From an uncultured Rhodospirillales bacterium (lineage in GTDB: Bacteria; Pseudomonadota; Alphaproteobacteria; ATCC43930; CGMCC-115725), in assembly GCA_903923205.1 (NCBI GenBank), contig CAIXXC010000413.1:6524-70523 (forward strand): a stretch of 64,000 bases of DNA. The letters are read 5' to 3'. Below the pieces are notes generated by a model. The model was not told the origin of the DNA and searched no databases. It worked only from the letters and a program-made list of their open reading frames with translations. Below, in pieces: positions 1 to 64,000 of the stretch. Positions within the stretch are counted from its first letter, which is position 1. Each line of letters starts with the position of its first letter. A program made the translations under genes and the position numbers.

Positions 1-2
1 CC

Positions 3-815
3 ATGGCCAGTTTTGCCGAAAGCCACGGCGATGATTTCACGCTCCACTCACTGTCCGATGGCTTTGCTCAATTGGTTGACACGACCGTGGGCCGGGTTGC
101 CGATTTCCGCCAACTCGTCCGCGGTGATGCCCTGACGCTTGCCTATCAGCCCATTGTCAGACTCAATGGTCGGCGCATCCACCACTATGAGGCCCTTGCG
201 CGGATGCCCAATGGCGATAGCCCCTACGAGATGGTGACCTTCGGCGAACAAGTCGGCCTTGCCGAAGAACTTGATCTCTCAGTCTGTCAGCGCGCCATCC
301 TCGCGCTTGGCAAAAGTGCCGCCGGGACCCGGATCGCGATCAACCTGTCAGGCCGGTCGCTGCAGAATTCGCGCTTCCTCGCGAGCCTTGAAAAACTGCT
401 CGAAGATAAGCTCCCGCGCGCCAATGCCGGCCTCGTCATGTTCGAGGTTACAGAATCCAGCACCATTCAAGACCTCGACAAAGCCGCGAATTTTCTTACC
501 GAATTGCGCTTGCGCGGACATCCGATCTGTCTCGATGATTTCGGTGCGGGTGCTGCCGGCTATAATTACTTGCGCCGTATTCGGGTCGACTTCGTCAAGA
601 TCGACGGCCCCTTCCTGAAGGCTGCGGTGGCAGGCGACAAGCGCGAACGCGCATTGATCCGGGGCATATCGGCAACCTGTGGCGAGCTTCGCTGCCATAC
701 GATTGGCGAGATGATCGAGAATGAAGGCGATGCGAAGGTTGCCATCGAACTGGGCTTGGACTTCGGCCAAGGCTGGCTTTTTGGTAAGGCGGCAGCCTTG
801 CCGCCAATGACCTGA
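3..815 (+). CDS. EAL-domain c-di-GMP phosphodiesterase, probably 5'-truncated by the window edge
   Basis: EAL-domain motifs are visible: YEALARM, INLSG, FEVTES, DDFGAG, KIDG, GQGWLFG. Only about 38 aa precede the domain, so the N-terminus probably lies upstream of the window. Confidence 0.85.
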   Translation: MASFAESHGDDFTLHSLSDGFAQLVDTTVGRVADFRQLVRGDALTLAYQPIVRLNGRRIHHYEALARMPNGDSPYEMVTFGEQVGLAEELDLSVCQRAILALGKSAAGTRIAINLSGRSLQNSRFLASLEKLLEDKLPRANAGLVMFEVTESSTIQDLDKAANFLTELRLRGHPICLDDFGAGAAGYNYLRRIRVDFVKIDGPFLKAAVAGDKRERALIRGISATCGELRCHTIGEMIENEGDAKVAIELGLDFGQGWLFGKAAALPPMT

Positions 816-833
816 GCCCCCTTCCGAAGAAAT

Positions 834-1766
834 TCATTGCCCATTCTGATCGAGCCTCGGTGGCGGGGGATTGTCGCTCTGCGCGACCAGAGCCTCAAGG
901 AACGCGTGCAGCAGCGGCTGATGGCGGTCGCCCGGGGGATGGGCCGCGAAATGCATCGATTTGAATTGATAGGCCTCTGGCTTCAACGTCCGCATCGCAC
1001 CCTGCGCGGCCCAGGTGTCACCGATATGGCGTGGCAGGAATCCGATAAAACGCCCGGAGAGAATAAGCATTACCTGGGCTTCCATGTGGATCACCATTCC
1101 GCTCGCCCGGGGATGATCGACACGATAGAGGTCATCGAGTTGGCGATATCCGCGCACGGAAAATCGTGCGCCCTCGATCAAGTTTTGGGTAATCAAGGCA
1201 GCGGGAACGTCGAAAAGCGGATGCCCCCTGCCGCAATAGAGCAAATGCTGCTCATTATGAATCGGCACATAGGTAATATTAGGCGCCTTCTGTGAGAAGG
1301 GACCGATCACGATGTCACGCTGGCCATTGGTGATTGCAAGTTCCAGCTCCTGCGGCGTCCCGAGCATCAGGTCGATGAAGACGTTGGAGCCCAAGGTCAT
1401 AAAGCGATTGATGACGCTTTGCAGAGCGAGATGGGGGCTGGTAACGACACCATCCACAACGCCCACCCGCAACCGACCGACCAACTCGCCATTATAGCCG
1501 CCAATACGCTGCTGGAAGGCATCAATATCCGCGAACAGCCGCTTCACGGCGGCATAGGTCTCCTCGCCAAAAGGGGTCAGGCGAAAGCCGCGCCTACCGC
1601 GCAGGCACAATGCTCCGCCTAGGGTTTTCTCCAGGGTCGCCAGATGGGTACTCAGCGTCGATTGCGAAAGGTTGAGCGCAATCAGGGCATTGGCAAAATT
1701 TCCCGCCTCTACGAGAGTCATAAAGACGCGCAGTAGACGGAGATCGATGTTGTCGAGATGGCGCAT
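834..1766 (-). CDS. LysR-family transcriptional regulator
   Basis: N-terminal winged HTH (LRVFMTLVEAGNFANALIALNLSQSTLSTHLATLEKTLG) followed by a substrate-binding domain of about 200 aa. Divergent from the ABC/catabolic operon. Confidence 0.9.
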   Translation of the reverse strand: MRHLDNIDLRLLRVFMTLVEAGNFANALIALNLSQSTLSTHLATLEKTLGGALCLRGRRGFRLTPFGEETYAAVKRLFADIDAFQQRIGGYNGELVGRLRVGVVDGVVTSPHLALQSVINRFMTLGSNVFIDLMLGTPQELELAITNGQRDIVIGPFSQKAPNITYVPIHNEQHLLYCGRGHPLFDVPAALITQNLIEGARFSVRGYRQLDDLYRVDHPRASGMVIHMEAQVMLILSGRFIGFLPRHIGDTWAAQGAMRTLKPEAYQFKSMHFAAHPPGDRHQPLLHAFLEALVAQSDNPPPPRLDQNGQ

Positions 1767-1819
1767 GGGCTAGAACGCACTCTGAAGGGGCAAGACTCTG
1801 CGCAGATTTTGTGCGCTCG

Positions 1820-1849
1820 ATGATACTTCAATATATTTAGATGTATCAT
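1820..1849. promoter_or_regulatory. Inverted repeat ATGATAC-N16-GTATCAT in the AT-rich LysR/operon divergent intergenic region; candidate LysR-type operator
   Basis: Arms read directly at 1820-1826 and 1843-1849. They lie between the divergent starts at 1766 and 1928. Confidence 0.3.
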
Positions 1850-1927
1850 TCGAAAATTCGTAATTTTTGCAAATGTGAAACACGCTCACTGTGTTTGGAT
1901 TGCCATTCATATTAGCCGGGGTAAGCC

Positions 1928-2935
1928 ATGAACATCACGCGCGGCATTCTAGGAGCAGGCTTGGCGACGGGTCTCCTCTTCGCGAGCGCGTCGGCGAAGG
2001 CCGACGACACAATCCGTATCCTGTGTCCAACCTGGTCCGGCTATGCGCCGGTTTTCGTCGCCTCTGATCTTGGCTACTTCAAGGCGCTTGGTATCAGCGT
2101 CAGTATCAAGTTCGAGGACGAACGCCCGAACGTGATGGCGGCGATGGCGCGTGGCGACATCGAGATGGACATGCGGACGGCCGGCGAATATCAGGGCCGG
2201 CCTCGCGACGAAAACACCCCCGGCATCATCATCGGCACCATCGATGAGTCGCTGGGCGGCGATGGTGTGATCGCCGATGGCGCCATCAAATCGGTTGCCG
2301 ATCTCAAAGGCAAGACCGTTGCCTCCGAGCCCAATATCCCGGCCCGCCTTCTTCTGCAGCTTGAACTCAAGAAGGTTGGCTTGACGCTGAAGGACCTGAA
2401 CATCAAGGAAATCGCGTCCGCCGACACCGTTTCGGTGTTCGCCGATTCCTCGATCAGCGCCGTCGCAACCTATCAGCCCTTCCTGTCGCAAGCGCTCAAG
2501 ACGATCTCCGCGCGCAAGCCGACAGAGTTGATTTCGTCTGCACAATATCCGGGCTACATCGTTGACGTGATCATCGTGCGCCAGGACGACCTCAAGGCCA
2601 ATCCGGACAAGTACAAGAAGTTCCTGATCGGTATCTATAAGGCGGTCAAATACTTCAGTACCAACAAGGACGACTTCATCAAGCTCGCCGCGCCGCATTA
2701 CAATCTTTCACCGAAAGATTTCGCGGCCAGCATCGACGGCAGCCTGACCTACACCTCCTACAGCGATACAGCGGACCTGATCGGCAAGCCGGGCGCGCCT
2801 GGCAAGCTGTACGGCATCTTCGACACCCTCATGGGCCTGAACCTCGAGAATGGGGCCGCTGACCACAAGCTCAGCGCGGCAAAGGCTATCGATGCCGACA
2901 TCATGGCCGGCATCTCGGCCTCGGACATTCAATGA
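1928..2935 (+). CDS. ABC transporter periplasmic substrate-binding protein (NitT/TauT, NMT1-like family)
   Basis: Signal peptide (GLATGLLFASASAKA), about 335 aa, NMT1/TauA-like composition. Followed by cognate permease and ATPase genes; ATGA overlap with the next gene. Confidence 0.8.
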   Translation: MNITRGILGAGLATGLLFASASAKADDTIRILCPTWSGYAPVFVASDLGYFKALGISVSIKFEDERPNVMAAMARGDIEMDMRTAGEYQGRPRDENTPGIIIGTIDESLGGDGVIADGAIKSVADLKGKTVASEPNIPARLLLQLELKKVGLTLKDLNIKEIASADTVSVFADSSISAVATYQPFLSQALKTISARKPTELISSAQYPGYIVDVIIVRQDDLKANPDKYKKFLIGIYKAVKYFSTNKDDFIKLAAPHYNLSPKDFAASIDGSLTYTSYSDTADLIGKPGAPGKLYGIFDTLMGLNLENGAADHKLSAAKAIDADIMAGISASDIQ

Positions 2936-3813
2936 CCGATCCGGTGGCCCTGCCCCATGCCTCGGCCCCGCGCGATGCGGCGGTCGGGGCGTCGGCGGGG
3001 CCAGCGCGCAGGCCCCGCAAGCGAGTCCCGCTGTTCGCGCGATATTTCGCGTTCCGCGCCCCGATCGGCCAGCGCGCCGAAGTGACGATCGGCATCGTCG
3101 CGAGCATCATCGTCTTGGCCCTTTGGGAAGTCTCGGTCCGGTACGGCTGGATCAATGCGCTGTTCTTCCCGCCGCCGAGCAACATCGCAGCCACCCTTTG
3201 GGGGATGCTGTCCGACGAGAATTTGCTCTATCACACCGGCGTTTCGGTGGCCCGTGTTTGGGGGGCTTTCCTGCTGTCTGCCGTGATGGCGATCCCGCTT
3301 GGCATCCTGATGAGCTGCTATCGTTCCGTCGGCGCTGCGTGTGAACCGATTGTTGACTTCATCCGCTACCTGCCGGTTCCCGCCTTGGTCCCGCTCAGCA
3401 TCATTTGGTTCGGTGTCGGCGAGGAAACCAAGATCTTCCTGCTCTGGCTCGGCACCTTCTTTCAGTTGATCCTGCTGGTTGCAGACGACATGCGTCGGGT
3501 CCCGCAGGAATATATCGAAATTGCCCGAACCGTCGGTGCTCGCCCGATCCAGGTCCTGAGCCATGTAGCCTTCCGGGCGATGCTGCCCAATCTTGTCGAC
3601 AATCTCCGGATTTCGCTCGGCTGGTGCTGGACCTATTTGATTATTGCCGAAATCGTCGCCGCGGATAGCGGCCTTGGTTTCGTCATTTGGACGGCGCGGC
3701 GTTATATGCAGACATCGGAAGTCATGGCCGGCGTCGTCACGATCGGCCTGATCGGTCTGGTCTCTGACCAGCTTTTGCGACTGCTTCACCGTCGCATGTT
3801 TCGTTACCTGTGA
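2932..3813 (+). CDS. ABC transporter permease (NitT/TauT family)
   Basis: Multi-TM protein with a BPD-transporter EAA-like loop ([23 protein letters not shown]). Start overlaps the upstream stop. Confidence 0.85.
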
Positions 3814-4598
3814 GCACGGCCATGGCATCCGACTATCTCGTCTTCGACGGAATTACCAAGAACTTCGGCGATCTCAGCGTCGTCGCACCAGTTTTCGACC
3901 TGTCCGTGAAGCGCAACGAATTCATCGTCTTTCTGGGCCCGTCGGGTTGCGGCAAGACAACCCTCATGCGGATGGTCGGCGGGCTCGATACGCCGAGCGA
4001 CGGTGAGATCCGGATGGAAGGCGAAGTCATTGAAAAGCCCGATCTGCGCCGCGGCATGGTGTTCCAATCCTATTCGTCGTTCCCCTGGCTGACCGTCGCT
4101 GGCAATGTCGATTTCGGCATGAAATACCGCCTCGATCTGACGCCAGCCAAAAAGGCACAGCGCCGTGACCATTATCTCGACATGGTCGGCCTCGCCGATT
4201 TTGCCGACACCTTCCCGAACAAGCTCTCAGGCGGGATGCGGCAGCGCATCGCGATTGCACGCACCTTGGCAGCAGGGTCCGAAATCCTGCTGATGGATGA
4301 ACCCTTCGGGGCCCTGGACGCCCAGCGCCGAGAGGGGCTTCAACTGGAATTGCGTAAAATTCAGGCGCAGGACTCCAAAACCATCATCTTTGTCACCCAT
4401 GATGTCGAGGAAGCGGTCTTCCTGGCCGATAAGATCGTGGTGTTCACGAAACGACCTGCGCGAATTGCCGAGATCGTTGATGTCGCAGCCGTGTTCGGCA
4501 AGGAGCGAACCCTCGAAATGCGCGACAGCGAGACCTTTTTCAAGCTGCGCAATGATGTGCTCCGTATGGTCCGGAAAAGCGCGGGAACCATCCAGTGA
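3810..4598 (+). CDS. ABC transporter ATP-binding protein
   Basis: Walker [10 protein letters not shown], signature LSGGMRQR, Walker B ILLMDEPF. The true start could be the ATG at 3822. Confidence 0.9.
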
Positions 4599-5368
4599 TG
4601 ATACCTTCGCCGGGAGCACGCGCCTTCGCCGGTCGCGTCGTCGTCATCACAGGATCGAGCCGTGGCATCGGCCTCGGCATCGCCCGCGCCTTTGCCGAGC
4701 AGGGCGCGAGCCTCCATCTGCTTGCCGATGATCCGCAGGTCGAGACGGTCGCGACGGAACTCGGCGGGAAAGGCTATGTCGTCGATATCACGAAGGCCGA
4801 GGGCCTGCCCGCCCTGTTCGCGGCGATCGGCCGGATCGACGTACTGATCAACAACGCCGGGTACGAGCGGCTGACCCCTCTGGATGATCCCAGCGCCGAA
4901 AACGAAGCCGTTTTCCGCCGCATCATCGACATCAATGTGACCGGGACCTTTATGGTTACCCGGGCAGCCCTGCCGATGCTGGGCCGGGGCAGCAGGATCA
5001 TCAACACAGCCTCCGTCTGGGCAAGAACGTCGGAGCCGCTCTTCAGCGCCTATGTCGCCTCCAAACATGCCGTCATCGGCTTGACCAAGACCTGGGCGAA
5101 GGAACTCGGACCCCACGGGATCAACGTCAACGCCGTCTGTCCCGGCTGGGTCCGCACCGAAGCGTCGCTGCGGTCGCTTGACATCATGGCGGCGCGATCA
5201 GGCTGCAGCGAGGGAACGTTGCTCCACAGTATTCTGAAGGCGCAGGCCCTGCCCGGATTGATGGAACCCGCCGACATCGCCGGTACCTATCTTTTTCTCG
5301 CCTCCGACCTCGCCGCCAATGTGACCGGTCAGGGCCTTGGCGCTGATCGCGGCGAAGCCCCTCTTTAG
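4595..5368 (+). CDS. SDR-family oxidoreductase
   Basis: TGSSRGIG cofactor motif, NNAG, catalytic YxxxK (YVASKHAV). GTGA overlap with the upstream gene. Confidence 0.85.
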
Positions 5369-5407
5369 CGACACGGGCGAACCAACAAGAACATAAGGAG
5401 CATCACG

Positions 5408-6181
5408 ATGGTTGAAAGCGTCTTCATGGCCGAGCTGAGCTGGCCCGAATTTTCCGCCAAGATGGCCGCTGGCGCACCTGTCTTCCTTGCCGTCGGTGCA
5501 ACGGAACAGCATGGCCCGCATCTGCCGCTGGGCGTGGATGTCATCCTGCCGACGGCAATCGCCGAGCGCGTCGCCCGCAATGTCGGTGGTATCGTCGCCC
5601 CGACCATTCCCTATGGCTACAAGTCCCAACCCCGGTCCGGCGGTGGCGAGGCGTTCCCCGGCACGACGAGCCTGAACTCCCAGACCCTGGTCCTCGTGAT
5701 TCGTGACGTGATCCATAATCTCGGGCTCCATGGTGCCCGTCGCATCGTCATCATCAACGGCCATTTCGAGAACACCTGGCCGATCGTCGAGGCGCTGGAC
5801 CTCGCGATCCGCGAGCTGAAACATGACGGCATCAATGACATGACGGCGCTCCGGCTCGAATACTGGGATTTCGTCAAGCGCGAGACCTTGGACAAGCTTT
5901 TCCCGGAGGGCTTCCCCGGCACTGATCTGGAACACGCAAGCCTGCTCGAGACGTCGATGATGTTGCTGTTCCGGCCCGAACTTGTCGAACTCGACAAGGT
6001 TCCGGACGATGGCCCGGCAAAGTTTCCGACCTATGATAGAACCCCGGTCCGCCCCGGCTTTGTCCCGGCCTCAGGCGTCCTGGCGCGGGCGCAGGGTTCC
6101 ACGGCCGAAAAGGGCAGTTGGCTGGTCGAAGACCATGTCTCGATGATCACCGCAGCGGTAAAGACTGAATTCGGGATCTGA
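5408..6181 (+). CDS. Creatininase-family amidohydrolase
   Basis: N-terminal pattern LAVGATEQHGPHLPLGVD and an overall length of 257 aa are typical of the creatinine amidohydrolase family. Confidence 0.75.
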   Translation: MVESVFMAELSWPEFSAKMAAGAPVFLAVGATEQHGPHLPLGVDVILPTAIAERVARNVGGIVAPTIPYGYKSQPRSGGGEAFPGTTSLNSQTLVLVIRDVIHNLGLHGARRIVIINGHFENTWPIVEALDLAIRELKHDGINDMTALRLEYWDFVKRETLDKLFPEGFPGTDLEHASLLETSMMLLFRPELVELDKVPDDGPAKFPTYDRTPVRPGFVPASGVLARAQGSTAEKGSWLVEDHVSMITAAVKTEFGI

Positions 6182-6182
6182 A

Positions 6183-7142
6183 ATGAGCTTCAACCAGCCG
6201 CAGGACGCGGCGGTAATCCCTCGCTTTGCCGGGTGGCCCAGCTTCATGCGGCTCCCGTTCGCGACGAGTGCCGCCGGGGCCGATATCGCCCTAGTCGGCG
6301 TCCCGTTCGACGGCGGCACGACCAATCGAGCCGGTGCACGCCACGGGCCCAGGGAGATACGCAGCCAGTCGAGTTTCATGCGGCGCGTCCATCACGTAAC
6401 CCAGGTCGCGCCCTATGATCTGGTCAATGTTGTCGATGCCGGCGACTCACCCGTCAATCCGCTTGATCTCATGGATTCGCTGCGCCTGATTGAGGCGTTT
6501 TTTCGCGACATCCGCAGCCATGGTGCCCGTGCGATAGCCGCCGGCGGCGATCATCTGGTGACCCTGCCGATCTTACGCGCGCTCGCCACCGACGGGCCGA
6601 TCGGCATGGTCCATTTCGACGCCCATTCCGATACCAACGACCGCTATTTCGGCGACAATCTCTACACCCACGGCACGCCCTTCCGTCGCGCGGTCGAGGA
6701 GGGGCTGCTTGACCCGAAGCGCGTCGTCCAGATCGGGATTCGGGGGTCGATCTACGATTCAAGCGACCTCGACTTCGCGGTCAGCAATGGCTTCCGCATC
6801 GTCTTCATGGAGGAATTCGCAGAGCGCAAGCCCGAAGAGATCATGGCCGAGGCGCGCTCGATCATCGGCGACCAACCTGTCTATGTCTCATTCGATGTCG
6901 ATGCGCTCGACCCCTCGATGGCACCGGGCACCGGCACGCCCGAGATCGGCGGCATCACCACGTTCGAGGCCATGCGGATGCTGCGCTGCCTGCGCGGCCT
7001 GCCGATCATTGGTGCCGATGTCGTTGAGGTCTCACCGCCATTCGACGTCTCCAATACCACCTCTTTGGTGGGTGCAACGATGATGTTCGAATTGCTGTGC
7101 CTGATGGCCGAAGTGATCGCGGCCAACCGAACGACCGTCTGA
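6183..7142 (+). CDS. Ureohydrolase (agmatinase / guanidino-acid hydrolase family), copy 1
   Basis: Mn-binding motifs are intact: HFDAHSD, GGDH, SFDVDALDPSMAPGTGTPE, DVVEVSP. Confidence 0.85.
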   Translation: MSFNQPQDAAVIPRFAGWPSFMRLPFATSAAGADIALVGVPFDGGTTNRAGARHGPREIRSQSSFMRRVHHVTQVAPYDLVNVVDAGDSPVNPLDLMDSLRLIEAFFRDIRSHGARAIAAGGDHLVTLPILRALATDGPIGMVHFDAHSDTNDRYFGDNLYTHGTPFRRAVEEGLLDPKRVVQIGIRGSIYDSSDLDFAVSNGFRIVFMEEFAERKPEEIMAEARSIIGDQPVYVSFDVDALDPSMAPGTGTPEIGGITTFEAMRMLRCLRGLPIIGADVVEVSPPFDVSNTTSLVGATMMFELLCLMAEVIAANRTTV

Positions 7143-7157
7143 GGAGGGAACTCGATC

Positions 7158-8117
7158 ATGGCCCATGGATATGAAAGCGGCCGTCTGGATCTGCCTTTTG
7201 TTGGACTATGCACCTTCGGCAAATGCCAACCCTGTCTGGACTGGGACAAGATCGACGCCGATGTCGCGATCCTTGGCATCCCTTATGACATGGGGACGCA
7301 ATATCGCGCCGGGGCTCGCTTCGGCCCCCGCGCCATCCGCGAGGCTTCTACCCTGTTCTCGTTCGGCCACGGCGGTGCCTACGATCATGAGGACGACACC
7401 ATTTATCTGCCGCGAGACAAGGTCAGGATCGTCGATATCGGCGATGCGGATATCGTCCATACCGATACCGCGCAGAGCCACGCCAACGCCGAATACGCGG
7501 TTCGCAAAATACTGGAAAAGGGTGCGCTGCCCGTCGTGCTCGGCGGCGATCACGCCATCAACATCCCCTGTATCCGCGCCTTTCGCGATCAGGCACCGAT
7601 CCATATCGTCCATATCGACGCCCATCTCGATTTCGTCGATGAGCGCCATGGCGTCCGCGAAGGCCACGGCAACCCGCTGCGCCGCGCCGCTGAGGAGTCA
7701 CACGTCACGGGGATGACCCAACTCGGCATCCGCAACGTCTCCTCGACGGCACGCGAAGGCTATGACGATGCCCGCGCCCGCGGCTCGACAATCCTCTCCG
7801 TCCGGCAGGTTCGCAAGCTCGGGACCGATGGCGTGCTGGCGATAATCCCGTCCGGCGTGCGATATTATGTGACCATCGACATCGACGGCTTCGACCCCTC
7901 GATCGCGCCGGGCACCGGAACGCCGAGCCATGGCGGCTTTCTCTATTACGAAGTGATGGAAATCCTTCAGGGCCTCGTCAAACAGGGCGACATCGTCGGC
8001 ATTGACCTGGTCGAGGTCGCGCCCGCCTACGACCCCTCGGGTATCACCGGCTTTCTGGCCGCGCAGGTCCTGCTGAACCTGCTCGGCTATATCTTCGCAG
8101 AAAGGCACAGGAGATGA
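7158..8117 (+). CDS. Ureohydrolase (agmatinase / guanidino-acid hydrolase family), copy 2
   Basis: Mn-binding motifs are intact: HIDAHLD, GGDH, TIDIDGFDPSIAPGTGTP, DLVEVAP. Confidence 0.85.
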   Translation: MAHGYESGRLDLPFVGLCTFGKCQPCLDWDKIDADVAILGIPYDMGTQYRAGARFGPRAIREASTLFSFGHGGAYDHEDDTIYLPRDKVRIVDIGDADIVHTDTAQSHANAEYAVRKILEKGALPVVLGGDHAINIPCIRAFRDQAPIHIVHIDAHLDFVDERHGVREGHGNPLRRAAEESHVTGMTQLGIRNVSSTAREGYDDARARGSTILSVRQVRKLGTDGVLAIIPSGVRYYVTIDIDGFDPSIAPGTGTPSHGGFLYYEVMEILQGLVKQGDIVGIDLVEVAPAYDPSGITGFLAAQVLLNLLGYIFAERHRR

Positions 8118-9328
8118 CTCCCAGCCGCGACACCACCGAAGCGATCTGCGCCGACATCATCGCCACGTCGGCAAGGCCGCTGGCACAAGCGCAGACCCTG
8201 CCGCGCGCAGCATATCTGAGCGAGGGATATTTCGCCCACGAGGTCGAACATGTCCTGTCGGCGAGTTGGATGTGCGTCGCGCATGTCTCGCAACTGCCTC
8301 AGATTGGCAGCTATCTTGCGCTTGATCTGCTGAACGAACCTCTCGTCGTGGTTCGCGGCAATGATAATGCGGTCCGGGTCCTGTCCCGCGTCTGCCCTCA
8401 TCGCGCGGCCGATATCCTTCATAGCTGCTTCGAAACGCCCGAGCAGGCCGTCACCACCCGGTTCCTTTGCCCCTATCATGCCTGGGCGTTCAGTCTCGAA
8501 GGCAAGAAGCTCGCATCCATGCACATGGATAAGGCAGAAGGTTTCGACAAGGGCGAATGGAACTTGAGCGAAATCCGCTCCGCCGTTTGGCATGGCTTCG
8601 TGTTCGTCAATCTGGATGGCAAGGCAAGCCCGTTGGCAGAACAATACGCCAAGTTCGGCGAAGCGATCTCGCCCTGGAGCACGGCCGAGATGGAAGTCGC
8701 CATAAGCCTCGAATGGGAATGCGACTTCAACTGGAAGGTCATGGTCGAGAACTGGATCGAGTCCTACCACCATATGGGCGCCCATGTGCAGACGCTGCAG
8801 GTGACCATGCCCGCGCGCAGCACCTGGACCGAGCCGGAACAGCCCTCTTTCATCCATTGTCATCTGCCGTTCAGACCCTCCAACGCGGCTGAAATCCGCA
8901 CCGCCGTGGCTGAAGGACAGACAATGCCCGGGTTCACGGCAATCGCGGGACTCCCGGTCGAGCGGCAGGTCGAATGGGGCCTTTATCTCGGCCATCCCTG
9001 CTTCATGTTCCTGACGATGCGGGACCGCGTCCTGTGGTACCGGCTGCAGCCGATCTCAGCCGAACGCTGCAAACTCCTGACGATGACCCTTGTCTCGAAA
9101 GAGGCGAAACTGGCCCCTGATTATGACGCGACCATCGTCGCGGAGACCAAGATGCTCGCCGATTTCCATCTCGAAGACATGGCGGTCAACACGGCGGTTC
9201 AGGCGGGCTTGCGCTCCAGACACGCGGTGCGCGGACGCTTGAGCCATCTTGAGGAACCGGTCTGGATGATCCAGCGGTTCATCGCTTCCCATCTTCAGCA
9301 AACCCCCTCACGACAGGCCGCCGAATGA
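8114..9328 (+). CDS. Rieske [2Fe-2S] non-heme iron oxygenase, alpha subunit
   Basis: Rieske motif CPHR...CPYHAW and a mononuclear-iron motif region (ENWIESYHHMGAH). ATGA overlap with the upstream gene. Confidence 0.85.
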   Translation: MTPSRDTTEAICADIIATSARPLAQAQTLPRAAYLSEGYFAHEVEHVLSASWMCVAHVSQLPQIGSYLALDLLNEPLVVVRGNDNAVRVLSRVCPHRAADILHSCFETPEQAVTTRFLCPYHAWAFSLEGKKLASMHMDKAEGFDKGEWNLSEIRSAVWHGFVFVNLDGKASPLAEQYAKFGEAISPWSTAEMEVAISLEWECDFNWKVMVENWIESYHHMGAHVQTLQVTMPARSTWTEPEQPSFIHCHLPFRPSNAAEIRTAVAEGQTMPGFTAIAGLPVERQVEWGLYLGHPCFMFLTMRDRVLWYRLQPISAERCKLLTMTLVSKEAKLAPDYDATIVAETKMLADFHLEDMAVNTAVQAGLRSRHAVRGRLSHLEEPVWMIQRFIASHLQQTPSRQAAE

Positions 9329-10050
9329 GCTTCCGTATGCTTCACACCAAGGCCATCGTCACCGGGGCATCAAGCGGGATCGGCTTCGCGATCGCACAGG
9401 CGTTGACCGGACTCGGCGTCAACGTCATCGGCCTCGATATCGCGCCCGCCCCGGCGGCCGCGATATTCACGGTCGAGCGGGCCGACCTGACGGTTGAAAG
9501 CGATATCGTCGCCGCTGTCGCCGCCATTGCCGACCGTCTGGGTGGCCTGAACCTGCTGGTCAATTGCGCAGGGGTCGAGCTTGATGCCCCGATCACGGCG
9601 CTCAACATCGCCGATGTCGATCGTATGTTCTCGATCAATGTTCGTGGGGCGATGATCGTAACCCGCGAGGCGCTGCGCTATATGCCGAGCGAAGGCCGGG
9701 ACGCCGGCCGCATCATCAACATCGCGTCCGAGCTTGCCTTTCTCGGCCGCGCAGGGGCTTCGGCCTATACCGCGACCAAAGGGGCGATGTTGTCTCTTGC
9801 GCGATCCTGGGCGCGCGAGTTGGCCCCCCGGATTCTCGTGAACGCCGTGGCCCCCGGCCCCATTGACACCCCCCTGCTTGGGTTTGCCAAGATGACCGAA
9901 AGCCAGCAGGCCCTCGAGCAGGACAATCCGCTTGGGCGGATCGGCCAGCCCCATGAGGTGGCAGCCGTCGTCGCCTTTCTCGCCAGCAGCGGCGCCAGCT
10001 TTGTTACCGGCCAGTGCTACAACGCCGATGGCGGCGCGGCGATGCACTGA
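9325..10050 (+). CDS. SDR-family oxidoreductase
   Basis: TGASSGIG, NCAG, YTATKGA (YxxxK). ATGA overlap with the Rieske gene. Confidence 0.85.
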   Translation: MSFRMLHTKAIVTGASSGIGFAIAQALTGLGVNVIGLDIAPAPAAAIFTVERADLTVESDIVAAVAAIADRLGGLNLLVNCAGVELDAPITALNIADVDRMFSINVRGAMIVTREALRYMPSEGRDAGRIINIASELAFLGRAGASAYTATKGAMLSLARSWARELAPRILVNAVAPGPIDTPLLGFAKMTESQQALEQDNPLGRIGQPHEVAAVVAFLASSGASFVTGQCYNADGGAAMH

Positions 10051-10052
10051 CG

Positions 10053-10838
10053 ATGGCACATGAACTCCAGCTATCGAAGATAATGCCGAGCAATTTCGGT
10101 CCGATCGATCGCGTTGCGCTTGCACAGGCCCGGATCGATCTTGCCGCGTGCCTGCGCTGGGCCGTGCGGCTCAAATTCGATGAGGGCATCTGCAATCATT
10201 TCTCGGCGATGGTGCCGGGACGCGACGATCTCTTCCTGGTCAATCCCTATGGCCTCATGTTCCGCGAGATCACGGCGTCCAGCCTGCTGCTGTGCGATTT
10301 CGAGGGCACTGTCCTTGAGGGCGACGGCAAGCCGGAGGCGACCGCGTTCTTCATCCACGCCCGACTTCACAAGAACATGCCCCGCGCCCGCGCCGCCCTG
10401 CATACCCATATGCCCAACGCCACGGCACTCGCCATGATCGAGGGAGAGCCTCTGTCCTGGGCCGGTCAGACAGCGCTGAAATTCTATGGCCGCACCATCG
10501 TTGACGAGGTCTATAACGGCCTCGCCCTTGACGAACGCGAGGGCGACCGCATCGCCGCAGCGATGGGCAATGCCGATATCGTATTCTTGAAAAATCACGG
10601 CGTCATGACCGTGGGACCGACGATCGCCGAGGCCTGGGACGACCTTTACTATCTTGAACGCGCCGCCGAGGTTCAGATCAAGGCGCTCAGCACGGGGCGC
10701 CCCCTGCGCCCTGTCAATCCTGATGTAGCCCGCCGCACCGCCGAACAGATCCGGGTCGGCGATCCCGAAAGCGCCCGCCTTCACCTTGAAAGCATGAAGC
10801 GGGTGCTGATGCGCGAGGAACCTGACTTCGCCACCTGA
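10053..10838 (+). CDS. Class II aldolase/adducin-family protein
   Basis: Size and conserved blocks (ICNHFSA, HTHMPNATAL, NHGVMTVG) fit the class II aldolase/adducin fold. The ATG at 10053 is preferred over the track start at 10014. Confidence 0.7.
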   Translation: MAHELQLSKIMPSNFGPIDRVALAQARIDLAACLRWAVRLKFDEGICNHFSAMVPGRDDLFLVNPYGLMFREITASSLLLCDFEGTVLEGDGKPEATAFFIHARLHKNMPRARAALHTHMPNATALAMIEGEPLSWAGQTALKFYGRTIVDEVYNGLALDEREGDRIAAAMGNADIVFLKNHGVMTVGPTIAEAWDDLYYLERAAEVQIKALSTGRPLRPVNPDVARRTAEQIRVGDPESARLHLESMKRVLMREEPDFAT

Positions 10839-11016
10839 CCATCAGACATACCCGGTTGCCGGAGAGTTTGCCCATATTTTCCGCTACACTTTGATCTCAT
10901 GGCGGGCACGATTAGTTTTTACTCAATTCGAGCTCCCATCATAAAACCAGCGTAACGGCCTTCCCTCGTGGGAAATACGGCGGATCGGCTTGGACAGCGG
11001 CCGCGCCGCGCCTGCC

Positions 11017-11032
11017 CGGCACATCGCTTGCT
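11017..11032 (+). promoter_or_regulatory. Candidate sigma-54 (-24/-12) promoter for nirBD
   Basis: cGGCAC-atcgc-TTGCt matches TGGCAC-N5-TTGC with correct spacing. It lies about 45 nt upstream of the nirB ATG at 11077. Nitrogen-assimilation genes are commonly NtrC/sigma-54 dependent. Confidence 0.4.
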
Positions 11033-11076
11033 AGTCATACCCCAGATGTGAACGCGTGCGCACAAGGGGATGTCTG

Positions 11077-13533
11077 ATGAACATGATCTCGCGTCCTCCC
11101 CGGAAACTGGTGGTGGTCGGCAACGGCATGGCCGGAGTGCGGGCGGTTGAGGAAATTCTCGCCCGCGCACCCGGCAGCTTCGCCATCACCGTGTTCGGCG
11201 CCGAGCCTGAGGTGAATTACAATCGCATCATGCTCTCCCCACTGCTTGCGGGGGAGAAGCGCTTTGACGAGATCGTGATCAATGACCGCGCCTGGTATGA
11301 GGCGCAAGGGATCGAGCTCATCGCGGGCGAGGCCGTGATTGAGATCGATCGCGCGGCGAAGACCGTACGGGGCGAAAGCGGTACCCGCCGGGCCTATGAC
11401 GTGCTGCTGCTCGCCACCGGCTCCAACCCCTTCATCCTGCCCGTGCCGGGGATCAATCTGCCGGGTGTGGTCACGTTCCGCAATGTGGCCGATGTCGGAG
11501 CCATGCAGGAGGCGGCAAAGCATCATCACCAAGCCGTCGTTATCGGCGGCGGATTGTTGGGGCTTGAGGCAGCCCACGGTCTCAAGCGCAACGGGATGGA
11601 CGTCACGGTTGTCCATCTGATGCCGAACCTGATGGAACGCCAGCTCGATACGGCCGCGGCGCATCTGCTGGCGCGCGATCTCGAGGACAGAGGCATCAAG
11701 GTGTTACTCGACACAAGGACAACGGCGCTGCTGGGCAATGATCGCGTCGAGCGGGTCGCCTTCGCCGATGGCCGTGAGATCAGGGCTGATCTTGTCGTCC
11801 TCGCCGTCGGCATCCGCCCCAATATCGATCTGGCGCGTGAGGGTGGCCTTGCCTGCAATCGCGGCATCGTGGTCGATGACGGCCTGTACACGTCAGATCA
11901 GAGCATCTTCGCGATCGGCGAATGCATCGAGCATAATGGCGTGTGCCACGGCCTTGTCGCGCCGATCTGGGACATGGCGAAGGTTGTCGCCGATAATATC
12001 ACCGGTATGGCTCAATCCGTTTTCTCCGCCAGCATCACGGGAACACGATTGAAGGTAACCGGGATCGACATGTTCTCCGCCGGGAATTTCCTTGGCGGCG
12101 GCGATACCGAGGATATCGTCTTCCGCGATGCCGCCCGTGGCGTCTACAAACGGCTGGTGATCGAGGAGAACCGGCTGGCCGGGGTTATCTGCTATGGCGA
12201 TGCGACGGATTCCGGTTGGTATCTTCAGATGCTGCGCGACGGCACGAATATCGAAAATCGGCGCGAGACCCTCATCCTCGGGCCTGGTTTCGGCACCGAC
12301 GGTATCTCGACGCACGCCCCAGGAGATATCGCGGCCCTGTCGGACGCGACGGAGATTTGCGGCTGCAACGGCATCTGCAAGGGCAAGATCCTGGCCGCGA
12401 TCGATACCCATCGGCTGACGACCATTGACGGCGTCCGTGCCCATACGAAGGCCTCCGCCTCCTGCGGCAGTTGCACACCGCTGGTCGAGCAATTGTTGAT
12501 GCTTGCTGTCGGCGATGGGTTCGAGAAAGCAACGGTCAAACCGCTGTGCACGTGTACCGATCTCAGCCACGAGATCGTGCGGGCACAGATTCCAACGCTC
12601 GGCCTGAAGAGCATCCCGGCGCTTATGCAGGCTTTATGCTGGAAGACGCCGGATGGTTGTGCCACCTGCCGACCGGCGCTTAACTTCTATCTGCTGTGCG
12701 CCTGGCCCGGCGTCTATGTCGATGACCCGCAATCGCGTTACATCAACGAACGCCATCACGCCAACATCCAGAAGGACGGAACCTACTCCGTCGTGCCCCG
12801 GATGTGGGGCGGGCTGACGACGGCAAAGGAGCTGCGCGCCATTGCCGATGTCGTTGACAAATACGAGATCCCGACAGTCAAGGTCACGGGCGGCCAGCGC
12901 ATCGACCTGCTGGGCATCCGAAAGGAACAGCTGCCCGATGTCTGGCGCGACCTCAACGCCGCCGGGATGGTCTCGGGCCATGCCTATGGCAAGGCGTTGC
13001 GCACGGTCAAGACCTGCGTCGGATCGGAATGGTGCCGTTTCGGCACGCAGGATTCGACCGGGATGGGCGTCGCGCTGGAGCGGATGACCTGGGATTCCTA
13101 CCATCCCCACAAGGTCAAACTCGCGGTCTCAGGCTGTCCACGCAACTGTGCCGAGGCAACGATCAAAGATTTCGGCGTTGTCGCGGTTGAGAGCGGCTGG
13201 GAACTGCACGTCGCAGGCAATGGCGGCATCAAGGTGCGCGTGACCGATTTCCTCTGCAAGGTCGAGACCGAGGACGAGGTGCTCGAATATTGCGGGGCCT
13301 TTCTCCAGCTCTATCGCGAGGAGGCCCGATATCTCGACCGCACAGCGCATTGGGTCGAGCGCGTGGGGATCGACTATGTCAAGCAGCGTGTGGTTGAGGA
13401 CAAGGTGGGCCGCGCCGGGCTCTACGCGCGCTTTCTTCATTCACAGAGCTTCAACCAAAAGGACCCCTGGTCGGCGCAGGCCAGCGAGGCGCTGAAGGCG
13501 CGTGAGTTCCGCGTGCTTGCCGAGGTGGAGTAA
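11077..13533 (+). CDS. nirB: NAD(P)H-dependent assimilatory nitrite reductase, large subunit
   Basis: FAD/NAD Rossmann motifs (VVVGNGMAG, VVIGGGLLGLE), a BFD-like 2Fe-2S region (CGCNGICKG) and a C-terminal sirohaem/4Fe-4S domain (CVGSEWCRFG, SGCPRNCAE). SD AAGGGGA lies before the ATG at 11077. Confidence 0.92.
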   Translation: MNMISRPPRKLVVVGNGMAGVRAVEEILARAPGSFAITVFGAEPEVNYNRIMLSPLLAGEKRFDEIVINDRAWYEAQGIELIAGEAVIEIDRAAKTVRGESGTRRAYDVLLLATGSNPFILPVPGINLPGVVTFRNVADVGAMQEAAKHHHQAVVIGGGLLGLEAAHGLKRNGMDVTVVHLMPNLMERQLDTAAAHLLARDLEDRGIKVLLDTRTTALLGNDRVERVAFADGREIRADLVVLAVGIRPNIDLAREGGLACNRGIVVDDGLYTSDQSIFAIGECIEHNGVCHGLVAPIWDMAKVVADNITGMAQSVFSASITGTRLKVTGIDMFSAGNFLGGGDTEDIVFRDAARGVYKRLVIEENRLAGVICYGDATDSGWYLQMLRDGTNIENRRETLILGPGFGTDGISTHAPGDIAALSDATEICGCNGICKGKILAAIDTHRLTTIDGVRAHTKASASCGSCTPLVEQLLMLAVGDGFEKATVKPLCTCTDLSHEIVRAQIPTLGLKSIPALMQALCWKTPDGCATCRPALNFYLLCAWPGVYVDDPQSRYINERHHANIQKDGTYSVVPRMWGGLTTAKELRAIADVVDKYEIPTVKVTGGQRIDLLGIRKEQLPDVWRDLNAAGMVSGHAYGKALRTVKTCVGSEWCRFGTQDSTGMGVALERMTWDSYHPHKVKLAVSGCPRNCAEATIKDFGVVAVESGWELHVAGNGGIKVRVTDFLCKVETEDEVLEYCGAFLQLYREEARYLDRTAHWVERVGIDYVKQRVVEDKVGRAGLYARFLHSQSFNQKDPWSAQASEALKAREFRVLAEVE

Positions 13534-13538
13534 GTCGG

Positions 13539-13892
13539 ATGAGCGACCTCCCGAGCGAAATCGTCTGGGTTGATGTCGGCAGCATCGACGAAATCCGGCC
13601 GCTCGGGTCGCGGATCGTGCGCACGGGTGACGGCGATATCGCCCTGTTTCGCACGGCCGATGATCACGTCTTCGCCCTTCACGACCGTTGTCCGCATAAG
13701 GGCGGACCTTTGTCGCAGGGGATCGTCCATGGTCGCAGCGTGACCTGCCCGCTTCACGCCTGGGTAATCGATCTTGCCTCGGGCGAGGCCGCAGCGCCCG
13801 ATAAGGGCTGCGCCCATACGGTCAAGACCCTGCTGATCGGCGACCGCATCCAACTGCCGCTTGGTGCCAGAGCCCAGACCGGTTTGAGCTAA
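13539..13892 (+). CDS. nirD: Nitrite reductase small subunit (Rieske-like)
   Basis: 117 aa with the CPHKGGPL...CPLHAW pattern, immediately after nirB. Confidence 0.9.
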   Translation: MSDLPSEIVWVDVGSIDEIRPLGSRIVRTGDGDIALFRTADDHVFALHDRCPHKGGPLSQGIVHGRSVTCPLHAWVIDLASGEAAAPDKGCAHTVKTLLIGDRIQLPLGARAQTGLS

Positions 13893-14003
13893 CGTCAGCA
13901 TCGATCTGGACCACTGGGATCGCTTGCGACCTTGCGTGACGAGGCTAATTACGGCTTTTGTAATCCGGAAGTGCGGGAGAGCCTGCGCCCGAGTACGAGT
14001 CAC

Positions 14004-15417
14004 ATGAGCCAGAATCCTTTTCCGATCTTCCTCTCGCTTGCAGAGTCCAGCGTGCTGATCGTTGGCGGCGGCGACATGGCCGTTGCCAAGCTACGCTTGC
14101 TGCGCCCGACGGGCGCCCGAATTGTGGTGGTCGCCGCCGCGCCTTCGGCGGAAATGATCGTTGCGATCAAGGATGCGGGGGGCCGAGTTGCGTCATCGCG
14201 ACTTCATTGCTTCGGACCTTGACGCGGTAAGGCTGTGCTTTGTTGCGCTCGACGAGGTCGAGGCCACTGCCCGCATCGTCGGGCAGGCGCGCGACCGTGG
14301 CATTCTTGTCAACGCCGTCGATCGCCCGGCCTTGTGCGATTTCACCGTCCCCGCCGTCGTTGATCGGAGCCCCGTTACGATCGCGATTTCGACGGGTGGG
14401 GCCGCCCCCGCCCTGGCGCGCGATCTGCGCCGCCGCATCGAGACGATCATTCCATCGGCCTACGGCAGGCTTGCCACAATCTGTCGGCGTTGGCGCGAGC
14501 GCGTTGCCACCGCCGTGCCCGACCCGGCGCGACGCCGACGGATGTGGGATTCCGTGCTCGATGACGCCGAGGCGATGCTCGCCGGCACCGAAACAGAGGC
14601 CGAGGAACGCATATCCCGCGCGCTCGATGCCGCCATCGATGCACAAGCTTCCCTGCTGAAGGGCCGCGTCAGTCTGGTCGGCGCCGGGCCTGGCGATCCC
14701 GAACTTCTAACCCTCAAAGCGCTTCAGGCGATCCAGCGTGCCGATGTCATTTTATATGACCGGCTTATCGATCACGCAATCCTCGACCTTGCCCGCCGTG
14801 GCGCCCGACGGATTGACGTGGGCAAACGCTGCGCCAATCACGTCATGAGCCAGGCTGCTATCAACGAGCTTCTCATGACGAGCGCACAATCCGGCGAGCA
14901 TGTTGTGCGGCTGAAAGGAGGAGATCCCTTTATCTTTGGTCGTGGTGGCGAGGAGATTATCGCACTGCGTCAGGCCGGTCTCACCGTCGAAGTTATTCCC
15001 GGCGTGACCGCGGCCTGTGCCGCGGCAGCGCGACTTGGCATTCCGCTGACTCATCGGGAACTCTCTCATGGCGTTCATTTTCTGACCGGCCACGGCAAAG
15101 ACGGCGGACTGGCACCCCATGACTGGGACGCGATGGCGTCGTCCGCGGGCACGCTGGCGGTCTATATGGGCGCTAATACCGCACCGCTGCTTTCGGCCCG
15201 GCTGATCGCAGCGGGGATGGCGACGGACACGCCTGCGCTGGCGATCGAGAACGCAACCATGCCCGATGAACACGTTGTCGTCGGCACGCTCGCCTCTCTG
15301 CCCGTGCAGATGAGGGACACCGGGCTCGGGGGCCCGACCCTGATCCTCATCGGTGCCGTGGTCGCGCTCCGCAATCCGGCCAGCAATGAGGATGTAACGG
15401 CAATCGCAGGGGCATGA
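14004..15417 (+). pseudogene. cysG: Sirohaem synthase CysG, split by an apparent 1-nt frameshift in a G6 run at 14177-14182. This could be a real pseudogene or a homopolymer sequencing error.
   Basis: Track ORFs 13932-14222 and 14161-15417 are the N- and C-parts of one CysG. The first carries the NAD site (VLIVGGGDMAVAKLRLL). The second carries ISTGGAAPALAR and the SUMT domain (LVGAGPGDPELLTLKA). Removing one G gives ...AIKDAGAELRHRDFIASDLD... in frame. Confidence 0.8.
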
Positions 15418-15556
15418 AGCTCAACGAGGATTACGTCTCCGCCCCTGATTCTGCTATGACGTAGACGCGCAGACCAAGACCTGCTTGGGTTTGCGCGAAA
15501 ACCGGTGCCGTCGTGGGGCGGGAGCGGGTTATCACGATATCGTGTTGGGGGATCGC

Positions 15557-17053
15557 ATGCGGCTGGGTGAACTTCTCGTGGGTCGTGGCCTGGTGACCGT
15601 GGCCCAGATCGAACAGGCGACCGAACGTCAGCGTACCGAAGGCGGGCGGCTCGGCGAGAACCTCATCGCCCTCGGCCTCATGACCGAGGAACAGCTCGAA
15701 TCGGTGATCCACGACACGCCTGTCTCACCCCGCAACGTGGCGGAAACCGGAATTTCGCAGGCTAACCTTTTGGCGTTGATGCTGAAGTTCATGCTGCAGC
15801 AATCCTGCGAGACGGTGATGGATCTCTCCGATCGGATGATGCTGCTGTCACAGGTCGTGCAGGAGTTGATCGAAGACGCCACACAGAAGAAGCTGATCCA
15901 GGCAACCGGCTCGATCGCGGTCGGCATCGTTTCACACATCCGCTATTCGTTGAGCGATCGCGGCCGCATGGCGGCGATGGAAGCACTCGCCCACAACCAG
16001 TATCTCGGGCCCGTGCCCGTCCCACTTGCCGCGTATCAAGGCCAGATTCTGCGCCAACGCATCACCAACGAGGTGACCGACGCCGAGGCCTTCCGCAAAT
16101 GTTTTGAAGGTCTGATCATCCCCGAGCATTTCCTGCGCAAGATCGGCCCCGCCGTGAATGCCGGTCGCACCGTGCTGCTGTTTGGCCCACCGGGAAACGG
16201 CAAGACGACAATCGCGACCAAAATCGCCGGGCTGTTCAAGCACATCGTCTATGTGCCCTATGCCGTCGAAATCGATGGGCAGATCATGAAGGTGTTCGAT
16301 CCTGCGGTTCATATCCGTAAGGTCTCCGAAACCGACGCGGCGCTCCTGGCAGCCCAGGGCGGCGTGCGGCGCGAGCAGTTCGACCAGCGCTGGGTCGCCT
16401 GCAAACGCCCCGTCGTGGTGGCTGGCGGCGAACTCACCCTGGAGATGCTGGATCTGCAGATGAGCGCCGAGGCGCATTTCTACGAAGCGCCGCTGCATAT
16501 CAAGGCGCTCAACGGCGTCTTCATCATCGACGATTTCGGTCGTCAGCAGGTAACGCCCGAGGCCCTGCTGAATCGGTGGATCGTGCCGATGGAAAGCCGG
16601 GTCGATTTCATGAAGCTCAACACCGGCAAGAGCTTCTATATTCCGTTCGACGAGTTGCTGATCTTCTCGACCAATCTTGCGCCCGACGATCTGATGGATC
16701 CGGCGTTCCTGCGTCGCATTCCCTACAAGATCAAGCTGTTCGAGCCGACCCAGGACGAATACCGCCAGATCTTCAACGGCATCGCGCGCGCCGTCGGTCT
16801 TGAGCTGACGGATGACATCTTCGAGTTCATCATCCAGCAACTGACGGTCGAAAACAGCTACGCCCTGGCCTATTACCAGCCGAAGTTCATCTGCGACCAG
16901 ATCATCGCCGCCTGCAAATACGAAGGTGTCCCGCCGCGCTTCACACAGGAGCTTGTGACCGAGGCACTGTCAAACCTTTACGTCCAGATCGCCACCAAGC
17001 TGGCCGCCAAGGCCGAGGCAGAACAGCGCGCGGGATCACCGCACGCGGCCTGA
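15557..17053 (+). CDS. AAA+ ATPase with an N-terminal MshEN/GspE-N-like (predicted c-di-GMP-binding) domain
   Basis: The N-terminus has two tandem RLGxxLLxxGLLxxxxLxxxLxxQ-like repeats (RLGELLVGRGLVTVAQIEQATERQ, 5-aa spacer, RLGENLIALGLMTEEQLESVIHDT). Walker A GPPGNGKTT, Walker B VFIIDDFG, sensor region STNLAPDDLMDPAFLRR. Confidence 0.7.
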   Translation: MRLGELLVGRGLVTVAQIEQATERQRTEGGRLGENLIALGLMTEEQLESVIHDTPVSPRNVAETGISQANLLALMLKFMLQQSCETVMDLSDRMMLLSQVVQELIEDATQKKLIQATGSIAVGIVSHIRYSLSDRGRMAAMEALAHNQYLGPVPVPLAAYQGQILRQRITNEVTDAEAFRKCFEGLIIPEHFLRKIGPAVNAGRTVLLFGPPGNGKTTIATKIAGLFKHIVYVPYAVEIDGQIMKVFDPAVHIRKVSETDAALLAAQGGVRREQFDQRWVACKRPVVVAGGELTLEMLDLQMSAEAHFYEAPLHIKALNGVFIIDDFGRQQVTPEALLNRWIVPMESRVDFMKLNTGKSFYIPFDELLIFSTNLAPDDLMDPAFLRRIPYKIKLFEPTQDEYRQIFNGIARAVGLELTDDIFEFIIQQLTVENSYALAYYQPKFICDQIIAACKYEGVPPRFTQELVTEALSNLYVQIATKLAAKAEAEQRAGSPHAA

Positions 17054-17077
17054 GGCCCAGCGGGCAGGGCCATAGCC

Positions 17078-18703
17078 TCACATGTTGGGGTAGTTCGGCC
17101 CCCCGCCACCTTCGGGAACGACCCAGTTGATATTCTGGGTGGGGTCTTTGATATCGCAGGTTTTGCAGTGGACGCAGTTCTGCGCGTTGATCTGCAGCCG
17201 CGGCTTCGTCGTCTGGTCGATGATTTCGTACACGCCTGCCGGGCAGAAATGCTGCTCAGGCGAGCCGTAGGTGTTCCAGTTGACGCTGATCGCGATATCC
17301 GGGTTCTTGAGCTGCAGATGGACCGGCTGATTTTCCTCGTGATTGGTGTTCGAGATGAACACCGAGGACAGACGATCAAAACTCACGACGCCATCGGGCT
17401 TGGGATACTTGATCGGGGTGATTTCGGTCTTTTTCTTCAGGGTTTCGTTGTCACCATGGTGATAGCGGAAGGTCCAGGGCGCGCGACCTGCAAACAGATA
17501 GGTATCGATGGCGGAATAGGCGATACCGCCCAGCAGACCCCATTTGGCGAATGAGGGGCGGATATTGCGCGCCTTGACCAACTCGTCCCAGAGCCAGGTC
17601 TTCTCGAGCGGCGCCCGGTAATCCGCTGACACTGAATCGTTATCGAGGTTGTTGAAGATGGTCTCGGCAGCCGTCATCGCCGATTTCATCGACGTGTGCG
17701 TCCCCTTGATCTTCGGCGTGTTGAGAAAGCCGGCAGCGCAGCCGACCAGGCAGCCGCCAGGAAAGCTCAGATTCGGGATCGCCTGCAGCCCACCCTCGTT
17801 CAGGGCGCGGGCGCCATAGGAGATCCGGCGGCCACCCTCAAAGGTGGAACGAATCGCGGGATGGGTCTTGTAGCGCTGGAATTCCTCGAACGGCGACAAG
17901 GTCGGGTTCTGGTAGTCGAGCCCGACGACGAAACCCACGGCGACCTGGTTGTTTTCAAGGTGATAAAGGAACGAGCCGCCATAGGTCGAGGTATCGAGCG
18001 GCCAGCCCACAGTATGGATGATCAGGCCCGGCTGATGCTTAGCGGGATCGATCTCCCACAATTCCTTGATGCCGATGCCGTAACTCTGCGGATCGACACC
18101 ATCGCGCAGATTGAAATGCGCGCTCAACTGCTTCGACAACGAACCTCGGCAACCTTCTGCGAAAACCGTGACCTTGCCATGAAGTTCCATGCCGGGTTGA
18201 TAGGCCTCGGTATGCTCCCCCTCGCGACCGACACCCATGTCGCCGGTGGCAACCCCCTTGACCCGCCCCGTCTCGTCGAACAGGACCTCGGCGGCGGCGA
18301 AGCCTGGATAGATTTCGACACCAAGCTCCTCCGCCTGGGTGCCCAGCCAACGCGCGAAATTGCCAAGGCTGATGATGTAATTGCCGTGATTATGCATCTG
18401 CGGGGGATTGGGTAGGGTAATCGACTTGGTCTCGGTCAGAAACAGGAAGCGATCTTCCGTGGCCGGCGTGTTGAGCGGGGCGCCGCGCTCCTTCCAGTCG
18501 GGGATCAGTTCGTTGAGGGCGGTGGGCTCAAGGCAGGCACCCGAAAGGATATGAGCGCCAACCTCGGAGCCTTTTTCCAGAACGCAGACGGAGACCTCCC
18601 GGCCTGCCTCGGCGGCGAGTTGTTTGAGCCTGATCGCCGCGGTCAGTCCGGCTGGGCCGGCGCCGACGATGACGACATCATATTCCATCGACTCACGAGA
18701 CAT
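17078..18703 (-). CDS. Electron-transfer flavoprotein:ubiquinone oxidoreductase (ETF-QO)
   Basis: FAD motif [11 protein letters not shown] and a C-terminal 4Fe-4S ferredoxin-like motif [12 protein letters not shown]. The 541-aa length is typical. Confidence 0.93.
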
Positions 18704-18819
18704 CGCTCTTCCCCGTTCCTGATTCGCACGCGCGTATCGGTATTTCTGCTGTTACCTACGGGCATATAGCCTTCCCAATCCTGGGTGACAATCTTTTCGA
18801 CCGGATTCCACTGCAAGAT

Positions 18820-18833
18820 TGACGTATACGTCA
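18820..18833. promoter_or_regulatory. Perfect 14-bp palindrome TGACGTATACGTCA in the ETF-QO/tsaE divergent region; candidate dimeric-regulator operator
   Basis: Read directly. It lies about 115 nt upstream of the ETF-QO start (18703, minus strand) inside an AT-rich intergenic region. Confidence 0.3.
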
Positions 18834-18973
18834 CCATTGATTTTGTCATGTCATTATTTTGATCGACTTATGTTCGATATAATATATTCACTGCCGAGGC
18901 GCAAATCGAAATGCTTGTCGAGACCATTGCACCCGCCGTTCCCGCCGCATTACAAGGGGCGGACAGGCGAACC

Positions 18974-19483
18974 ATGACAATGACAACTGATCCTCACCCC
19001 CCCCTTACTCAGGCCACGCGTGACCTCGCCGATGAGACCGCAACGGCGGGCTTGGCGCGGGCACTGGCATCCTGTGCGAGAGCTGGCGACGTCATCGCCC
19101 TCACCGGCAATCTTGGCGCCGGCAAAACCAGCTTTGCCCGCGCCTTCGTTCGCGCCTTCCACGGGCGAGAGCATGAAGAGGTCCCCAGTCCAACATTCAC
19201 TCTGGTCCAGACCTATCCGGGTCAACGGGGCGAGCTCTGGCATGTTGATGCCTATCGCCTCCGGGCTCCGGACGAAATCCTTGAGCTTGGCCTCGATGAT
19301 GCGTTTCCCGACGGCATCATATTGATTGAATGGCCGGAACGATTGGGCGCACATCTGCCGCGACGACGGCTTGATATCAGCCTGTCTCATGGGCCAACGG
19401 AGACGTCGCGCCAGGCGATTTTGAAGGACCAAGGCGGTGGCGACTGGTGCCAGCGGCTGGGAGAAAGCGAGGTGACCCAATGA
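18974..19483 (+). CDS. tsaE: tRNA t6A37 biosynthesis ATPase TsaE
   Basis: P-loop GNLGAGKTSFARAF and a downstream HVDAYRL block. The internal ATG at 18974 gives a typical length of about 169 aa. Confidence 0.85.
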   Translation: MTMTTDPHPPLTQATRDLADETATAGLARALASCARAGDVIALTGNLGAGKTSFARAFVRAFHGREHEEVPSPTFTLVQTYPGQRGELWHVDAYRLRAPDEILELGLDDAFPDGIILIEWPERLGAHLPRRRLDISLSHGPTETSRQAILKDQGGGDWCQRLGESEVTQ

Positions 19484-20499
19484 CGGACCGCGAAGGCATG
19501 CGCCTGGCCTTCATCGACTCTGCCGGTTGGACGGATGCGACCATCACCGCCTTGCCCGGAGACGCCTCGTTTCGCCGTTATTTCCGCCTCGCCGGCCCTC
19601 TGGGCAAAACCATGCTGATGGACGCGCCTCCGCCACAGGAAGATGTAAGGCCTTTCCAGACGATCGCCGCGATCCTTGCCGATCTGAAGCTTTCCGCCCC
19701 GGTCATCCATGCCGCGGACCCGGAGGCAGGCTTCCTGTTGCTGGAAGACCTTGGCGATTCGACCTACACAAGGTTGATTGCTGACGGCCATGACGAAGCG
19801 GCACTCTATCGCCTCGCAGGGGACACTCTGGCCGACCTGCATCGTCGCTTTGAGCTTAGCCAAGAGAGGGCTGTGCCACCCTATAGCGATGATGTTTTCT
19901 TGCGTGAAGTAGCGCTCTTGACGGACTGGTACCTGCCCGAGTTCTCCGGGGCGGCGACACCCGAGGTGGTCAGGGATGACTATCTGGCTCGCTGGGCGAG
20001 CGTTCTGCAGTACGCGCGTGATGTCCCGGACACCCTGGTATTGCGCGATTATCACATCGATAACCTGATGCTGCTGCCCGAACGAGAGGGTGTCCGCGCC
20101 TGCGGATTGCTTGATTTCCAGGATGCGCTGATCGGACCCATCACTTACGACATTATCTCACTCATCGAGGACGCACGCCGCGATGTCTCTCAACCGGTCG
20201 TCGATGCGGTGGTCGAGAGATACCTCGCGGCAAATCCCGCGATCGATCGAGACGCTTTCGAATGTTCCCTCTCGATCCTCGGCGCCCAGCGTCACGCCAA
20301 GGTCATCGGGATCTTCTGTCGGTTGATGCGGCGCGATGGTAAACCAGTGTATCTCAGGCACCTGCCACGGCTTTGGCGTCTGCTCGAGCGACAACTCGCG
20401 CATCCAGTCTTGGCGCCGGTTCGCGACTGGTTTGACACGATGATTCCGCCAATGTTGCGAGGGATCCCCGCAGGATTGGCATGCTCGTCGGTCGTTTGA
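19480..20499 (+). CDS. amgK: Aminoglycoside-phosphotransferase-fold kinase, AmgK-like (anomeric MurNAc/GlcNAc kinase)
   Basis: GDASFRRYFR motif and the catalytic RDYHIDNLM...DFQD pattern. Conserved position between tsaE and murU; ATGA overlap with the tsaE stop. Confidence 0.7.
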   Translation: MTDREGMRLAFIDSAGWTDATITALPGDASFRRYFRLAGPLGKTMLMDAPPPQEDVRPFQTIAAILADLKLSAPVIHAADPEAGFLLLEDLGDSTYTRLIADGHDEAALYRLAGDTLADLHRRFELSQERAVPPYSDDVFLREVALLTDWYLPEFSGAATPEVVRDDYLARWASVLQYARDVPDTLVLRDYHIDNLMLLPEREGVRACGLLDFQDALIGPITYDIISLIEDARRDVSQPVVDAVVERYLAANPAIDRDAFECSLSILGAQRHAKVIGIFCRLMRRDGKPVYLRHLPRLWRLLERQLAHPVLAPVRDWFDTMIPPMLRGIPAGLACSSVV

Positions 20500-20542
20500 T
20501 TTATTTTATTAAGCGTTTTCAAAAAGTTGAGTATCACGACCC

Positions 20543-21271
20543 ATGAGTATTCAGGTCAAGACAGCGATGGTCCTCGCGGCAGGAAGGGGGGAACGGTTAC
20601 GGCCGATCACCGACCGCATCCCGAAACCCCTGGTGACGCTTGGGGGCCGCACCCTTCTCGACCACGCCATCGATCGACTCGAGACAGCGGGCGTGGAGCG
20701 CGTCGTCGTCAATGTCCATTACCTGGGCGAGCAGATCGTGGCGCAGCTGGACCGGCGGAACAGTCCTAAGATTCTGATTTCGCGGGAACCATCGCTTCTC
20801 GAGACGGGCGGCGGCATCGTCAACGCCCTGCCCTTGTTGGGGAGCGAGCCTTTTTTCGCTGTCAACGCCGATAGCTATTGGCTGGACGGCACCGTCAGCG
20901 CGCTTGGTCGCCTCGCCGCCGCATTCGACCCGGAAACGACCGACGCCGTCCTGCTGCTGCAGCGAACCGTGAGCGCCGTCGGTTATGACCACGAGGAGGG
21001 CGATTTCATGCTCGACCCGCTCGGCGTCCCCGCACGTCGGGGAGAAAGCGAAATCGCGCCATACCTTTTCGCGGGCATCCAATTGCTTTCGCCCAAGCTC
21101 TTCGTCGAGCCACCCCCCACCCCTTTCTCGCTCAACCGCATTTATGACGCCGCGCTGGACGCTGGTCGGCTGCGCGCCGTGGTCCATGACGGCGAATGGT
21201 ATCATGTCAGCACGCCCGATGGCCTGGCCCTCGTGGAGGCCAGACTGGAACTGCGCCGTACTGAGCATTGA
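20543..21271 (+). CDS. murU: Nucleotidyltransferase, MurU-like (MurNAc-1-P uridylyltransferase)
   Basis: N-terminal LAAGRGERLRPITDRIPKPL sugar-nucleotidyltransferase motif, adjacent to amgK. Confidence 0.7.
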   Translation: MSIQVKTAMVLAAGRGERLRPITDRIPKPLVTLGGRTLLDHAIDRLETAGVERVVVNVHYLGEQIVAQLDRRNSPKILISREPSLLETGGGIVNALPLLGSEPFFAVNADSYWLDGTVSALGRLAAAFDPETTDAVLLLQRTVSAVGYDHEEGDFMLDPLGVPARRGESEIAPYLFAGIQLLSPKLFVEPPPTPFSLNRIYDAALDAGRLRAVVHDGEWYHVSTPDGLALVEARLELRRTEH

Positions 21272-21277
21272 GCGCGG

Positions 21278-24241
21278 ATGTCGGCGATGGCAGAAGGTGC
21301 AATCAACGTCTTCACCATCGCCGGTGATCAACCTTTCCTTGATCGCCTCGCCGAGGGCATCAGCGCCCGTCATGGGGCGACACCCTTAGGACTTGCCGCC
21401 GTCAGCGTGATCCTGCCGACGAGACGCGCCTGTCGCGGCCTGCATGATGCCTTCTTGCGGCTTTGCGGTGGCCAGCCGGCCCTACTGCCCCGGTTCTTGC
21501 CCCTTGGTGACCTCGACGCAGAGGAACTCGACCTTACGCTTGGGGATAAAAGCGGGAACAGCCTCGCCATTCCGCCCGCATTGCCGGAGATGCGCAGGCG
21601 CCTGCTGCTGATCCGCTTGATCCTACGTTGGGGCCAGCAGACCGGCCATGGACCGATCCTGCCCGCGCAAGCAGCCGTGCTGGCCCGCGATCTGAGCCGG
21701 TTGCTCGATCAGGTCCAGACCGAGCGCCTCGGATTTGAGGCCCTAAACAGCATCGTGCCGGACGAACTCGCCGAGCATTGGAAGATAACCCGCGAATTCC
21801 TCGAGATCGTGACGTCGGCCTGGCCCAAGGTCCTGGACGCCTATGACGCGCTTGACCCTGCCGCGCGACGGAACCAATTGATCGAAGGGCAGATCGCCGC
21901 CTGGCGCTTGCAGGCGCCACCCCATCCCGTGATCGCCGCCGGTTTCGCAGCCGCCAGTCCCGCCGCAGGCGATCTGCTGGCCTACCTTGCCCATCAGGCC
22001 AATGGCGCGGTCGTGCTTCCGGGTGTCGATACCCAGGCCGACGATGCGCTGTGGGCCGCGATCGGCAGCGATCCGACCCATCCTCAATACGGACTTCATC
22101 ACCTCCTGCTGGGGCTGGGGACAACCCATGACAGCCTGAAGCTCTGGTCGGGGGAAGCCCGGCAGTCGCCCCGGATTCGGCTGGTCAGCGAGATCATGAG
22201 ACCGGCATCTGTCAGCGACAGATGGACCGAACTCGGCCATCTCGACGCCACAAGCCTTGACGGTATTGCGCGGTATGACTGCGCCGGTGCCCAGGAGGAA
22301 GCGGGCGTCATCGCCCTGCTGCTGCGGGAGCAACTGGAGACACCGGGCGCGACTGGAATACTGGTGACACCGGATCGCGGCCTGGCGCGCCGTGTCGCGG
22401 CCGAACTCAAACGGTGGGAGATCGACATCGATGATTCCGCCGGTATCGCGCTTAACCTGTCGCCGCCCGGCGTGTTCCTTCGCCTGATCGCGCAGGCGGC
22501 CGCCGAACATCTTGCGCCGATTCCGCTGCTGGCCCTGCTGAAGCACCCGCTGGCCGGGCTTAATTATGAAACCGGCGTGCTGCGTGGCCTGGTTCGCCGG
22601 TTCGAGATCCAAAGCCTGCGGGGGCCACGTCAGGCACCCGGACTGGCAGGGCTGGCGGCGCTGACCCACGCGGGCGCCGAGCCCGATATAGCGGCGATGC
22701 TGGATCGTCTTGCCACGACGATGGCACCGTTTCTCGACCTGATCGCACGACCATCCGTGAGTCTCCACGATCTCCTGACTGCTCATATCGAGGCGGCCGA
22801 ACGGCTTGCCGGGACCGAAGCCCAAAATGGCACCGACCGGCTCTGGGATGAAGAGGCGGGCGCCGCCCTGGCTGATTTCGTCAGCGAATTACGGGAATCG
22901 GCCGCCGACTTCGTACCGCTGTCGGGCGACGACTATCCGGTCCTGCTGGAGACATTCCTTGCCGGCGGCACCGTCCGTCCTCGTTTCGGTAAACACCCGC
23001 GCCTGCAAATCCTCGGCACGCTCGAAGCCAGGCTTCAACATGCCGATCTGATGATCCTGGGGGGTCTCAACGAAGGGGTATGGCCTGCGGACCCAGGGCA
23101 GGATCCCTGGATGTCACGGCCGATGCGAAGGAGTTTCGGTCTGCCACCGGTAGAAGCCCAGATCGGTCTCGCCGCCCATGACCTGGCTGCCGGCCTGATG
23201 GCCAGGCAAGTCGTTCTGACACGGGCTCTCCGGGTCGATGGCGCCCCGACGGTGCCGTCGCGCTGGCTGTTGCGACTGGAGACGGTGTTGAAGGCAAGCG
23301 GCCTTATACTGGCCGCAGCGAAGCCTGTCATCACATGGCAGGACTTGCTTGATCGACCGGACAGGATCACACGGCTTGATCCACCCGCACCCTGCCCGCC
23401 GGCAAGCGCCCGGCCCCGATCGCTGTCAGTGACGGAAATCGAAACCTGGCGCCGCGACCCTTACGCAATCTATGCCAAACATATTCTTGGACTGACCAGC
23501 CTGGACCCGATCGACCAGGATCCAGGCGCCGCGGATCGCGGCAGCTTCATCCATCAGGCCCTTGATCGCTTTCTTCAGATTAAGCCGCACCCGACGGGAG
23601 ATGCGGCGTTGGCGGCCCTGCTCGATTGCGGACGCGAGGCATTCGGCGACACCCTGGATCAGCCAGGAATCTGGGCATTCTGGTGGCCGCGTTTTGAGCG
23701 CATCGCATCCTGGTTCCTTGAGTGGGAGGTAACGCGCGCTGATCAGATTGTCGAAAGCTATACCGAGCAACGGGGTGTCCTCCAATTGCCGTTACCGATC
23801 GAATCGTTCAAACTGCGCGCGCGCGCGGACCGGATAGACCGCCTGCAGGATGGCAGCCTCGTCATCATCGACTACAAAACCGGTGGCGTGCCGTCGGCAC
23901 TGGAAGTCGAGCACGGTTTCTCGCCCCAATTACCGCTTGAGGCGGCGATGGCGGCGGCAGGTGGGTTCGAACGCGTCCCCGCGGGACCGGTGAGCAAGCT
24001 TCTGTACCTCAAGCTTTCCGGCGGAGATCCAGCGGGCGCTGAAATCCGCGCCGGGGGCAATGGGGCCGCACCTGACGCGCTGGCGTCCGAAGCGATTGAA
24101 GGGTTGAAGGCGCTGATCGAATTGTTCGCCGACCCAGAGACGCCCTATCTTGCCCGGCCCGATCCTGAAAGGGCGCCGCGCTATAGCGATTATATCCATC
24201 TCGCCAGGCTAGAGGAATGGGGTGGAGGCGGTAACGAATGA
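21278..24241 (+). CDS. addB: Double-strand break repair protein AddB (alphaproteobacterial type)
   Basis: 987 aa, immediately upstream of and overlapping addA. The C-terminus has a PD-(D/E)xK nuclease-like region (RADRIDRL...IIDYKTG). Confidence 0.88.
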   Translation: MSAMAEGAINVFTIAGDQPFLDRLAEGISARHGATPLGLAAVSVILPTRRACRGLHDAFLRLCGGQPALLPRFLPLGDLDAEELDLTLGDKSGNSLAIPPALPEMRRRLLLIRLILRWGQQTGHGPILPAQAAVLARDLSRLLDQVQTERLGFEALNSIVPDELAEHWKITREFLEIVTSAWPKVLDAYDALDPAARRNQLIEGQIAAWRLQAPPHPVIAAGFAAASPAAGDLLAYLAHQANGAVVLPGVDTQADDALWAAIGSDPTHPQYGLHHLLLGLGTTHDSLKLWSGEARQSPRIRLVSEIMRPASVSDRWTELGHLDATSLDGIARYDCAGAQEEAGVIALLLREQLETPGATGILVTPDRGLARRVAAELKRWEIDIDDSAGIALNLSPPGVFLRLIAQAAAEHLAPIPLLALLKHPLAGLNYETGVLRGLVRRFEIQSLRGPRQAPGLAGLAALTHAGAEPDIAAMLDRLATTMAPFLDLIARPSVSLHDLLTAHIEAAERLAGTEAQNGTDRLWDEEAGAALADFVSELRESAADFVPLSGDDYPVLLETFLAGGTVRPRFGKHPRLQILGTLEARLQHADLMILGGLNEGVWPADPGQDPWMSRPMRRSFGLPPVEAQIGLAAHDLAAGLMARQVVLTRALRVDGAPTVPSRWLLRLETVLKASGLILAAAKPVITWQDLLDRPDRITRLDPPAPCPPASARPRSLSVTEIETWRRDPYAIYAKHILGLTSLDPIDQDPGAADRGSFIHQALDRFLQIKPHPTGDAALAALLDCGREAFGDTLDQPGIWAFWWPRFERIASWFLEWEVTRADQIVESYTEQRGVLQLPLPIESFKLRARADRIDRLQDGSLVIIDYKTGGVPSALEVEHGFSPQLPLEAAMAAAGGFERVPAGPVSKLLYLKLSGGDPAGAEIRAGGNGAAPDALASEAIEGLKALIELFADPETPYLARPDPERAPRYSDYIHLARLEEWGGGGNE

Positions 24242-27200
24242 CCCTCGCCGATGAAGCGACGCTGGCGCAACGCCGTGCCGCCGATGCCGCCCGCTCCGTC
24301 TGGGTTTCAGCTTCTGCCGGCAGCGGAAAGACCAAGGTCCTGACGGACCGTGTTCTGAACCTGCTGTTGACCGGTGCGGCGCCGGATCGCCTGCTCTGCC
24401 TGACCTTCACAAAGGCCGCAGCGGCGGAAATGTCGAACCGCGTCAATGAGCGGCTCGGCACCTGGACCGTCGCCGAAGAGGGAAAGCTGCGCGACGATAT
24501 CGCCGCATTGACGGGTCGTCCTGCCGACGCGGAGACCTGCCGCACTGCGCGTCGCCTTTTCGCCCGCGTCCTCGATACCCCGGGTGGCATGCGTATTCTG
24601 ACGATTCACGCGTTCTGCCAGTCGATCCTGCGGCGCTTCCCGCTCGAAGCCGAAATCATCCCGAATTTCGAAGTGATGGATGATCGCAGCGCGGCAGAGC
24701 TTCAAGCTGAAGCGCGTAATGCCATCCTTGTAGCCGCACGCGAGAACCCCGGCAGCGCGCTCGCGGCGGCGTTCGCCGAGATCACCTCCCGGGTCGAGGA
24801 GAACGGCTTTGCCAAACTCCTGACGGAATTGCAGAGCAAGCGGGGTGCGCTTCAGTCTGCCCTTCAGGAAGCCGGTAGCATCGACGCCTATGTCGAAAGG
24901 CTATGGCGCTCGCTCGGTCTCGAACCCGGAACCCGTCGCGTGGATTGCCTTGCGGCCGCCTGCGCGGAAGCGGCTTTCGACGGGCAAACCCTGCGCAATG
25001 CCTCTGCGTGCCTCATTCAGTCTGCAAGCAGGACCGACCGCGCCCGCGGCGAGGCGCTTGCGTCCTGGCTGGCCGCCTCCATCGGTGCGCGTATCGAGGG
25101 CTGGGACGACTACCTCTCGCAGTTCCTGACAACGACGTTCACAATCCGCAACACACTCGCGACTGTTGCCGTCGCCAATTCCAATCCTTGGCTGATCCCC
25201 GCATTACTGGCGGAGGCCGAACGGGTCGACCGCGCGCGAATGCGCTGCGCCGCCATCGCCGCCGCGGCATCGGCGAGCGCCATCGCGCGCTTTGCCGACG
25301 GTTTCCTTGGGCATTACGCCCGTGAGAAGCGCCAACGCGGGGTTCTTGACTATGACGATCTTATCCTCGCAACGCGGGGATTGCTGACCCGGCCTGGGAT
25401 CGACGCGTGGGTGTTGTTCAAACTCGATGGCGGCATCGACCATGTTCTGATCGATGAAGCGCAGGATACCAGCCCGGACCAATGGCGCGTCATCGAAGCC
25501 CTGACCGGAGATTTTTTCGTCGGAGAAAGCGCGCGCTCGGTTAATCGCACCGTCTTCGCCGTCGGCGATCCAAAGCAGTCGATCTATAGCTTCCAAGGCG
25601 CCGAGCCACGGCGCTTCCTTGAGGTGGGTGAGAATTTCAGGCAACGCGCCGCCGAGGTTGGCATGGATTTCGACATCATCCCCCTTGCGGTGTCATTCCG
25701 TTCGACGGAGGCCGTCCTCAATGTCGTAGACGCCGTCTTCGCGCGGGACCCAGCGGCCGACGGCGTCGTGTTCGACGGGACTCCGATCAAGCATTACGCC
25801 TTCCGCGGCAAGGCGCCGGGGCGGGTGGAACACTGGCCGATGCAAGTGCCGCGCGCCACCGATCCGACCCCGCCCTGGACCCAGGCGCGTGAACAGAAAT
25901 TCGCCGAAGCCCCAAGGGCCCAACTGGCACTTCGCATCGCCGAAACCATCCACCAATGGATCACCACCCGAGAATTGTTGCCCTCGCGGGGCCGGCCAAT
26001 TCGGGCAGGCGACGTGATGATCCTGGTCAGACGCCGTAACGCCTTCGTCCGCGACCTGATCCGCGCGCTCAAAGCCCGTGACATTCCGGTGGCCGGCGCC
26101 GACCGGATCGTGCTGACACAGCAACTCGCGGTGATGGACCTGATGGCTCTCGCCCGCTTCCTTCTGCTGCCTGAAGACGATCTGACCCTCGCGGCGTTGT
26201 TGAAAAGCCCTCTATTCGGCCTCGACGAGGTCCAGGTATTTGAACTTTGCCATGCGCGCGGCAGGGAAACGGTTTGGTCACGCCTGCGCCGCGACCAGAG
26301 TGGCGACCCGGTCCTCGCGGCTGCGCGTGACACCTTGTCGGCCCTGCTGGCACGTGCCGATTTCATCTCGCCGCACGCCCTGTTTGCCGAAATCCTGGGC
26401 GCGCGGGGTGGAAGGCGCCGTCTTATCGGCCGTCTGGGCCCCGAAGCATCTGATGCCATCGACGAATTCCTGAACCAGACCCTTGCCTATGAGCGCATCC
26501 ACGTACCCTCGCTTCAGGGCTTTATCGCCTGGCTAGAACAGGGCGAATCCGACATCAAGCGCGATCTGGATCAAGGTGAGCGCGACGAGGTGCGGATCAT
26601 GACGGTCCATGGCTCCAAAGGATTGCAAGCGCCGATCGTTTTCCTGCCCGACACCACGGCAATACCGGTCAAACTCGACCAGTTGCACTGGAGCGACGAC
26701 AGCTTCCTGTTCTGGTCAACCGGAGAAGCGCGGGCCGCGGCGGCGCTGGGCGCAGCAAAACAGCGCGCGAGCGACGCCCGCGATCGCGAATATCGCCGAC
26801 TGCTTTATGTCGCCCTGACCCGCGCCGAGGATCGGCTTTATATCTGCGGCTGGCGTGGCAAGAATCAGGCGTCCGCAGGCAACTGGCACGAATTGGTCGA
26901 CACGGCGATGCAGGACCTGACCAAATTGACCCCGGTCGTCGATGTTCGTGGCGAGACGGGCGGTCGTGCCCCCATGATTTACGAAACGGGCGACGCCACC
27001 GCGGGACTCGAGAAAACAAAGCCAAGCGCAACCACAGATCTAGCCCGTGCTGAACTGCCTGAATTTGCCATCCGACCACCGGCGCGTGAGCCTTTGCCAC
27101 CAAAACCATTGGCGGCGCTTCGTCCGGCACAAGCCGAGCCACCAAGCCGTTCGCCACTGGCACCCCCCGATGACGATCGCCGTTACAAGCGCGGCACCAT

Positions 27201-27645
27201 TATCCATCGCCTGCTTCAGACATTGCCCGATCTGCCGGCCGGTGCGCGGGAGGCGGCCGCGCGGCGTTACCTCGCCCGACCAGCCCTCGAACTTGATACC
27301 GCACAGCAACAGGAAACGCTGGTCGAGACGCTAGCCGTCCTGTCTCATCCTGATTTTCAAGATCTGTTCGGCCCCGGTTCACTGGCCGAGGTTCCAGTCG
27401 TCGGCTTGATCGAGGGACAGGCGCTGTCCGGGCGGATAGACCGCCTTGTCGTCACCGAAGGGCAAGTGATCATCGTCGATTACAAAACCAATCGCCCGCC
27501 ATCTCGCGATATCTCGACCGTGCCAGCGCCGTATTTGGAGCAGCTTCAAGCCTATCGTCAGGCGTTAGTCAGGGTCTATCCCGACAAACAGGTACGATGT
27601 TTTCTGCTGTGGACAGTGGGTCCGTTCGTCCTGGAAATTCCGTAA
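24238..27645 (+). CDS. addA: Double-strand break repair helicase-nuclease AddA
   Basis: UvrD-type motifs: SASAGSGKTKVLTDRV, IDEAQDTSP, VGDPKQSIYSFQGA. C-terminal nuclease motif GRIDRL...IVDYKTN. Confidence 0.92.
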   Translation: MTLADEATLAQRRAADAARSVWVSASAGSGKTKVLTDRVLNLLLTGAAPDRLLCLTFTKAAAAEMSNRVNERLGTWTVAEEGKLRDDIAALTGRPADAETCRTARRLFARVLDTPGGMRILTIHAFCQSILRRFPLEAEIIPNFEVMDDRSAAELQAEARNAILVAARENPGSALAAAFAEITSRVEENGFAKLLTELQSKRGALQSALQEAGSIDAYVERLWRSLGLEPGTRRVDCLAAACAEAAFDGQTLRNASACLIQSASRTDRARGEALASWLAASIGARIEGWDDYLSQFLTTTFTIRNTLATVAVANSNPWLIPALLAEAERVDRARMRCAAIAAAASASAIARFADGFLGHYAREKRQRGVLDYDDLILATRGLLTRPGIDAWVLFKLDGGIDHVLIDEAQDTSPDQWRVIEALTGDFFVGESARSVNRTVFAVGDPKQSIYSFQGAEPRRFLEVGENFRQRAAEVGMDFDIIPLAVSFRSTEAVLNVVDAVFARDPAADGVVFDGTPIKHYAFRGKAPGRVEHWPMQVPRATDPTPPWTQAREQKFAEAPRAQLALRIAETIHQWITTRELLPSRGRPIRAGDVMILVRRRNAFVRDLIRALKARDIPVAGADRIVLTQQLAVMDLMALARFLLLPEDDLTLAALLKSPLFGLDEVQVFELCHARGRETVWSRLRRDQSGDPVLAAARDTLSALLARADFISPHALFAEILGARGGRRRLIGRLGPEASDAIDEFLNQTLAYERIHVPSLQGFIAWLEQGESDIKRDLDQGERDEVRIMTVHGSKGLQAPIVFLPDTTAIPVKLDQLHWSDDSFLFWSTGEARAAAALGAAKQRASDARDREYRRLLYVALTRAEDRLYICGWRGKNQASAGNWHELVDTAMQDLTKLTPVVDVRGETGGRAPMIYETGDATAGLEKTKPSATTDLARAELPEFAIRPPAREPLPPKPLAALRPAQAEPPSRSPLAPPDDDRRYKRGTIIHRLLQTLPDLPAGAREAAARRYLARPALELDTAQQQETLVETLAVLSHPDFQDLFGPGSLAEVPVVGLIEGQALSGRIDRLVVTEGQVIIVDYKTNRPPSRDISTVPAPYLEQLQAYRQALVRVYPDKQVRCFLLWTVGPFVLEIP

Positions 27646-27651
27646 AGGCGC

Positions 27652-28485
27652 TTACGCCCGGGCAACGTCACGGAAATAGCTGTCGATTGAGCGCACGATG
27701 CCCGTCGCCACCGTTTTGCGGTAGCTCGCGTTGCGGAGCATGCGCTCCTCGTCCCGGTTTGACATGCAGCCCGTCTCGACCAAAGCGGAGGGGATATCCG
27801 GTGCCTTCAAGACGGCAAAGCCTGCCGAGCGGTGGCTGTGCGGGAGCATCTGCACCATGCCGCTTAGATGCGTCACCAGTTCCCGCGCGAGGCCGATCGA
27901 GAGATTGGCAGTCTGACGCCGTGTCAGATCCAGCAGGATATCGCTGACTTCGGGAGACTGTGTCTGGTAGTTGAAACCGGCGATCAGATCGGCATCGTTC
28001 TCCCGCGCAGCAATCTCGGCGGAGAGGCGATCGGAGGCCTTTTCCGACAGGGTGAACACCGAAGCACCGCGCAGACTGGGGTTCGGGATCGAATCAGCGT
28101 GGATGGACAGAAACAGATCGCCCTGCGCCGAGCGTGCCCGCGAGACCCGCTGCGGCAATGGCACGAAGACATCGCGCGATCGCGTCAGAACCGGACGATA
28201 GCGCCCTGAGGCCTCAAGCAGGCCCGCGACCTGATAAGCGATAGAAAAGGCGATATGTTTTTCATAGGTGCCGCTGCGACCAATGCAACCAGGATCAATC
28301 CCGCCATGGCCAGGATCAAGCACGATCACCGGTCGAAAGCGCTCTGGCTTTGCGCGGGTCGCCGCTAGAGCCGCGGACGAGACGTTCATGGAGAACAAGC
28401 CGAGCCCCATCAGGCCGGAAAGACGCATCAATTCGCGCCGGCCAAGCATCTTCTTCGGCTCGTCAGATTCTTCCCCAAACGGCAA
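27652..28485 (-). CDS. N-acetylmuramoyl-L-alanine amidase (Amidase_3, AmiC-like) with a Tat signal
   Basis: Twin-arginine signal GRRELMRLSGLMGLGL. Amidase_3 blocks: VLDPGHGGIDPG, SIHADS, VETGCMSN. Confidence 0.85.
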   Translation of the reverse strand: MPFGEESDEPKKMLGRRELMRLSGLMGLGLFSMNVSSAALAATRAKPERFRPVIVLDPGHGGIDPGCIGRSGTYEKHIAFSIAYQVAGLLEASGRYRPVLTRSRDVFVPLPQRVSRARSAQGDLFLSIHADSIPNPSLRGASVFTLSEKASDRLSAEIAARENDADLIAGFNYQTQSPEVSDILLDLTRRQTANLSIGLARELVTHLSGMVQMLPHSHRSAGFAVLKAPDIPSALVETGCMSNRDEERMLRNASYRKTVATGIVRSIDSYFRDVARA

Positions 28486-28647
28486 TGCAAGCCCCCAATG
28501 AAATACAGGTAGAACTATGACTTAGCGAACTTGATCTCGAAACTAGATCAAGTCAAGCGCGTAGCTATCTGAGTTTGTTCGCAAATGTTCAAGCGCGGCA
28601 TATCGGCAACATTGCGACGATAGATAAATTGCACTGTGCTCTTGCCA

Positions 28648-29619
28648 TCATGAGCCAATGCAGCGAGCCAAATACCTTTGATAGAGGGGGCGTAGTCTCT
28701 GCTCTACTAAATGTGCTGTTGCCGGGCTTAATGTCGCGCGTTTACGCGTCCCATCGGGGGTGAAGGTATTGCCGGGCGTCTTGGCGTCACGCTTGGCGAC
28801 GCCGCGCAAATTCTGCAGTTCGGGTTCCGTCGGTTGGATGCCGAAACCAGGCAGGACATGCTCCCACACGACCCCCGGCAGCGCTGAATAATCCACAAAT
28901 AAGGCCTCTGGGATGTCCGCCTCGATCGCGGCACTGAGGAATTGTTCGAGCACGGCAACGCAGAACCCAGGATCATCAAGGGTCGCGATCGTCTCCAGCG
29001 GAATTCCAAGCAGGCTCTGTGCCCGCTCCGGCACCTCGCGCAGTCGCATCCAGCCGGTGCGACCGCCCAGGATCGAGGCTGCGACCTCGGCCGGATCACG
29101 AGCGATGAAAACACAGGGCACATCTGGAAAAGCACGCCGCAGGACATCAAGATAGAGCAGGTTCCAACTTGAGAACTTGACAATGAAGCTGCGCGCGTTC
29201 GCCCGCCCTCTTCCATAGGCCTGGATAAGCAAGCGCAGACAATCGACCTGTAGCTGAACATCGACGGAGGCAGGATCGAGGCCAAGCAGCGTGTTGATCG
29301 GATCGGGCTCAGCCAGTACCGCGACCCCGTCGAGGGCTGCTGCAAGCTGCGAGACCAGGGTCGAGCCGCAGCGCGAGATATGAAAGATGAAACCGTCGGG
29401 ATCTCGTCCCGGCGCGACGGCATCGATCTGTCTTAGAGCCCCGAGGTCGGTCGTCACCAACTCTCGCGAAACCGGCTCGTTACCGACGCGGATCAGGGTC
29501 TGGCCGAAAAACGGCTCGGAAAAAGTCAGATCCGAAAGATTGCACCAGTCGATGGTTGGCGCGGGCGGTTCGATCAGCAAGCTGACAGGCGTCCAATGCG
29601 CAAGGTCGATCGCTTCCAC
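28648..29619 (-). CDS. Sulfotransferase-family protein (PAPS-dependent type)
   Basis: 5'-PSB-like loop FHISRCGSTL and a 3'-PB-like motif FIARDPAEVAAS. 5-nt gap after the upstream oxygenase gene. Confidence 0.55.
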   Translation of the reverse strand: MEAIDLAHWTPVSLLIEPPAPTIDWCNLSDLTFSEPFFGQTLIRVGNEPVSRELVTTDLGALRQIDAVAPGRDPDGFIFHISRCGSTLVSQLAAALDGVAVLAEPDPINTLLGLDPASVDVQLQVDCLRLLIQAYGRGRANARSFIVKFSSWNLLYLDVLRRAFPDVPCVFIARDPAEVAASILGGRTGWMRLREVPERAQSLLGIPLETIATLDDPGFCVAVLEQFLSAAIEADIPEALFVDYSALPGVVWEHVLPGFGIQPTEPELQNLRGVAKRDAKTPGNTFTPDGTRKRATLSPATAHLVEQRLRPLYQRYLARCIGS

Positions 29620-29624
29620 GTTGC

Positions 29625-30776
29625 CTACCCTTCTGCCTGGGGCAGCGCGGCGAGCAGATCGCTGCCCGGCGTATAGGCCGATTCACCCGAGGCAAGATGA
29701 GCATTGTTCTGCACCCGGATCGCGACGTCCGCCTCGCCATACAAAAAGGGCACGAAGACGAAGCGGCGGCCTTTCGTCACTTCCTGGACCTCATGCAGCA
29801 TTCCCGTGGAGAAGATGACGGCCCCACCAACGGGAGGGTGATAAGCCTGTGGACCAAATTCCGGGAAGACAACGCCGCCGCCCTCGTAATCCTTGTTCAG
29901 GCCCAATGACATCGCGAACCGTCGATGCCGGGCGCCGGCGTTGACATCGTCGCGGTGGCGAAAGAAATGGCCGCCGGTCTCGGCGGTATAGGCGCTGACG
30001 AGATAGCGGTCGGCACGTGTTGGCGCGAAACGGAAAAAGCGCTCCATCGCCGGCACGACCCGGCGGGCGATCCGATCGCGCATCATCTCTCTCAATCCGG
30101 GATCGCTGATGACCATGTCCTGACGGCGCTTCAAGGCAGGATTGATCACCGTCCGCGTCTCGCCGTCGATATCGAGCATGAAGCCGGAATCCTCGCCACC
30201 GACTTCATCGAACAGGCGGATCAGATAATCGCAGAAGTCGAATTCGAAAACGCGCGGGATAATAAGAATCGGCGCCACCAAGGGCCCGCCGACGGAATCA
30301 CCTGGAGCGGGAAGGGTGCGAATGAAATTTCGGATCATGTCGGTATGCCCAGCCGGATCGTCAAAGCGAACATCGGCGACGGCGGAAAGCATCGGGTCGA
30401 GCACCACCGTCCGGTTTACGCCTTCAGCACCGTATTGGCGGCTGATCGCGCCGTCACCATCGACGATAAAGTTCAGACACGGCCCGACAATCGGCTCCAG
30501 CATCTGAAAGACCTCGGGTGGCGGCGGCTCACGCAGGACCCCGAAAAAAACGAGATGGTTCTCTTTGAATGCCGCGCCTTCCGAAAGGAGTTCGGCCAAT
30601 ACCTGCTGAGAGACATCACTCGCGAGCGACCCGAGAAAGCAAAGGACAACCCAACGGCCGGCATCGACGTGGAGGTCGACCCGTCCTCCGGTTATGGTCG
30701 CACCACTGAACCAGGGCGCCGGATCACCGAGGCGGAGTGTCGCCGACGTCGGATTTGTCTCGCTCGTCATCCTCAC
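29625..30776 (-). CDS. Fusion protein: Cys-less redoxin/AhpC-TSA-like N-domain plus 2OG-Fe(II) oxygenase C-domain
   Basis: The N-terminus resembles a peroxiredoxin fold (LGDPAPWFSG...GRWVVLCFLGS) but lacks the FVCP peroxidatic Cys. The C-terminus has an HxD...H facial triad (FFRHRDD ... MLHEVQEV) and RFVFVPF, typical of P4H-like 2OG oxygenases. Confidence 0.65.
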   Translation of the reverse strand: MRMTSETNPTSATLRLGDPAPWFSGATITGGRVDLHVDAGRWVVLCFLGSLASDVSQQVLAELLSEGAAFKENHLVFFGVLREPPPPEVFQMLEPIVGPCLNFIVDGDGAISRQYGAEGVNRTVVLDPMLSAVADVRFDDPAGHTDMIRNFIRTLPAPGDSVGGPLVAPILIIPRVFEFDFCDYLIRLFDEVGGEDSGFMLDIDGETRTVINPALKRRQDMVISDPGLREMMRDRIARRVVPAMERFFRFAPTRADRYLVSAYTAETGGHFFRHRDDVNAGARHRRFAMSLGLNKDYEGGGVVFPEFGPQAYHPPVGGAVIFSTGMLHEVQEVTKGRRFVFVPFLYGEADVAIRVQNNAHLASGESAYTPGSDLLAALPQAEG

Positions 30777-31075
30777 CCCCTCATTTATGGCCCCTGATCG
30801 AGGCGCAAAAGCGTCTCCGGCACTTAATTCCGGACCTTATGTGCCTTTATCAGTAAACTCGATCATGGAAACCAATCGTTAACAACGATTCACCATGACG
30901 GACGAACCAATATTCCATGCTCAAGTATGGCTGAAAAGACGCAACGTCCCCATGCGACAATTGGCAAATTGTGATCCGACAAAGGCTGGCGGCACAATGT
31001 TTGCTTCACAATCATCCACTATTGTGAGCGTGCATTGCACGAATTCGCGAAGATTAAGTGGGAAGGAAAAATTTG

Positions 31076-31732
31076 ATGGCCAAGGCGAAACTGATCATCA
31101 GCAGCAAGAATTATTCGTCGTGGTCGCTGCGCGGATGGCTCACTGCGAAGTTCTCCGGGCTCGATTTTGTTGCCGAATCGGTCTCCCCCGACGACGCGTC
31201 CGCCCGCGCCGAATTGCTGCTCCTGTCACCGTCGTTCCTCGTGCCGAAATTGATCCATGACGGCATCGAGGTCTGGGATACGCTGGCAATCGCCGAGTAC
31301 TTGCACGAGATCAGGCCTGATGCTGGACTGCTGCCTGCGGATCGTGCAGCCCGCGCGCATTGTCGGGCCATCAGCGGGGAGATGCATTCCGGTTTCCGCG
31401 CGGTCCGCTCCGCCCTGCCGATGAATTTGCGCTCGAGCCATCCGGGCTACCGCATCTATTCCGACGTGAAGGCCGATATCAGCCGCATTGTCGAAATCTG
31501 GGAATTCTGCCTGGGGCGCTACGAGGGACCCTATCTCTACGGTAAAACATTGACCATCGCGGACGCAATGTATGCGCCGGTCGCTACCCGTTTTAGGACC
31601 TATGACGTCAAATTGGGGCCAGTGGCACAGGGCTATGTCGATCGCATTCTCGCCCTGCCCGAGATGATCGAATGGACCGCTGACGCCCTTGCGGAGCCGG
31701 AGCAGATCGAGGAATTCGAATCAGAATTCTAG
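31076..31732 (+). CDS. Glutathione S-transferase family protein
   Basis: N-terminal thioredoxin-like GST pattern (KLIISSKNYSSWSLRGWL) and a C-terminal helical GST domain. SD GGAAGGA lies before the ATG at 31076. Confidence 0.8.
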   Translation: MAKAKLIISSKNYSSWSLRGWLTAKFSGLDFVAESVSPDDASARAELLLLSPSFLVPKLIHDGIEVWDTLAIAEYLHEIRPDAGLLPADRAARAHCRAISGEMHSGFRAVRSALPMNLRSSHPGYRIYSDVKADISRIVEIWEFCLGRYEGPYLYGKTLTIADAMYAPVATRFRTYDVKLGPVAQGYVDRILALPEMIEWTADALAEPEQIEEFESEF

Positions 31733-31814
31733 GGTCGTACCACGATGCGGGCTTGAAACGGGCGCGCAAGCGGCTCACACCGGGATCAGATCCGAGAGCG
31801 GAGCCGCGAGCGCC

Positions 31815-32534
31815 TTGTATTCCGACGTCATCGACCTGCGCGATTTTTATCAAAGCCGACTCGGTGAGGTCGCACGGCGGTTGATCCGCCAGCGTATCCG
31901 AAGCCTGTGGCCGGATGTCTCCGGCCTGCAAGTTCTCGGGCTTGGCTATGCCAACCCCTATTTGCGCCCTTTCCTAGGCGAGGCGGAACGGGTGTTGTCG
32001 GTGATGCCGGCGCGTCAGGGCGTACTGCACTGGCCCGGGGATGCCCCCAACATCGTCTCCCTGGTAAACGAAGCGGAACTGCCGCTACAGAATTTCTCTA
32101 TCGACCGTGTGTTGATGGTTCATGCCCTTGAGGGCGCCGCCGATGCCGACGCGATGCTTGGCGAGGTCTGGCGTGTCCTGGCGGGCGGTGGCAAGGCCCT
32201 GGTCGTCGTCCCCAATCGTCGTGGCATATGGGCACGGCTCGACGTAACACCCTTCGGTGCCGGCTCGCCCTTCACGCTCAATCAGTTGACCCGGGTACTT
32301 CGACAAAACGCGTTCACGCCACTGGCGCATGCGCACGCGCTCTACGCACCGCCGTCGAAGTCGCGGATGGTGCTGCGTGCGGCCCCGGCCTGGGAAAAAA
32401 TCGGGGCGCGCTGGTTTCCCGGATTTTCCGGCGTCGTCATGGTCGAAGCGACAAAACAGCTCTACGCCCACACGAAGGTTGAAACCGCCCGCACCCGCCG
32501 CATCGCCTACAGACCTGCGGCGACGCCGATCTAG
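31815..32534 (+). CDS. Class I SAM-dependent methyltransferase (conserved neighbour of metW/metX); start uncertain
   Basis: VLGLGYANPYL, VLMVHALE and VVPNRRGIWAR blocks. The track ORF start (31689) overlaps the GST gene; a TTG at 31815 giving MYSDVIDLRDFY is my best guess. Confidence 0.55.
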   Translation: MYSDVIDLRDFYQSRLGEVARRLIRQRIRSLWPDVSGLQVLGLGYANPYLRPFLGEAERVLSVMPARQGVLHWPGDAPNIVSLVNEAELPLQNFSIDRVLMVHALEGAADADAMLGEVWRVLAGGGKALVVVPNRRGIWARLDVTPFGAGSPFTLNQLTRVLRQNAFTPLAHAHALYAPPSKSRMVLRAAPAWEKIGARWFPGFSGVVMVEATKQLYAHTKVETARTRRIAYRPAATPI

Positions 32535-33169
32535 CGGTTGCTCTTCGAGAGTGTGAAAATCCCCTGCTCGCCGAGCCAGTTGGCCGCGCGGCTTTCTGCC
32601 GGTAGCCGCCACGGTCGACCCGAACGATCGAGGATCAATGATTGTTCGATGACCAGGCCGAGCTCCTTGGCGAGGCCGATGAAATCCCGGATCGTGCAGA
32701 GGTGAATATTGGGCGTGTCGTACCAGGCATAGGCCAGCATCGGGTTATAGGGCATCCGTCCGTGCAAAAGCAGGTCGAGGCGGATATTCCAGTGACCGAA
32801 ATTCGGGAATGAGACGATCGCGTGGCGACCGATCCGGGCGAGGCTCTCCAGGACTTTTTTGGGATGCCGCGTCGCCTGCAATGTCTGGCTGAGCACGACA
32901 TAGTCGAAGGCCGCATCGGGATAGGGATCAAGGTCGTTATCGACATCGCCCTGGATCACCGAGAGACCATGTCGGACGCAGGCATTGACGCCCTCCTGGC
33001 TCAACTCCATGCCGCGACCATCGACCTTTTTGGTGCGCGAGAGGTGATCAAGCAGTGCACCATCGCCACAGCCGATATCCAGCACACGACTGTTCGCCGG
33101 AATCATATCCGCGATGAGCTGAAGATCAGCGCGGAGCGGCGTCAGCGCCGGGCCACTTGCTACGCCCAC
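32531..33169 (-). CDS. metW: Methionine biosynthesis protein MetW
   Basis: Methyltransferase-fold motif [12 protein letters not shown] and a conserved C-terminus (HLCTIRDF). Overlaps the end of metX, as is usual. Confidence 0.9.
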
Positions 33170-34347
33170 ACAAACCCCCGCAATGTTGCGCAGCCATCGA
33201 TGAAACCACCTAAAGTGCGCAGGAATTCGGGCTCATCGAGCAGGAAGGCATCATGCCCCTTGTCGGTCTCGATCTCGACGAAACTGACATTCGCCGCAAC
33301 AGCGTTCAGGGCATGAATGATGGCACGGCTCTCGGATGTCGGAAATAGCCAGTCGCTGGTGAAGGAAATCACGCAGTAGCGCGTCCGGGTGCCGCGAAAC
33401 GCCTCGGCGAGACGGCCACCATGATCGGCGGCCAGATCGAAATAATCCATCGCCCGGGTGATATAGAGATACGCGTTGGCATCAAAGCGTTCGACGAAGC
33501 TGGTGCCCTGATGGCGAAGATAGCTTTCGACCTGGAAATCGGCTTCGAAGCCATAGGTAATCTTGGCCCGGTCCTGAAGATTTCGGCCGAATTTGCGATG
33601 CAGCGCCTGCTGCGAGAGATAGGTGATGTGCGCCGCCATGCGAGCGACCGCGAGGCCACGCTCAGGCGAACGGCTCTGCCGCAGGTAATCGCCGCCACAC
33701 CAATCCGGATCGGCCATGATTGCCTGACGACCGACCTCGTTAAAGGCAATATTCTGGGCCGAATGGCGCGCTGCGGTCGCAATCGGCACGGCGGCAAAAA
33801 CCCGCTCAGGATAGGCCTTGGCCCATTGCAGCACCTGCATCCCCCCCATCGAGCCACCGATAACGCAAAACAGCGATTCGATCCCCAGGTGATCGATCAG
33901 GCGACGCTGGACATTCACCATGTCGCCGATCGTGATGACGGGGAAATTCAGACCCCAGGGCTCATTCGTGGCCGGGTTGACGTCCATCGGCCCACTGGTG
34001 CCGAGGCAACCGCCGAGCACATTGGAACAGATCACGAAATAACGGTCGGTATCGATGATCTTTCCCGGACCCACCAGCGTGGTCCACCAGCCAGGTTTGC
34101 CCGTGATGGGATGGATGTCGGCCACAAACTGGTCGCCCGTAAGAGCGTGACAGACCAGTATCGCGTTCGAGCGCTCAGAATCGAGTGTGCCGTAGGTCTG
34201 ATAGGCGACGCGGATACCCGGCAGGATGACACCGGATTCCAGCGTCATCGGCTCTTTAAGGTCGAAGAAATGTCCCGGCAGTGCTCCCGGCGTCGGTGGA
34301 GCGTCACCTAGAGGACGTAGGGAAATCGGCTCACGCATCGACATCAC
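33160..34347 (-). CDS. metX: Homoserine O-acetyltransferase
   Basis: Alpha/beta-hydrolase with the nucleophile elbow GGSMGGMQ and the typical [11 protein letters not shown]-terminal block. Confidence 0.92.
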
Positions 34348-34681
34348 GGAATCCAGTTTACAGGGACATCACGTCGGGACAGTACCGGCTTTTCCTTGAG
34401 GAACCAGCACGCTGATGAATTCATGACCCGGATCGCTCTCGATTTAAGTCGCGATACCTGTTTCACAATAAGTCGACGTGTCAACGGAATTATCCGCCCC
34501 CTTATCTCATGGGCGCGCATGAGACACTTCCACTCTTACGCCAATCACTGGTAACAATCTGAACTGACCATTTGATCCACTCTGCCATCGCCGTGATTCA
34601 GTTTTTGGCGATGGCCCAAGCGAGGTCGACTCGCCCAGGCACTCTTTCCTGGCTGATCCGACCCGAGGCAGACTGTTCTAG

Positions 34682-35542
34682 ATGACCGAGCCCTTGCCGA
34701 CCCTTGTCTCACTGCGCCAGGAGATCGATCGGATCGACAACGGGATCCATGATTTGCTGATGGAGCGGGCCGGGATCGTCGATGCGATCGGCCGCGTCAA
34801 GGCATCGGGTGGCACGCCGACCGTGCATCCTGCGCGTGAAGCGGCCATTTTGCGCCGGTTGTTCCAGCGTCATCATTCGTCCCTGCCCTTCCGGGCCATT
34901 GCCGCGATCTGGCGTGAGATCATTTCTGCCTTCACGACCCTGCAAGTTCCGTTCTCGGTCGCAGTTCACGCGCCGGAGACGGCACTGAACATGATCGACC
35001 AGCAACAGACCTGGTCGCTTGCCCGCGACTATTTCGGCGCCATGACGCCGCTGATCATGCACCAAACACCCAGTCAGGTTCTGCGAACCCTCACCGAACA
35101 CCAGGCTGCCTTCGCCGTGCTGCCGCAGATCGCGGAGGACGATATCGACCCGTGGTGGCGACAACTCGCCACGAATGACCCCGCAGCGCCACGCATCGTT
35201 GCCAAACTGCCGGTCACGATCGGGACGGCGACCGGGCCGGAAGCCTACATACTTTCCTGCCAGCATCCGGCGATCGAGACGCTTGAACGCAGCTATATCG
35301 CCATAGAACTCCCGACCGACACCAGCCGAGCGCGTCTGCGCGCCAGCTTTGCGGCAGCAGGTCTTAATTGCCTTGTGCTCAATTTCTGTGGCCGCGAGGG
35401 GCTGTCGATGGCGCTGGCCGTATTCGTTGGCGCGGTACCGCTTGATGACCCAAGGTTGGCAGAGGTCGCCGGCGGGCTTGCCGAACCGCTCTCCCGGCTA
35501 TACCACTTGGGCGGTCATCCAGAACCCCTAGCGTTGGGATAA
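34682..35542 (+). CDS. Chorismate mutase (AroQ-type N-domain with a C-terminal extension)
   Basis: The N-terminal LRQEIDRIDNGIHDLLMERAGIV is a CM type II helix. The conserved alphaproteobacterial context is CM-hisC-tyrC. Confidence 0.75.
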   Translation: MTEPLPTLVSLRQEIDRIDNGIHDLLMERAGIVDAIGRVKASGGTPTVHPAREAAILRRLFQRHHSSLPFRAIAAIWREIISAFTTLQVPFSVAVHAPETALNMIDQQQTWSLARDYFGAMTPLIMHQTPSQVLRTLTEHQAAFAVLPQIAEDDIDPWWRQLATNDPAAPRIVAKLPVTIGTATGPEAYILSCQHPAIETLERSYIAIELPTDTSRARLRASFAAAGLNCLVLNFCGREGLSMALAVFVGAVPLDDPRLAEVAGGLAEPLSRLYHLGGHPEPLALG

Positions 35543-35599
35543 GGATGGCGGCGCGACGACAGTCTGGCCGCGCCCACCGCCGAACCTGAAGAGGCCGCA

Positions 35600-36706
35600 G
35601 TGTCCAATTCCGTCAAGCCCGGCCCGGTTGTCCGCCCCGGGATCCTCGAAATCGCCGCCTATGTCGGCGGTGAATCCAAGGTCGAAGGCGTTGATCGCGT
35701 CATCCGTCTTGCCTCCAACGAAGGCGCGCTCGGCCCCAGTCCGAAGGCGGTCGCGGCGTATCAGTCGATTGCGACGGAAATTCACCGCTATCCCGATGGC
35801 CATTCCGGCGCGTTGCGCCAAGCCATCGCCGAAGCCTATGATCTGGATCCAGCCCGCATTGTCTGCGGCACGGGGTCGGATGAGATCATCACCTTGCTTG
35901 CCCGTATCTATGCCGGTCCAGGCGATGAGGTGCTCTACAGCCAGCACGGCTTCCTCATGTATCCCATCGCCGCCAAGAGTGTCGGCGCGACCCCGGTCGC
36001 CGCACCTGAAGTCAACCTGACGGCAAACGTCGATGCCCTGCTGGCTGCGGTGACCCCGCGCACAAAATTGGTATTCCTCGCCAACCCGAACAACCCCACC
36101 GGGACCTATCTCCCAGCGCGCGAGATCGAGCGCCTGCACAGAGGGCTTCCCTCCCATATCGTGCTCGCGCTTGATGCTGCTTATGCCGAATACGTCGCTG
36201 AAAACGATTACGAAGCCGGCGTGGCTCTGGTGAACAGCGCGGAAAATGTCATCATGCTGCGGACCTTTTCAAAGGTATTCGCTCTCGGTGGCCTGCGTCT
36301 GGGCTGGGGCTATGCGCCCGCCACGATGGTGGACGTACTGAACCGAATTCGTGGCGTCTTCAATGTCTGCAGCGCGGCGCAGGCAGCAGGCGCTGCGGCC
36401 ATTGCGGATCGGGACTTCCTGGACCGTTCGCGCGCGCACAACGAGACGTGGCGGCCCTGGACCCACAAGGCCCTGGAGGATCTTGGACTCGTTGTCACGC
36501 CCAGCGTGGCGAACTTCCTGCTGGTGCGTTTTCCTGACGCCATCGAATACAACGCCGAGAATGCTTGGGAGGCCCTGAAAACCCGAGGCATTCTGACCCG
36601 TAAGATGACAAGCTATGGCTTGCCGTCCTATCTTCGGATCACGATTGGAACGGCCGAAGAGATGCAGGCGACCCTTGCCGTCATCTCTGCGTTCCTCCGC
36701 GCATGA
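35600..36706 (+). CDS. hisC: Histidinol-phosphate/aromatic aminotransferase
   Basis: Class II aminotransferase blocks (LASNEGALGPSP, NPNNPTG) and the PLP-lysine region RTFSKVFALGGLRLG. Confidence 0.87.
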   Translation: MSNSVKPGPVVRPGILEIAAYVGGESKVEGVDRVIRLASNEGALGPSPKAVAAYQSIATEIHRYPDGHSGALRQAIAEAYDLDPARIVCGTGSDEIITLLARIYAGPGDEVLYSQHGFLMYPIAAKSVGATPVAAPEVNLTANVDALLAAVTPRTKLVFLANPNNPTGTYLPAREIERLHRGLPSHIVLALDAAYAEYVAENDYEAGVALVNSAENVIMLRTFSKVFALGGLRLGWGYAPATMVDVLNRIRGVFNVCSAAQAAGAAAIADRDFLDRSRAHNETWRPWTHKALEDLGLVVTPSVANFLLVRFPDAIEYNAENAWEALKTRGILTRKMTSYGLPSYLRITIGTAEEMQATLAVISAFLRA

Positions 36707-37590
36707 CCTCCCCCCTCATCAATCGGCTCGTCATCGCCGGCTTCGGACTGATCGGGTCATCGTTGGCGCGAGCGATCCGTAACCACCCAGGCCTTGTAGG
36801 CCATATCACGGCAGTCGATCGGGACCCGGCAGCGCTGAAGGTGATCCGGGAACTTAGTCTTGCCGATGATGCAACCGACGATGTCGCGGCCGCTGTCAAA
36901 GACGCCGATGTCGTCATCATCGCCACGCCGATTTCCGCGGTCGAGCCACTAGGCGCGGTCATCGGACCCTTGCTGAAACCCGGCGCGATCCTGTCGGATG
37001 TTGGCTCGGTCAAGTCGTCGGTGCTGCGCGATCTCGCCAACGTCACCCCAGCCCATGCCCATCTGGTCCCGGGTCATCCAATCGCGGGAACCGAGAATTC
37101 CGGCCCTCAATCCGGCCTTGCCAACTTGTTTGAAGGTCGCTGGACAATCCTGACGCCGACCCCGGACACCGACCGTGCGGCAGTCGAGACGATTGCGGGC
37201 CTGTGGCGGGCTGTCGGCAGCAACGTGGTCGAGATGGATGCAGCCCATCACGATAAGGTTCTGGCCATCACTTCACATCTGCCGCATTTGATCGCCTACA
37301 CGATCGTCGGTACCGCCGTTGATCTTGAGGATAGCCTGCGCTCGGAAGTAATTAAGTTTTCGGCCAGCGGTTTTCGCGACTTTACCCGTATCGCAGCCTC
37401 GGATCCGACAATGTGGCGCGATATCTTTCTGAATAACCGAGAGGCGGTGCTTGAAATGCTGCAACGCCTGACCGAGGACCTTTCGGCCTTGCAGCGAGCG
37501 ATCCGTTGGGGCGAAGGCGATGTACTGTTCGATCGCTTCAGCCGCGCCCGCGCCATCCGCCGCGGCGTGATTGAGGCAAAACAAGCCTGA
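36703..37590 (+). CDS. tyrC: Prephenate/arogenate (cyclohexadienyl) dehydrogenase
   Basis: Rossmann motif IAGFGLIGSSLA plus HPIAGTE and DAAHHD blocks. Overlaps the hisC stop. Confidence 0.85.
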   Translation: MTSPLINRLVIAGFGLIGSSLARAIRNHPGLVGHITAVDRDPAALKVIRELSLADDATDDVAAAVKDADVVIIATPISAVEPLGAVIGPLLKPGAILSDVGSVKSSVLRDLANVTPAHAHLVPGHPIAGTENSGPQSGLANLFEGRWTILTPTPDTDRAAVETIAGLWRAVGSNVVEMDAAHHDKVLAITSHLPHLIAYTIVGTAVDLEDSLRSEVIKFSASGFRDFTRIAASDPTMWRDIFLNNREAVLEMLQRLTEDLSALQRAIRWGEGDVLFDRFSRARAIRRGVIEAKQA

Positions 37591-37957
37591 TCTCAAGGCT
37601 TTGCGCGCCGTTAGGCGCCCAATCGCATTTCATCCTCAGAAAACAGTGACCTCTCGATCGGCCTTGAAGCGACCGGCGCGGTCGCGCTGTGCTTTCAGGA
37701 ACACGGCTCCTCAAGAATTCAATCGATTAGGTCTCAATTTGCAATAATTCATATATTTCTGAGTTAGTTCCGAGGTTCAGCGTATGTACTTTGTTAACTG
37801 GCGATGCTATTAAGATCTCACCTTAGCTTCGCCCTGAATCTCCTTATCCGACTTGATTCTCAGATGCATCAAACAGGCGTTATCTTTTCCGAGTTCCTGC
37901 TGTGATGCCCCGCCTGGGTGATTTGCAGTTCGCCCCATCGTCGTTGGGGGTCGCGAC

Positions 37958-40381
37958 GTGACCCGATACCTTGACCTGATCGCTGCCCAGCAAGACATTG
38001 AGCCCCTTGCCCTAGCGTGCTTCGTCTGCATCCTCGCGACGTTTACGGGCTTTTCCCTGTTCGAACGCGCAACCATGACCTCAGGATTGTTGCGTCGTGG
38101 TTGGGTCGCCGGAAGCGCAATTGCAATCGGGGCCGGGTTCAGTACCTCCGATTATATTGATATCCTGTCCCGACAATCGGCAGCGGAGTTGTCGCGCAGT
38201 CTCCATGTCATGATCGGCAGCACGGCGATCTTGATCCTGATGATTTCAGCCGGGCTCTCCTTGGCAATCCGCTTCCGCCGTCCGGGAGCGATCATCGGCG
38301 GCAGCCTGGTTGGCCTGGGGGTGGCTGGCAGTGCGGCGGTCGGCCTGATGGCACTTTATCCCGAATCGCGTGCCATCCTTGCCGTGGGCGAACCGCTGCT
38401 GATCTGGCCGATTTCCATCTTTCTGGGCGCGATCGCAACTTACCTCGTACGGCGTCGTCACTCCCTGCTCGACCGCTTTACGGCGTCGATCGCACTCGCA
38501 CTTGCGATCCTTGTCACCAATCTCGTGCTGGCCAAGGCTGTCGCATCTGGCGCTCCACTCACCACGACGGCGGAACTCCTTGTTGATCGCGACAGCCTGG
38601 CGCTCGTGATCACGCTGGTGGCGACCGCCTTTCTCGGTCTTGGTCTTTTCGGCGCGATCCTCGATCATTCGCTGGCGACCCGGGCATTGCGCGAGGAGCA
38701 ACGCCTGCGCGACAGTGAACGCCGGTTCCGCCTTCTTGCCGACGCCACCTTCGAGGGGATCGTGATCCATGAAGGCGGCAAAATTCTGAACACGAACGCC
38801 GCCTTCTGTGCGCTGATGAGGTTGAACCCGAACCAGATCATCGGCGTGGAAATGGAGATGTTCATCCCGAAGGAGTTCCGCAATCGCCTGCACCAGGTGC
38901 TTGAGAACACCAGCTTCGAGCCTGAGGAACTTTCACTGATTGTGGCCAATGGTGACCGGCTTCCGATCGAAATCCTGCAGCGCGAGATTGATTTCGAGGG
39001 CCGTAGCACCGGTGTGATCGCGATCCGCGACATCTCGGAGCGCAAGCTCGCGGCCGAGCGTATCCGCTACCTAGCACATCACGATATGCTGACCGGACTG
39101 CCCAATCGTGTGCTTCTCAACGACCTCCTTGGCGCCAAGCTCAACGATCTCGACCTTGGCAACGACAAGGTCGGTGTGCTGCATCTCGATCTCGACCGTT
39201 TTCGACAGACCAACGAAATTCATGGCACCGCTGTTGGCGACCGGGTGCTGCGCACGATCACTGAGCGACTGCACGAATGCCTGCGCGGTCATGACTACGT
39301 AGCCCGCATCGGCAATGATGAATATGCCGTGATCCTGAACGATATCGATCGCCCGGAGGCGGCGGCCCAGGTGGCTGAAGCGCTGATCAGAGCAATTGCC
39401 CGTCCGATTGAGGTGGTCGGGCTCGACCTTGAAAGTAGCACCTGCATCGGCATCGCCATTGCGCCCGATGACGGCACGACGCCCGAACAGATACTGCGCA
39501 ACGCCAGCCTTGCCCTGCAAAAAGCGAAGGAAGCCGGCAAAGGCGTGTTCCGGTTCTTCGAAGCATCGATGGACGACCGCCTGCGCGCCAGACGGATGCT
39601 GGAGCGTGACCTCAAGCAGGCGATCGAAACCCGCCAGATCGAAGTCCATTATCAGCCGCTCTACTCCTCATCAAAGAACAGCCTGATCGGCTTCGAGGCA
39701 TTGGCCCGCTGGAACCATCCGCAGCACGGCCAGATACCGCCTACAGACTTCATTCCCGTCGCCGAGGAGAGCGGGCTTATCATTCTTCTCGGTCAGGCCG
39801 TGCTTTGGGCGGCATGCGCCGAAGCCGCGACCTGGGCCGCGCCACTGCGCGTCGCCGTCAACCTCTCGCCGGCACAGTTTCGCCATCCCGGCCTGGTCGA
39901 TTCTGTCCGCGCGGTTCTTGACGGCACCGGTCTGGAGCCGGAACGGCTCGAACTCGAAGTCACCGAAAGCGTGCTGATCGAAGAAACCGGCCACGCCCTG
40001 GTCACGATGCAGCGCTTGAAGAAAATGGGACTTCGCCTGGCGCTTGACGATTTCGGTACCGGTTATTCCAGCCTGAGCTATCTCCACCGTTTTCCCTTCG
40101 ACAAAATCAAGATCGACCGCTCCTTCGTCGCCGCGCTGGAACAAGATAGCGAAGCCATGGCGATCGTGCGCGCCGTCGTTGCCATGGGCCACAGCCTGCG
40201 TATGACGGTGACCGCCGAGGGTCTTGAAACTCAGGAACAACTGGGCTTCCTGCGCGAGCTCAGCTGCGACCATCTCCAGGGTTTCTTGCTTGGCAAGCCC
40301 ATGGCCGTCGGCAAATTGTTCGACTTCATGGAGGGATCGCAGGTCAACGCTGCGCTTGAGCGGATGGCGGGCGCGGCGTAG
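37958..40381 (+). CDS. Membrane-anchored PAS-GGDEF(degenerate)-EAL signalling protein
   Basis: About 7 predicted TM segments, then a PAS domain. The GGDEF domain has an A-site GNDEY but an intact RxxD I-site (RGHD, 5 aa upstream). The EAL domain has complete catalytic residues (EALARW, NLSP, EVTES, DDFGTGYSS, KIDRSF, AEGLET, QGF). Confidence 0.85.
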   Translation: MTRYLDLIAAQQDIEPLALACFVCILATFTGFSLFERATMTSGLLRRGWVAGSAIAIGAGFSTSDYIDILSRQSAAELSRSLHVMIGSTAILILMISAGLSLAIRFRRPGAIIGGSLVGLGVAGSAAVGLMALYPESRAILAVGEPLLIWPISIFLGAIATYLVRRRHSLLDRFTASIALALAILVTNLVLAKAVASGAPLTTTAELLVDRDSLALVITLVATAFLGLGLFGAILDHSLATRALREEQRLRDSERRFRLLADATFEGIVIHEGGKILNTNAAFCALMRLNPNQIIGVEMEMFIPKEFRNRLHQVLENTSFEPEELSLIVANGDRLPIEILQREIDFEGRSTGVIAIRDISERKLAAERIRYLAHHDMLTGLPNRVLLNDLLGAKLNDLDLGNDKVGVLHLDLDRFRQTNEIHGTAVGDRVLRTITERLHECLRGHDYVARIGNDEYAVILNDIDRPEAAAQVAEALIRAIARPIEVVGLDLESSTCIGIAIAPDDGTTPEQILRNASLALQKAKEAGKGVFRFFEASMDDRLRARRMLERDLKQAIETRQIEVHYQPLYSSSKNSLIGFEALARWNHPQHGQIPPTDFIPVAEESGLIILLGQAVLWAACAEAATWAAPLRVAVNLSPAQFRHPGLVDSVRAVLDGTGLEPERLELEVTESVLIEETGHALVTMQRLKKMGLRLALDDFGTGYSSLSYLHRFPFDKIKIDRSFVAALEQDSEAMAIVRAVVAMGHSLRMTVTAEGLETQEQLGFLRELSCDHLQGFLLGKPMAVGKLFDFMEGSQVNAALERMAGAA

Positions 40382-40510
40382 TCAACCGCTCGCCGTTCCA
40401 AGGTTCGAAAGAATATTAGCGGGTCTTGGTGAGGCCATCAGATCCGCCATCTGTTGCGCCGCAGCGCATTGCGACCTATGTTCCGGGCTCAATCAGCCAG
40501 TCGCGACTCC

Positions 40511-42316
40511 ATGACCAATCTTTCGCATATCCGTAACTTCTCGATCATCGCCCATATCGATCACGGCAAGTCCACGCTGGCCGATCGCCTTATCCAGTTT
40601 TGCGGCGGCCTCGAAGCCCGTGAAATGAAGGAACAGGTGCTCGACAGCATGGATATCGAGCGCGAACGCGGCATCACCATCAAGGCACAGACCGTCCGCC
40701 TCAACTACACCGCCAAGGATGGCCAGAAATACGTCCTCAACCTGATGGACACGCCCGGGCATGTCGACTTCGCCTATGAGGTCAGTCGTTCTCTGGCCGC
40801 ATGCGAAGGCTCGCTCCTGGTGGTCGATGCCAGCCAGGGCGTCGAGGCGCAGACCCTCGCGAATGTCTATCAGGCGATCGACGCCAATCACGAGATTGTC
40901 CCCGTCCTCAACAAGATCGACCTTCCGGCGGCTGAGCCTGACCGGGTCAAGCAGCAGATCGAAGATGTCATCGGCCTCGATGCGGCCGACGCCGTGGAGA
41001 TTTCCGCCAAAACCGGCCTGAACATCGAAGGCGTCCTTGAAGCCCTCGTCGCTAGACTTCCGGCACCTGTGGGCGATGATGAAGCCCCGCTGAAGGCCTT
41101 GCTGGTCGATTCCTGGTACGACGCGTACCTGGGTGTCGTCATTCTGGTGCGGGTCAAGGATGGCGTGCTGAAGTCTGGTCAGAAGCTGCGGATGATGGCG
41201 ACCGGTGCCTCGCACACCGTTGAACGGGTCGGTGTCTTCACGCCAAAGCCGATCACGACCGGCGAATTGCGGCCGGGTGAAATCGGCTTCATCACGGCGG
41301 GGATCAAAGCCGTTGCCGACACTAAGGTCGGCGACACCCTGACCGAGGAACGCAACCCGGCGCTGGAGCCCCTGCCCGGCTTCAAGCCGGTCATCCCGGT
41401 CGTGTTTTGCGGCTTGTTTCCCATTGATGCGGCGGATTACGAGCACCTGCGGGAAAGCCTCGGCAAGCTGCGCCTCAACGACGCATCGTTCGAGGCAGAA
41501 GCCGAGACCTCGGCGGCGCTCGGCTTTGGCTTTCGCGTCGGGTGCCTGGGCCTGCTGCACCTTGAGATCATCCAGGAACGGCTGACGCGGGAATTCAATC
41601 TGGACCTGATCACGACGGCACCCAGTGTCGTCTATGACATCTACCTCAATCACGACGGCGGGATGCTGCAGCTCCATAACCCTGCCGACATGCCGGATCC
41701 ATCCAAGATCGAACGGATCGAGGAGCCCTGGATCAAGGCGACGATCCTTGTCCCGGACGAATATCTCGGCACGATTCTAGCGCTCTGCACCGAGAGGCGC
41801 GGCCAACAGATCGACCTGACCTACGCCGGCAACCGGGCGATGCTGGTCTATCGCCTGCCGTTGAACGAGGTCGTGTTCGATTTCTACGATCGTCTGAAAT
41901 CGGTCAGCCGGGGTTATGCCAGCTTCGATTACCAGATGGATGGCTACGAGCCTGGCGATCTTGTCGTCATGAACATCCTGGTCAACCACGAACCGGTCGA
42001 TGCCCTATCGACGATCGTCCATCGCAGCCAGGCCGACATGCGCGGCCGGGCGATGGTCGGAAGGCTCAAGGACCTGATACCACAGCAACTTTTCCAGATC
42101 CCGATCCAGGCCGCCATCGGTGCCCGCGTGATCGCGCGCGAGACGATCAAGGCCTTGCGCAAGGACGTGCTGGCGAAATGTTATGGCGGCGACATTTCGC
42201 GCAAACGCAAGCTCCTCGACAAGCAGAAGGAAGGCAAGAAGCGGATGCGCCAGTTCGGCAAGGTCGATATCCCGCAGACCGCCTTCCTCGCCGCGCTGCG
42301 GATGGGCGACGACTGA
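40511..42316 (+). CDS. lepA: Translation elongation factor 4
   Basis: [21 protein letters not shown]1 motif, DTPGH, NKID. Full-length LepA pattern ending in [15 protein letters not shown]. Confidence 0.95.
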
Positions 42317-44697
42317 TGTGGCGGAGGCCGTGGCGATGGGTGCGCGCGGTAGCAGCTGCAATTATCTTCGCGGGGTCTGCCGGCGCTGGGCATGCAGCCA
42401 CACCGGCACCGATGTCGAACACGCCGCCAACGGTCATCGCCAAACCGCAACCACGGCCAGAGCCAAACGTGCCGCTACCGGCTAACGTCGCTGTCAAGCC
42501 AAGCACCGAAGACCTCAATCATCTTATCGACACGCTGCAGGACGACAAGAAGCGCGCGGAGCTGGTGCGCGAAATCCAGGCATTGGTGGCCGTCAGACAA
42601 TCGGCGGCCGCACCCGCAATTGCTTTGCCGGCGAACGGGCTTGTCAGCGAGGTCACGAGTCATTTCCGTGCCATGATCGCCGAGCTCACAGCCGCCGAGG
42701 GTGTGTTCATCGATGCCCCCGTACTCTGGACATGGTTTCGCGCCGGTATGGCAGATCCAGAGACGCGTCAGTTCTGGATGGTCGTGGCTGAAAAGCTCGG
42801 CGTGATCTTTGCGGCGGCAGTGGGGGCCGATTGGTTGGTTCGCGGCGGTCTGGCCCGCTTCCGGCGGGTCAGTCTCAGTTGGAAATACCATTCATGGTAC
42901 GGTCGTTCGGCACTCTTGCTGGTACAGTTGTTTATGGATCTGATGCCACCGCTCGCCTTTGCCAGCGTGGCGCTGCTGGCACTGCCATTCGTGAGCGCGC
43001 GTGAGACCACGACGGGCGTTACCACAATCGCGATCGAGGCATTCCTGACAGCCCGGCTGTTGATCGTCGCCGCGCGCACCTTATTGATCACACCGCGTGA
43101 GATCTCCTGGGAATTTCCGCCAATCTCAGCCGAATCGGCGTCCTATCTCTTCATCTGGACCCGGCGCTTTGTCAATTTAGGCGTCTACGGATTTTCTATC
43201 GGGACCATTGCGCCCTTGCTCGAGGTGCCCGAGCCTGTGGTCCAGACGCTTAACAAGCTGGTCGCGATGGCGATGGCGATTTTGGCGATCATGTTCGTCG
43301 TTCAGAATCGTCTTCCCGTGGCGCAATGGCTCCGTCCCAGATCGCTCCAGGCACCCGGAGAGATCGATGTCTCCGGTGACAGCGATGCAGCCGACTCACC
43401 GCCGGTAGAAGCGCCGGCGCTGGCCATCCTGACACCGCGGCACCCGGCGCTGGACTTCCTGCGCCATCGCATCGCCGATATCTGGCATGGCCTCGCGGTT
43501 GTCTATATCGCCGGGATATTTTTCGTCTATGCCCTCAAGATCGAGGGTGGATTCAGCTTTCTGTTCCGAGCTTCGGTCCTTACCGTCGCCGTCATCATCG
43601 CCGCGCGACTAGCCATCCAGGGCGCCCGTCAGGCCGCCAGACGCGGTTTCGCAATCCCGGAAGATATGAAGCGGGTCTACCCGACCCTGGAAGCCCGCGC
43701 CAACCGCTACGTGCCGTTCCTCAATTCACTCGTGGTCATGGCGATCCGGCTGTTTGTCGTCATCAACCTCTTCGAGATATGGGGCATTGGGGCCTATGGC
43801 TGGTTCACCACCACGCTTGGTGAACAGGTCACGGCCAAGTTGATCGATATCGCGATCGTCATCGGCACCTCATTTCTGATCTGGGAGACGATGAACGCGA
43901 CGATCGATCGCTATCTTGAGACCGTGGACGACAATGGTGTTCGCATCGCCAGAACCGCGCGGATGCGAACATTGCTCCCATTGCTCCGGAATGCGGCTCT
44001 GGTCGTGCTGTTGATCATCGGCGGTCTGCTGATCTTTTCGGAACTCGGCATCAACATTGCCCCGCTGCTGGCCGGTGCTGGCGTGGTCGGCCTCGCCGTC
44101 GGTTTCGGCTCCCAGGCCCTCGTCAAGGACGTCATCACGGGATTATTCATGGTGATCGAGAACACGGTGGCGGTCGGCGATCTTGTCGATCTCGGCGGTC
44201 GCGCGGGTATTGTCGAGGCGATCTCGATCCGCACCATCAAGCTGCGCGATGTCGAGGGGGCGCTCCACACCGTGCCGTTCAGCGACATCTCAACGGTCAA
44301 GAACCGCAGTAAGGAATTCGCCCATCAGGTGATCGCGGTAACGGTCGCGCGCGGCACCGATATTGAGAAGACGCTCGGCATCATGCAGGCGGTTGCCGAC
44401 GGGATGAGGGACGATCCCATCGTCGGCGCCTTCATGCTGAACACCATCGATCTGTCCGGCATTTCGGTCTTCGACAGCAATGGCGTCCAACTGAGCGGCA
44501 GGATCAAGACCTTGCCGCTTAAAAACACCGCCGTCGGCGCAGAGTACTACCGCCGCCTGGATATCGCCTTCGCCGAGGCCGGCATCAACCTGCCGAGTTC
44601 CCAGCGCATCATCAGTTTCGGTGACGATGTCGCTCCCCTGATCGATCGCTTGCGGCAGGTGCCGACGACCACGGTTCCCGAACAGCCCGGCGTGTAG
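42316..44697 (+). CDS. Mechanosensitive ion channel, MscS family (large MscK-like form)
   Basis: Signal-like N-terminus, multiple TM helices and a C-terminal MscS core (GFGSQALVKDVITGLFMVIENTVAVGD). The ATG at 42316 shares one nucleotide with the lepA TGA. Confidence 0.8.
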   Translation: MWRRPWRWVRAVAAAIIFAGSAGAGHAATPAPMSNTPPTVIAKPQPRPEPNVPLPANVAVKPSTEDLNHLIDTLQDDKKRAELVREIQALVAVRQSAAAPAIALPANGLVSEVTSHFRAMIAELTAAEGVFIDAPVLWTWFRAGMADPETRQFWMVVAEKLGVIFAAAVGADWLVRGGLARFRRVSLSWKYHSWYGRSALLLVQLFMDLMPPLAFASVALLALPFVSARETTTGVTTIAIEAFLTARLLIVAARTLLITPREISWEFPPISAESASYLFIWTRRFVNLGVYGFSIGTIAPLLEVPEPVVQTLNKLVAMAMAILAIMFVVQNRLPVAQWLRPRSLQAPGEIDVSGDSDAADSPPVEAPALAILTPRHPALDFLRHRIADIWHGLAVVYIAGIFFVYALKIEGGFSFLFRASVLTVAVIIAARLAIQGARQAARRGFAIPEDMKRVYPTLEARANRYVPFLNSLVVMAIRLFVVINLFEIWGIGAYGWFTTTLGEQVTAKLIDIAIVIGTSFLIWETMNATIDRYLETVDDNGVRIARTARMRTLLPLLRNAALVVLLIIGGLLIFSELGINIAPLLAGAGVVGLAVGFGSQALVKDVITGLFMVIENTVAVGDLVDLGGRAGIVEAISIRTIKLRDVEGALHTVPFSDISTVKNRSKEFAHQVIAVTVARGTDIEKTLGIMQAVADGMRDDPIVGAFMLNTIDLSGISVFDSNGVQLSGRIKTLPLKNTAVGAEYYRRLDIAFAEAGINLPSSQRIISFGDDVAPLIDRLRQVPTTTVPEQPGV

Positions 44698-44722
44698 CCG
44701 GACTATTCAGGTAATCGTCGTA

Positions 44723-45346
44723 TTAGGCCGCGTCTACCGCCTGGGCTACCTGACCTTCGGCCGTCTGCATGGCTTGGGCGACAGCGGCTTCACCAAGTGC
44801 GAGACCTTCGGCGCGAACGACAGAAATATCGCGGAAACCGAGGAAGCCGAATATGCCTTGGAGATACGTCTCCTGGTGGTCATAGGGTAATGCCGGTCCT
44901 TCGCTATAGATCCCGCCACGGGCGGAAACGATGATCAGCTTCTTGCCTGCTGGCACCAGACCCTCGGGGCCCGTCGCGGTATAGCGGAAGGTTATACCGG
45001 CACGGACAATATGGTCGATCCAGGCCTTAAGAGCCGAGGGAATGCCAAAATTCCACATTGGCGCACCGATAACGATAATGTCGGATGCCAGAAGCTCCGC
45101 TGCGGCGGCATCGGAACGCTTGATCGCTTCGGCGAGTTCGGGGCTGCGCTTTTCCGGGGGGGTGAAAAAGGCGGCAATCGTGGTGCCATCGAGATGCGGC
45201 AGTGGCGCCGTGCCGTAATCATGGCTGGCGACGGTGGCACCCGGATGCTTGGCAAGCAATCCTGCGACGACGGCGGCGGTGAATTTGCGGCTGACCGAGC
45301 GCTCGCCGAGTGGGCTGCTGTCGACTTGGAGAATTTTGACGGACAT
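44723..45346 (-). CDS. azoR: FMN-dependent NADH-azoreductase
   Basis: MSVKILQVDSSPLGERSVSRK N-terminus and flavodoxin-like blocks (IVIGAPMWNFGIPSALKAWIDH). Confidence 0.85.
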   Translation of the reverse strand: MSVKILQVDSSPLGERSVSRKFTAAVVAGLLAKHPGATVASHDYGTAPLPHLDGTTIAAFFTPPEKRSPELAEAIKRSDAAAAELLASDIIVIGAPMWNFGIPSALKAWIDHIVRAGITFRYTATGPEGLVPAGKKLIIVSARGGIYSEGPALPYDHQETYLQGIFGFLGFRDISVVRAEGLALGEAAVAQAMQTAEGQVAQAVDAA

Positions 45347-45451
45347 GAGGACTCCTGAAGCTTGGTATAAACAATATACTAACTAATAGATGGATACTTT
45401 CGGGTTGAAAATAAGGCACAAATTTCTCAGTGAGTTACCCGGAGAGACGTT

Positions 45452-45856
45452 ATGGCTGATCCCCTTGCAAAACAGGGCTTTTTCAAAGGCCCGGACCACA
45501 CGAATTGCCCGATCAGCGATCTGCTTGCGAGATTGGGGGACAAGTGGAGCGTCCTGGTCATTGTGACCCTGGCAGGCAGTCCGGATCATCGCGCGCGCTT
45601 TTCCGATCTCATGCGGAACGTCACGGGGATCTCGCAACGCATGCTGACGACAACCCTGCGGCATCTGGAACGAGATGGCATCCTGACCCGCCGTGTCTTC
45701 CCCGAAGTTCCGCCTCGGGTCGAATATACTTTAACGGAACTGGGTCTGGGCCTGCTTGGGCCGGTACGCGCCCTCGTCGAATGGATTGAACAACGCTGGC
45801 CTGATATCGAACGATCAAGAGCAGATTACGATACCCGGATCGATGCCATTTCGTAG
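45452..45856 (+). CDS. HxlR-family transcriptional regulator
   Basis: CPISDLLARLGDKWSVLVI ... RMLTTTLRHLERDGILTR ... EYTLTELG is the canonical HxlR wHTH. Divergent from azoR. Confidence 0.87.
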   Translation: MADPLAKQGFFKGPDHTNCPISDLLARLGDKWSVLVIVTLAGSPDHRARFSDLMRNVTGISQRMLTTTLRHLERDGILTRRVFPEVPPRVEYTLTELGLGLLGPVRALVEWIEQRWPDIERSRADYDTRIDAIS

Positions 45857-45931
45857 CGGCGCCAGCGATCGGATGAATCAACGAGGGGCTCGCGTTCCAT
45901 CGATAGCGGCATGTATCTCATGGATGTTTCC

Positions 45932-46525
45932 CTAAGCGTCGTCCAATAATAGGTTGAGCGCTTCGGGATCTTCTGCCCTTAATACCGTCTCGGCGATACG
46001 ACGATCGAAGCCGGCGCGGGCAAGACTCGCGAGATCCTTTTGCTGGAACGACGCCCGCAATTCTGACCGTCGGTAGGGGCCAAGACGGCGGCGTCGGACG
46101 AAAGCCGCTGCGGCCGCGAGATCGTCGCCGATTTCCGACCCATCGCCGAGGACCACATCGATCACCGGCGCGGCAATGCCCTTCTCCTGCAGCTTTGCCC
46201 TGATACGATTGCGCGGCAGGCCACGCCGGTGCAGGCTCGCCGCCTTCGCCTCGGCATAGCCGGGATCGTTGAGCAACCCTGCGGCGATCCAGCGTTCTAT
46301 CAGGGTCGTGATCGCCTGAACCAGGATCGGGCTTTCCGTTGCATGGACGGCCTCTGAAAGCCTGACACGACGCATCAAAACCCGGCGCAGATGGGTCGCG
46401 GAGGCGGCGAAACGCGCAAGGTAGTTCAAACCCGCCTGCTCGAGCCGCTCCGGTGTCATCGGCGGTGCCTGGCGCGGCGTTCTGCGGGGTGTTTCCGACA
46501 CCGCCTCAGCCTCTCGACCGTTCAC
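45932..46525 (-). CDS. recX: RecX-family regulatory protein
   Basis: Three-repeat helical pattern (AGLNYLARFAASATHLRRVLMRR ... GLLNDPGYAEAKA...). The start may be the internal Met near 46459. Confidence 0.7.
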   Translation of the reverse strand: MNGREAEAVSETPRRTPRQAPPMTPERLEQAGLNYLARFAASATHLRRVLMRRVRLSEAVHATESPILVQAITTLIERWIAAGLLNDPGYAEAKAASLHRRGLPRNRIRAKLQEKGIAAPVIDVVLGDGSEIGDDLAAAAAFVRRRRLGPYRRSELRASFQQKDLASLARAGFDRRIAETVLRAEDPEALNLLLDDA

Positions 46526-47144
46526 TGTGGCGTCGGTCGTCTATGACCGGGTCCGGATAGGCATACATTTTCGGGTCAGAAAATACCTGAATCACGCTGC
46601 GATCGGATTCCTTGGCGTTCTGATCAACGATCGCAGGGACCTGTATCAGGCCCACCAGGATCATCGTCACAGTCTCGCCATCGGCCGATAATGGCAGCAG
46701 CAGTCCTTCGACAAATACCCAGTTCTTATCGCGAATGAAGAAGATAAATCCCTTGATCGCGACCGGAGCCTTCGTTTCAAACAGCAGCGTAAACAGATCC
46801 CTGATACCGGGAGCTTTGTCGCCGTGCAGGGTTTCGTCCGCCCATTTCCCGGTCGAATCCCGGCCGAGAAGCGCGACGATCGAGGTTCCGATCAGGCGAT
46901 AGCGGAACCGCAACTCATCCACACCGGGCCCCGACGCGACATCGACGAGATAAAGATGCGGAAGCAGCGGCACCATCTCGATGGGATCGAAATCGGCGCG
47001 CGTCGGCATGACACGGGTGCCCCGCTTTTCATTCCACAAATGGTAGAGCGTTATCAGATGGGCGGATCGTATCGTCGGGTCGAACATTTTCTTGAGAATG
47101 CTGGAGAGCGCAACTCGACCGCCTCGTGGGGTCGGGCCTGCCAT
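46506..47144 (-). CDS. PAS_5-type (PF07310-like) PAS domain protein of unknown function
   Basis: The pattern LYHLWNEKRGTRVMPTRADFDPIEMVPLLPHLYLVDV ... RYRLIGTSI is typical of the alphaproteobacterial stand-alone PAS family. Confidence 0.6.
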   Translation of the reverse strand: MAGPTPRGGRVALSSILKKMFDPTIRSAHLITLYHLWNEKRGTRVMPTRADFDPIEMVPLLPHLYLVDVASGPGVDELRFRYRLIGTSIVALLGRDSTGKWADETLHGDKAPGIRDLFTLLFETKAPVAIKGFIFFIRDKNWVFVEGLLLPLSADGETVTMILVGLIQVPAIVDQNAKESDRSVIQVFSDPKMYAYPDPVIDDRRHSERSRG

Positions 47145-47330
47145 CGTTAGTGATGGTCAGCAACGTAATGCCACCGGGAACAGGGTATCCCATTCCTGTT
47201 GCTGCCGATAGAGCGCAGCGGCAATCCGATAGAGCACAGTTGCGCAGGCTGGCAGAGGCAGCCTATGACCAAGCGTGCCGTCGGCAATAGAGGCGGAGCG
47301 ACAAAATCAAACAGGGATCGGGGACCCGTC

Positions 47331-48209
47331 ATGCGGAATTTCAACGAGAATACGATCACCGATGCTGTCATCGAACGGCTCGCTTTCGCCACCTCGCCAC
47401 GCGCCCGCGAAATCAGCCAAGCCCTGGTTCGCCATCTGCATGCCTTCATCCGCGAGGTCCGCCCGACGCAGGACGAATGGATGGCCGGGATCGAATTCCT
47501 GACAAGAACCGGCCATATGTGCACCGACACACGTCAGGAATTTATCCTGCTCTCCGATACGCTCGGCGTCTCGATGCTTGTGGATGCGATCAATCATGCC
47601 CACGCGGAGACCACAACGGAAACAACGGTGCTCGGGCCATTCTATCTCTCCGGCCCGCCCGAGATGCCGCTCGGCACCGATATATCCACGCAAGGCAAGG
47701 GCGATCCAATGATCGTTGAAGGCACCGTCCGCGATTCGACCGGCGCGCCGATCGCTGGCGCCTGGGTTGATACCTGGCAGGCCGATGCCGATGGCGTGTA
47801 CGATGTCCAGCGCACCACCAACGGGGCGCCGGAACTCGATCTGCGCGCCCGGTTCCGGACAGACGCCGAAGGTCAGTTCTGGTTCCGCAGCATTGCCCCG
47901 TGCTACTACCCTGTCCCAGATGATGGCCCGGTCGGCGAAATGCTGAAAGCCCAGGGCCGGCACGCCAATCGACCGGCCCATGTCCACTTCATGATCGGCG
48001 CCCCGGGTTTCGAGACCCTGGTTACCCATTTGTTCATTGCGGACAGCCCTTATATCGACTCCGATGTCGTCTTCGGCGTGAAGGACTCCCTGGTACGATC
48101 GCTTGAAACGCAACCGGCAGGGCTCACGCCCGCAGGCCATCCGGTCGACGCGCCCAGTTCCCTGCTTCGTTATGATTTCGTGCTTGCCGGAAAGAGGCAG
48201 GAGGCCTGA
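47331..48209 (+). CDS. Intradiol ring-cleavage dioxygenase (hydroxyquinol/catechol 1,2-dioxygenase type)
   Basis: The N-terminal helical linker domain (LVRHLHAFIREVRPTQDEWMAGIEFLT) and catalytic core (YYPVPDDGP, PAHVHFMI) match the family. The ATG at 47331 is preferred over the track start. Confidence 0.8.
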   Translation: MRNFNENTITDAVIERLAFATSPRAREISQALVRHLHAFIREVRPTQDEWMAGIEFLTRTGHMCTDTRQEFILLSDTLGVSMLVDAINHAHAETTTETTVLGPFYLSGPPEMPLGTDISTQGKGDPMIVEGTVRDSTGAPIAGAWVDTWQADADGVYDVQRTTNGAPELDLRARFRTDAEGQFWFRSIAPCYYPVPDDGPVGEMLKAQGRHANRPAHVHFMIGAPGFETLVTHLFIADSPYIDSDVVFGVKDSLVRSLETQPAGLTPAGHPVDAPSSLLRYDFVLAGKRQEA

Positions 48210-48210
48210 A

Positions 48211-49443
48211 GTGCCCGGCTCTTTCGACCCGGTCGCAATTGCCCGCGACTTCGAACTGAGATCCCTGCCGCCCGATTTTCATGACGATCCGTATCGCTAT
48301 TACCGGGCGCTGCGCGACCACGCCCCCGTCAAGCCCATGCCCGATGGCTCGGTATTTCTGACCCGATACGCCGATCTTGACCATGTCTACAAGGACCCGA
48401 TCGGGTTCAGCTCCGACAAACGCCAGGAATTCCTGCCGAAGTTCGGCCAGTCGCTGACCTATGAACATCATACCACGAGCCTCGTCTTCAACGACCCGCC
48501 CCTCCACACCCAGGTTCGGCGAATCCTTCAAGGCGCGCTTGGCCCACGCGCAATTGCCGAAATGGAAGATAGCCTCGTCGTCCTGGTCGAGCGGCTGCTC
48601 GACGGGCTTGAGGCCAGGGGCGAAGGCGATCTCATCGAGGATTTCGCATCAGCGATCCCGATCGAGGTCATCGGCAATCTTCTCGGTGTACCGCAGGCCG
48701 ATCGCGGCCCGCTGCGACGCTGGTCGTTGACCATCCTGGGCGCGCTCGAACCCGCAATTTCGCAAGCGGCGCTCGACACCGCCAATGCCGCTATCGCGGA
48801 ATTTCTCGATTATCTTGAAATCCTGGTGGCCGATCGCCGCATCCATCTCGGCAGTCCCGACACAGATGTTCTGTCTCGCCTTATCGTCGGCGAGGCCAAT
48901 GGCGAGAAATTGGGCCACCGTGAATTATTGCAGAACTGTATCTTCCTGCTGAATGCCGGCCACGAAACCACGACGAATCTGATCGGCAACGGCCTTGCGT
49001 TGCTCCTTGATTGGCCGGACGAACGGCGCCGCCTGACGGTCGATATCGACGGGCTTATTCGCCCCGCCATCGACGAGTTCCTGAGGTTCGAAAGCTCCAA
49101 TCAACTTGGCAATCGCCGCGCGATGGCAGATTGCGTCGTTGGCGGCACGTCACTGGCGGCTGGAACCCTGATTACCCTGTGCATCGGTGCCGCCAATCGC
49201 GACCCGGCGCGCTTCCCTGACCCTGATCGGCTTGATATCGGGCGCAATCCCAATCGGCACCTCGCCTTCGCGACGGGGGCACATACCTGCCTCGGCATGA
49301 ACCTCGCCCGTCTGGAAGGCCGGATTGCGATTGCGGGTTTCCTGCGGCGGTTTCCCAACTACGCCTTGCGGGCACCGGCCCAGCGTGGCGGCCGCGTGCG
49401 CTTCCGCGGTTTCACCAGTCTGCCCGTCACGCTGCGGGCATAA
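48211..49443 (+). CDS. Cytochrome P450
   Basis: I-helix AGHETT, ExxR (EFLR) and haem-binding loop FATGAHTCLGMNLAR. GTG at 48211 with a GGAGG SD; 1-nt gap after the dioxygenase gene. Confidence 0.9.
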   Translation: MPGSFDPVAIARDFELRSLPPDFHDDPYRYYRALRDHAPVKPMPDGSVFLTRYADLDHVYKDPIGFSSDKRQEFLPKFGQSLTYEHHTTSLVFNDPPLHTQVRRILQGALGPRAIAEMEDSLVVLVERLLDGLEARGEGDLIEDFASAIPIEVIGNLLGVPQADRGPLRRWSLTILGALEPAISQAALDTANAAIAEFLDYLEILVADRRIHLGSPDTDVLSRLIVGEANGEKLGHRELLQNCIFLLNAGHETTTNLIGNGLALLLDWPDERRRLTVDIDGLIRPAIDEFLRFESSNQLGNRRAMADCVVGGTSLAAGTLITLCIGAANRDPARFPDPDRLDIGRNPNRHLAFATGAHTCLGMNLARLEGRIAIAGFLRRFPNYALRAPAQRGGRVRFRGFTSLPVTLRA

Positions 49444-49451
49444 CGAACCGC

Positions 49452-50948
49452 CTAGACCGCCTGCCAGTGCGAAATACCATCGGCGCTCGCCCTTAGAATG
49501 CCGCCATCCCCGATGGGGGAACGGTCAAGCGAGACCAGTCGCTCGATCGTGTCCTCGTCATCAGCCGGCACCCGCGCCATGGTCCGTCGCCCATCTTGAA
49601 GCAGGGTGAGGACCACACCATGTGCGGGCCGACCGTCCCGATCATAGATCACCGTGAAGGTTTCCAGCGCCGCAGGACCTGTCGTCGCCTCGACGAAGGC
49701 CGGAACCGGGCCGCGTCGGATATCGGCTTCGGCCTGGACAGCACTGTCGACAGGCGCCAGACGATGATCGGCCTGTTCCGCCGACAGGACGATGGCGTGG
49801 TGCTTTGTCACGAACTCCCCCTGGCCATAGACAAGCCCCAATCCGCCGTCGCCGCGAATCCGGCGCGCCATCGCGCAGATCGCATGCGTCATATAATTGT
49901 TGAGGGGCGCCCCAAAGAAGGTGAGGCCACCCGTGACCGTCGGCTGGACATTCTCGTCGAGCCCCAAGGTGCGCCGCGCCATCTTGGGCACGCAGGGAAA
50001 ACAGCTGTAGAGCTCGAGCGCGTCGAATCCCCTGCCAGCGGTCACTCTCAGCGCCGCCTCGAGAACCGCATCCTGAGCGTAGCTCTGGTAGTACTGGTCG
50101 CGATCGAGATAGTCGCGCGGCTCATTCGCGGCGGCGCCACCCCAGAAATAGACCAGGCGAGACTCGGCAATGCCGGCGGTGCGTGCCCGCGCCAAACTGG
50201 TGACGATCACCGCAGCACCCTGGTTCACCGTGGGGTTGGCAACCATCCGTTTCGTGTAGGGCCAGGCGATCAGCCGGTTTTCCGACGTCGGCTCGGTGAT
50301 CTCGGCCGGGCTGAACGAGTGGCGCAACCACGCGTTGGGATTTTCTGCGGCGATCCGGGCGTACTCCGACCACAGCAACCCGGATTCAGCCAGCGCCTCT
50401 ACCGGAGTCTGGCCCCAATAGGCAGCGGAAGCAGCATCGTAGAAGGGGTAGACATTGGTCGGCTGGGTCACACCAAGGCGGGCTGCGAGCGGGTGGAGAA
50501 AATCGTCGCCGCGCAACGGAGGCGGGCCACCGTCGAGTTGCGGTGTCCAGGGCAGCGCGATCCCGGCGCGCTGGGCCTTCGCGACCGTGCTCTGTGCTTC
50601 GGCCCCCACGATCGCCGCGACCGCGCTCTCACCATGGGCAATCCGCAACGCCGCTTCGTGAACAAGCCGCACCGGGCTCTCCCCGCCGATTGGCCCATAG
50701 ACCGCGCGGCGTGGAGCGATGCCGAGGCGGGCGGTCAGTTGTTTGGCTGGATCGGCATAGCGCCAGCTCATCAAGTTGACGATATCGAGCGAATCAATTT
50801 CGCTGATGAGGTTACCGCCGCCATCGTCCTCGGCCAGGCGCAATGCCGCCTGCATCAGCGCCAGCGGCTCGAGCCCGAGGCAGGGGTCGTCTGGGCGGTC
50901 AAGAACGTCGCCGACACCGATGATAACGGGAATGCGGTCTTCAGCCAT
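49452..50948 (-). CDS. Thiolase-like (SCP-x/acetyl-CoA acetyltransferase-like) protein with a C-terminal extension of about 120 aa
   Basis: Thiolase-fold blocks (IIGVGDV, LYSCFPCVP, FGAPLNNY). The extra C-terminal beta-rich segment (ALETFTVIYDRDGRPAHGVVL) resembles OB-fold DUF35-type partners. The Met at 50948 has a GGAG SD. Confidence 0.65.
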   Translation of the reverse strand: MAEDRIPVIIGVGDVLDRPDDPCLGLEPLALMQAALRLAEDDGGGNLISEIDSLDIVNLMSWRYADPAKQLTARLGIAPRRAVYGPIGGESPVRLVHEAALRIAHGESAVAAIVGAEAQSTVAKAQRAGIALPWTPQLDGGPPPLRGDDFLHPLAARLGVTQPTNVYPFYDAASAAYWGQTPVEALAESGLLWSEYARIAAENPNAWLRHSFSPAEITEPTSENRLIAWPYTKRMVANPTVNQGAAVIVTSLARARTAGIAESRLVYFWGGAAANEPRDYLDRDQYYQSYAQDAVLEAALRVTAGRGFDALELYSCFPCVPKMARRTLGLDENVQPTVTGGLTFFGAPLNNYMTHAICAMARRIRGDGGLGLVYGQGEFVTKHHAIVLSAEQADHRLAPVDSAVQAEADIRRGPVPAFVEATTGPAALETFTVIYDRDGRPAHGVVLTLLQDGRRTMARVPADDEDTIERLVSLDRSPIGDGGILRASADGISHWQAV

Positions 50949-51133
50949 GCTTTCCAACTCCTGTGAGGTCGCTTCCCCGCCCAACAAAGAACGAACGGTC
51001 GTCCGCCAGTTTCCACGACCCGGCAATAGAACACCAGAAACACCTGCAACGACGATTTGATCTGGACATTATCACCCGTTCGGGAGGTCAATTGCGGGCA
51101 TGACTTGATTCCCGGAAAGAGGAGGAACCAACC

Positions 51134-51712
51134 TTGGAGCACAAGCCAATCAGCCGTTATCCCGTTCCGGAACTCGGCGACCTGCCGGATGATATCCGTA
51201 CCCGCATTCTTGGAATCCAGGAAAAGCTGGAGTTCGTCCCCAACGTCTTCCTGGCCTTCGCCCGCCGCCCGGACGAGTTCCGCGCATTCGTCGCCTATCA
51301 TGATGCGTTGATGGAGGGTGATCGCGGTCTCTCCAAGGCAGAACGGGAAATGGTTGTCGTCGCCACCTCCGCGATGAACCAGTGCCAGTACTGCGTCGTC
51401 GCCCATGGCGCGATCCTGCGCATCCGGGCCCGGAATCCGTTGCTCGCGGACCAGATCGCCATCAATTATCGCAAAGCCGACATCACGCCGCGGCAAAAGG
51501 CGATGCTGGACTTCGCGATGAAGGTCTCGCGCCAATCCGAAGCAATAGAAGAGGCCGATTACGCGGTCTTAAAGGCCCATGGCTGGAGCGACGAGGATGC
51601 CTGGGATATTGGCGCGATCAGCGCATTTTTCGCGATGTCGAACCGCATGGCGAGCCTGATCACGCTCCGCCCCAACGACGAATTCTATCTCATGGGACGC
51701 GTCAAACGCTAG
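51134..51712 (+). CDS. AhpD-like / carboxymuconolactone decarboxylase-family peroxidase-related protein
   Basis: CxxC-H motif NQCQYCVVAHG and a conserved N-terminus (LGDLPDDIR...FVPNVF). Strong SD GAGGAGG before the TTG start. Confidence 0.75.
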   Translation: MEHKPISRYPVPELGDLPDDIRTRILGIQEKLEFVPNVFLAFARRPDEFRAFVAYHDALMEGDRGLSKAEREMVVVATSAMNQCQYCVVAHGAILRIRARNPLLADQIAINYRKADITPRQKAMLDFAMKVSRQSEAIEEADYAVLKAHGWSDEDAWDIGAISAFFAMSNRMASLITLRPNDEFYLMGRVKR

Positions 51713-51756
51713 TCGTCGCCCTGACAACGACGCGCTCAAGCCAGAAAGATGAAGCA

Positions 51757-52554
51757 ATGTCCGACGATCCATTGAGTGATTTCAAGGCTGCACAGCGGGA
51801 GGGTTGGTCCAGCTTCGCGCCGATCGCTGCCTTTACGACGCCGGCAGCGGCCCATCTCGTCGATTTCGCCGGCATCGCCTCTGGTCAGGTGGTGCTCGAT
51901 GTCGCCTGCGGCACCGGCGTCGTCGCGGTCACGGCGGCACGGCTTGGCGCCCGGTTGAGCGGGCTTGACCTGTCGCCTGCCTTGATCGAGGAGGCGAAAA
52001 ACAACGCGACCCTGCTTGACGCCGATATCGCTTTCCTGACCGGCGATGCCGAAAAACTTCCCTATCCCGATGGGCATTTCGACGCCGTGCTCAGCCAATT
52101 CGGCCACATGTTTGCGCCTCGACCAGACGTCGTGATCGCGGAGATGCTGCGCGTGCTCAAGCCCGGTGGGCGTGTTGCGTTCTCGACCTGGCCACCGGAA
52201 CTGGCGATCGGACGGATTTTTCGGCTGGTCGAGCGCTACCTGCCAATTCCGGCGGGCGTGCCGTCCCCAACCGCCTGGGGCGAGACTGCGGTCATACGCG
52301 AACGGCTGGGCGACCGGGTTACGGAGTTGGAGTTCAAGACCGCCGAGATGGTCGTGCCCACCCTCAGCACCCGGCACTACCTCTCTCTTATGGCCGCGAC
52401 GGCCGCGCCAATCCGGAAGGTTGCGGAGCAATTCGCTGATCGACCGGAACAACTTGAGACATTCCGCAACGAGTTTGAAGCAATCGCTGCAACCTATTTC
52501 AATGGCAATCAGATCCACCAAACCTTTCAAATGACCCGAGGCCGCAAGAGTTAG
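51757..52554 (+). CDS. Class I SAM-dependent methyltransferase
   Basis: Motif I VLDVACGTGVVA and motif post-I/II (DAEKLPYPDGHFDAV). The ATG at 51757 is chosen; the upstream part of the track ORF overlaps the previous gene. Confidence 0.8.
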   Translation: MSDDPLSDFKAAQREGWSSFAPIAAFTTPAAAHLVDFAGIASGQVVLDVACGTGVVAVTAARLGARLSGLDLSPALIEEAKNNATLLDADIAFLTGDAEKLPYPDGHFDAVLSQFGHMFAPRPDVVIAEMLRVLKPGGRVAFSTWPPELAIGRIFRLVERYLPIPAGVPSPTAWGETAVIRERLGDRVTELEFKTAEMVVPTLSTRHYLSLMAATAAPIRKVAEQFADRPEQLETFRNEFEAIAATYFNGNQIHQTFQMTRGRKS

Positions 52555-52909
52555 AGAAATCTGAGACGCATCCGCGACGCCATGAACACCGTAGAGTCGA
52601 GACGTGGTGCGGCACGGGGATTGCGCTGAAGATGGGGGTTGGAGAAACAGGAAGATGAGATTTTTAAGTTGCCGCTTTGGTGAACTTACAGCAGAATACG
52701 TCACTCAATTAATCACTAAACTGTCCTGAAGGTAGCGCGATAACAACGCCGCAGCGGCTGGGAAAAGAGATGCTGCCATCAGTCCACGGCAGTGTCTTCA
52801 CGGGAACTAGAACGGACGGTCGGAAGTTGATCATCTGGGCGCCGGGGGGGCGCGGATCCCGAATGATCGTCATCCGGGCAAAAACAAAATTTTGGGAAGG
52901 ACCCTAGAG

Positions 52910-54283
52910 ATGCGGATCAGAAAATACGATTTCAATTATGGCCGACGTGAACTGCTCGCCCGCGGTGGCGCTATGGTGGGTGCGGGCCTGCTCGCCCCGA
53001 TGTGGCCGCTCGTGGCCAAGGGTGCCGACATCTCCAAGGCCTATCCCGATGAGTTGCTCTCGGTCGATGCCTATACGAAGGGTGCCATCAAAACCGGCGA
53101 CACGGTTGACGCCAATAACGTCGATCACGTCAAGAACCTGCTGACGCCGGTACAGTACATGCAGGTCAAGACGATGGGCCGCCGCTTCAAGATCGTCCCG
53201 ACGACGACGGATGTCTCGAAGCTGTTCCCGCACGCTTACCTCGACGCGACGCTGCGCAATACCGGCAAGAGCAAGCTGGATGCCGATGGCAATGTCTGGA
53301 CGACCGATGGCAAGCCCTGGATCGGTGGACTGCCCTTCCCGGACCCCAAGAGCGCGCTCGAAGCGTTCGCGAACCTGACGCTGAGTTGGGGTCGTCACGA
53401 TAATGCCGTCTACGCGATCCAGGATCACGACCTGGATGAATACGGTAACGTCAATTACGCCTATGAATTCGCCTGGATCGAGGAGCAGGTTGCCTGCCGC
53501 CTGGGCGGTATCGGTCCCTACGCCGGTTCCGAGCATGCCGATCGCCTGCGCTACCAGACAGTGCTTTTCACCGGGCCTTCGGACGTAAAGGGGACGGCCT
53601 ATCTGAACAGCTGGTATTATGATCAGCGCAAATATCCGGATCTGATCGGGTATGTCCCGGCCTTCAAGAGGGTACGCAAATTCCCGACGAACCAGCGTTT
53701 CGAGCCGCTCGTCGCGGGCATGACGCTTTATCTGTCGGACGCCTGGGCCGCCGGCGATCCGGCGCTGACATGGGGCAATTACCGCGTCGTCGGCCGCACC
53801 TCGATGCTTTCCGGCGTTTCCGACAATTGGCACGGCGATCTCGACAACTGGGTAGCCCCGACCCATGGCGGGCCGAAGGGTCTGACCTTCTTCGAGTACA
53901 ACATGCAGATGGTGCCGGAGGCGATCATCGTCGAGGCCGAGCCAACCGGCTACCCGCGCGCGCCCGTCGGCAAAAAGCGTGTTTGGCTCGACACCCGGAA
54001 TCTCCAGGTCGTCGGCTACGAGACCTATGATCGTCGCGGCGCCTCGCTCAAGAGCTTCGAGCCGTCCTGGGGTCAGCACGTCAAGGGCGATCTGATCGAG
54101 ACTGAGAATGACGGCTCCCCCGTATGGACCTGGAGCCAGGTGATGAGCCATGACGTCCAGACCAACCGGATGACGCGCTTCACCCAGACCAAGGAAATCG
54201 ACGGCATCAAGTCGTCGCGAAACACCGAAGGTTTGTACGAAAAATATCTGACAGCCCAGGCGATCGGCCGCCTCGGTACCTGA
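52910..54283 (+). CDS. DUF1329-family (LolA-like, outer-membrane lipoprotein-sorting-like) periplasmic protein with a Tat-like signal
   Basis: RRELLARGGAMVGAGLLAP signal. The blocks NVDHVKNLLTPVQY, YLDATLRNTGKSKL and GGLPFPDPKSALEA resemble DUF1329 proteins as I recall them. Confidence 0.55.
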   Translation: MRIRKYDFNYGRRELLARGGAMVGAGLLAPMWPLVAKGADISKAYPDELLSVDAYTKGAIKTGDTVDANNVDHVKNLLTPVQYMQVKTMGRRFKIVPTTTDVSKLFPHAYLDATLRNTGKSKLDADGNVWTTDGKPWIGGLPFPDPKSALEAFANLTLSWGRHDNAVYAIQDHDLDEYGNVNYAYEFAWIEEQVACRLGGIGPYAGSEHADRLRYQTVLFTGPSDVKGTAYLNSWYYDQRKYPDLIGYVPAFKRVRKFPTNQRFEPLVAGMTLYLSDAWAAGDPALTWGNYRVVGRTSMLSGVSDNWHGDLDNWVAPTHGGPKGLTFFEYNMQMVPEAIIVEAEPTGYPRAPVGKKRVWLDTRNLQVVGYETYDRRGASLKSFEPSWGQHVKGDLIETENDGSPVWTWSQVMSHDVQTNRMTRFTQTKEIDGIKSSRNTEGLYEKYLTAQAIGRLGT

Positions 54284-54375
54284 ATGCGATCAGGCCCGGA
54301 CGATCCCTACCGTCCAAGCCTGATGTGCTCGCAGAACATCGACCCCGCACCAGACCGGTGCGGGGTCGATCCGTT

Positions 54376-56031
54376 TCAGGCGACGGCCTGCGCCTTGGTC
54401 ATGGGCTCCTGGATGAAGCCCTCGTAGCCCTTGGCGACGACTTCATCGCAGACCTGCTTGTACCGCTGGAAGCCGCCGAGATAGACGAGGAACACGCGCG
54501 CCTTGCCCGGAACATTGGCGCCGAGATACCAGGACTCGGCGGCCGGCAGCAGGGTCTCGTCCGCGATCTCGCGCACATGACTGACCCATTTCACCTCAGC
54601 TTCCCGGGTCGGCTCGATCGCAGCGATCTTGTTGCTGTTCATATGGGCGATGCAGTCGGCGATCCACTCGCAATGCTGCTCAATGCTGAGCGGCATGTTG
54701 AACAGCGCCGAGGGGCTGAGCGGCCCGGTCACGGTATAGAAGTTGGGGAAACCGTGGCTCATCAGGCCAAGATAGGTATGCGGTCCGGCGACCCAATGAT
54801 CCTGTAGCCGCTTGCCGTTGCGACCACGGACATTGAGCTTGAACAGCGACCCGGTGAAGGCATCGAAGCCGGTGGCGTAGATCAGGGCGTCGAGCTCGTA
54901 TTCGCCGCCGGCGGTCCTGATCCCCTTTTCTGTCAGCCGTTCGATCGGCTCGGCCTTGATATCGACCAGGCCGACATTGTCGCGATTATAGGTCTCGAAA
55001 TAGTTGGTCTCGCAAGGCTGGCGCTTGGTGCCGAAGACCACGCCCGGCTTTGGCACCAGCTTGTCCGCAAGCTTGGGGTCCTTGATCTTGGCGCGGATCT
55101 TCTCGCGGACGAAATTACCGGCGGTCTCGTTGGCCTTGAGATCAAGCAGGATATCGTTATAGGCACCCAGCCAGATGCTGAAACCGCCATCGTTCCAGCA
55201 TGCCTCGTAATGCGCCCGGCGTTGCTCCGGCGTGTCGGCCAGCGCCGAGGGACGGGTGCGATGGAACTCGACGCCCGCGAAGGAGCCCCAGGCCCCGCGA
55301 CGGTACTCGGTGTAATTCGCCTTGACCTTGCCCTGTTCCTCAAGCGTGAGGGGTTCGTTCATCAAGGGCGCAGCAAAACCGGGGGTACGCTGGAACACGG
55401 TGAGGTGGCCGGCGGTCTCGGCAACGACCGGGATCACCTGCATTCCCGTGGCGCCGGTACCGATGATGCCGACCTTCTTGCCCTTGAAGTCATAGCCTTC
55501 CTTCGGCCATTTGTGGGTCAGCAGGACATCGCCCTTGAAGCTCTCGGCGCCCGGGAATACCGGCGTCGCGGCGGTCGACAGCACGCCGACGCCGGAGATC
55601 AGATGGCGCGCCGTGACGACCTTGCCGTCATGGGTGGTGACGCGCCAGAACGCGCCGGCCTCGTCGTAATCGGCGGCGGCGACCCAGGTGCTGAAACGAA
55701 TGTCCTTCTTGAGGTCGAACTTCTTGGCGACGAATTCGAGGTAGGACAGGATTTCCGGCTGGGCCGCATATTTCTCGGACCATACCCATTCCTGCTGCAA
55801 TTCCTCGGAAAAGGAATACGAATAATCCATGCTCGGGATATCGCAACGCGCGCCAGGATAGCGGTTCCAGTACCATGTGCCGCCGACGCCATCGCCACCC
55901 TCGATCACGCTCGCTTTCAGCCCCTGCTTGTCACGCAGCAAATGAAGCATGTAGAGCCCGGCGAAACCGGCACCGACGATGACGGCGTCGAGTTCGGGGG
56001 TGGCGGTCTTGGCGATATCTGTCGTGCCCAT
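54376..56031 (-). CDS. Baeyer-Villiger (type I flavin) monooxygenase
   Basis: FAD motif GAGFAG, BVMO fingerprint FKGDVLLTHKWP (FxGxxxHxxxWP) and NADP motif GTGATG. Confidence 0.87.
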   Translation of the reverse strand: MGTTDIAKTATPELDAVIVGAGFAGLYMLHLLRDKQGLKASVIEGGDGVGGTWYWNRYPGARCDIPSMDYSYSFSEELQQEWVWSEKYAAQPEILSYLEFVAKKFDLKKDIRFSTWVAAADYDEAGAFWRVTTHDGKVVTARHLISGVGVLSTAATPVFPGAESFKGDVLLTHKWPKEGYDFKGKKVGIIGTGATGMQVIPVVAETAGHLTVFQRTPGFAAPLMNEPLTLEEQGKVKANYTEYRRGAWGSFAGVEFHRTRPSALADTPEQRRAHYEACWNDGGFSIWLGAYNDILLDLKANETAGNFVREKIRAKIKDPKLADKLVPKPGVVFGTKRQPCETNYFETYNRDNVGLVDIKAEPIERLTEKGIRTAGGEYELDALIYATGFDAFTGSLFKLNVRGRNGKRLQDHWVAGPHTYLGLMSHGFPNFYTVTGPLSPSALFNMPLSIEQHCEWIADCIAHMNSNKIAAIEPTREAEVKWVSHVREIADETLLPAAESWYLGANVPGKARVFLVYLGGFQRYKQVCDEVVAKGYEGFIQEPMTKAQAVA

Positions 56032-56289
56032 GAAGGGTCTCCCTGATCCCGTTTATTATCGATTACAATTAGCCGAACAGGCCGTCTTCTGATGCCCTAA
56101 TACCATTCCAAAATTGCTGGGAACATCCTCCTCTTTCAAATCCGTATAACTACCTACCGAGACAGGCTTCGACGGCGGTCCTGCGGGTGGCACAAAATCG
56201 CATCAGTAGATGTTTTGTTGCTCACGTGAAAAAGTGAGACGCGTGGTCATCGGCAACCGATCGAACCAAAAAATAGAGGGAGAGAAAAC

Positions 56290-57159
56290 ATGACCGAATG
56301 GGATGGACGCGGACTTGTCTCGACGGATTGGCTGGCGACGCATCTGGGCGATGCGGACTTGCGGTTGTACGATACCACGGTCCGCCTCGTGCCGAAGGTG
56401 CCGGGCCCCTATGAGATCGTCAGCGGTCGCGCGGCCTACGACGGGGCACATATTCCCGGCGCAGGCTTCCTGGATCTGATGACCGAGCTTTCCGACCCCG
56501 CCTCGGATGTCCCCTTCATGATGCCCGCGGTTGATCGACTGGCCGCTGCGCTGGGTAGCGCGGGGATCGGACCCGATAGCCGTGTCGTACTCTATTCCTG
56601 GCCGACCCCGATGTGGGCAACCAGACTTTGGTGGATGCTGCGCTCCTGCGGCTTCGATAATGTCGCGGTGCTCGACGGCGGCCTCGACAAGTGGCGCGCC
56701 GAAGGTCGGGCGATGGAAAGCGGGACCCGGAGCTATCCGGCGACACAGTTGAGCCTGTCCGCGCGGCCCGGCGCCTGGGCCGACAAGGAGGATGTTCTCG
56801 CCGCAATCGGCGATGACTCTGTCTGCACGATCAACGCGCTTTCTCCCGCGACCTTTCAGGGCACCGCCGAGTCGAGCTATGGCCGCAAAGGGCACATCAC
56901 CGGCAGCCTAAACGTCCCTTACGAGGCCTTGTTAAAGGCCGATGGCAGTTTTCGTCCTGATGCCGAGTTGCGACCCCTCTTCGCCGCAGCCGGGGCCTTT
57001 CAGCGCTCCCGCGTCATCTGTTACTGCGGCGGCGGTATATCCGCGACGATGGATGCGCTCGTGTTGACCCGCCTCGGCCATCCCCACATTGCCATCTACG
57101 ACGGCTCCATGTGGGAATGGGCGCGCGATCCATCGCTGCCGATGGCAACCGGCGTCTGA
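56290..57159 (+). CDS. Two-domain rhodanese-family sulfurtransferase
   Basis: Tandem rhodanese architecture. The active-site loop CYCGGGISAT is in the C-terminal domain, and the N-terminus has GHIPGAGFLD. Confidence 0.8.
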   Translation: MTEWDGRGLVSTDWLATHLGDADLRLYDTTVRLVPKVPGPYEIVSGRAAYDGAHIPGAGFLDLMTELSDPASDVPFMMPAVDRLAAALGSAGIGPDSRVVLYSWPTPMWATRLWWMLRSCGFDNVAVLDGGLDKWRAEGRAMESGTRSYPATQLSLSARPGAWADKEDVLAAIGDDSVCTINALSPATFQGTAESSYGRKGHITGSLNVPYEALLKADGSFRPDAELRPLFAAAGAFQRSRVICYCGGGISATMDALVLTRLGHPHIAIYDGSMWEWARDPSLPMATGV

Positions 57160-57166
57160 CGCAACC

Positions 57167-58240
57167 TCAGGGCGTGATCGCAACCTTCAGGACGCCGTCA
57201 CGCTGGTTGGCGAAAAGATCATAGGCGGCCTCGATATCGTCGAGCTTGAACCGATGGGTGACCAGCGGCTTCAGATCGATACGGCCGCCTGCGATCACCG
57301 ACATCAGGCGACGCATCCGTTCCTTGCCACCGGGGCAAAGGGTGGTCACGATTTTCAGATCCGCGAGACCCGCGGCGAAAGCGTCGAGGGGAATGCTAAG
57401 GTCAGTCGAATAGACACCAAGGCTCGATAATGTGCCGCCGGGACGCAACACCCGGAGCGCGCCTTCAAAGGTCGCCTGGGAACCCAGCGCCTCGATCGCG
57501 ACATCGACGCCGCGACCATCGGTCAGCCGCATGATCTCAGCCACCGGATCGACCTTGGTGAAATCAATGACATGGTCCGCGCCCATCTGACGCGCCACGG
57601 CAGCGCGTGCCGGAACGGACTCGACGGCAATGATCTTGGTGGCGCCCGAAAGCTTAGCCCCGGCGGTGGCGCAGAGCCCGATTGGTCCCTGGGCAAACAC
57701 CGCGACGGTATCGCCGATCCGGACATTGCCGCTCTCGGCGCCACTGAACCCGGTCGACATGATATCGGGGCACATCAGTACCTGTTCATCCGTAAGGTCG
57801 TCCGGCACGGCGGCAAGATTGACCATCGCGTCGGGAACCCGGACATATTCGGCCTGACAGCCATCAATCGCATTGCCGAATTTCCAGCCACCGAAAGCCT
57901 GGAAGCCATATTTGGCGTTCGGCCCGTCCTGACTGCCATGGCCACACAGGCAGGCTGCGCTGTGACCGCTCTGGCTGATCGCGCCGGAGATGACGCGCTG
58001 CCCCTCATGAAACCCCTTGACCTCCGAGCCCAGCTTTTCGATCACGCCGACGGGCTCATGACCAATGGTCAGTCCCTTGCGAACGGGGTATTCGCCCTTC
58101 AGGATGTGAACGTCCGTCCCGCAGATGGTGGTCGTCGTGATCCTGATCAGTGCGTCGAGCGGACCGATATCCGGGATCGGTTTGTCCTGAAGGACGATGC
58201 GATGGGGTTCGACGAAAACGGCGGCTTTCATCATGGGCAT
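57167..58240 (-). CDS. Zn-dependent alcohol dehydrogenase, secondary-alcohol (TbADH/CbADH-like) type
   Basis: Zn ligands (CGTDVH, GHEPVG) and GWKFGNAIDG...AEY. The Rossmann region GPIGLCATAGAKLSGA closely parallels NADP-dependent secondary ADHs. Confidence 0.85.
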   Translation of the reverse strand: MPMMKAAVFVEPHRIVLQDKPIPDIGPLDALIRITTTTICGTDVHILKGEYPVRKGLTIGHEPVGVIEKLGSEVKGFHEGQRVISGAISQSGHSAACLCGHGSQDGPNAKYGFQAFGGWKFGNAIDGCQAEYVRVPDAMVNLAAVPDDLTDEQVLMCPDIMSTGFSGAESGNVRIGDTVAVFAQGPIGLCATAGAKLSGATKIIAVESVPARAAVARQMGADHVIDFTKVDPVAEIMRLTDGRGVDVAIEALGSQATFEGALRVLRPGGTLSSLGVYSTDLSIPLDAFAAGLADLKIVTTLCPGGKERMRRLMSVIAGGRIDLKPLVTHRFKLDDIEAAYDLFANQRDGVLKVAITP

Positions 58241-58367
58241 GGCGTTCTCCCGGGCCTCGCATTGTTATTGGACGGCGACAGGAGAGGCCCATTCCCGATT
58301 GGTGCACCGTCAGTTGGCGCAAATCATAGCGCAGATATGATCGCCCGCCCATGGGTTGGATCGGCGC

Positions 58368-59000
58368 TCACGGCGCCCATTGATTGGCGATACACTCGCG
58401 GATCGCCGCCTCGAATTCAGGCTCCAGATACGGCGCTATAACATCGAAGAGTTGGTTGATACCCGCCGTCATGTCACTGCGCTGGATGTCGGTTATGCCG
58501 GAAATTTGCAGAAAACCGATCCAGTTCGACCATATCAGCCAAGTTCCAAGGGCGAGCGAGGCGATACCTGCAGCGCCCCTGGGATGGGTTAGATTGCCGT
58601 CCTCAGCGATGCCGGCAGCAATGCTGCCGAGCTCAGCGATGCCCCAGCGCTGGAGCCCCTGATAGCGGGCAGCCAGCACAGGGTCCCGCCGAAGTAGCCC
58701 AAGCGTGCCGTTAAAGAAAAATCGGTAGCGCCAGGCAAGATCGAAGGTCCGAAGGTAAAACGCGGCGATCCGTTCAGGCGGTAGAGGCCTGACAACATCG
58801 CGCTGGAGTACATCGTGGAATTCATCCTCCAGGGCGTCGAACAGGGTGTGGACGATCTCCTCGCGATTGGAGAAATGGTAATAGAGATTGCCGGGGCTGA
58901 CACCGGTTTCGGTGGCAATCCGGTTGGTGCCCACGGCTTCGGCGCCGAGTTCGTTCATCAGACGCAATGTCGTCTCGATGATCCGCTCCCTGTTCCCCAT
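58368..59000 (-). CDS. TetR/AcrR-family transcriptional regulator
   Basis: N-terminal HTH IIETTLRLMNELGAEAVGTNRIATETGVSPGNLYYHF. Divergent from the 59264 operon. Confidence 0.9.
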   Translation of the reverse strand: MGNRERIIETTLRLMNELGAEAVGTNRIATETGVSPGNLYYHFSNREEIVHTLFDALEDEFHDVLQRDVVRPLPPERIAAFYLRTFDLAWRYRFFFNGTLGLLRRDPVLAARYQGLQRWGIAELGSIAAGIAEDGNLTHPRGAAGIASLALGTWLIWSNWIGFLQISGITDIQRSDMTAGINQLFDVIAPYLEPEFEAAIRECIANQWAP

Positions 59001-59166
59001 CTATGCGCCTCCTCCACGCTGCTCGCCGACCGCGCCCCAAGACCCGACAGAACCGTCGGAAGCTTGCCGATGCGTTATAACTACAGGAGTTTGGCAGAAA
59101 ATCCCGCGATCAGATTGCGACTCTCTGTAGTTTGAGCCAATCGTTCGCAACCACGATTGATAGCCG

Positions 59167-59207
59167 TTGACAATGCGACATGATCGCTCTAGAGTTTTTA
59201 CTCTAGA
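59167..59207 (+). promoter_or_regulatory. Sigma-70-like promoter (TTGACA-17 nt-TAGAGT) overlapped by the perfect palindromic operator TCTAGAGT-tttt-ACTCTAGA
   Basis: -35 at 59167-59172 and -10 at 59190-59195. Palindrome arms at 59188-59195 and 59200-59207. The site lies 57 nt upstream of the 59264 start, in the classic TetR-operator position. Confidence 0.45.
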
Positions 59208-59263
59208 TAGAAGTTCGGGCTTTTCCAGTCCCGATAGAAACAAGCTCTGGGCGAGGACGCGAC

Positions 59264-60202
59264 ATGACCACGACAAAGCCGTTTAACGGACTGTTTCGTC
59301 GGCAAGAAGACGACAATACTGCGCGCACCGATTGCCCGCATGATATTCTCGTGCGCCCCTTTAGCTTCGACTTTCCTGACGATCTGAACCCGGTTTGGTC
59401 GCCCGGACACGTGGTACGATCCCACCTCTTCAACGGCTTTTCTTTGACGATGCCGTACCTTGAGCCGTACCTCATCCGAACGATGCGGGAAGTCTCGTCC
59501 CAGATCACTGATCCGGGGCTGTTGCAGGATATTCGTGGTTTCAATGGCCAGGAGGCCCGCCATTACGAATGCCACCGCCGCCTGAACGACTTGCTGAAAC
59601 GCAATGGTTATCCGGAATTGGCGGCGGTTGAGGGAAAACTAGCCGATTCATATGCCCGCCTGGGAAAGCGCAGCCTTCGCACCCGCCTTGCCTACAATGC
59701 GGGCTTCGAAAGCATGACCAACGGATTCACGAACTGGTTCGTCGCCAAGCGGTTGCAACTATTCGGCGGCGCCTGCCCCTATGTATCGTCGTTCTGGATC
59801 ATGCACATGATCGAAGAAGCCGAACACAAGACGGTCGCGTTCGATGCCTATATGGCCTACTCAGGCGCCTATCTGCCGCGAGCGCTCGGCGTCCTCCATG
59901 GCTCGTTCCACGTCCTCGGCTTCGGCTTTGTTGCCCTGTTCCGTGCCCTGCGAAAGGATGGGAAGCTCTCCGACGCGGGCACGCTCGCCGAGATCGTACG
60001 GGAAACCGCCAGCCTGGTCTGGAACGTCGGTCCCTACCTGCTCCGCGCCATGATGCCCGGTTATGACCCACGCCAGGAAACGGATCCGCAGTGGTCAAAA
60101 GACTGGGTGTCGGGCTATGCCCGCCTGCCGGCAAATGCGCCGCTGCCCTTGATCGACACTCGGAGTACAGAGATGCCCGTGCCCTTCGCGGCGCCGGTTT
60201 GA
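59264..60202 (+). CDS. COG3687/PF10118-type predicted metal-dependent protein (annotated 'hydrolase' family)
   Basis: Family-like blocks FSLTMPYLEPYLIRTMR, GQEARHYECH and HMIEEAEHKTVAFD. Contains two ExxH motifs plus additional conserved Glu residues. Confidence 0.55.
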   Translation: MTTTKPFNGLFRRQEDDNTARTDCPHDILVRPFSFDFPDDLNPVWSPGHVVRSHLFNGFSLTMPYLEPYLIRTMREVSSQITDPGLLQDIRGFNGQEARHYECHRRLNDLLKRNGYPELAAVEGKLADSYARLGKRSLRTRLAYNAGFESMTNGFTNWFVAKRLQLFGGACPYVSSFWIMHMIEEAEHKTVAFDAYMAYSGAYLPRALGVLHGSFHVLGFGFVALFRALRKDGKLSDAGTLAEIVRETASLVWNVGPYLLRAMMPGYDPRQETDPQWSKDWVSGYARLPANAPLPLIDTRSTEMPVPFAAPV

Positions 60203-60246
60203 AGACAAGTAGACAACTGCCCGCAAACACCCTTGAACAAGGAAAG

Positions 60247-60726
60247 ATGATGGATCAATTGCAACGGATCATGATCGGCAATGGCTTGCTGGTCATTCTC
60301 GCCGCGATGTTCGCCGGCTTCATGCTCATGTTTCATTTGATCGGCGGGATCGAGATCTGGCCGGGAACGATCTTGCCAATCCACATATACGGCACGAGCG
60401 ACGGCTGGGTTCGGGCTCACTCGGGTGGCACGATGAACGGGATACTCGTGATCGTGGTCGCGCTGGCCTTGCCCAAACTGAACCTAAGCCCGCTGATGCA
60501 GAAGCTGACGGCATACGGTTTCCTATATGTAGCCTGGTCATTCACACTGTTCTACTGGCTTGGCAATGCTGCGGGCAATCGAGGGCTCACCCTCGGCGAT
60601 AGTCAGCTTGGCCATACAGATCTGATCAGCGTGATCGCCTTCCTTCCCGGCTTGCCGAGCGTGTTCATCGTGGTCGTCCTTCTGGTGATCGCGGCCAGAA
60701 GCGTGCTGAGTGCAAATAAGGCGTAA
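60247..60726 (+). CDS. Styrene-oxide isomerase (StyC)-like 4-TM membrane protein
   Basis: 159 aa with 4 TM helices. The blocks GNGLLVI, LIGGIEIWPG, GWVRAHSGGTMNG and NRGLTLG parallel StyC as I recall it. Counting from the ATG at 60247, His58, Asn64 and Tyr103 fall at the positions reported as haem ligand and catalytic residues of SOI. SD AAGGAAAG precedes the start. Confidence 0.6.
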   Translation: MMDQLQRIMIGNGLLVILAAMFAGFMLMFHLIGGIEIWPGTILPIHIYGTSDGWVRAHSGGTMNGILVIVVALALPKLNLSPLMQKLTAYGFLYVAWSFTLFYWLGNAAGNRGLTLGDSQLGHTDLISVIAFLPGLPSVFIVVVLLVIAARSVLSANKA

Positions 60727-60794
60727 CCCATTGGGCGAGGCGGAGGGTCGATGAACAGGGTGGCTTGCGCTGTCCCATGAGGGCGCGCTAGCCA

Positions 60795-60995
60795 CTATTC
60801 TGGGGTCATTGGTTCCTTCGCAACCCGATCGGGCTCACGGCCGAGATCAGTCGAGCTTTCGATTTCTGCCAATTTTTCGACAAGCCGTTGAAGCGTTGTC
60901 GAACTAGCGAAGCCCGAGGCCTTCATGAAGGCAATCTCCTTTCTCAGAGCCGCACGCATCAATGCCCAGTCCTCGATCGCTTTCGGGACCTCCAT
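60795..60995 (-). CDS. Hypothetical small helical protein (66 aa)
   Basis: ORF only. It lies at the distal end of the minus-strand gene string in the AT-richer patch. No recognisable motif. Confidence 0.3.
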   Translation of the reverse strand: MEVPKAIEDWALMRAALRKEIAFMKASGFASSTTLQRLVEKLAEIESSTDLGREPDRVAKEPMTPE

Positions 60996-61179
60996 CGTTA
61001 CACCTCGCCTCTATGCTTCAACTGGCTATGCGGCGACCACGTGCCTGAAGATGGGCTCCAGGGGTCGTTGGCCAGACGATCATGGCGGGCGTCCTCTGCT
61101 GCTGACTGCAGTTCGACCGGTACGGACATCGCACTTGATATCGATACCTCAGGGGGTGATGACAGGCGCATCGCGGCGA

Positions 61180-61647
61180 TCAGTTATTCGCCGTATTGCC
61201 GGGGACATCAGATGACCTCCTCCATGACGTCCTGACACCGTGCGTCTCGAAAAAGACATCGATTTTCGCCTGCACCTCGCTGTGTAACGGCAAGGCCATG
61301 ATGCCCCGCCGCTCGAACAGGGAGTCGATCTTAGCTTGAAGATTTGTTTCCCGCGGCAAGCCTGCCCTGGGTTGAACAGGAGACGGACGCGAAACGGGCA
61401 GCGATACGGAGATCACAACCCCGCCACGATTTTGGCCCATGCGCGCTATCTGAGAGGTTGTCGCAGGAAGAGGGATGTCCTCCCCATTCTTGATCATCGC
61501 CTTGACGTGACGGAGAAGCATTTCCTGGGCGATCCTTCTGGCGCCGCTGTGCCTGCCGGTCGCGCCAATACACATCGGAAAATCAGGGAAAGTGATTTGA
61601 AAACCGCGCGCCCCCAAGGGTCGAAGCAACCCGATATATCTCATCAT
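61180..61647 (-). CDS. HicB-family antitoxin-like protein with an atypical C-terminus
   Basis: The N-terminal MRYIGLL...GFQITFPDFPMCIGATG...AQEMLLRHVKAMIKNGEDIPLP matches the HicB/UPF0150 pattern (FPDFPGC). The C-terminus has a duplicated xQAKIDxxFExxG segment instead of a clean RHH. Confidence 0.65.
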   Translation of the reverse strand: MMRYIGLLRPLGARGFQITFPDFPMCIGATGRHSGARRIAQEMLLRHVKAMIKNGEDIPLPATTSQIARMGQNRGGVVISVSLPVSRPSPVQPRAGLPRETNLQAKIDSLFERRGIMALPLHSEVQAKIDVFFETHGVRTSWRRSSDVPGNTANN

Positions 61648-61663
61648 GTGCCGTGACCCTTTC

Positions 61664-62236
61664 CTACCGGGAGATCTGATTGCGCAAATTCGGGTCGCTC
61701 AGCATCTTGTCGCGGACATCCTGGAGGACGCGGCGGATTTCCGCCTCATACTCGAATTTCATGTCCTTGAGCGATGCCTCGAAGGTTTTGCGGATGCCGA
61801 AATACATCATCATGACCAACTGGCCCGTATCGCACGACACGTCGGCGTCAAGGTCGATTACCTTGCACATCGCATCAGCGATCTCTCCAATCAGCGGCGC
61901 TTCGACCATGGCGGCAAGGCCGCGGACGTCATTCGCCAGATCAAAGACCTTTTCTTTGATCTCTGGCGTAATCGGGTTGATCGATTTCATCAGCAATACG
62001 CCGAGATCATCGACCATCTGCCCGAATTCCTGACGACCCATTGTGATGATGCCGACCGATGCCTTTTCGGCCCGCTTGGCGGCGACATCCACATCGACCC
62101 CTTTTGAGCGGCCGAGAGGGAGCTTTGCATGCGGAGGAATTGGAACCGTCGTCACCTTCGGTGTGGCGACCGGCGCTGGATTCTGGATCATATTAAAGTT
62201 CAGCCTCAAAGCCTCGTGGGCCGGCGCCGCAATCAT
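61664..62236 (-). CDS. Hypothetical protein (190 aa), translationally coupled to the upstream response regulator
   Basis: The start ATG overlaps the response-regulator stop (ATGA at 62233-62236). The C-terminal 120 aa or so is predicted helical. No HPt (HxxKG), CheZ or CheC/X motif was found. Confidence 0.45.
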   Translation of the reverse strand: MIAAPAHEALRLNFNMIQNPAPVATPKVTTVPIPPHAKLPLGRSKGVDVDVAAKRAEKASVGIITMGRQEFGQMVDDLGVLLMKSINPITPEIKEKVFDLANDVRGLAAMVEAPLIGEIADAMCKVIDLDADVSCDTGQLVMMMYFGIRKTFEASLKDMKFEYEAEIRRVLQDVRDKMLSDPNLRNQISR

Positions 62237-62700
62237 TGCAATAAGAATGCGTGGTTCCGGGGTGGCCCAAAATAATCACCGACAATTTCGAAGGGTCTTT
62301 CATCGGCCAGGGACGTGGCAAATTTCATCATAAAAGCCTGCGCACTCGTCGGCTTTGTAATGTACGTGTTGACGCCCGCCCGCAAAGCCGCATGCACACG
62401 ATGCTGCTCATTATATGCGGTCACCATCATCACGTTCAAAAAGCGGTTCGGGCTCTCATCGGCGTGCCGTATCAGGCGCAGCAGCTCCAAACCTGAGCCA
62501 TCCGGAAGCTTCCAATCGCAGATCACGACATGGGGCTGAAACTCGCGGATTGTCGTCCAGCTTTTTTTCGCGCTGCTGACACAGCGTATGTGACGAATCC
62601 CCAGCTCGTTCAAAAAATTCCGGATAAGATCGCGCCAGAAAAGCATTCCATCAACGATTACAACCCTTATGTTCGAGTAATCATGGGTCTGCATGTTCAT
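62233..62700 (-). CDS. Single-domain CheY-like response regulator
   Basis: Receiver signature: VVIVDG, phospho-acceptor VICDWKLPDGSG, MVTAY (Thr), YITKP (Lys). AGGAG SD lies 7 nt upstream of the ATG at 62700. Confidence 0.85.
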   Translation of the reverse strand: MNMQTHDYSNIRVVIVDGMLFWRDLIRNFLNELGIRHIRCVSSAKKSWTTIREFQPHVVICDWKLPDGSGLELLRLIRHADESPNRFLNVMMVTAYNEQHRVHAALRAGVNTYITKPTSAQAFMMKFATSLADERPFEIVGDYFGPPRNHAFLLQ

Positions 62701-62753
62701 GGTGACTCCTAATACTTTTGGGGCTTATTTCGTGACGATCAAACACACGTCGA

Positions 62754-62840
62754 TCAGAACACCATCGCCACAACAAGTGCGGAACACATGCCAAACATGG
62801 CAAGACCGCCCAGTAGGAAGCCGGTGGCAAATTCGGGCAT
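62754..62840 (-). CDS. Unlisted 28-aa hydrophobic peptide (MPEFATGFLLGGLAMFGMCSALVVAMVF)
   Basis: Hand-translated from the minus strand. A GGGGAGGG SD ends about 9 nt upstream of the ATG at 62840, and the TGA is at 62754-62756. It sits between the 92-aa ORF and the response regulator. It is below the ORF-track length cutoff. Confidence 0.35.
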   Translation of the reverse strand: MPEFATGFLLGGLAMFGMCSALVVAMVF

Positions 62841-62861
62841 TGGATTAATCCCTCCCCAGAC

Positions 62862-63140
62862 TCATCGCTCGCTTGACGCCGAGAACGGCTGCAAACTGTA
62901 ATGATAATCGACATAAACCTTATAAGCGGCGCCGCGTGAAATCGTCACCGTCGTTCCAAGGATAAGTATTCCCGCGAATACTCCACAAAATACCTCAAGG
63001 ATAATTTTGTTATTTCGTTTTGCCGCCCGCTTTCTTTCCCTGAACTGGCGAAGTCGGGCTTGAAAATGGGCCCGCGCAAGTGCATGATCAGCAGGTGAAC
63101 TGATCGAGTCTGGAATGATCATCGTAAAATCTCCCAACAT
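62862..63140 (-). CDS. Hypothetical single-pass membrane protein (86-92 aa)
   Basis: ORF with a basic N-region (RLRQFRERKRAAKRNNK) followed by one TM (IILEVFCGVFAGILILGTTV). The ATG at 63122 has a GGGAG SD and may be the real start. Confidence 0.35.
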   Translation of the reverse strand: MLGDFTMIIPDSISSPADHALARAHFQARLRQFRERKRAAKRNNKIILEVFCGVFAGILILGTTVTISRGAAYKVYVDYHYSLQPFSASSER

Positions 63141-63142
63141 CG

Positions 63143-63406
63143 TCAGACTGCCGCAACAACTTCAACTGGTAGCTTGCGGAGCAAGTCTTGCAATTTCCGA
63201 GACGAACTAAGGCTATCCTCAGCCATATTGAACCGAATCTTCGGAGCAGCTTTCGACCACCGGCAGCCCTTGCCGCCACCCTTGGTCCAAAGCTCTCCGT
63301 AGGCGAGAACCATTTCCGTGCGCTCAAACTCGGAAGCGCGATGTATCGTTTTCCTGTGCACTGCACACACCCGAACGCTTTCATCAAAAGAAGGAACGTA
63401 GTTCAC
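63143..63406 (-). CDS. Hypothetical protein (up to 87 aa), first ORF divergent from the CI-like repressor; possibly Cro-like
   Basis: Support comes from position only: it is the first gene of the leftward string opposite the repressor. There is no clear SD for the GTG start and no recognised motif. Confidence 0.2.
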   Translation of the reverse strand: MNYVPSFDESVRVCAVHRKTIHRASEFERTEMVLAYGELWTKGGGKGCRWSKAAPKIRFNMAEDSLSSSRKLQDLLRKLPVEVVAAV

Positions 63407-63597
63407 GATATGGTACGCATTATTTCGAAAATGGTGCCGACTGAACGCATATTAGGAAGTTTTTTCCGTGTCGTAAAGCAGCAAAAAACATGCCCTATAA
63501 TACTAGTGCCGAAAAATATGGGGGCCTGCGGCAAATGGGCATTAATCGTTCCTGATCGAAGTGCTGTAAGATTTCTGCAAAGACAGGCAGATACGCC

Positions 63598-64000
63598 ATG
63601 ACGACGATCGCAGACCGCTTGCGCATGGTAAGAGCGCATTTGAAGGAAACACAAAAAGGCCTGTCTCGTCGGCTCGGCATCGGCGTCATGACTTGGCAGT
63701 CCTATGAAATCACCGGCCGAATTCCGAAGCAGGCGACGCTTGAGAAGCTCGCCGAGATGGGCTTCTCTGTCGCCTGGATCGTGACCGGCGAAGGCGACAT
63801 GCTGGCGAGCGCGAACCCGCTTCCCGCCGAGCGGGGCCTCGTCGCCGATTGGGCGGCCACCGTATTTGATCTTCCGGCGCGGTCGCGCCCCGCCGTGGAT
63901 GAGGCTGGCAGCTCGATGTTCGAGCGACAAAAAGAAATGCAAATCAAGGTCAGCGAGGTCTGCGAGTCGCTCTCATTGAACCTCGCGCCGGAAAATATCG
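63598..64000 (+). CDS. Phage CI-type / XRE-family HTH repressor, 3'-truncated by the window edge (absent from the supplied ORF track)
   Basis: Hand translation from the ATG at 63598 stays open to 64000: MTTIADRLRMVRAHLKETQKGLSRRLGIGVMTWQSYEITGRIPKQATLEKLAEMGFSVAWIVTGEGDML... This shows the typical HTH_3/Phage_CI_repr pattern, including W(I/L)xTGEG. Confidence 0.75.
   Translation, partial: MTTIADRLRMVRAHLKETQKGLSRRLGIGVMTWQSYEITGRIPKQATLEKLAEMGFSVAWIVTGEGDMLASANPLPAERGLVADWAATVFDLPARSRPAVDEAGSSMFERQKEMQIKVSEVCESLSLNLAPENI

Follow-up and report, generated by a model that had tools for sequence, protein, structure and literature searches.

A conserved gene pair of uncultured bacteria links a styrene oxide isomerase-like membrane protein with a PF10118 protein that probably has a di-metal site

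Styrene oxide isomerase (SOI, StyC), whose fold is to our knowledge shared by no other known enzyme, is used in biocatalysis for the anti-Markovnikov functionalisation of alkenes. In the styABCD systems, its gene follows those of the two-component flavoprotein StyA/StyB and is accompanied by the aldehyde dehydrogenase StyD, under the control of StyS/StyR, LysR or AraC regulators, and the literature that we found on SOI did not show it in a context other than styrene catabolism. An epoxide-forming enzyme is also coupled to an isomerase in phenylacetate catabolism, where the ferritin-fold di-iron epoxidase of PaaABCE generates a reactive epoxide that is removed by PaaG. Here we describe a locus in which an SOI-like gene directly follows a gene for a PF10118/COG3687 protein, divergent from a TetR-family repressor gene. 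The locus shares with styABCD, in its proposed logic, a putative oxygenase gene co-transcribed with the SOI-family gene directly after it under a dedicated regulator, whereas the oxygenase is a putative di-iron protein in place of the flavoprotein StyA/StyB, the unit contains no aldehyde dehydrogenase gene, the regulator belongs to the TetR family, and the substrate is probably not styrene. The features of the locus are listed in Table 1, with positions in the window, i.e. the whole stretch of 64,000 nucleotides that was analysed. The three genes proposed in a sequence-only reading of this DNA were present in the sequence, as were its promoter and its palindrome.

Table 1. Features of the locus and their positions in the window.
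Feature	Position	Strand	Remarks
Type I Baeyer-Villiger monooxygenase (BVMO) gene	54376-56031	-	Context of the pair
NADP-type secondary-alcohol dehydrogenase gene	57167-58240	-	3' of tetR, same strand, gap 127 nt
TetR-family repressor gene	58368-59000	-	210 aa; divergent from the PF10118/SOI-like pair
Predicted sigma-70-type promoter of the pair	59167-59195	+	TTGACA 59167-59172, 17-nt spacer, TAGAGT 59190-59195
Probable TetR operator	59188-59207	n/a	Perfect 8+8 palindrome TCTAGAGT-TTTT-ACTCTAGA
PF10118/COG3687 gene	59264-60202	+	312 aa; annotated 'metal-dependent hydrolase'
SOI-like (StyC-family) gene	60247-60726	+	159 aa from first ATG

The SOI-like protein matched styrene oxide isomerase of PDB 8PNU with an E value of 7.1e-27 and PDB 30tw with an E value of 1.4e-26, and its identity to the characterised SOIs was 36-40%. 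The alignment with 8PNU ran without gaps from residue 2 to about residue 135, and thus extended beyond the first 65 or so residues for which a gapless match with StyC had been claimed. In addition, the NCBIfam StyC model NF045734 matched the protein with an E value of 2.1e-37 and 128.4 bits, below the NCBI equivalog cut-off of 150 bits, and the Pfam family PF26512 ('SOI') is precomputed for its homologues. The AF2 model (pLDDT 85) contained helices at residues 2-32, 51-78, 82-108 and 136-158, and the sole significant match of this model in a Foldseek search was 8pnu_A (E 3.3e-10, TM 0.88-0.90, rmsd 1.7 A). Judged by these sequence and model matches, the protein is genuinely homologous to styrene oxide isomerase and has its four-helix membrane fold, in agreement with the sequence-only reading.

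In the characterised SOIs, His58 is the axial haem ligand and Arg112 binds a haem propionate (PMC11374702, PMC12502698), while Asn64 and Tyr103 are the catalytic residues of the Pseudomonas enzyme (PMC11374702). Our alignment revealed that H58, R112, N64 and Y103 are invariant both in canonical StyC and in the sequences related to the window protein, and E36, P39, G40, G53, W54, W97, F102 and N107 are likewise family invariants common to both groups. A haem-b site is predicted for the SOI-like protein, in which His58 would be the ligand, Arg112 would contact a propionate, and Asn64 and Tyr103 would position the oxygen. The three residues His58, Asn64 and Tyr103 had been said to occupy exactly the positions of the Pseudomonas enzyme; they indeed aligned with its H58, N64 and Y103, but the identity of the numbers depends on counting from the first Met, because the public gene calls begin at the second ATG (60250) and give a protein of 158 aa.

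Other residues of the SOI network differ, with Asp95 replaced by Val and Asn99 by Phe throughout the new group, and Thr20 replaced by Ala. The N99A mutant of SOI is inactive (PMC11374702), and the D94A mutant of RoSOI1 retains activity (PMC12502698). The replacements of Asp95 and Asn99 had been missed in the earlier reading. With Val95 and Phe99, the pocket predicted from the alignment is more hydrophobic than that of SOI. The group also has its own invariant motif, YVAWSF, versus LDGWSN in canonical StyC, and by sequence these proteins form a clade separate from canonical StyC. In a rough comparison within the protein collection at 90% clustering, the new clade gave 524 matches versus 335 for canonical StyC, which suggests that it is no smaller, and it was found almost only in uncultured lineages of freshwater, marine, groundwater and soil bacteria. 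Thus, the window protein shares the fold, His58, Arg112, Asn64 and Tyr103 with the SOIs of Pseudomonas sp. VLB120 (PDB 8PNU/8PNV) and Rhodococcus opacus 1CP (RoSOI1), whereas it differs from them in Val95, Phe99 and Ala20, in its PF10118 partner, and in that members of its clade never adjoin styA or styB.

We examined the gene pair in 80 related loci, all from MAGs. In 69 of them, the SOI-like gene was immediately preceded by a PF10118 gene in the same orientation, with a median intergenic gap of 34 nt and five overlapping pairs, while about nine loci had an SOI-like gene but no PF10118 gene. Identity to the window counterpart was correlated between the two proteins (r = 0.69), and the pair occurred in gamma- and alphaproteobacteria, Myxococcota, Binatia and one Limisphaerales MAG. 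No third gene was conserved on either flank of the pair among the loci surveyed, and no reductase or ferredoxin gene was conserved with it, Fer2 domains being encoded in 3 of 62 upstream neighbours; an oxygenase encoded by the pair would need a generic electron donor. The tblastn searches detected no homologue of StyA, StyB or StyD in the 64-kb window and no StyA or StyB in the 80 loci, two of which encode a StyD-like aldehyde dehydrogenase. By contrast, four canonical StyC loci contained StyA and a flavin reductase in place of PF10118, and three of the four also an aldehyde dehydrogenase. As these results show, the PF10118 and SOI-like genes form a module of two genes that is autonomous and widely conserved. 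The sequence-only reading was right on the absence of the sty partners, and its proposal, against which a pair not conserved elsewhere would have spoken, withstood this check; it had also known of no description of the pairing, and our literature search found no paper on it.

The same data bear on whether the SOI-like protein is simply an ordinary StyC orthologue, the remnant or a variant of a styrene catabolic pathway. JGI indeed annotates some members of the clade as 'styrene-oxide isomerase', and the identity of 36-40% to the characterised enzymes likewise counts for this explanation. However, the score under the equivalog cut-off, the lack of StyA, StyB and StyD in the window and of StyA or StyB at any of the 80 loci, the separate clade with its own motif, and the conserved partner of its own, PF10118, make this explanation highly improbable.

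The partner protein was matched by Pfam PF10118 with an E value of 1.6e-54 and by no other Pfam family. It contains the motifs YLEPY (65-69), QEARH (96-100), FESM (148-151) and EEAEH (184-188), and an alignment of 68 family sequences of 25-55% identity revealed nine invariant residues, E67, E97, H100, H104, E149, H181, E184, E185 and H188. Among these, E67, E97-x2-H100, E149 and H181-x3-E185-x2-H188 form the pattern E...ExxH...E...HxxxExxH, the last element of which has a spacing that we take to agree with that of the AurF ligands. The AF2 model (pLDDT 90.3) was all-helical and placed the invariant residues on the predicted helices 50-78, 84-113, 138-161 and 172-187, and its top Foldseek matches were R2, R2lox and CmlI, all weak (E 0.1-1, TM 0.41-0.49). 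Furthermore, some members of the alignment weakly matched ferritin-like Pfam families below the cut-off, namely AurF (8 of 68, best E 2.1e-4) and Rubrerythrin (7 of 68, best E 4.3e-4), and COQ7, Ferritin-like and Ferritin_2 were each matched by a single member. One of the AurF alignments covered the ligand helices, with 15.7 bits versus a cut-off of 29.6. A comparison of the family with single sequences of E. coli NrdB and PaaA by hhalign gave no significant match (PaaA probability 0.8%), and sequence searches found no solved structural relative of the window protein; the family as a whole, which falls into about 2,000 clusters when grouped at 50% identity, has no structure. Each of the links to ferritin-like families is below significance alone, which we counted against the assignment.

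Taken together, the sequence pattern and the model suggest that the PF10118 protein is probably an AurF-like ferritin-fold di-iron (di-metal) protein. It shares with AurF and CmlI (Pfam PF11583) and with R2 and R2lox the E...ExxH...E...HxxxExxH pattern, placed in the model on four long helices, while H104 and E184 are invariants additional to those of AurF and CmlI, and its closest relatives also differ from these enzymes by a C-terminal tail of their own, LPLxDTxxPxMPVPF. The protein also has a hydrophobic helix at residues 208-226, and the model is consistent with a soluble or peripherally membrane-bound helical bundle. The earlier proposal of di-iron-like motifs rather than a hydrolase motif is supported by the Glu and His residues invariant in 68 sequences and by the weak AurF, Rubrerythrin and fold matches.

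The database name would instead make the protein a real metal-dependent hydrolase, acting for example on an epoxide, ester or lactone alongside the isomerase, and the frequent BVMO neighbours described below, whose ester products need a hydrolase, would fit such a role. However, the name is a prediction only, and we found no paper on the function of the family. On inspection, the protein sequence contained none of the hydrolase metal motifs HExxH, HxHxDH and HD, and there were no hydrolases among its sequence or fold matches, the secondary Pfam and fold matches being solely to ferritin-like families. Moreover, an invariant set made up of five Glu and four His, carried by four long predicted helices, is the signature of a di-metal carboxylate site that activates O2. 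We therefore regard a hydrolase as improbable, and 'metal-dependent hydrolase' as probably a misnomer.

As for the regulation of the pair, the TetR protein contained the Pfam domains TetR_N (E 2.9e-12) and TetR C-terminal PF13972 (E 1.6e-21). A homologue of 85% identity is encoded at the equivalent position in the closest related locus, L002, and lake-metagenome contigs have the same order of tetR and the pair. A consensus scan gave 10 of 12 matches for the promoter in Table 1, and the L002 sequence showed the same geometry, TGGACA-17-TAGAGT; this element would be the functional promoter of the pair. The arms of the palindrome are 100% complementary, and it is unique in the window, versus 0.01 occurrences expected by chance. 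The flanking sequence has diverged in L002, but the palindrome is retained there at 19 of 20 positions, and it is probably the operator of the divergent TetR. The sequence-only reading was correct on the TTGACA element and on a perfect palindrome beside a divergent tetR, but what the palindrome overlaps is the -10 hexamer, together with the start region, rather than the -35 element. Likewise, its description of a TetR-controlled operon agrees with the predicted operator kept in L002 but would apply to the lineage of the window only, since among 62 other loci two have a TetR-family gene directly upstream of the pair, and L002 alone had a homologue of the TetR of the window.

The neighbouring genes point to an oxidative context with hydrophobic substrates, which we counted in favour of an oxygenase/isomerase module. 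The dehydrogenase next to tetR contained the Pfam domains ADH_N and ADH_zinc_N, and its best PDB matches were NADP-dependent isopropanol/secondary-alcohol dehydrogenases (E 2e-64). Its gene is 95% identical in L002, at the equivalent position, and is likewise present in the lake contigs; it possibly belongs to the same regulon as the pair, but is not conserved beside it in other loci. The best PDB match of the BVMO was phenylacetone monooxygenase (E 3.9e-183), and 15 of 81 loci, the window included, had a member of its cluster no more than about 6 kb from the pair, making BVMO the most frequent, but not a constant, neighbour. Other recurrent neighbours were luciferase-like monooxygenases (7 and 4 loci), SDR (7) and P450 (6), and the window further encodes a P450 and a DUF1329 lipoprotein. 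Given this variable context, a stand-alone detoxification or lipid-modifying role would fit as well as a catabolic step.

We tentatively infer, with somewhat less than even confidence, a two-enzyme module in which a hydrophobic substrate is oxidised and then rearranged, for which a sequence from alkene via epoxide to carbonyl is plausible. The putative di-iron PF10118 enzyme would carry out the O2-dependent oxidation of a hydrophobic substrate partitioned into the membrane, the most economical guess for this step being that a C=C bond is epoxidised, and the SOI-like protein, with ferric haem as a Lewis acid, would convert the product into an aldehyde or ketone by a Meinwald-type shift. The carbonyl product may be handed to general enzymes, such as the adjoining secondary-alcohol dehydrogenase and BVMO. 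In the lineage of the window, the pair would be repressed by TetR bound to the palindrome at the -10 hexamer, until a ligand releases the repressor. Counted against this module were the changes of Asn99 to Phe and Asp95 to Val, the StyC score below the cut-off, the lack of a conserved reductase, the variable genomic context and the roughly nine loci whose SOI-like gene has no PF10118 partner. AurF-type enzymes are, furthermore, N-oxygenases and not epoxidases, which counts against an epoxidase. Compared with the Paa system, PF10118 has no detectable homology to PaaA in the hhalign comparison, the SOI-like protein is a membrane protein whereas PaaG has a soluble crotonase fold, and Paa needs the reductase PaaE, whereas no such gene is conserved beside the pair.

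The missing reductase, together with the replacement of Asn99, which is essential in SOI, would also be in keeping with another role of the SOI-like protein, not as an isomerase but as a membrane anchor for the di-iron protein or as its haem-b conduit for electrons, for example from quinol. The two would then jointly form a membrane-bound oxidase or oxygenase, with a lipid or a quinone-like compound as substrate. We know of no haem membrane protein partner for AurF or CmlI, whereas PF10118 has a predicted one. The strict gene order, the tight spacing and the divergence of the two proteins in step are consistent with such a complex, the C-terminal tail of the closest PF10118 relatives also counts for it, the hydrophobic helix 208-226 could dock to a membrane partner, and SOI itself has been proposed to anchor a pathway complex (PMC12502698). 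On the other hand, His58 is the only invariant His, which would leave a five-coordinate haem with its site open, an arrangement that suits catalysis better than electron transfer (PMC11374702), and the invariant distal Asn64 and Tyr103 would be needless for pure electron transfer. This alternative thus appears unlikely, although it deserves serious consideration.

The order of the two steps may also be reversed, with the SOI-like isomerase acting first, on an epoxide supplied from elsewhere (abiotically, or by a P450 or other oxygenase), and the di-iron protein then oxidising or deformylating the aldehyde, in place of StyD rather than of StyA/StyB. Aldehydes are known as substrates of ferritin-fold di-iron enzymes, as in the case of the cyanobacterial aldehyde-deformylating oxygenase (ADO). 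In canonical operons, StyC is accompanied by an enzyme that removes the aldehyde, which the module otherwise lacks, and the P450 and other monooxygenase neighbours could supply epoxides. However, the closest signals of PF10118 were AurF and CmlI, not ADO, the missing conserved electron donor is likewise a problem here, and the gene order with PF10118 first mirrors styA-styB-styC, a weak argument that applies if order is colinear with the pathway. We consider the reversed order quite unlikely.

Oxidation by PF10118 followed by rearrangement is thus our preferred reading. Its broadest form would be a widespread and hitherto unrecognised route by which hydrophobic compounds that are not aromatic (long-chain alkenes, terpenoids or unsaturated lipids) have their C=C bonds converted to carbonyls by an AurF-like di-iron epoxidase physically coupled to a membrane haem-b Lewis-acid isomerase, i.e. 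a natural, flavin-independent counterpart of StyA/B-StyC; in this full form the proposal is doubtful, but not far-fetched. The SOI family gains a second context, a large uncultured clade with a different, fixed partner. The invariant residues of PF10118 point to a di-metal site that activates O2, and the family name probably misleads. The module offers a two-protein hypothesis with a predicted inducible promoter and operator, as well as a source of SOI variants whose pocket is predicted to be altered and more hydrophobic. If the route through a di-iron epoxidase and a haem isomerase is true, it would provide the first function for the large PF10118 family.

We scanned one genome per GTDB species with peptide patterns from the new clade, that is, the styrene oxide isomerase (SOI)-like protein of the window and its close relatives apart from canonical StyC, and kept the best 80 of 98 relatives as the locus set. 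As a result, a PF10118 homologue (48-86% identical) was found immediately 5' of the SOI-like gene on the same strand in 69 of the 80 loci, with a median gap of 34 nt (at most 97 nt in 67 pairs, with five pairs overlapping), so that the pairing recognized in the sequence-only reading indeed represents a conserved bicistronic unit. Across the loci, the identities of both proteins to their window counterparts were correlated (r = 0.69). All of the 80 loci were MAGs, mostly from Gammaproteobacteria or Pseudomonadales, and the other hosts were Rhodospirillales, Rhodobiaceae, Parvibaculales, Myxococcota ("Deltaproteobacteria"), Binatia, one Limisphaerales and one Methylibium. Two of the 11 loci lacking an upstream PF10118 gene end at a contig border with no room upstream, and about nine (including L008, L016, L039, L040, L057, L064, L072 and L078) carry the SOI-like gene behind mutually unrelated genes, encoding a ChrR-type cupin, a TonB receptor, an ALDH, a GST, a cyclase or a ChsH2-like protein.

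Features of the window around the PF10118/SOI-like gene pair
Feature	Position	Strand	Description
P450	48103-49443
Thiolase-like protein	49452-51026
Methyltransferase	51382-52554
DUF1329/LolA-like lipoprotein	52892-54283
Baeyer-Villiger monooxygenase (BVMO)	54376-56031		PAMO/STMO-like (phenylacetone and steroid monooxygenases, E ~1e-183)
Rhodanese	56290-57159
ADH	57167-58240		3' of tetR; similar to NADP-dependent secondary-alcohol (isopropanol) dehydrogenases, E 2e-64
TetR gene	58368-59000	-	210 aa; Pfam TetR_N and TetR C-terminal domain PF13972
Promoter	59167-59172 and 59190-59195		TTGACA, 17-nt spacer, TAGAGT; 10/12 consensus matches
Palindrome	59188-59207		Perfect, TCTAGAGT-TTTT-ACTCTAGA
PF10118 gene	59264-60202	+	312 aa; Pfam PF10118 "predicted metal-dependent hydrolase", E 1.6e-54
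SOI-like gene	60247-60726	+	159 aa; begins 44 nt past the PF10118 gene
66-aa ORF	within 60795-62700	-	Unknown function
HicB-like antitoxin	61180-61647	-	Without obvious HicA partner
190-aa ORF	within 60795-62700	-	No Pfam match
Response regulator	62233-62700	-	Single-domain

Two apparent natural fusions of the pair (a 476-aa ORF at L029 5050-6480 and a 623-aa ORF at L025 4609-6480) were rejected upon translation as the out-of-frame read-through typical of high-GC DNA, and simple ORF finders should thus be used with caution when such loci are mined. Three pair-bearing MAGs (L017, L021 and L030) go under the name Klebsiella pneumoniae or Klebsiella sp.; the assemblies are environmental, the pair resembles that of environmental proteobacterial MAGs, and these taxonomic names look unreliable. 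Among plasmids, a megablast search with the window locus gave no match, and the tblastn matches were limited to canonical StyC (37-40% identity) and remote PF10118 paralogues (27-30%).

The sequence-only reading had placed the pair outside any sty operon, and this was borne out by the survey, with StyA/StyB in none of the 80 loci. In contrast, the canonical StyC loci contained StyA and a flavin reductase in four of four cases and an aldehyde dehydrogenase in three of four, whereas PF10118 was present in none of the four. Ordinary styrene catabolism, for which the homology to StyC would speak, is therefore an extremely improbable role for the pair.

We then compared the SOI-like protein with the SOI family. 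The relation to StyC, originally drawn by eye, was recovered by profile and sequence searches, with matches to the NCBIfam StyC model NF045734 (E 2.1e-37; 128.4 bits, under the curated cut-off of 150) and to the solved Pseudomonas SOI 8PNU (E 7e-27, ungapped to about residue 135). Furthermore, the AlphaFold model (pLDDT 85, four long helices) superimposed on 8pnu_A with a TM of 0.88-0.90 and an rmsd of 1.7 A, as the sole significant PDB match. In the SOI cryo-EM structure, H58 binds ferric haem b while Y103 and N64 position the epoxide oxygen; the N99A and Y103A mutants were inactive, and N64A and D95A were impaired (PMC11374702). For the Rhodococcus SOI, H57 was shown to be indispensable and R111 to bind a haem propionate, and the D94A mutant retained activity (PMC12502698). 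In an alignment of four canonical StyC proteins, the window protein and nine close relatives, E36, P39, G40, G53, W54, H58, N64, W97, F102, Y103, N107 and R112 were invariant in both groups, whereas the LDGWSN motif of canonical StyC is YVAWSF in the new clade, with Asp95 replaced by Val/Ile, Gly96 by Ala and Asn99 by Phe, and Thr20 elsewhere by Ala, Ser or Val. The new clade thus keeps the residues of the putative haem site and both oxygen-binding residues, on a modelled SOI fold, and its predicted pocket is more hydrophobic than that of SOI and lacks one residue that SOI requires.

By its sequence, the window protein is thus assigned to the SOI family (Pfam PF26512) and not to StyC orthologues; on three counts, the NCBIfam cut-off, the lost Asn99 and the operon context, it falls short of a function-level assignment to StyC. 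The residue numbers equal to those of SOI proved partly fortuitous, since public gene calls take the second ATG as the start of the protein (158 aa), which also accounts for the lack of any record of the 159-aa form in an exact database look-up, while the alignment itself holds. From a protein collection clustered at 90%, 524 relatives were retrieved for the window protein (the top 120 all at least 69% identical) and 335 for the VLB120 StyC, many of the latter carrying names and originating from cultured strains. Rough as this comparison is, it shows that the new clade is no minor offshoot.

The partner belongs to a large family, with 2,093 clusters at 50% identity in a whole-library HMMER search (E <= 0.001). 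An alignment of 68 full-length members (25-55% identity) revealed exactly nine invariant columns, E67, E97, H100, H104, E149, H181, E184, E185 and H188, and these residues map to the predicted helices 50-78, 84-113, 138-161 and 172-187 in an all-helical model of high confidence (pLDDT 90.3). The E...ExxH...E...ExxH pattern is the classical di-iron carboxylate signature, and the additional histidine in H181-x3-E185-x2-H188 agrees with the AurF/CmlI arrangement. When the 68 members were scanned singly against Pfam, weak matches were found to AurF in eight (best E 2.1e-4) and to Rubrerythrin in seven (best 4.3e-4), and single members matched Ferritin-like, COQ7 and Ferritin_2; one AurF alignment covers residues 71-193, the stretch expected to carry the ligand helices. 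The other recurrent matches, HXXEE (three, weak) and DUF4436 (two), are to families of unknown function, and the remaining ones were unrelated, one each. No solved structure related by sequence was found in the PDB, where the protein and its profile gave chance matches only. A Foldseek search of the model against the PDB likewise gave no significant match; its top 30 hits were almost all RNR R2, R2lox and CmlI (E 0.1-1, TM 0.41-0.49), together with a few TenA/PqqC haem-oxygenase-like folds. The hhalign comparisons of the family with single E. coli sequences (NrdB, 0.2% probability; PaaA, 0.8%) gave no match and, being made with single sequences, are uninformative.

The claim that this protein is a di-iron enzyme rather than a hydrolase thus stood as far as the invariant Glu/His set of the di-metal type and the absence of any recognized hydrolase motif are concerned, while the ferritin fold is only probable, given the non-significant fold matches. 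A true hydrolase, as the Pfam name has it, is highly improbable. On present evidence, the protein likely carries a di-metal, O2-activating site and would work like an AurF/R2-type di-metal protein, and membership in the AurF/R2 superfamily is only suggested. A hydrophobic helix at residues 208-226 (LGVLHGSFHVLGFGFVALF; Kyte-Doolittle 19-residue mean 1.68) and a C-terminal tail, LPLxDTxxPxMPVPF (residues 288-310), which is kept in the closest relatives (at least 44% identity) and divergent or missing in most of the wider family, could serve as membrane- or partner-docking elements.

Regarding regulation, the 263-bp region between the divergent tetR and PF10118 genes holds both the promoter and the palindrome, which occurs once in the window (chance expectation 0.01). 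The palindrome spans the -10 hexamer together with the probable start site, and not the -35 hexamer as originally described. In L002, the closest locus, from a Rhodospirillales lake MAG, 19 of its 20 positions are identical and the -35/-10 geometry is preserved, although the surrounding intergenic sequence has diverged, which supports the palindrome as a real, putatively TetR-bound operator. Immediately 5' of the -35 hexamer there is another perfect inverted repeat (CAATCGT-N8-ACGATTG, 59138-59159); it is missing from the L002 intergenic region and may therefore be a chance or lineage-specific site. Terminator prediction over 58900-60900, a stretch that takes in the 44-nt gap within the pair, gave no terminator-like site, and no Rfam family matched in 58900-61200.

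The order ADH, TetR, PF10118 and SOI-like gene is the same in L002. An identical PF10118 protein is present on several lake-metagenome contigs, the longest of which extends this order to the rhodanese upstream and the HicB-like gene downstream, and the minus-strand order in 60795-62700 is also the same on such contigs. With the BVMO 2.3 kb beyond tetR, 48103-58240 is a ketone, secondary-alcohol and hydrophobic-substrate neighbourhood, which is not kept with the pair elsewhere. No conserved third gene (regulator, reductase or dehydrogenase) adjoining the pair was found; immediate neighbours belonged to 84 Pfam families on the upstream side and to 75 on the downstream side, with TetR upstream in two and a 2Fe-2S domain in three of 62 loci. 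The recurrent neighbours within about 6 kb are oxidative enzymes: type I BVMOs (15 of 81 loci), luciferase-like monooxygenases (seven and four loci), SDRs (seven), P450s and CoA-transferase III (six each) and GSTs (five). An ABC-transporter ATPase cluster was near the pair in eight loci.

In the scheme that we tentatively favour, at somewhat below even chances as a whole, the di-iron protein would oxidize a hydrophobic substrate, in the simplest case by C=C epoxidation, the haem protein would rearrange the oxidized product into a carbonyl compound for general dehydrogenases or BVMOs, and ligand binding would release TetR from the promoter. Its main weaknesses are that no electron donor is conserved with the pair, that Asn99 is replaced by Phe, that the nearest family signal of PF10118 is to N-oxygenases and not epoxidases, and that the variable context is equally compatible with a stand-alone detoxifying or lipid-modifying role. 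Bearing on the first two points, the haem protein might act as an anchor or electron conduit, which we consider unlikely while the haem-site and oxygen-binding residues appear intact; a reversed order, in which the di-iron enzyme removes the aldehyde, is rather unlikely as well, and slightly more so. Our literature searches on PF10118, COG3687 and IPR016516 found no paper giving any function, and those on SOI with a di-iron or hydrolase partner found none on the pairing, in agreement with the earlier remark that no description of it was known. The observation of the pair is solid and directly testable, and its chemistry is conjecture.

Distant PF10118 paralogues occur in Acinetobacter, with up to eight copies on A. 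baumannii chromosomes. On the Acinetobacter sp. TAC-1 plasmid NZ_CP118893.1 (L081, 1962-7529), a 28% identical paralogue, followed by a TetR gene, lies near an AraC, 2Fe-2S ferredoxin, P450 and FAD-oxidoreductase cluster, an arrangement that we take to resemble a CYP153-type alkane hydroxylase cluster; many Acinetobacter plasmids carry this paralogue (identical match statistics), its context being read at L081. This setting hints that the whole PF10118 family may be tied to hydrocarbon or lipid oxidation.
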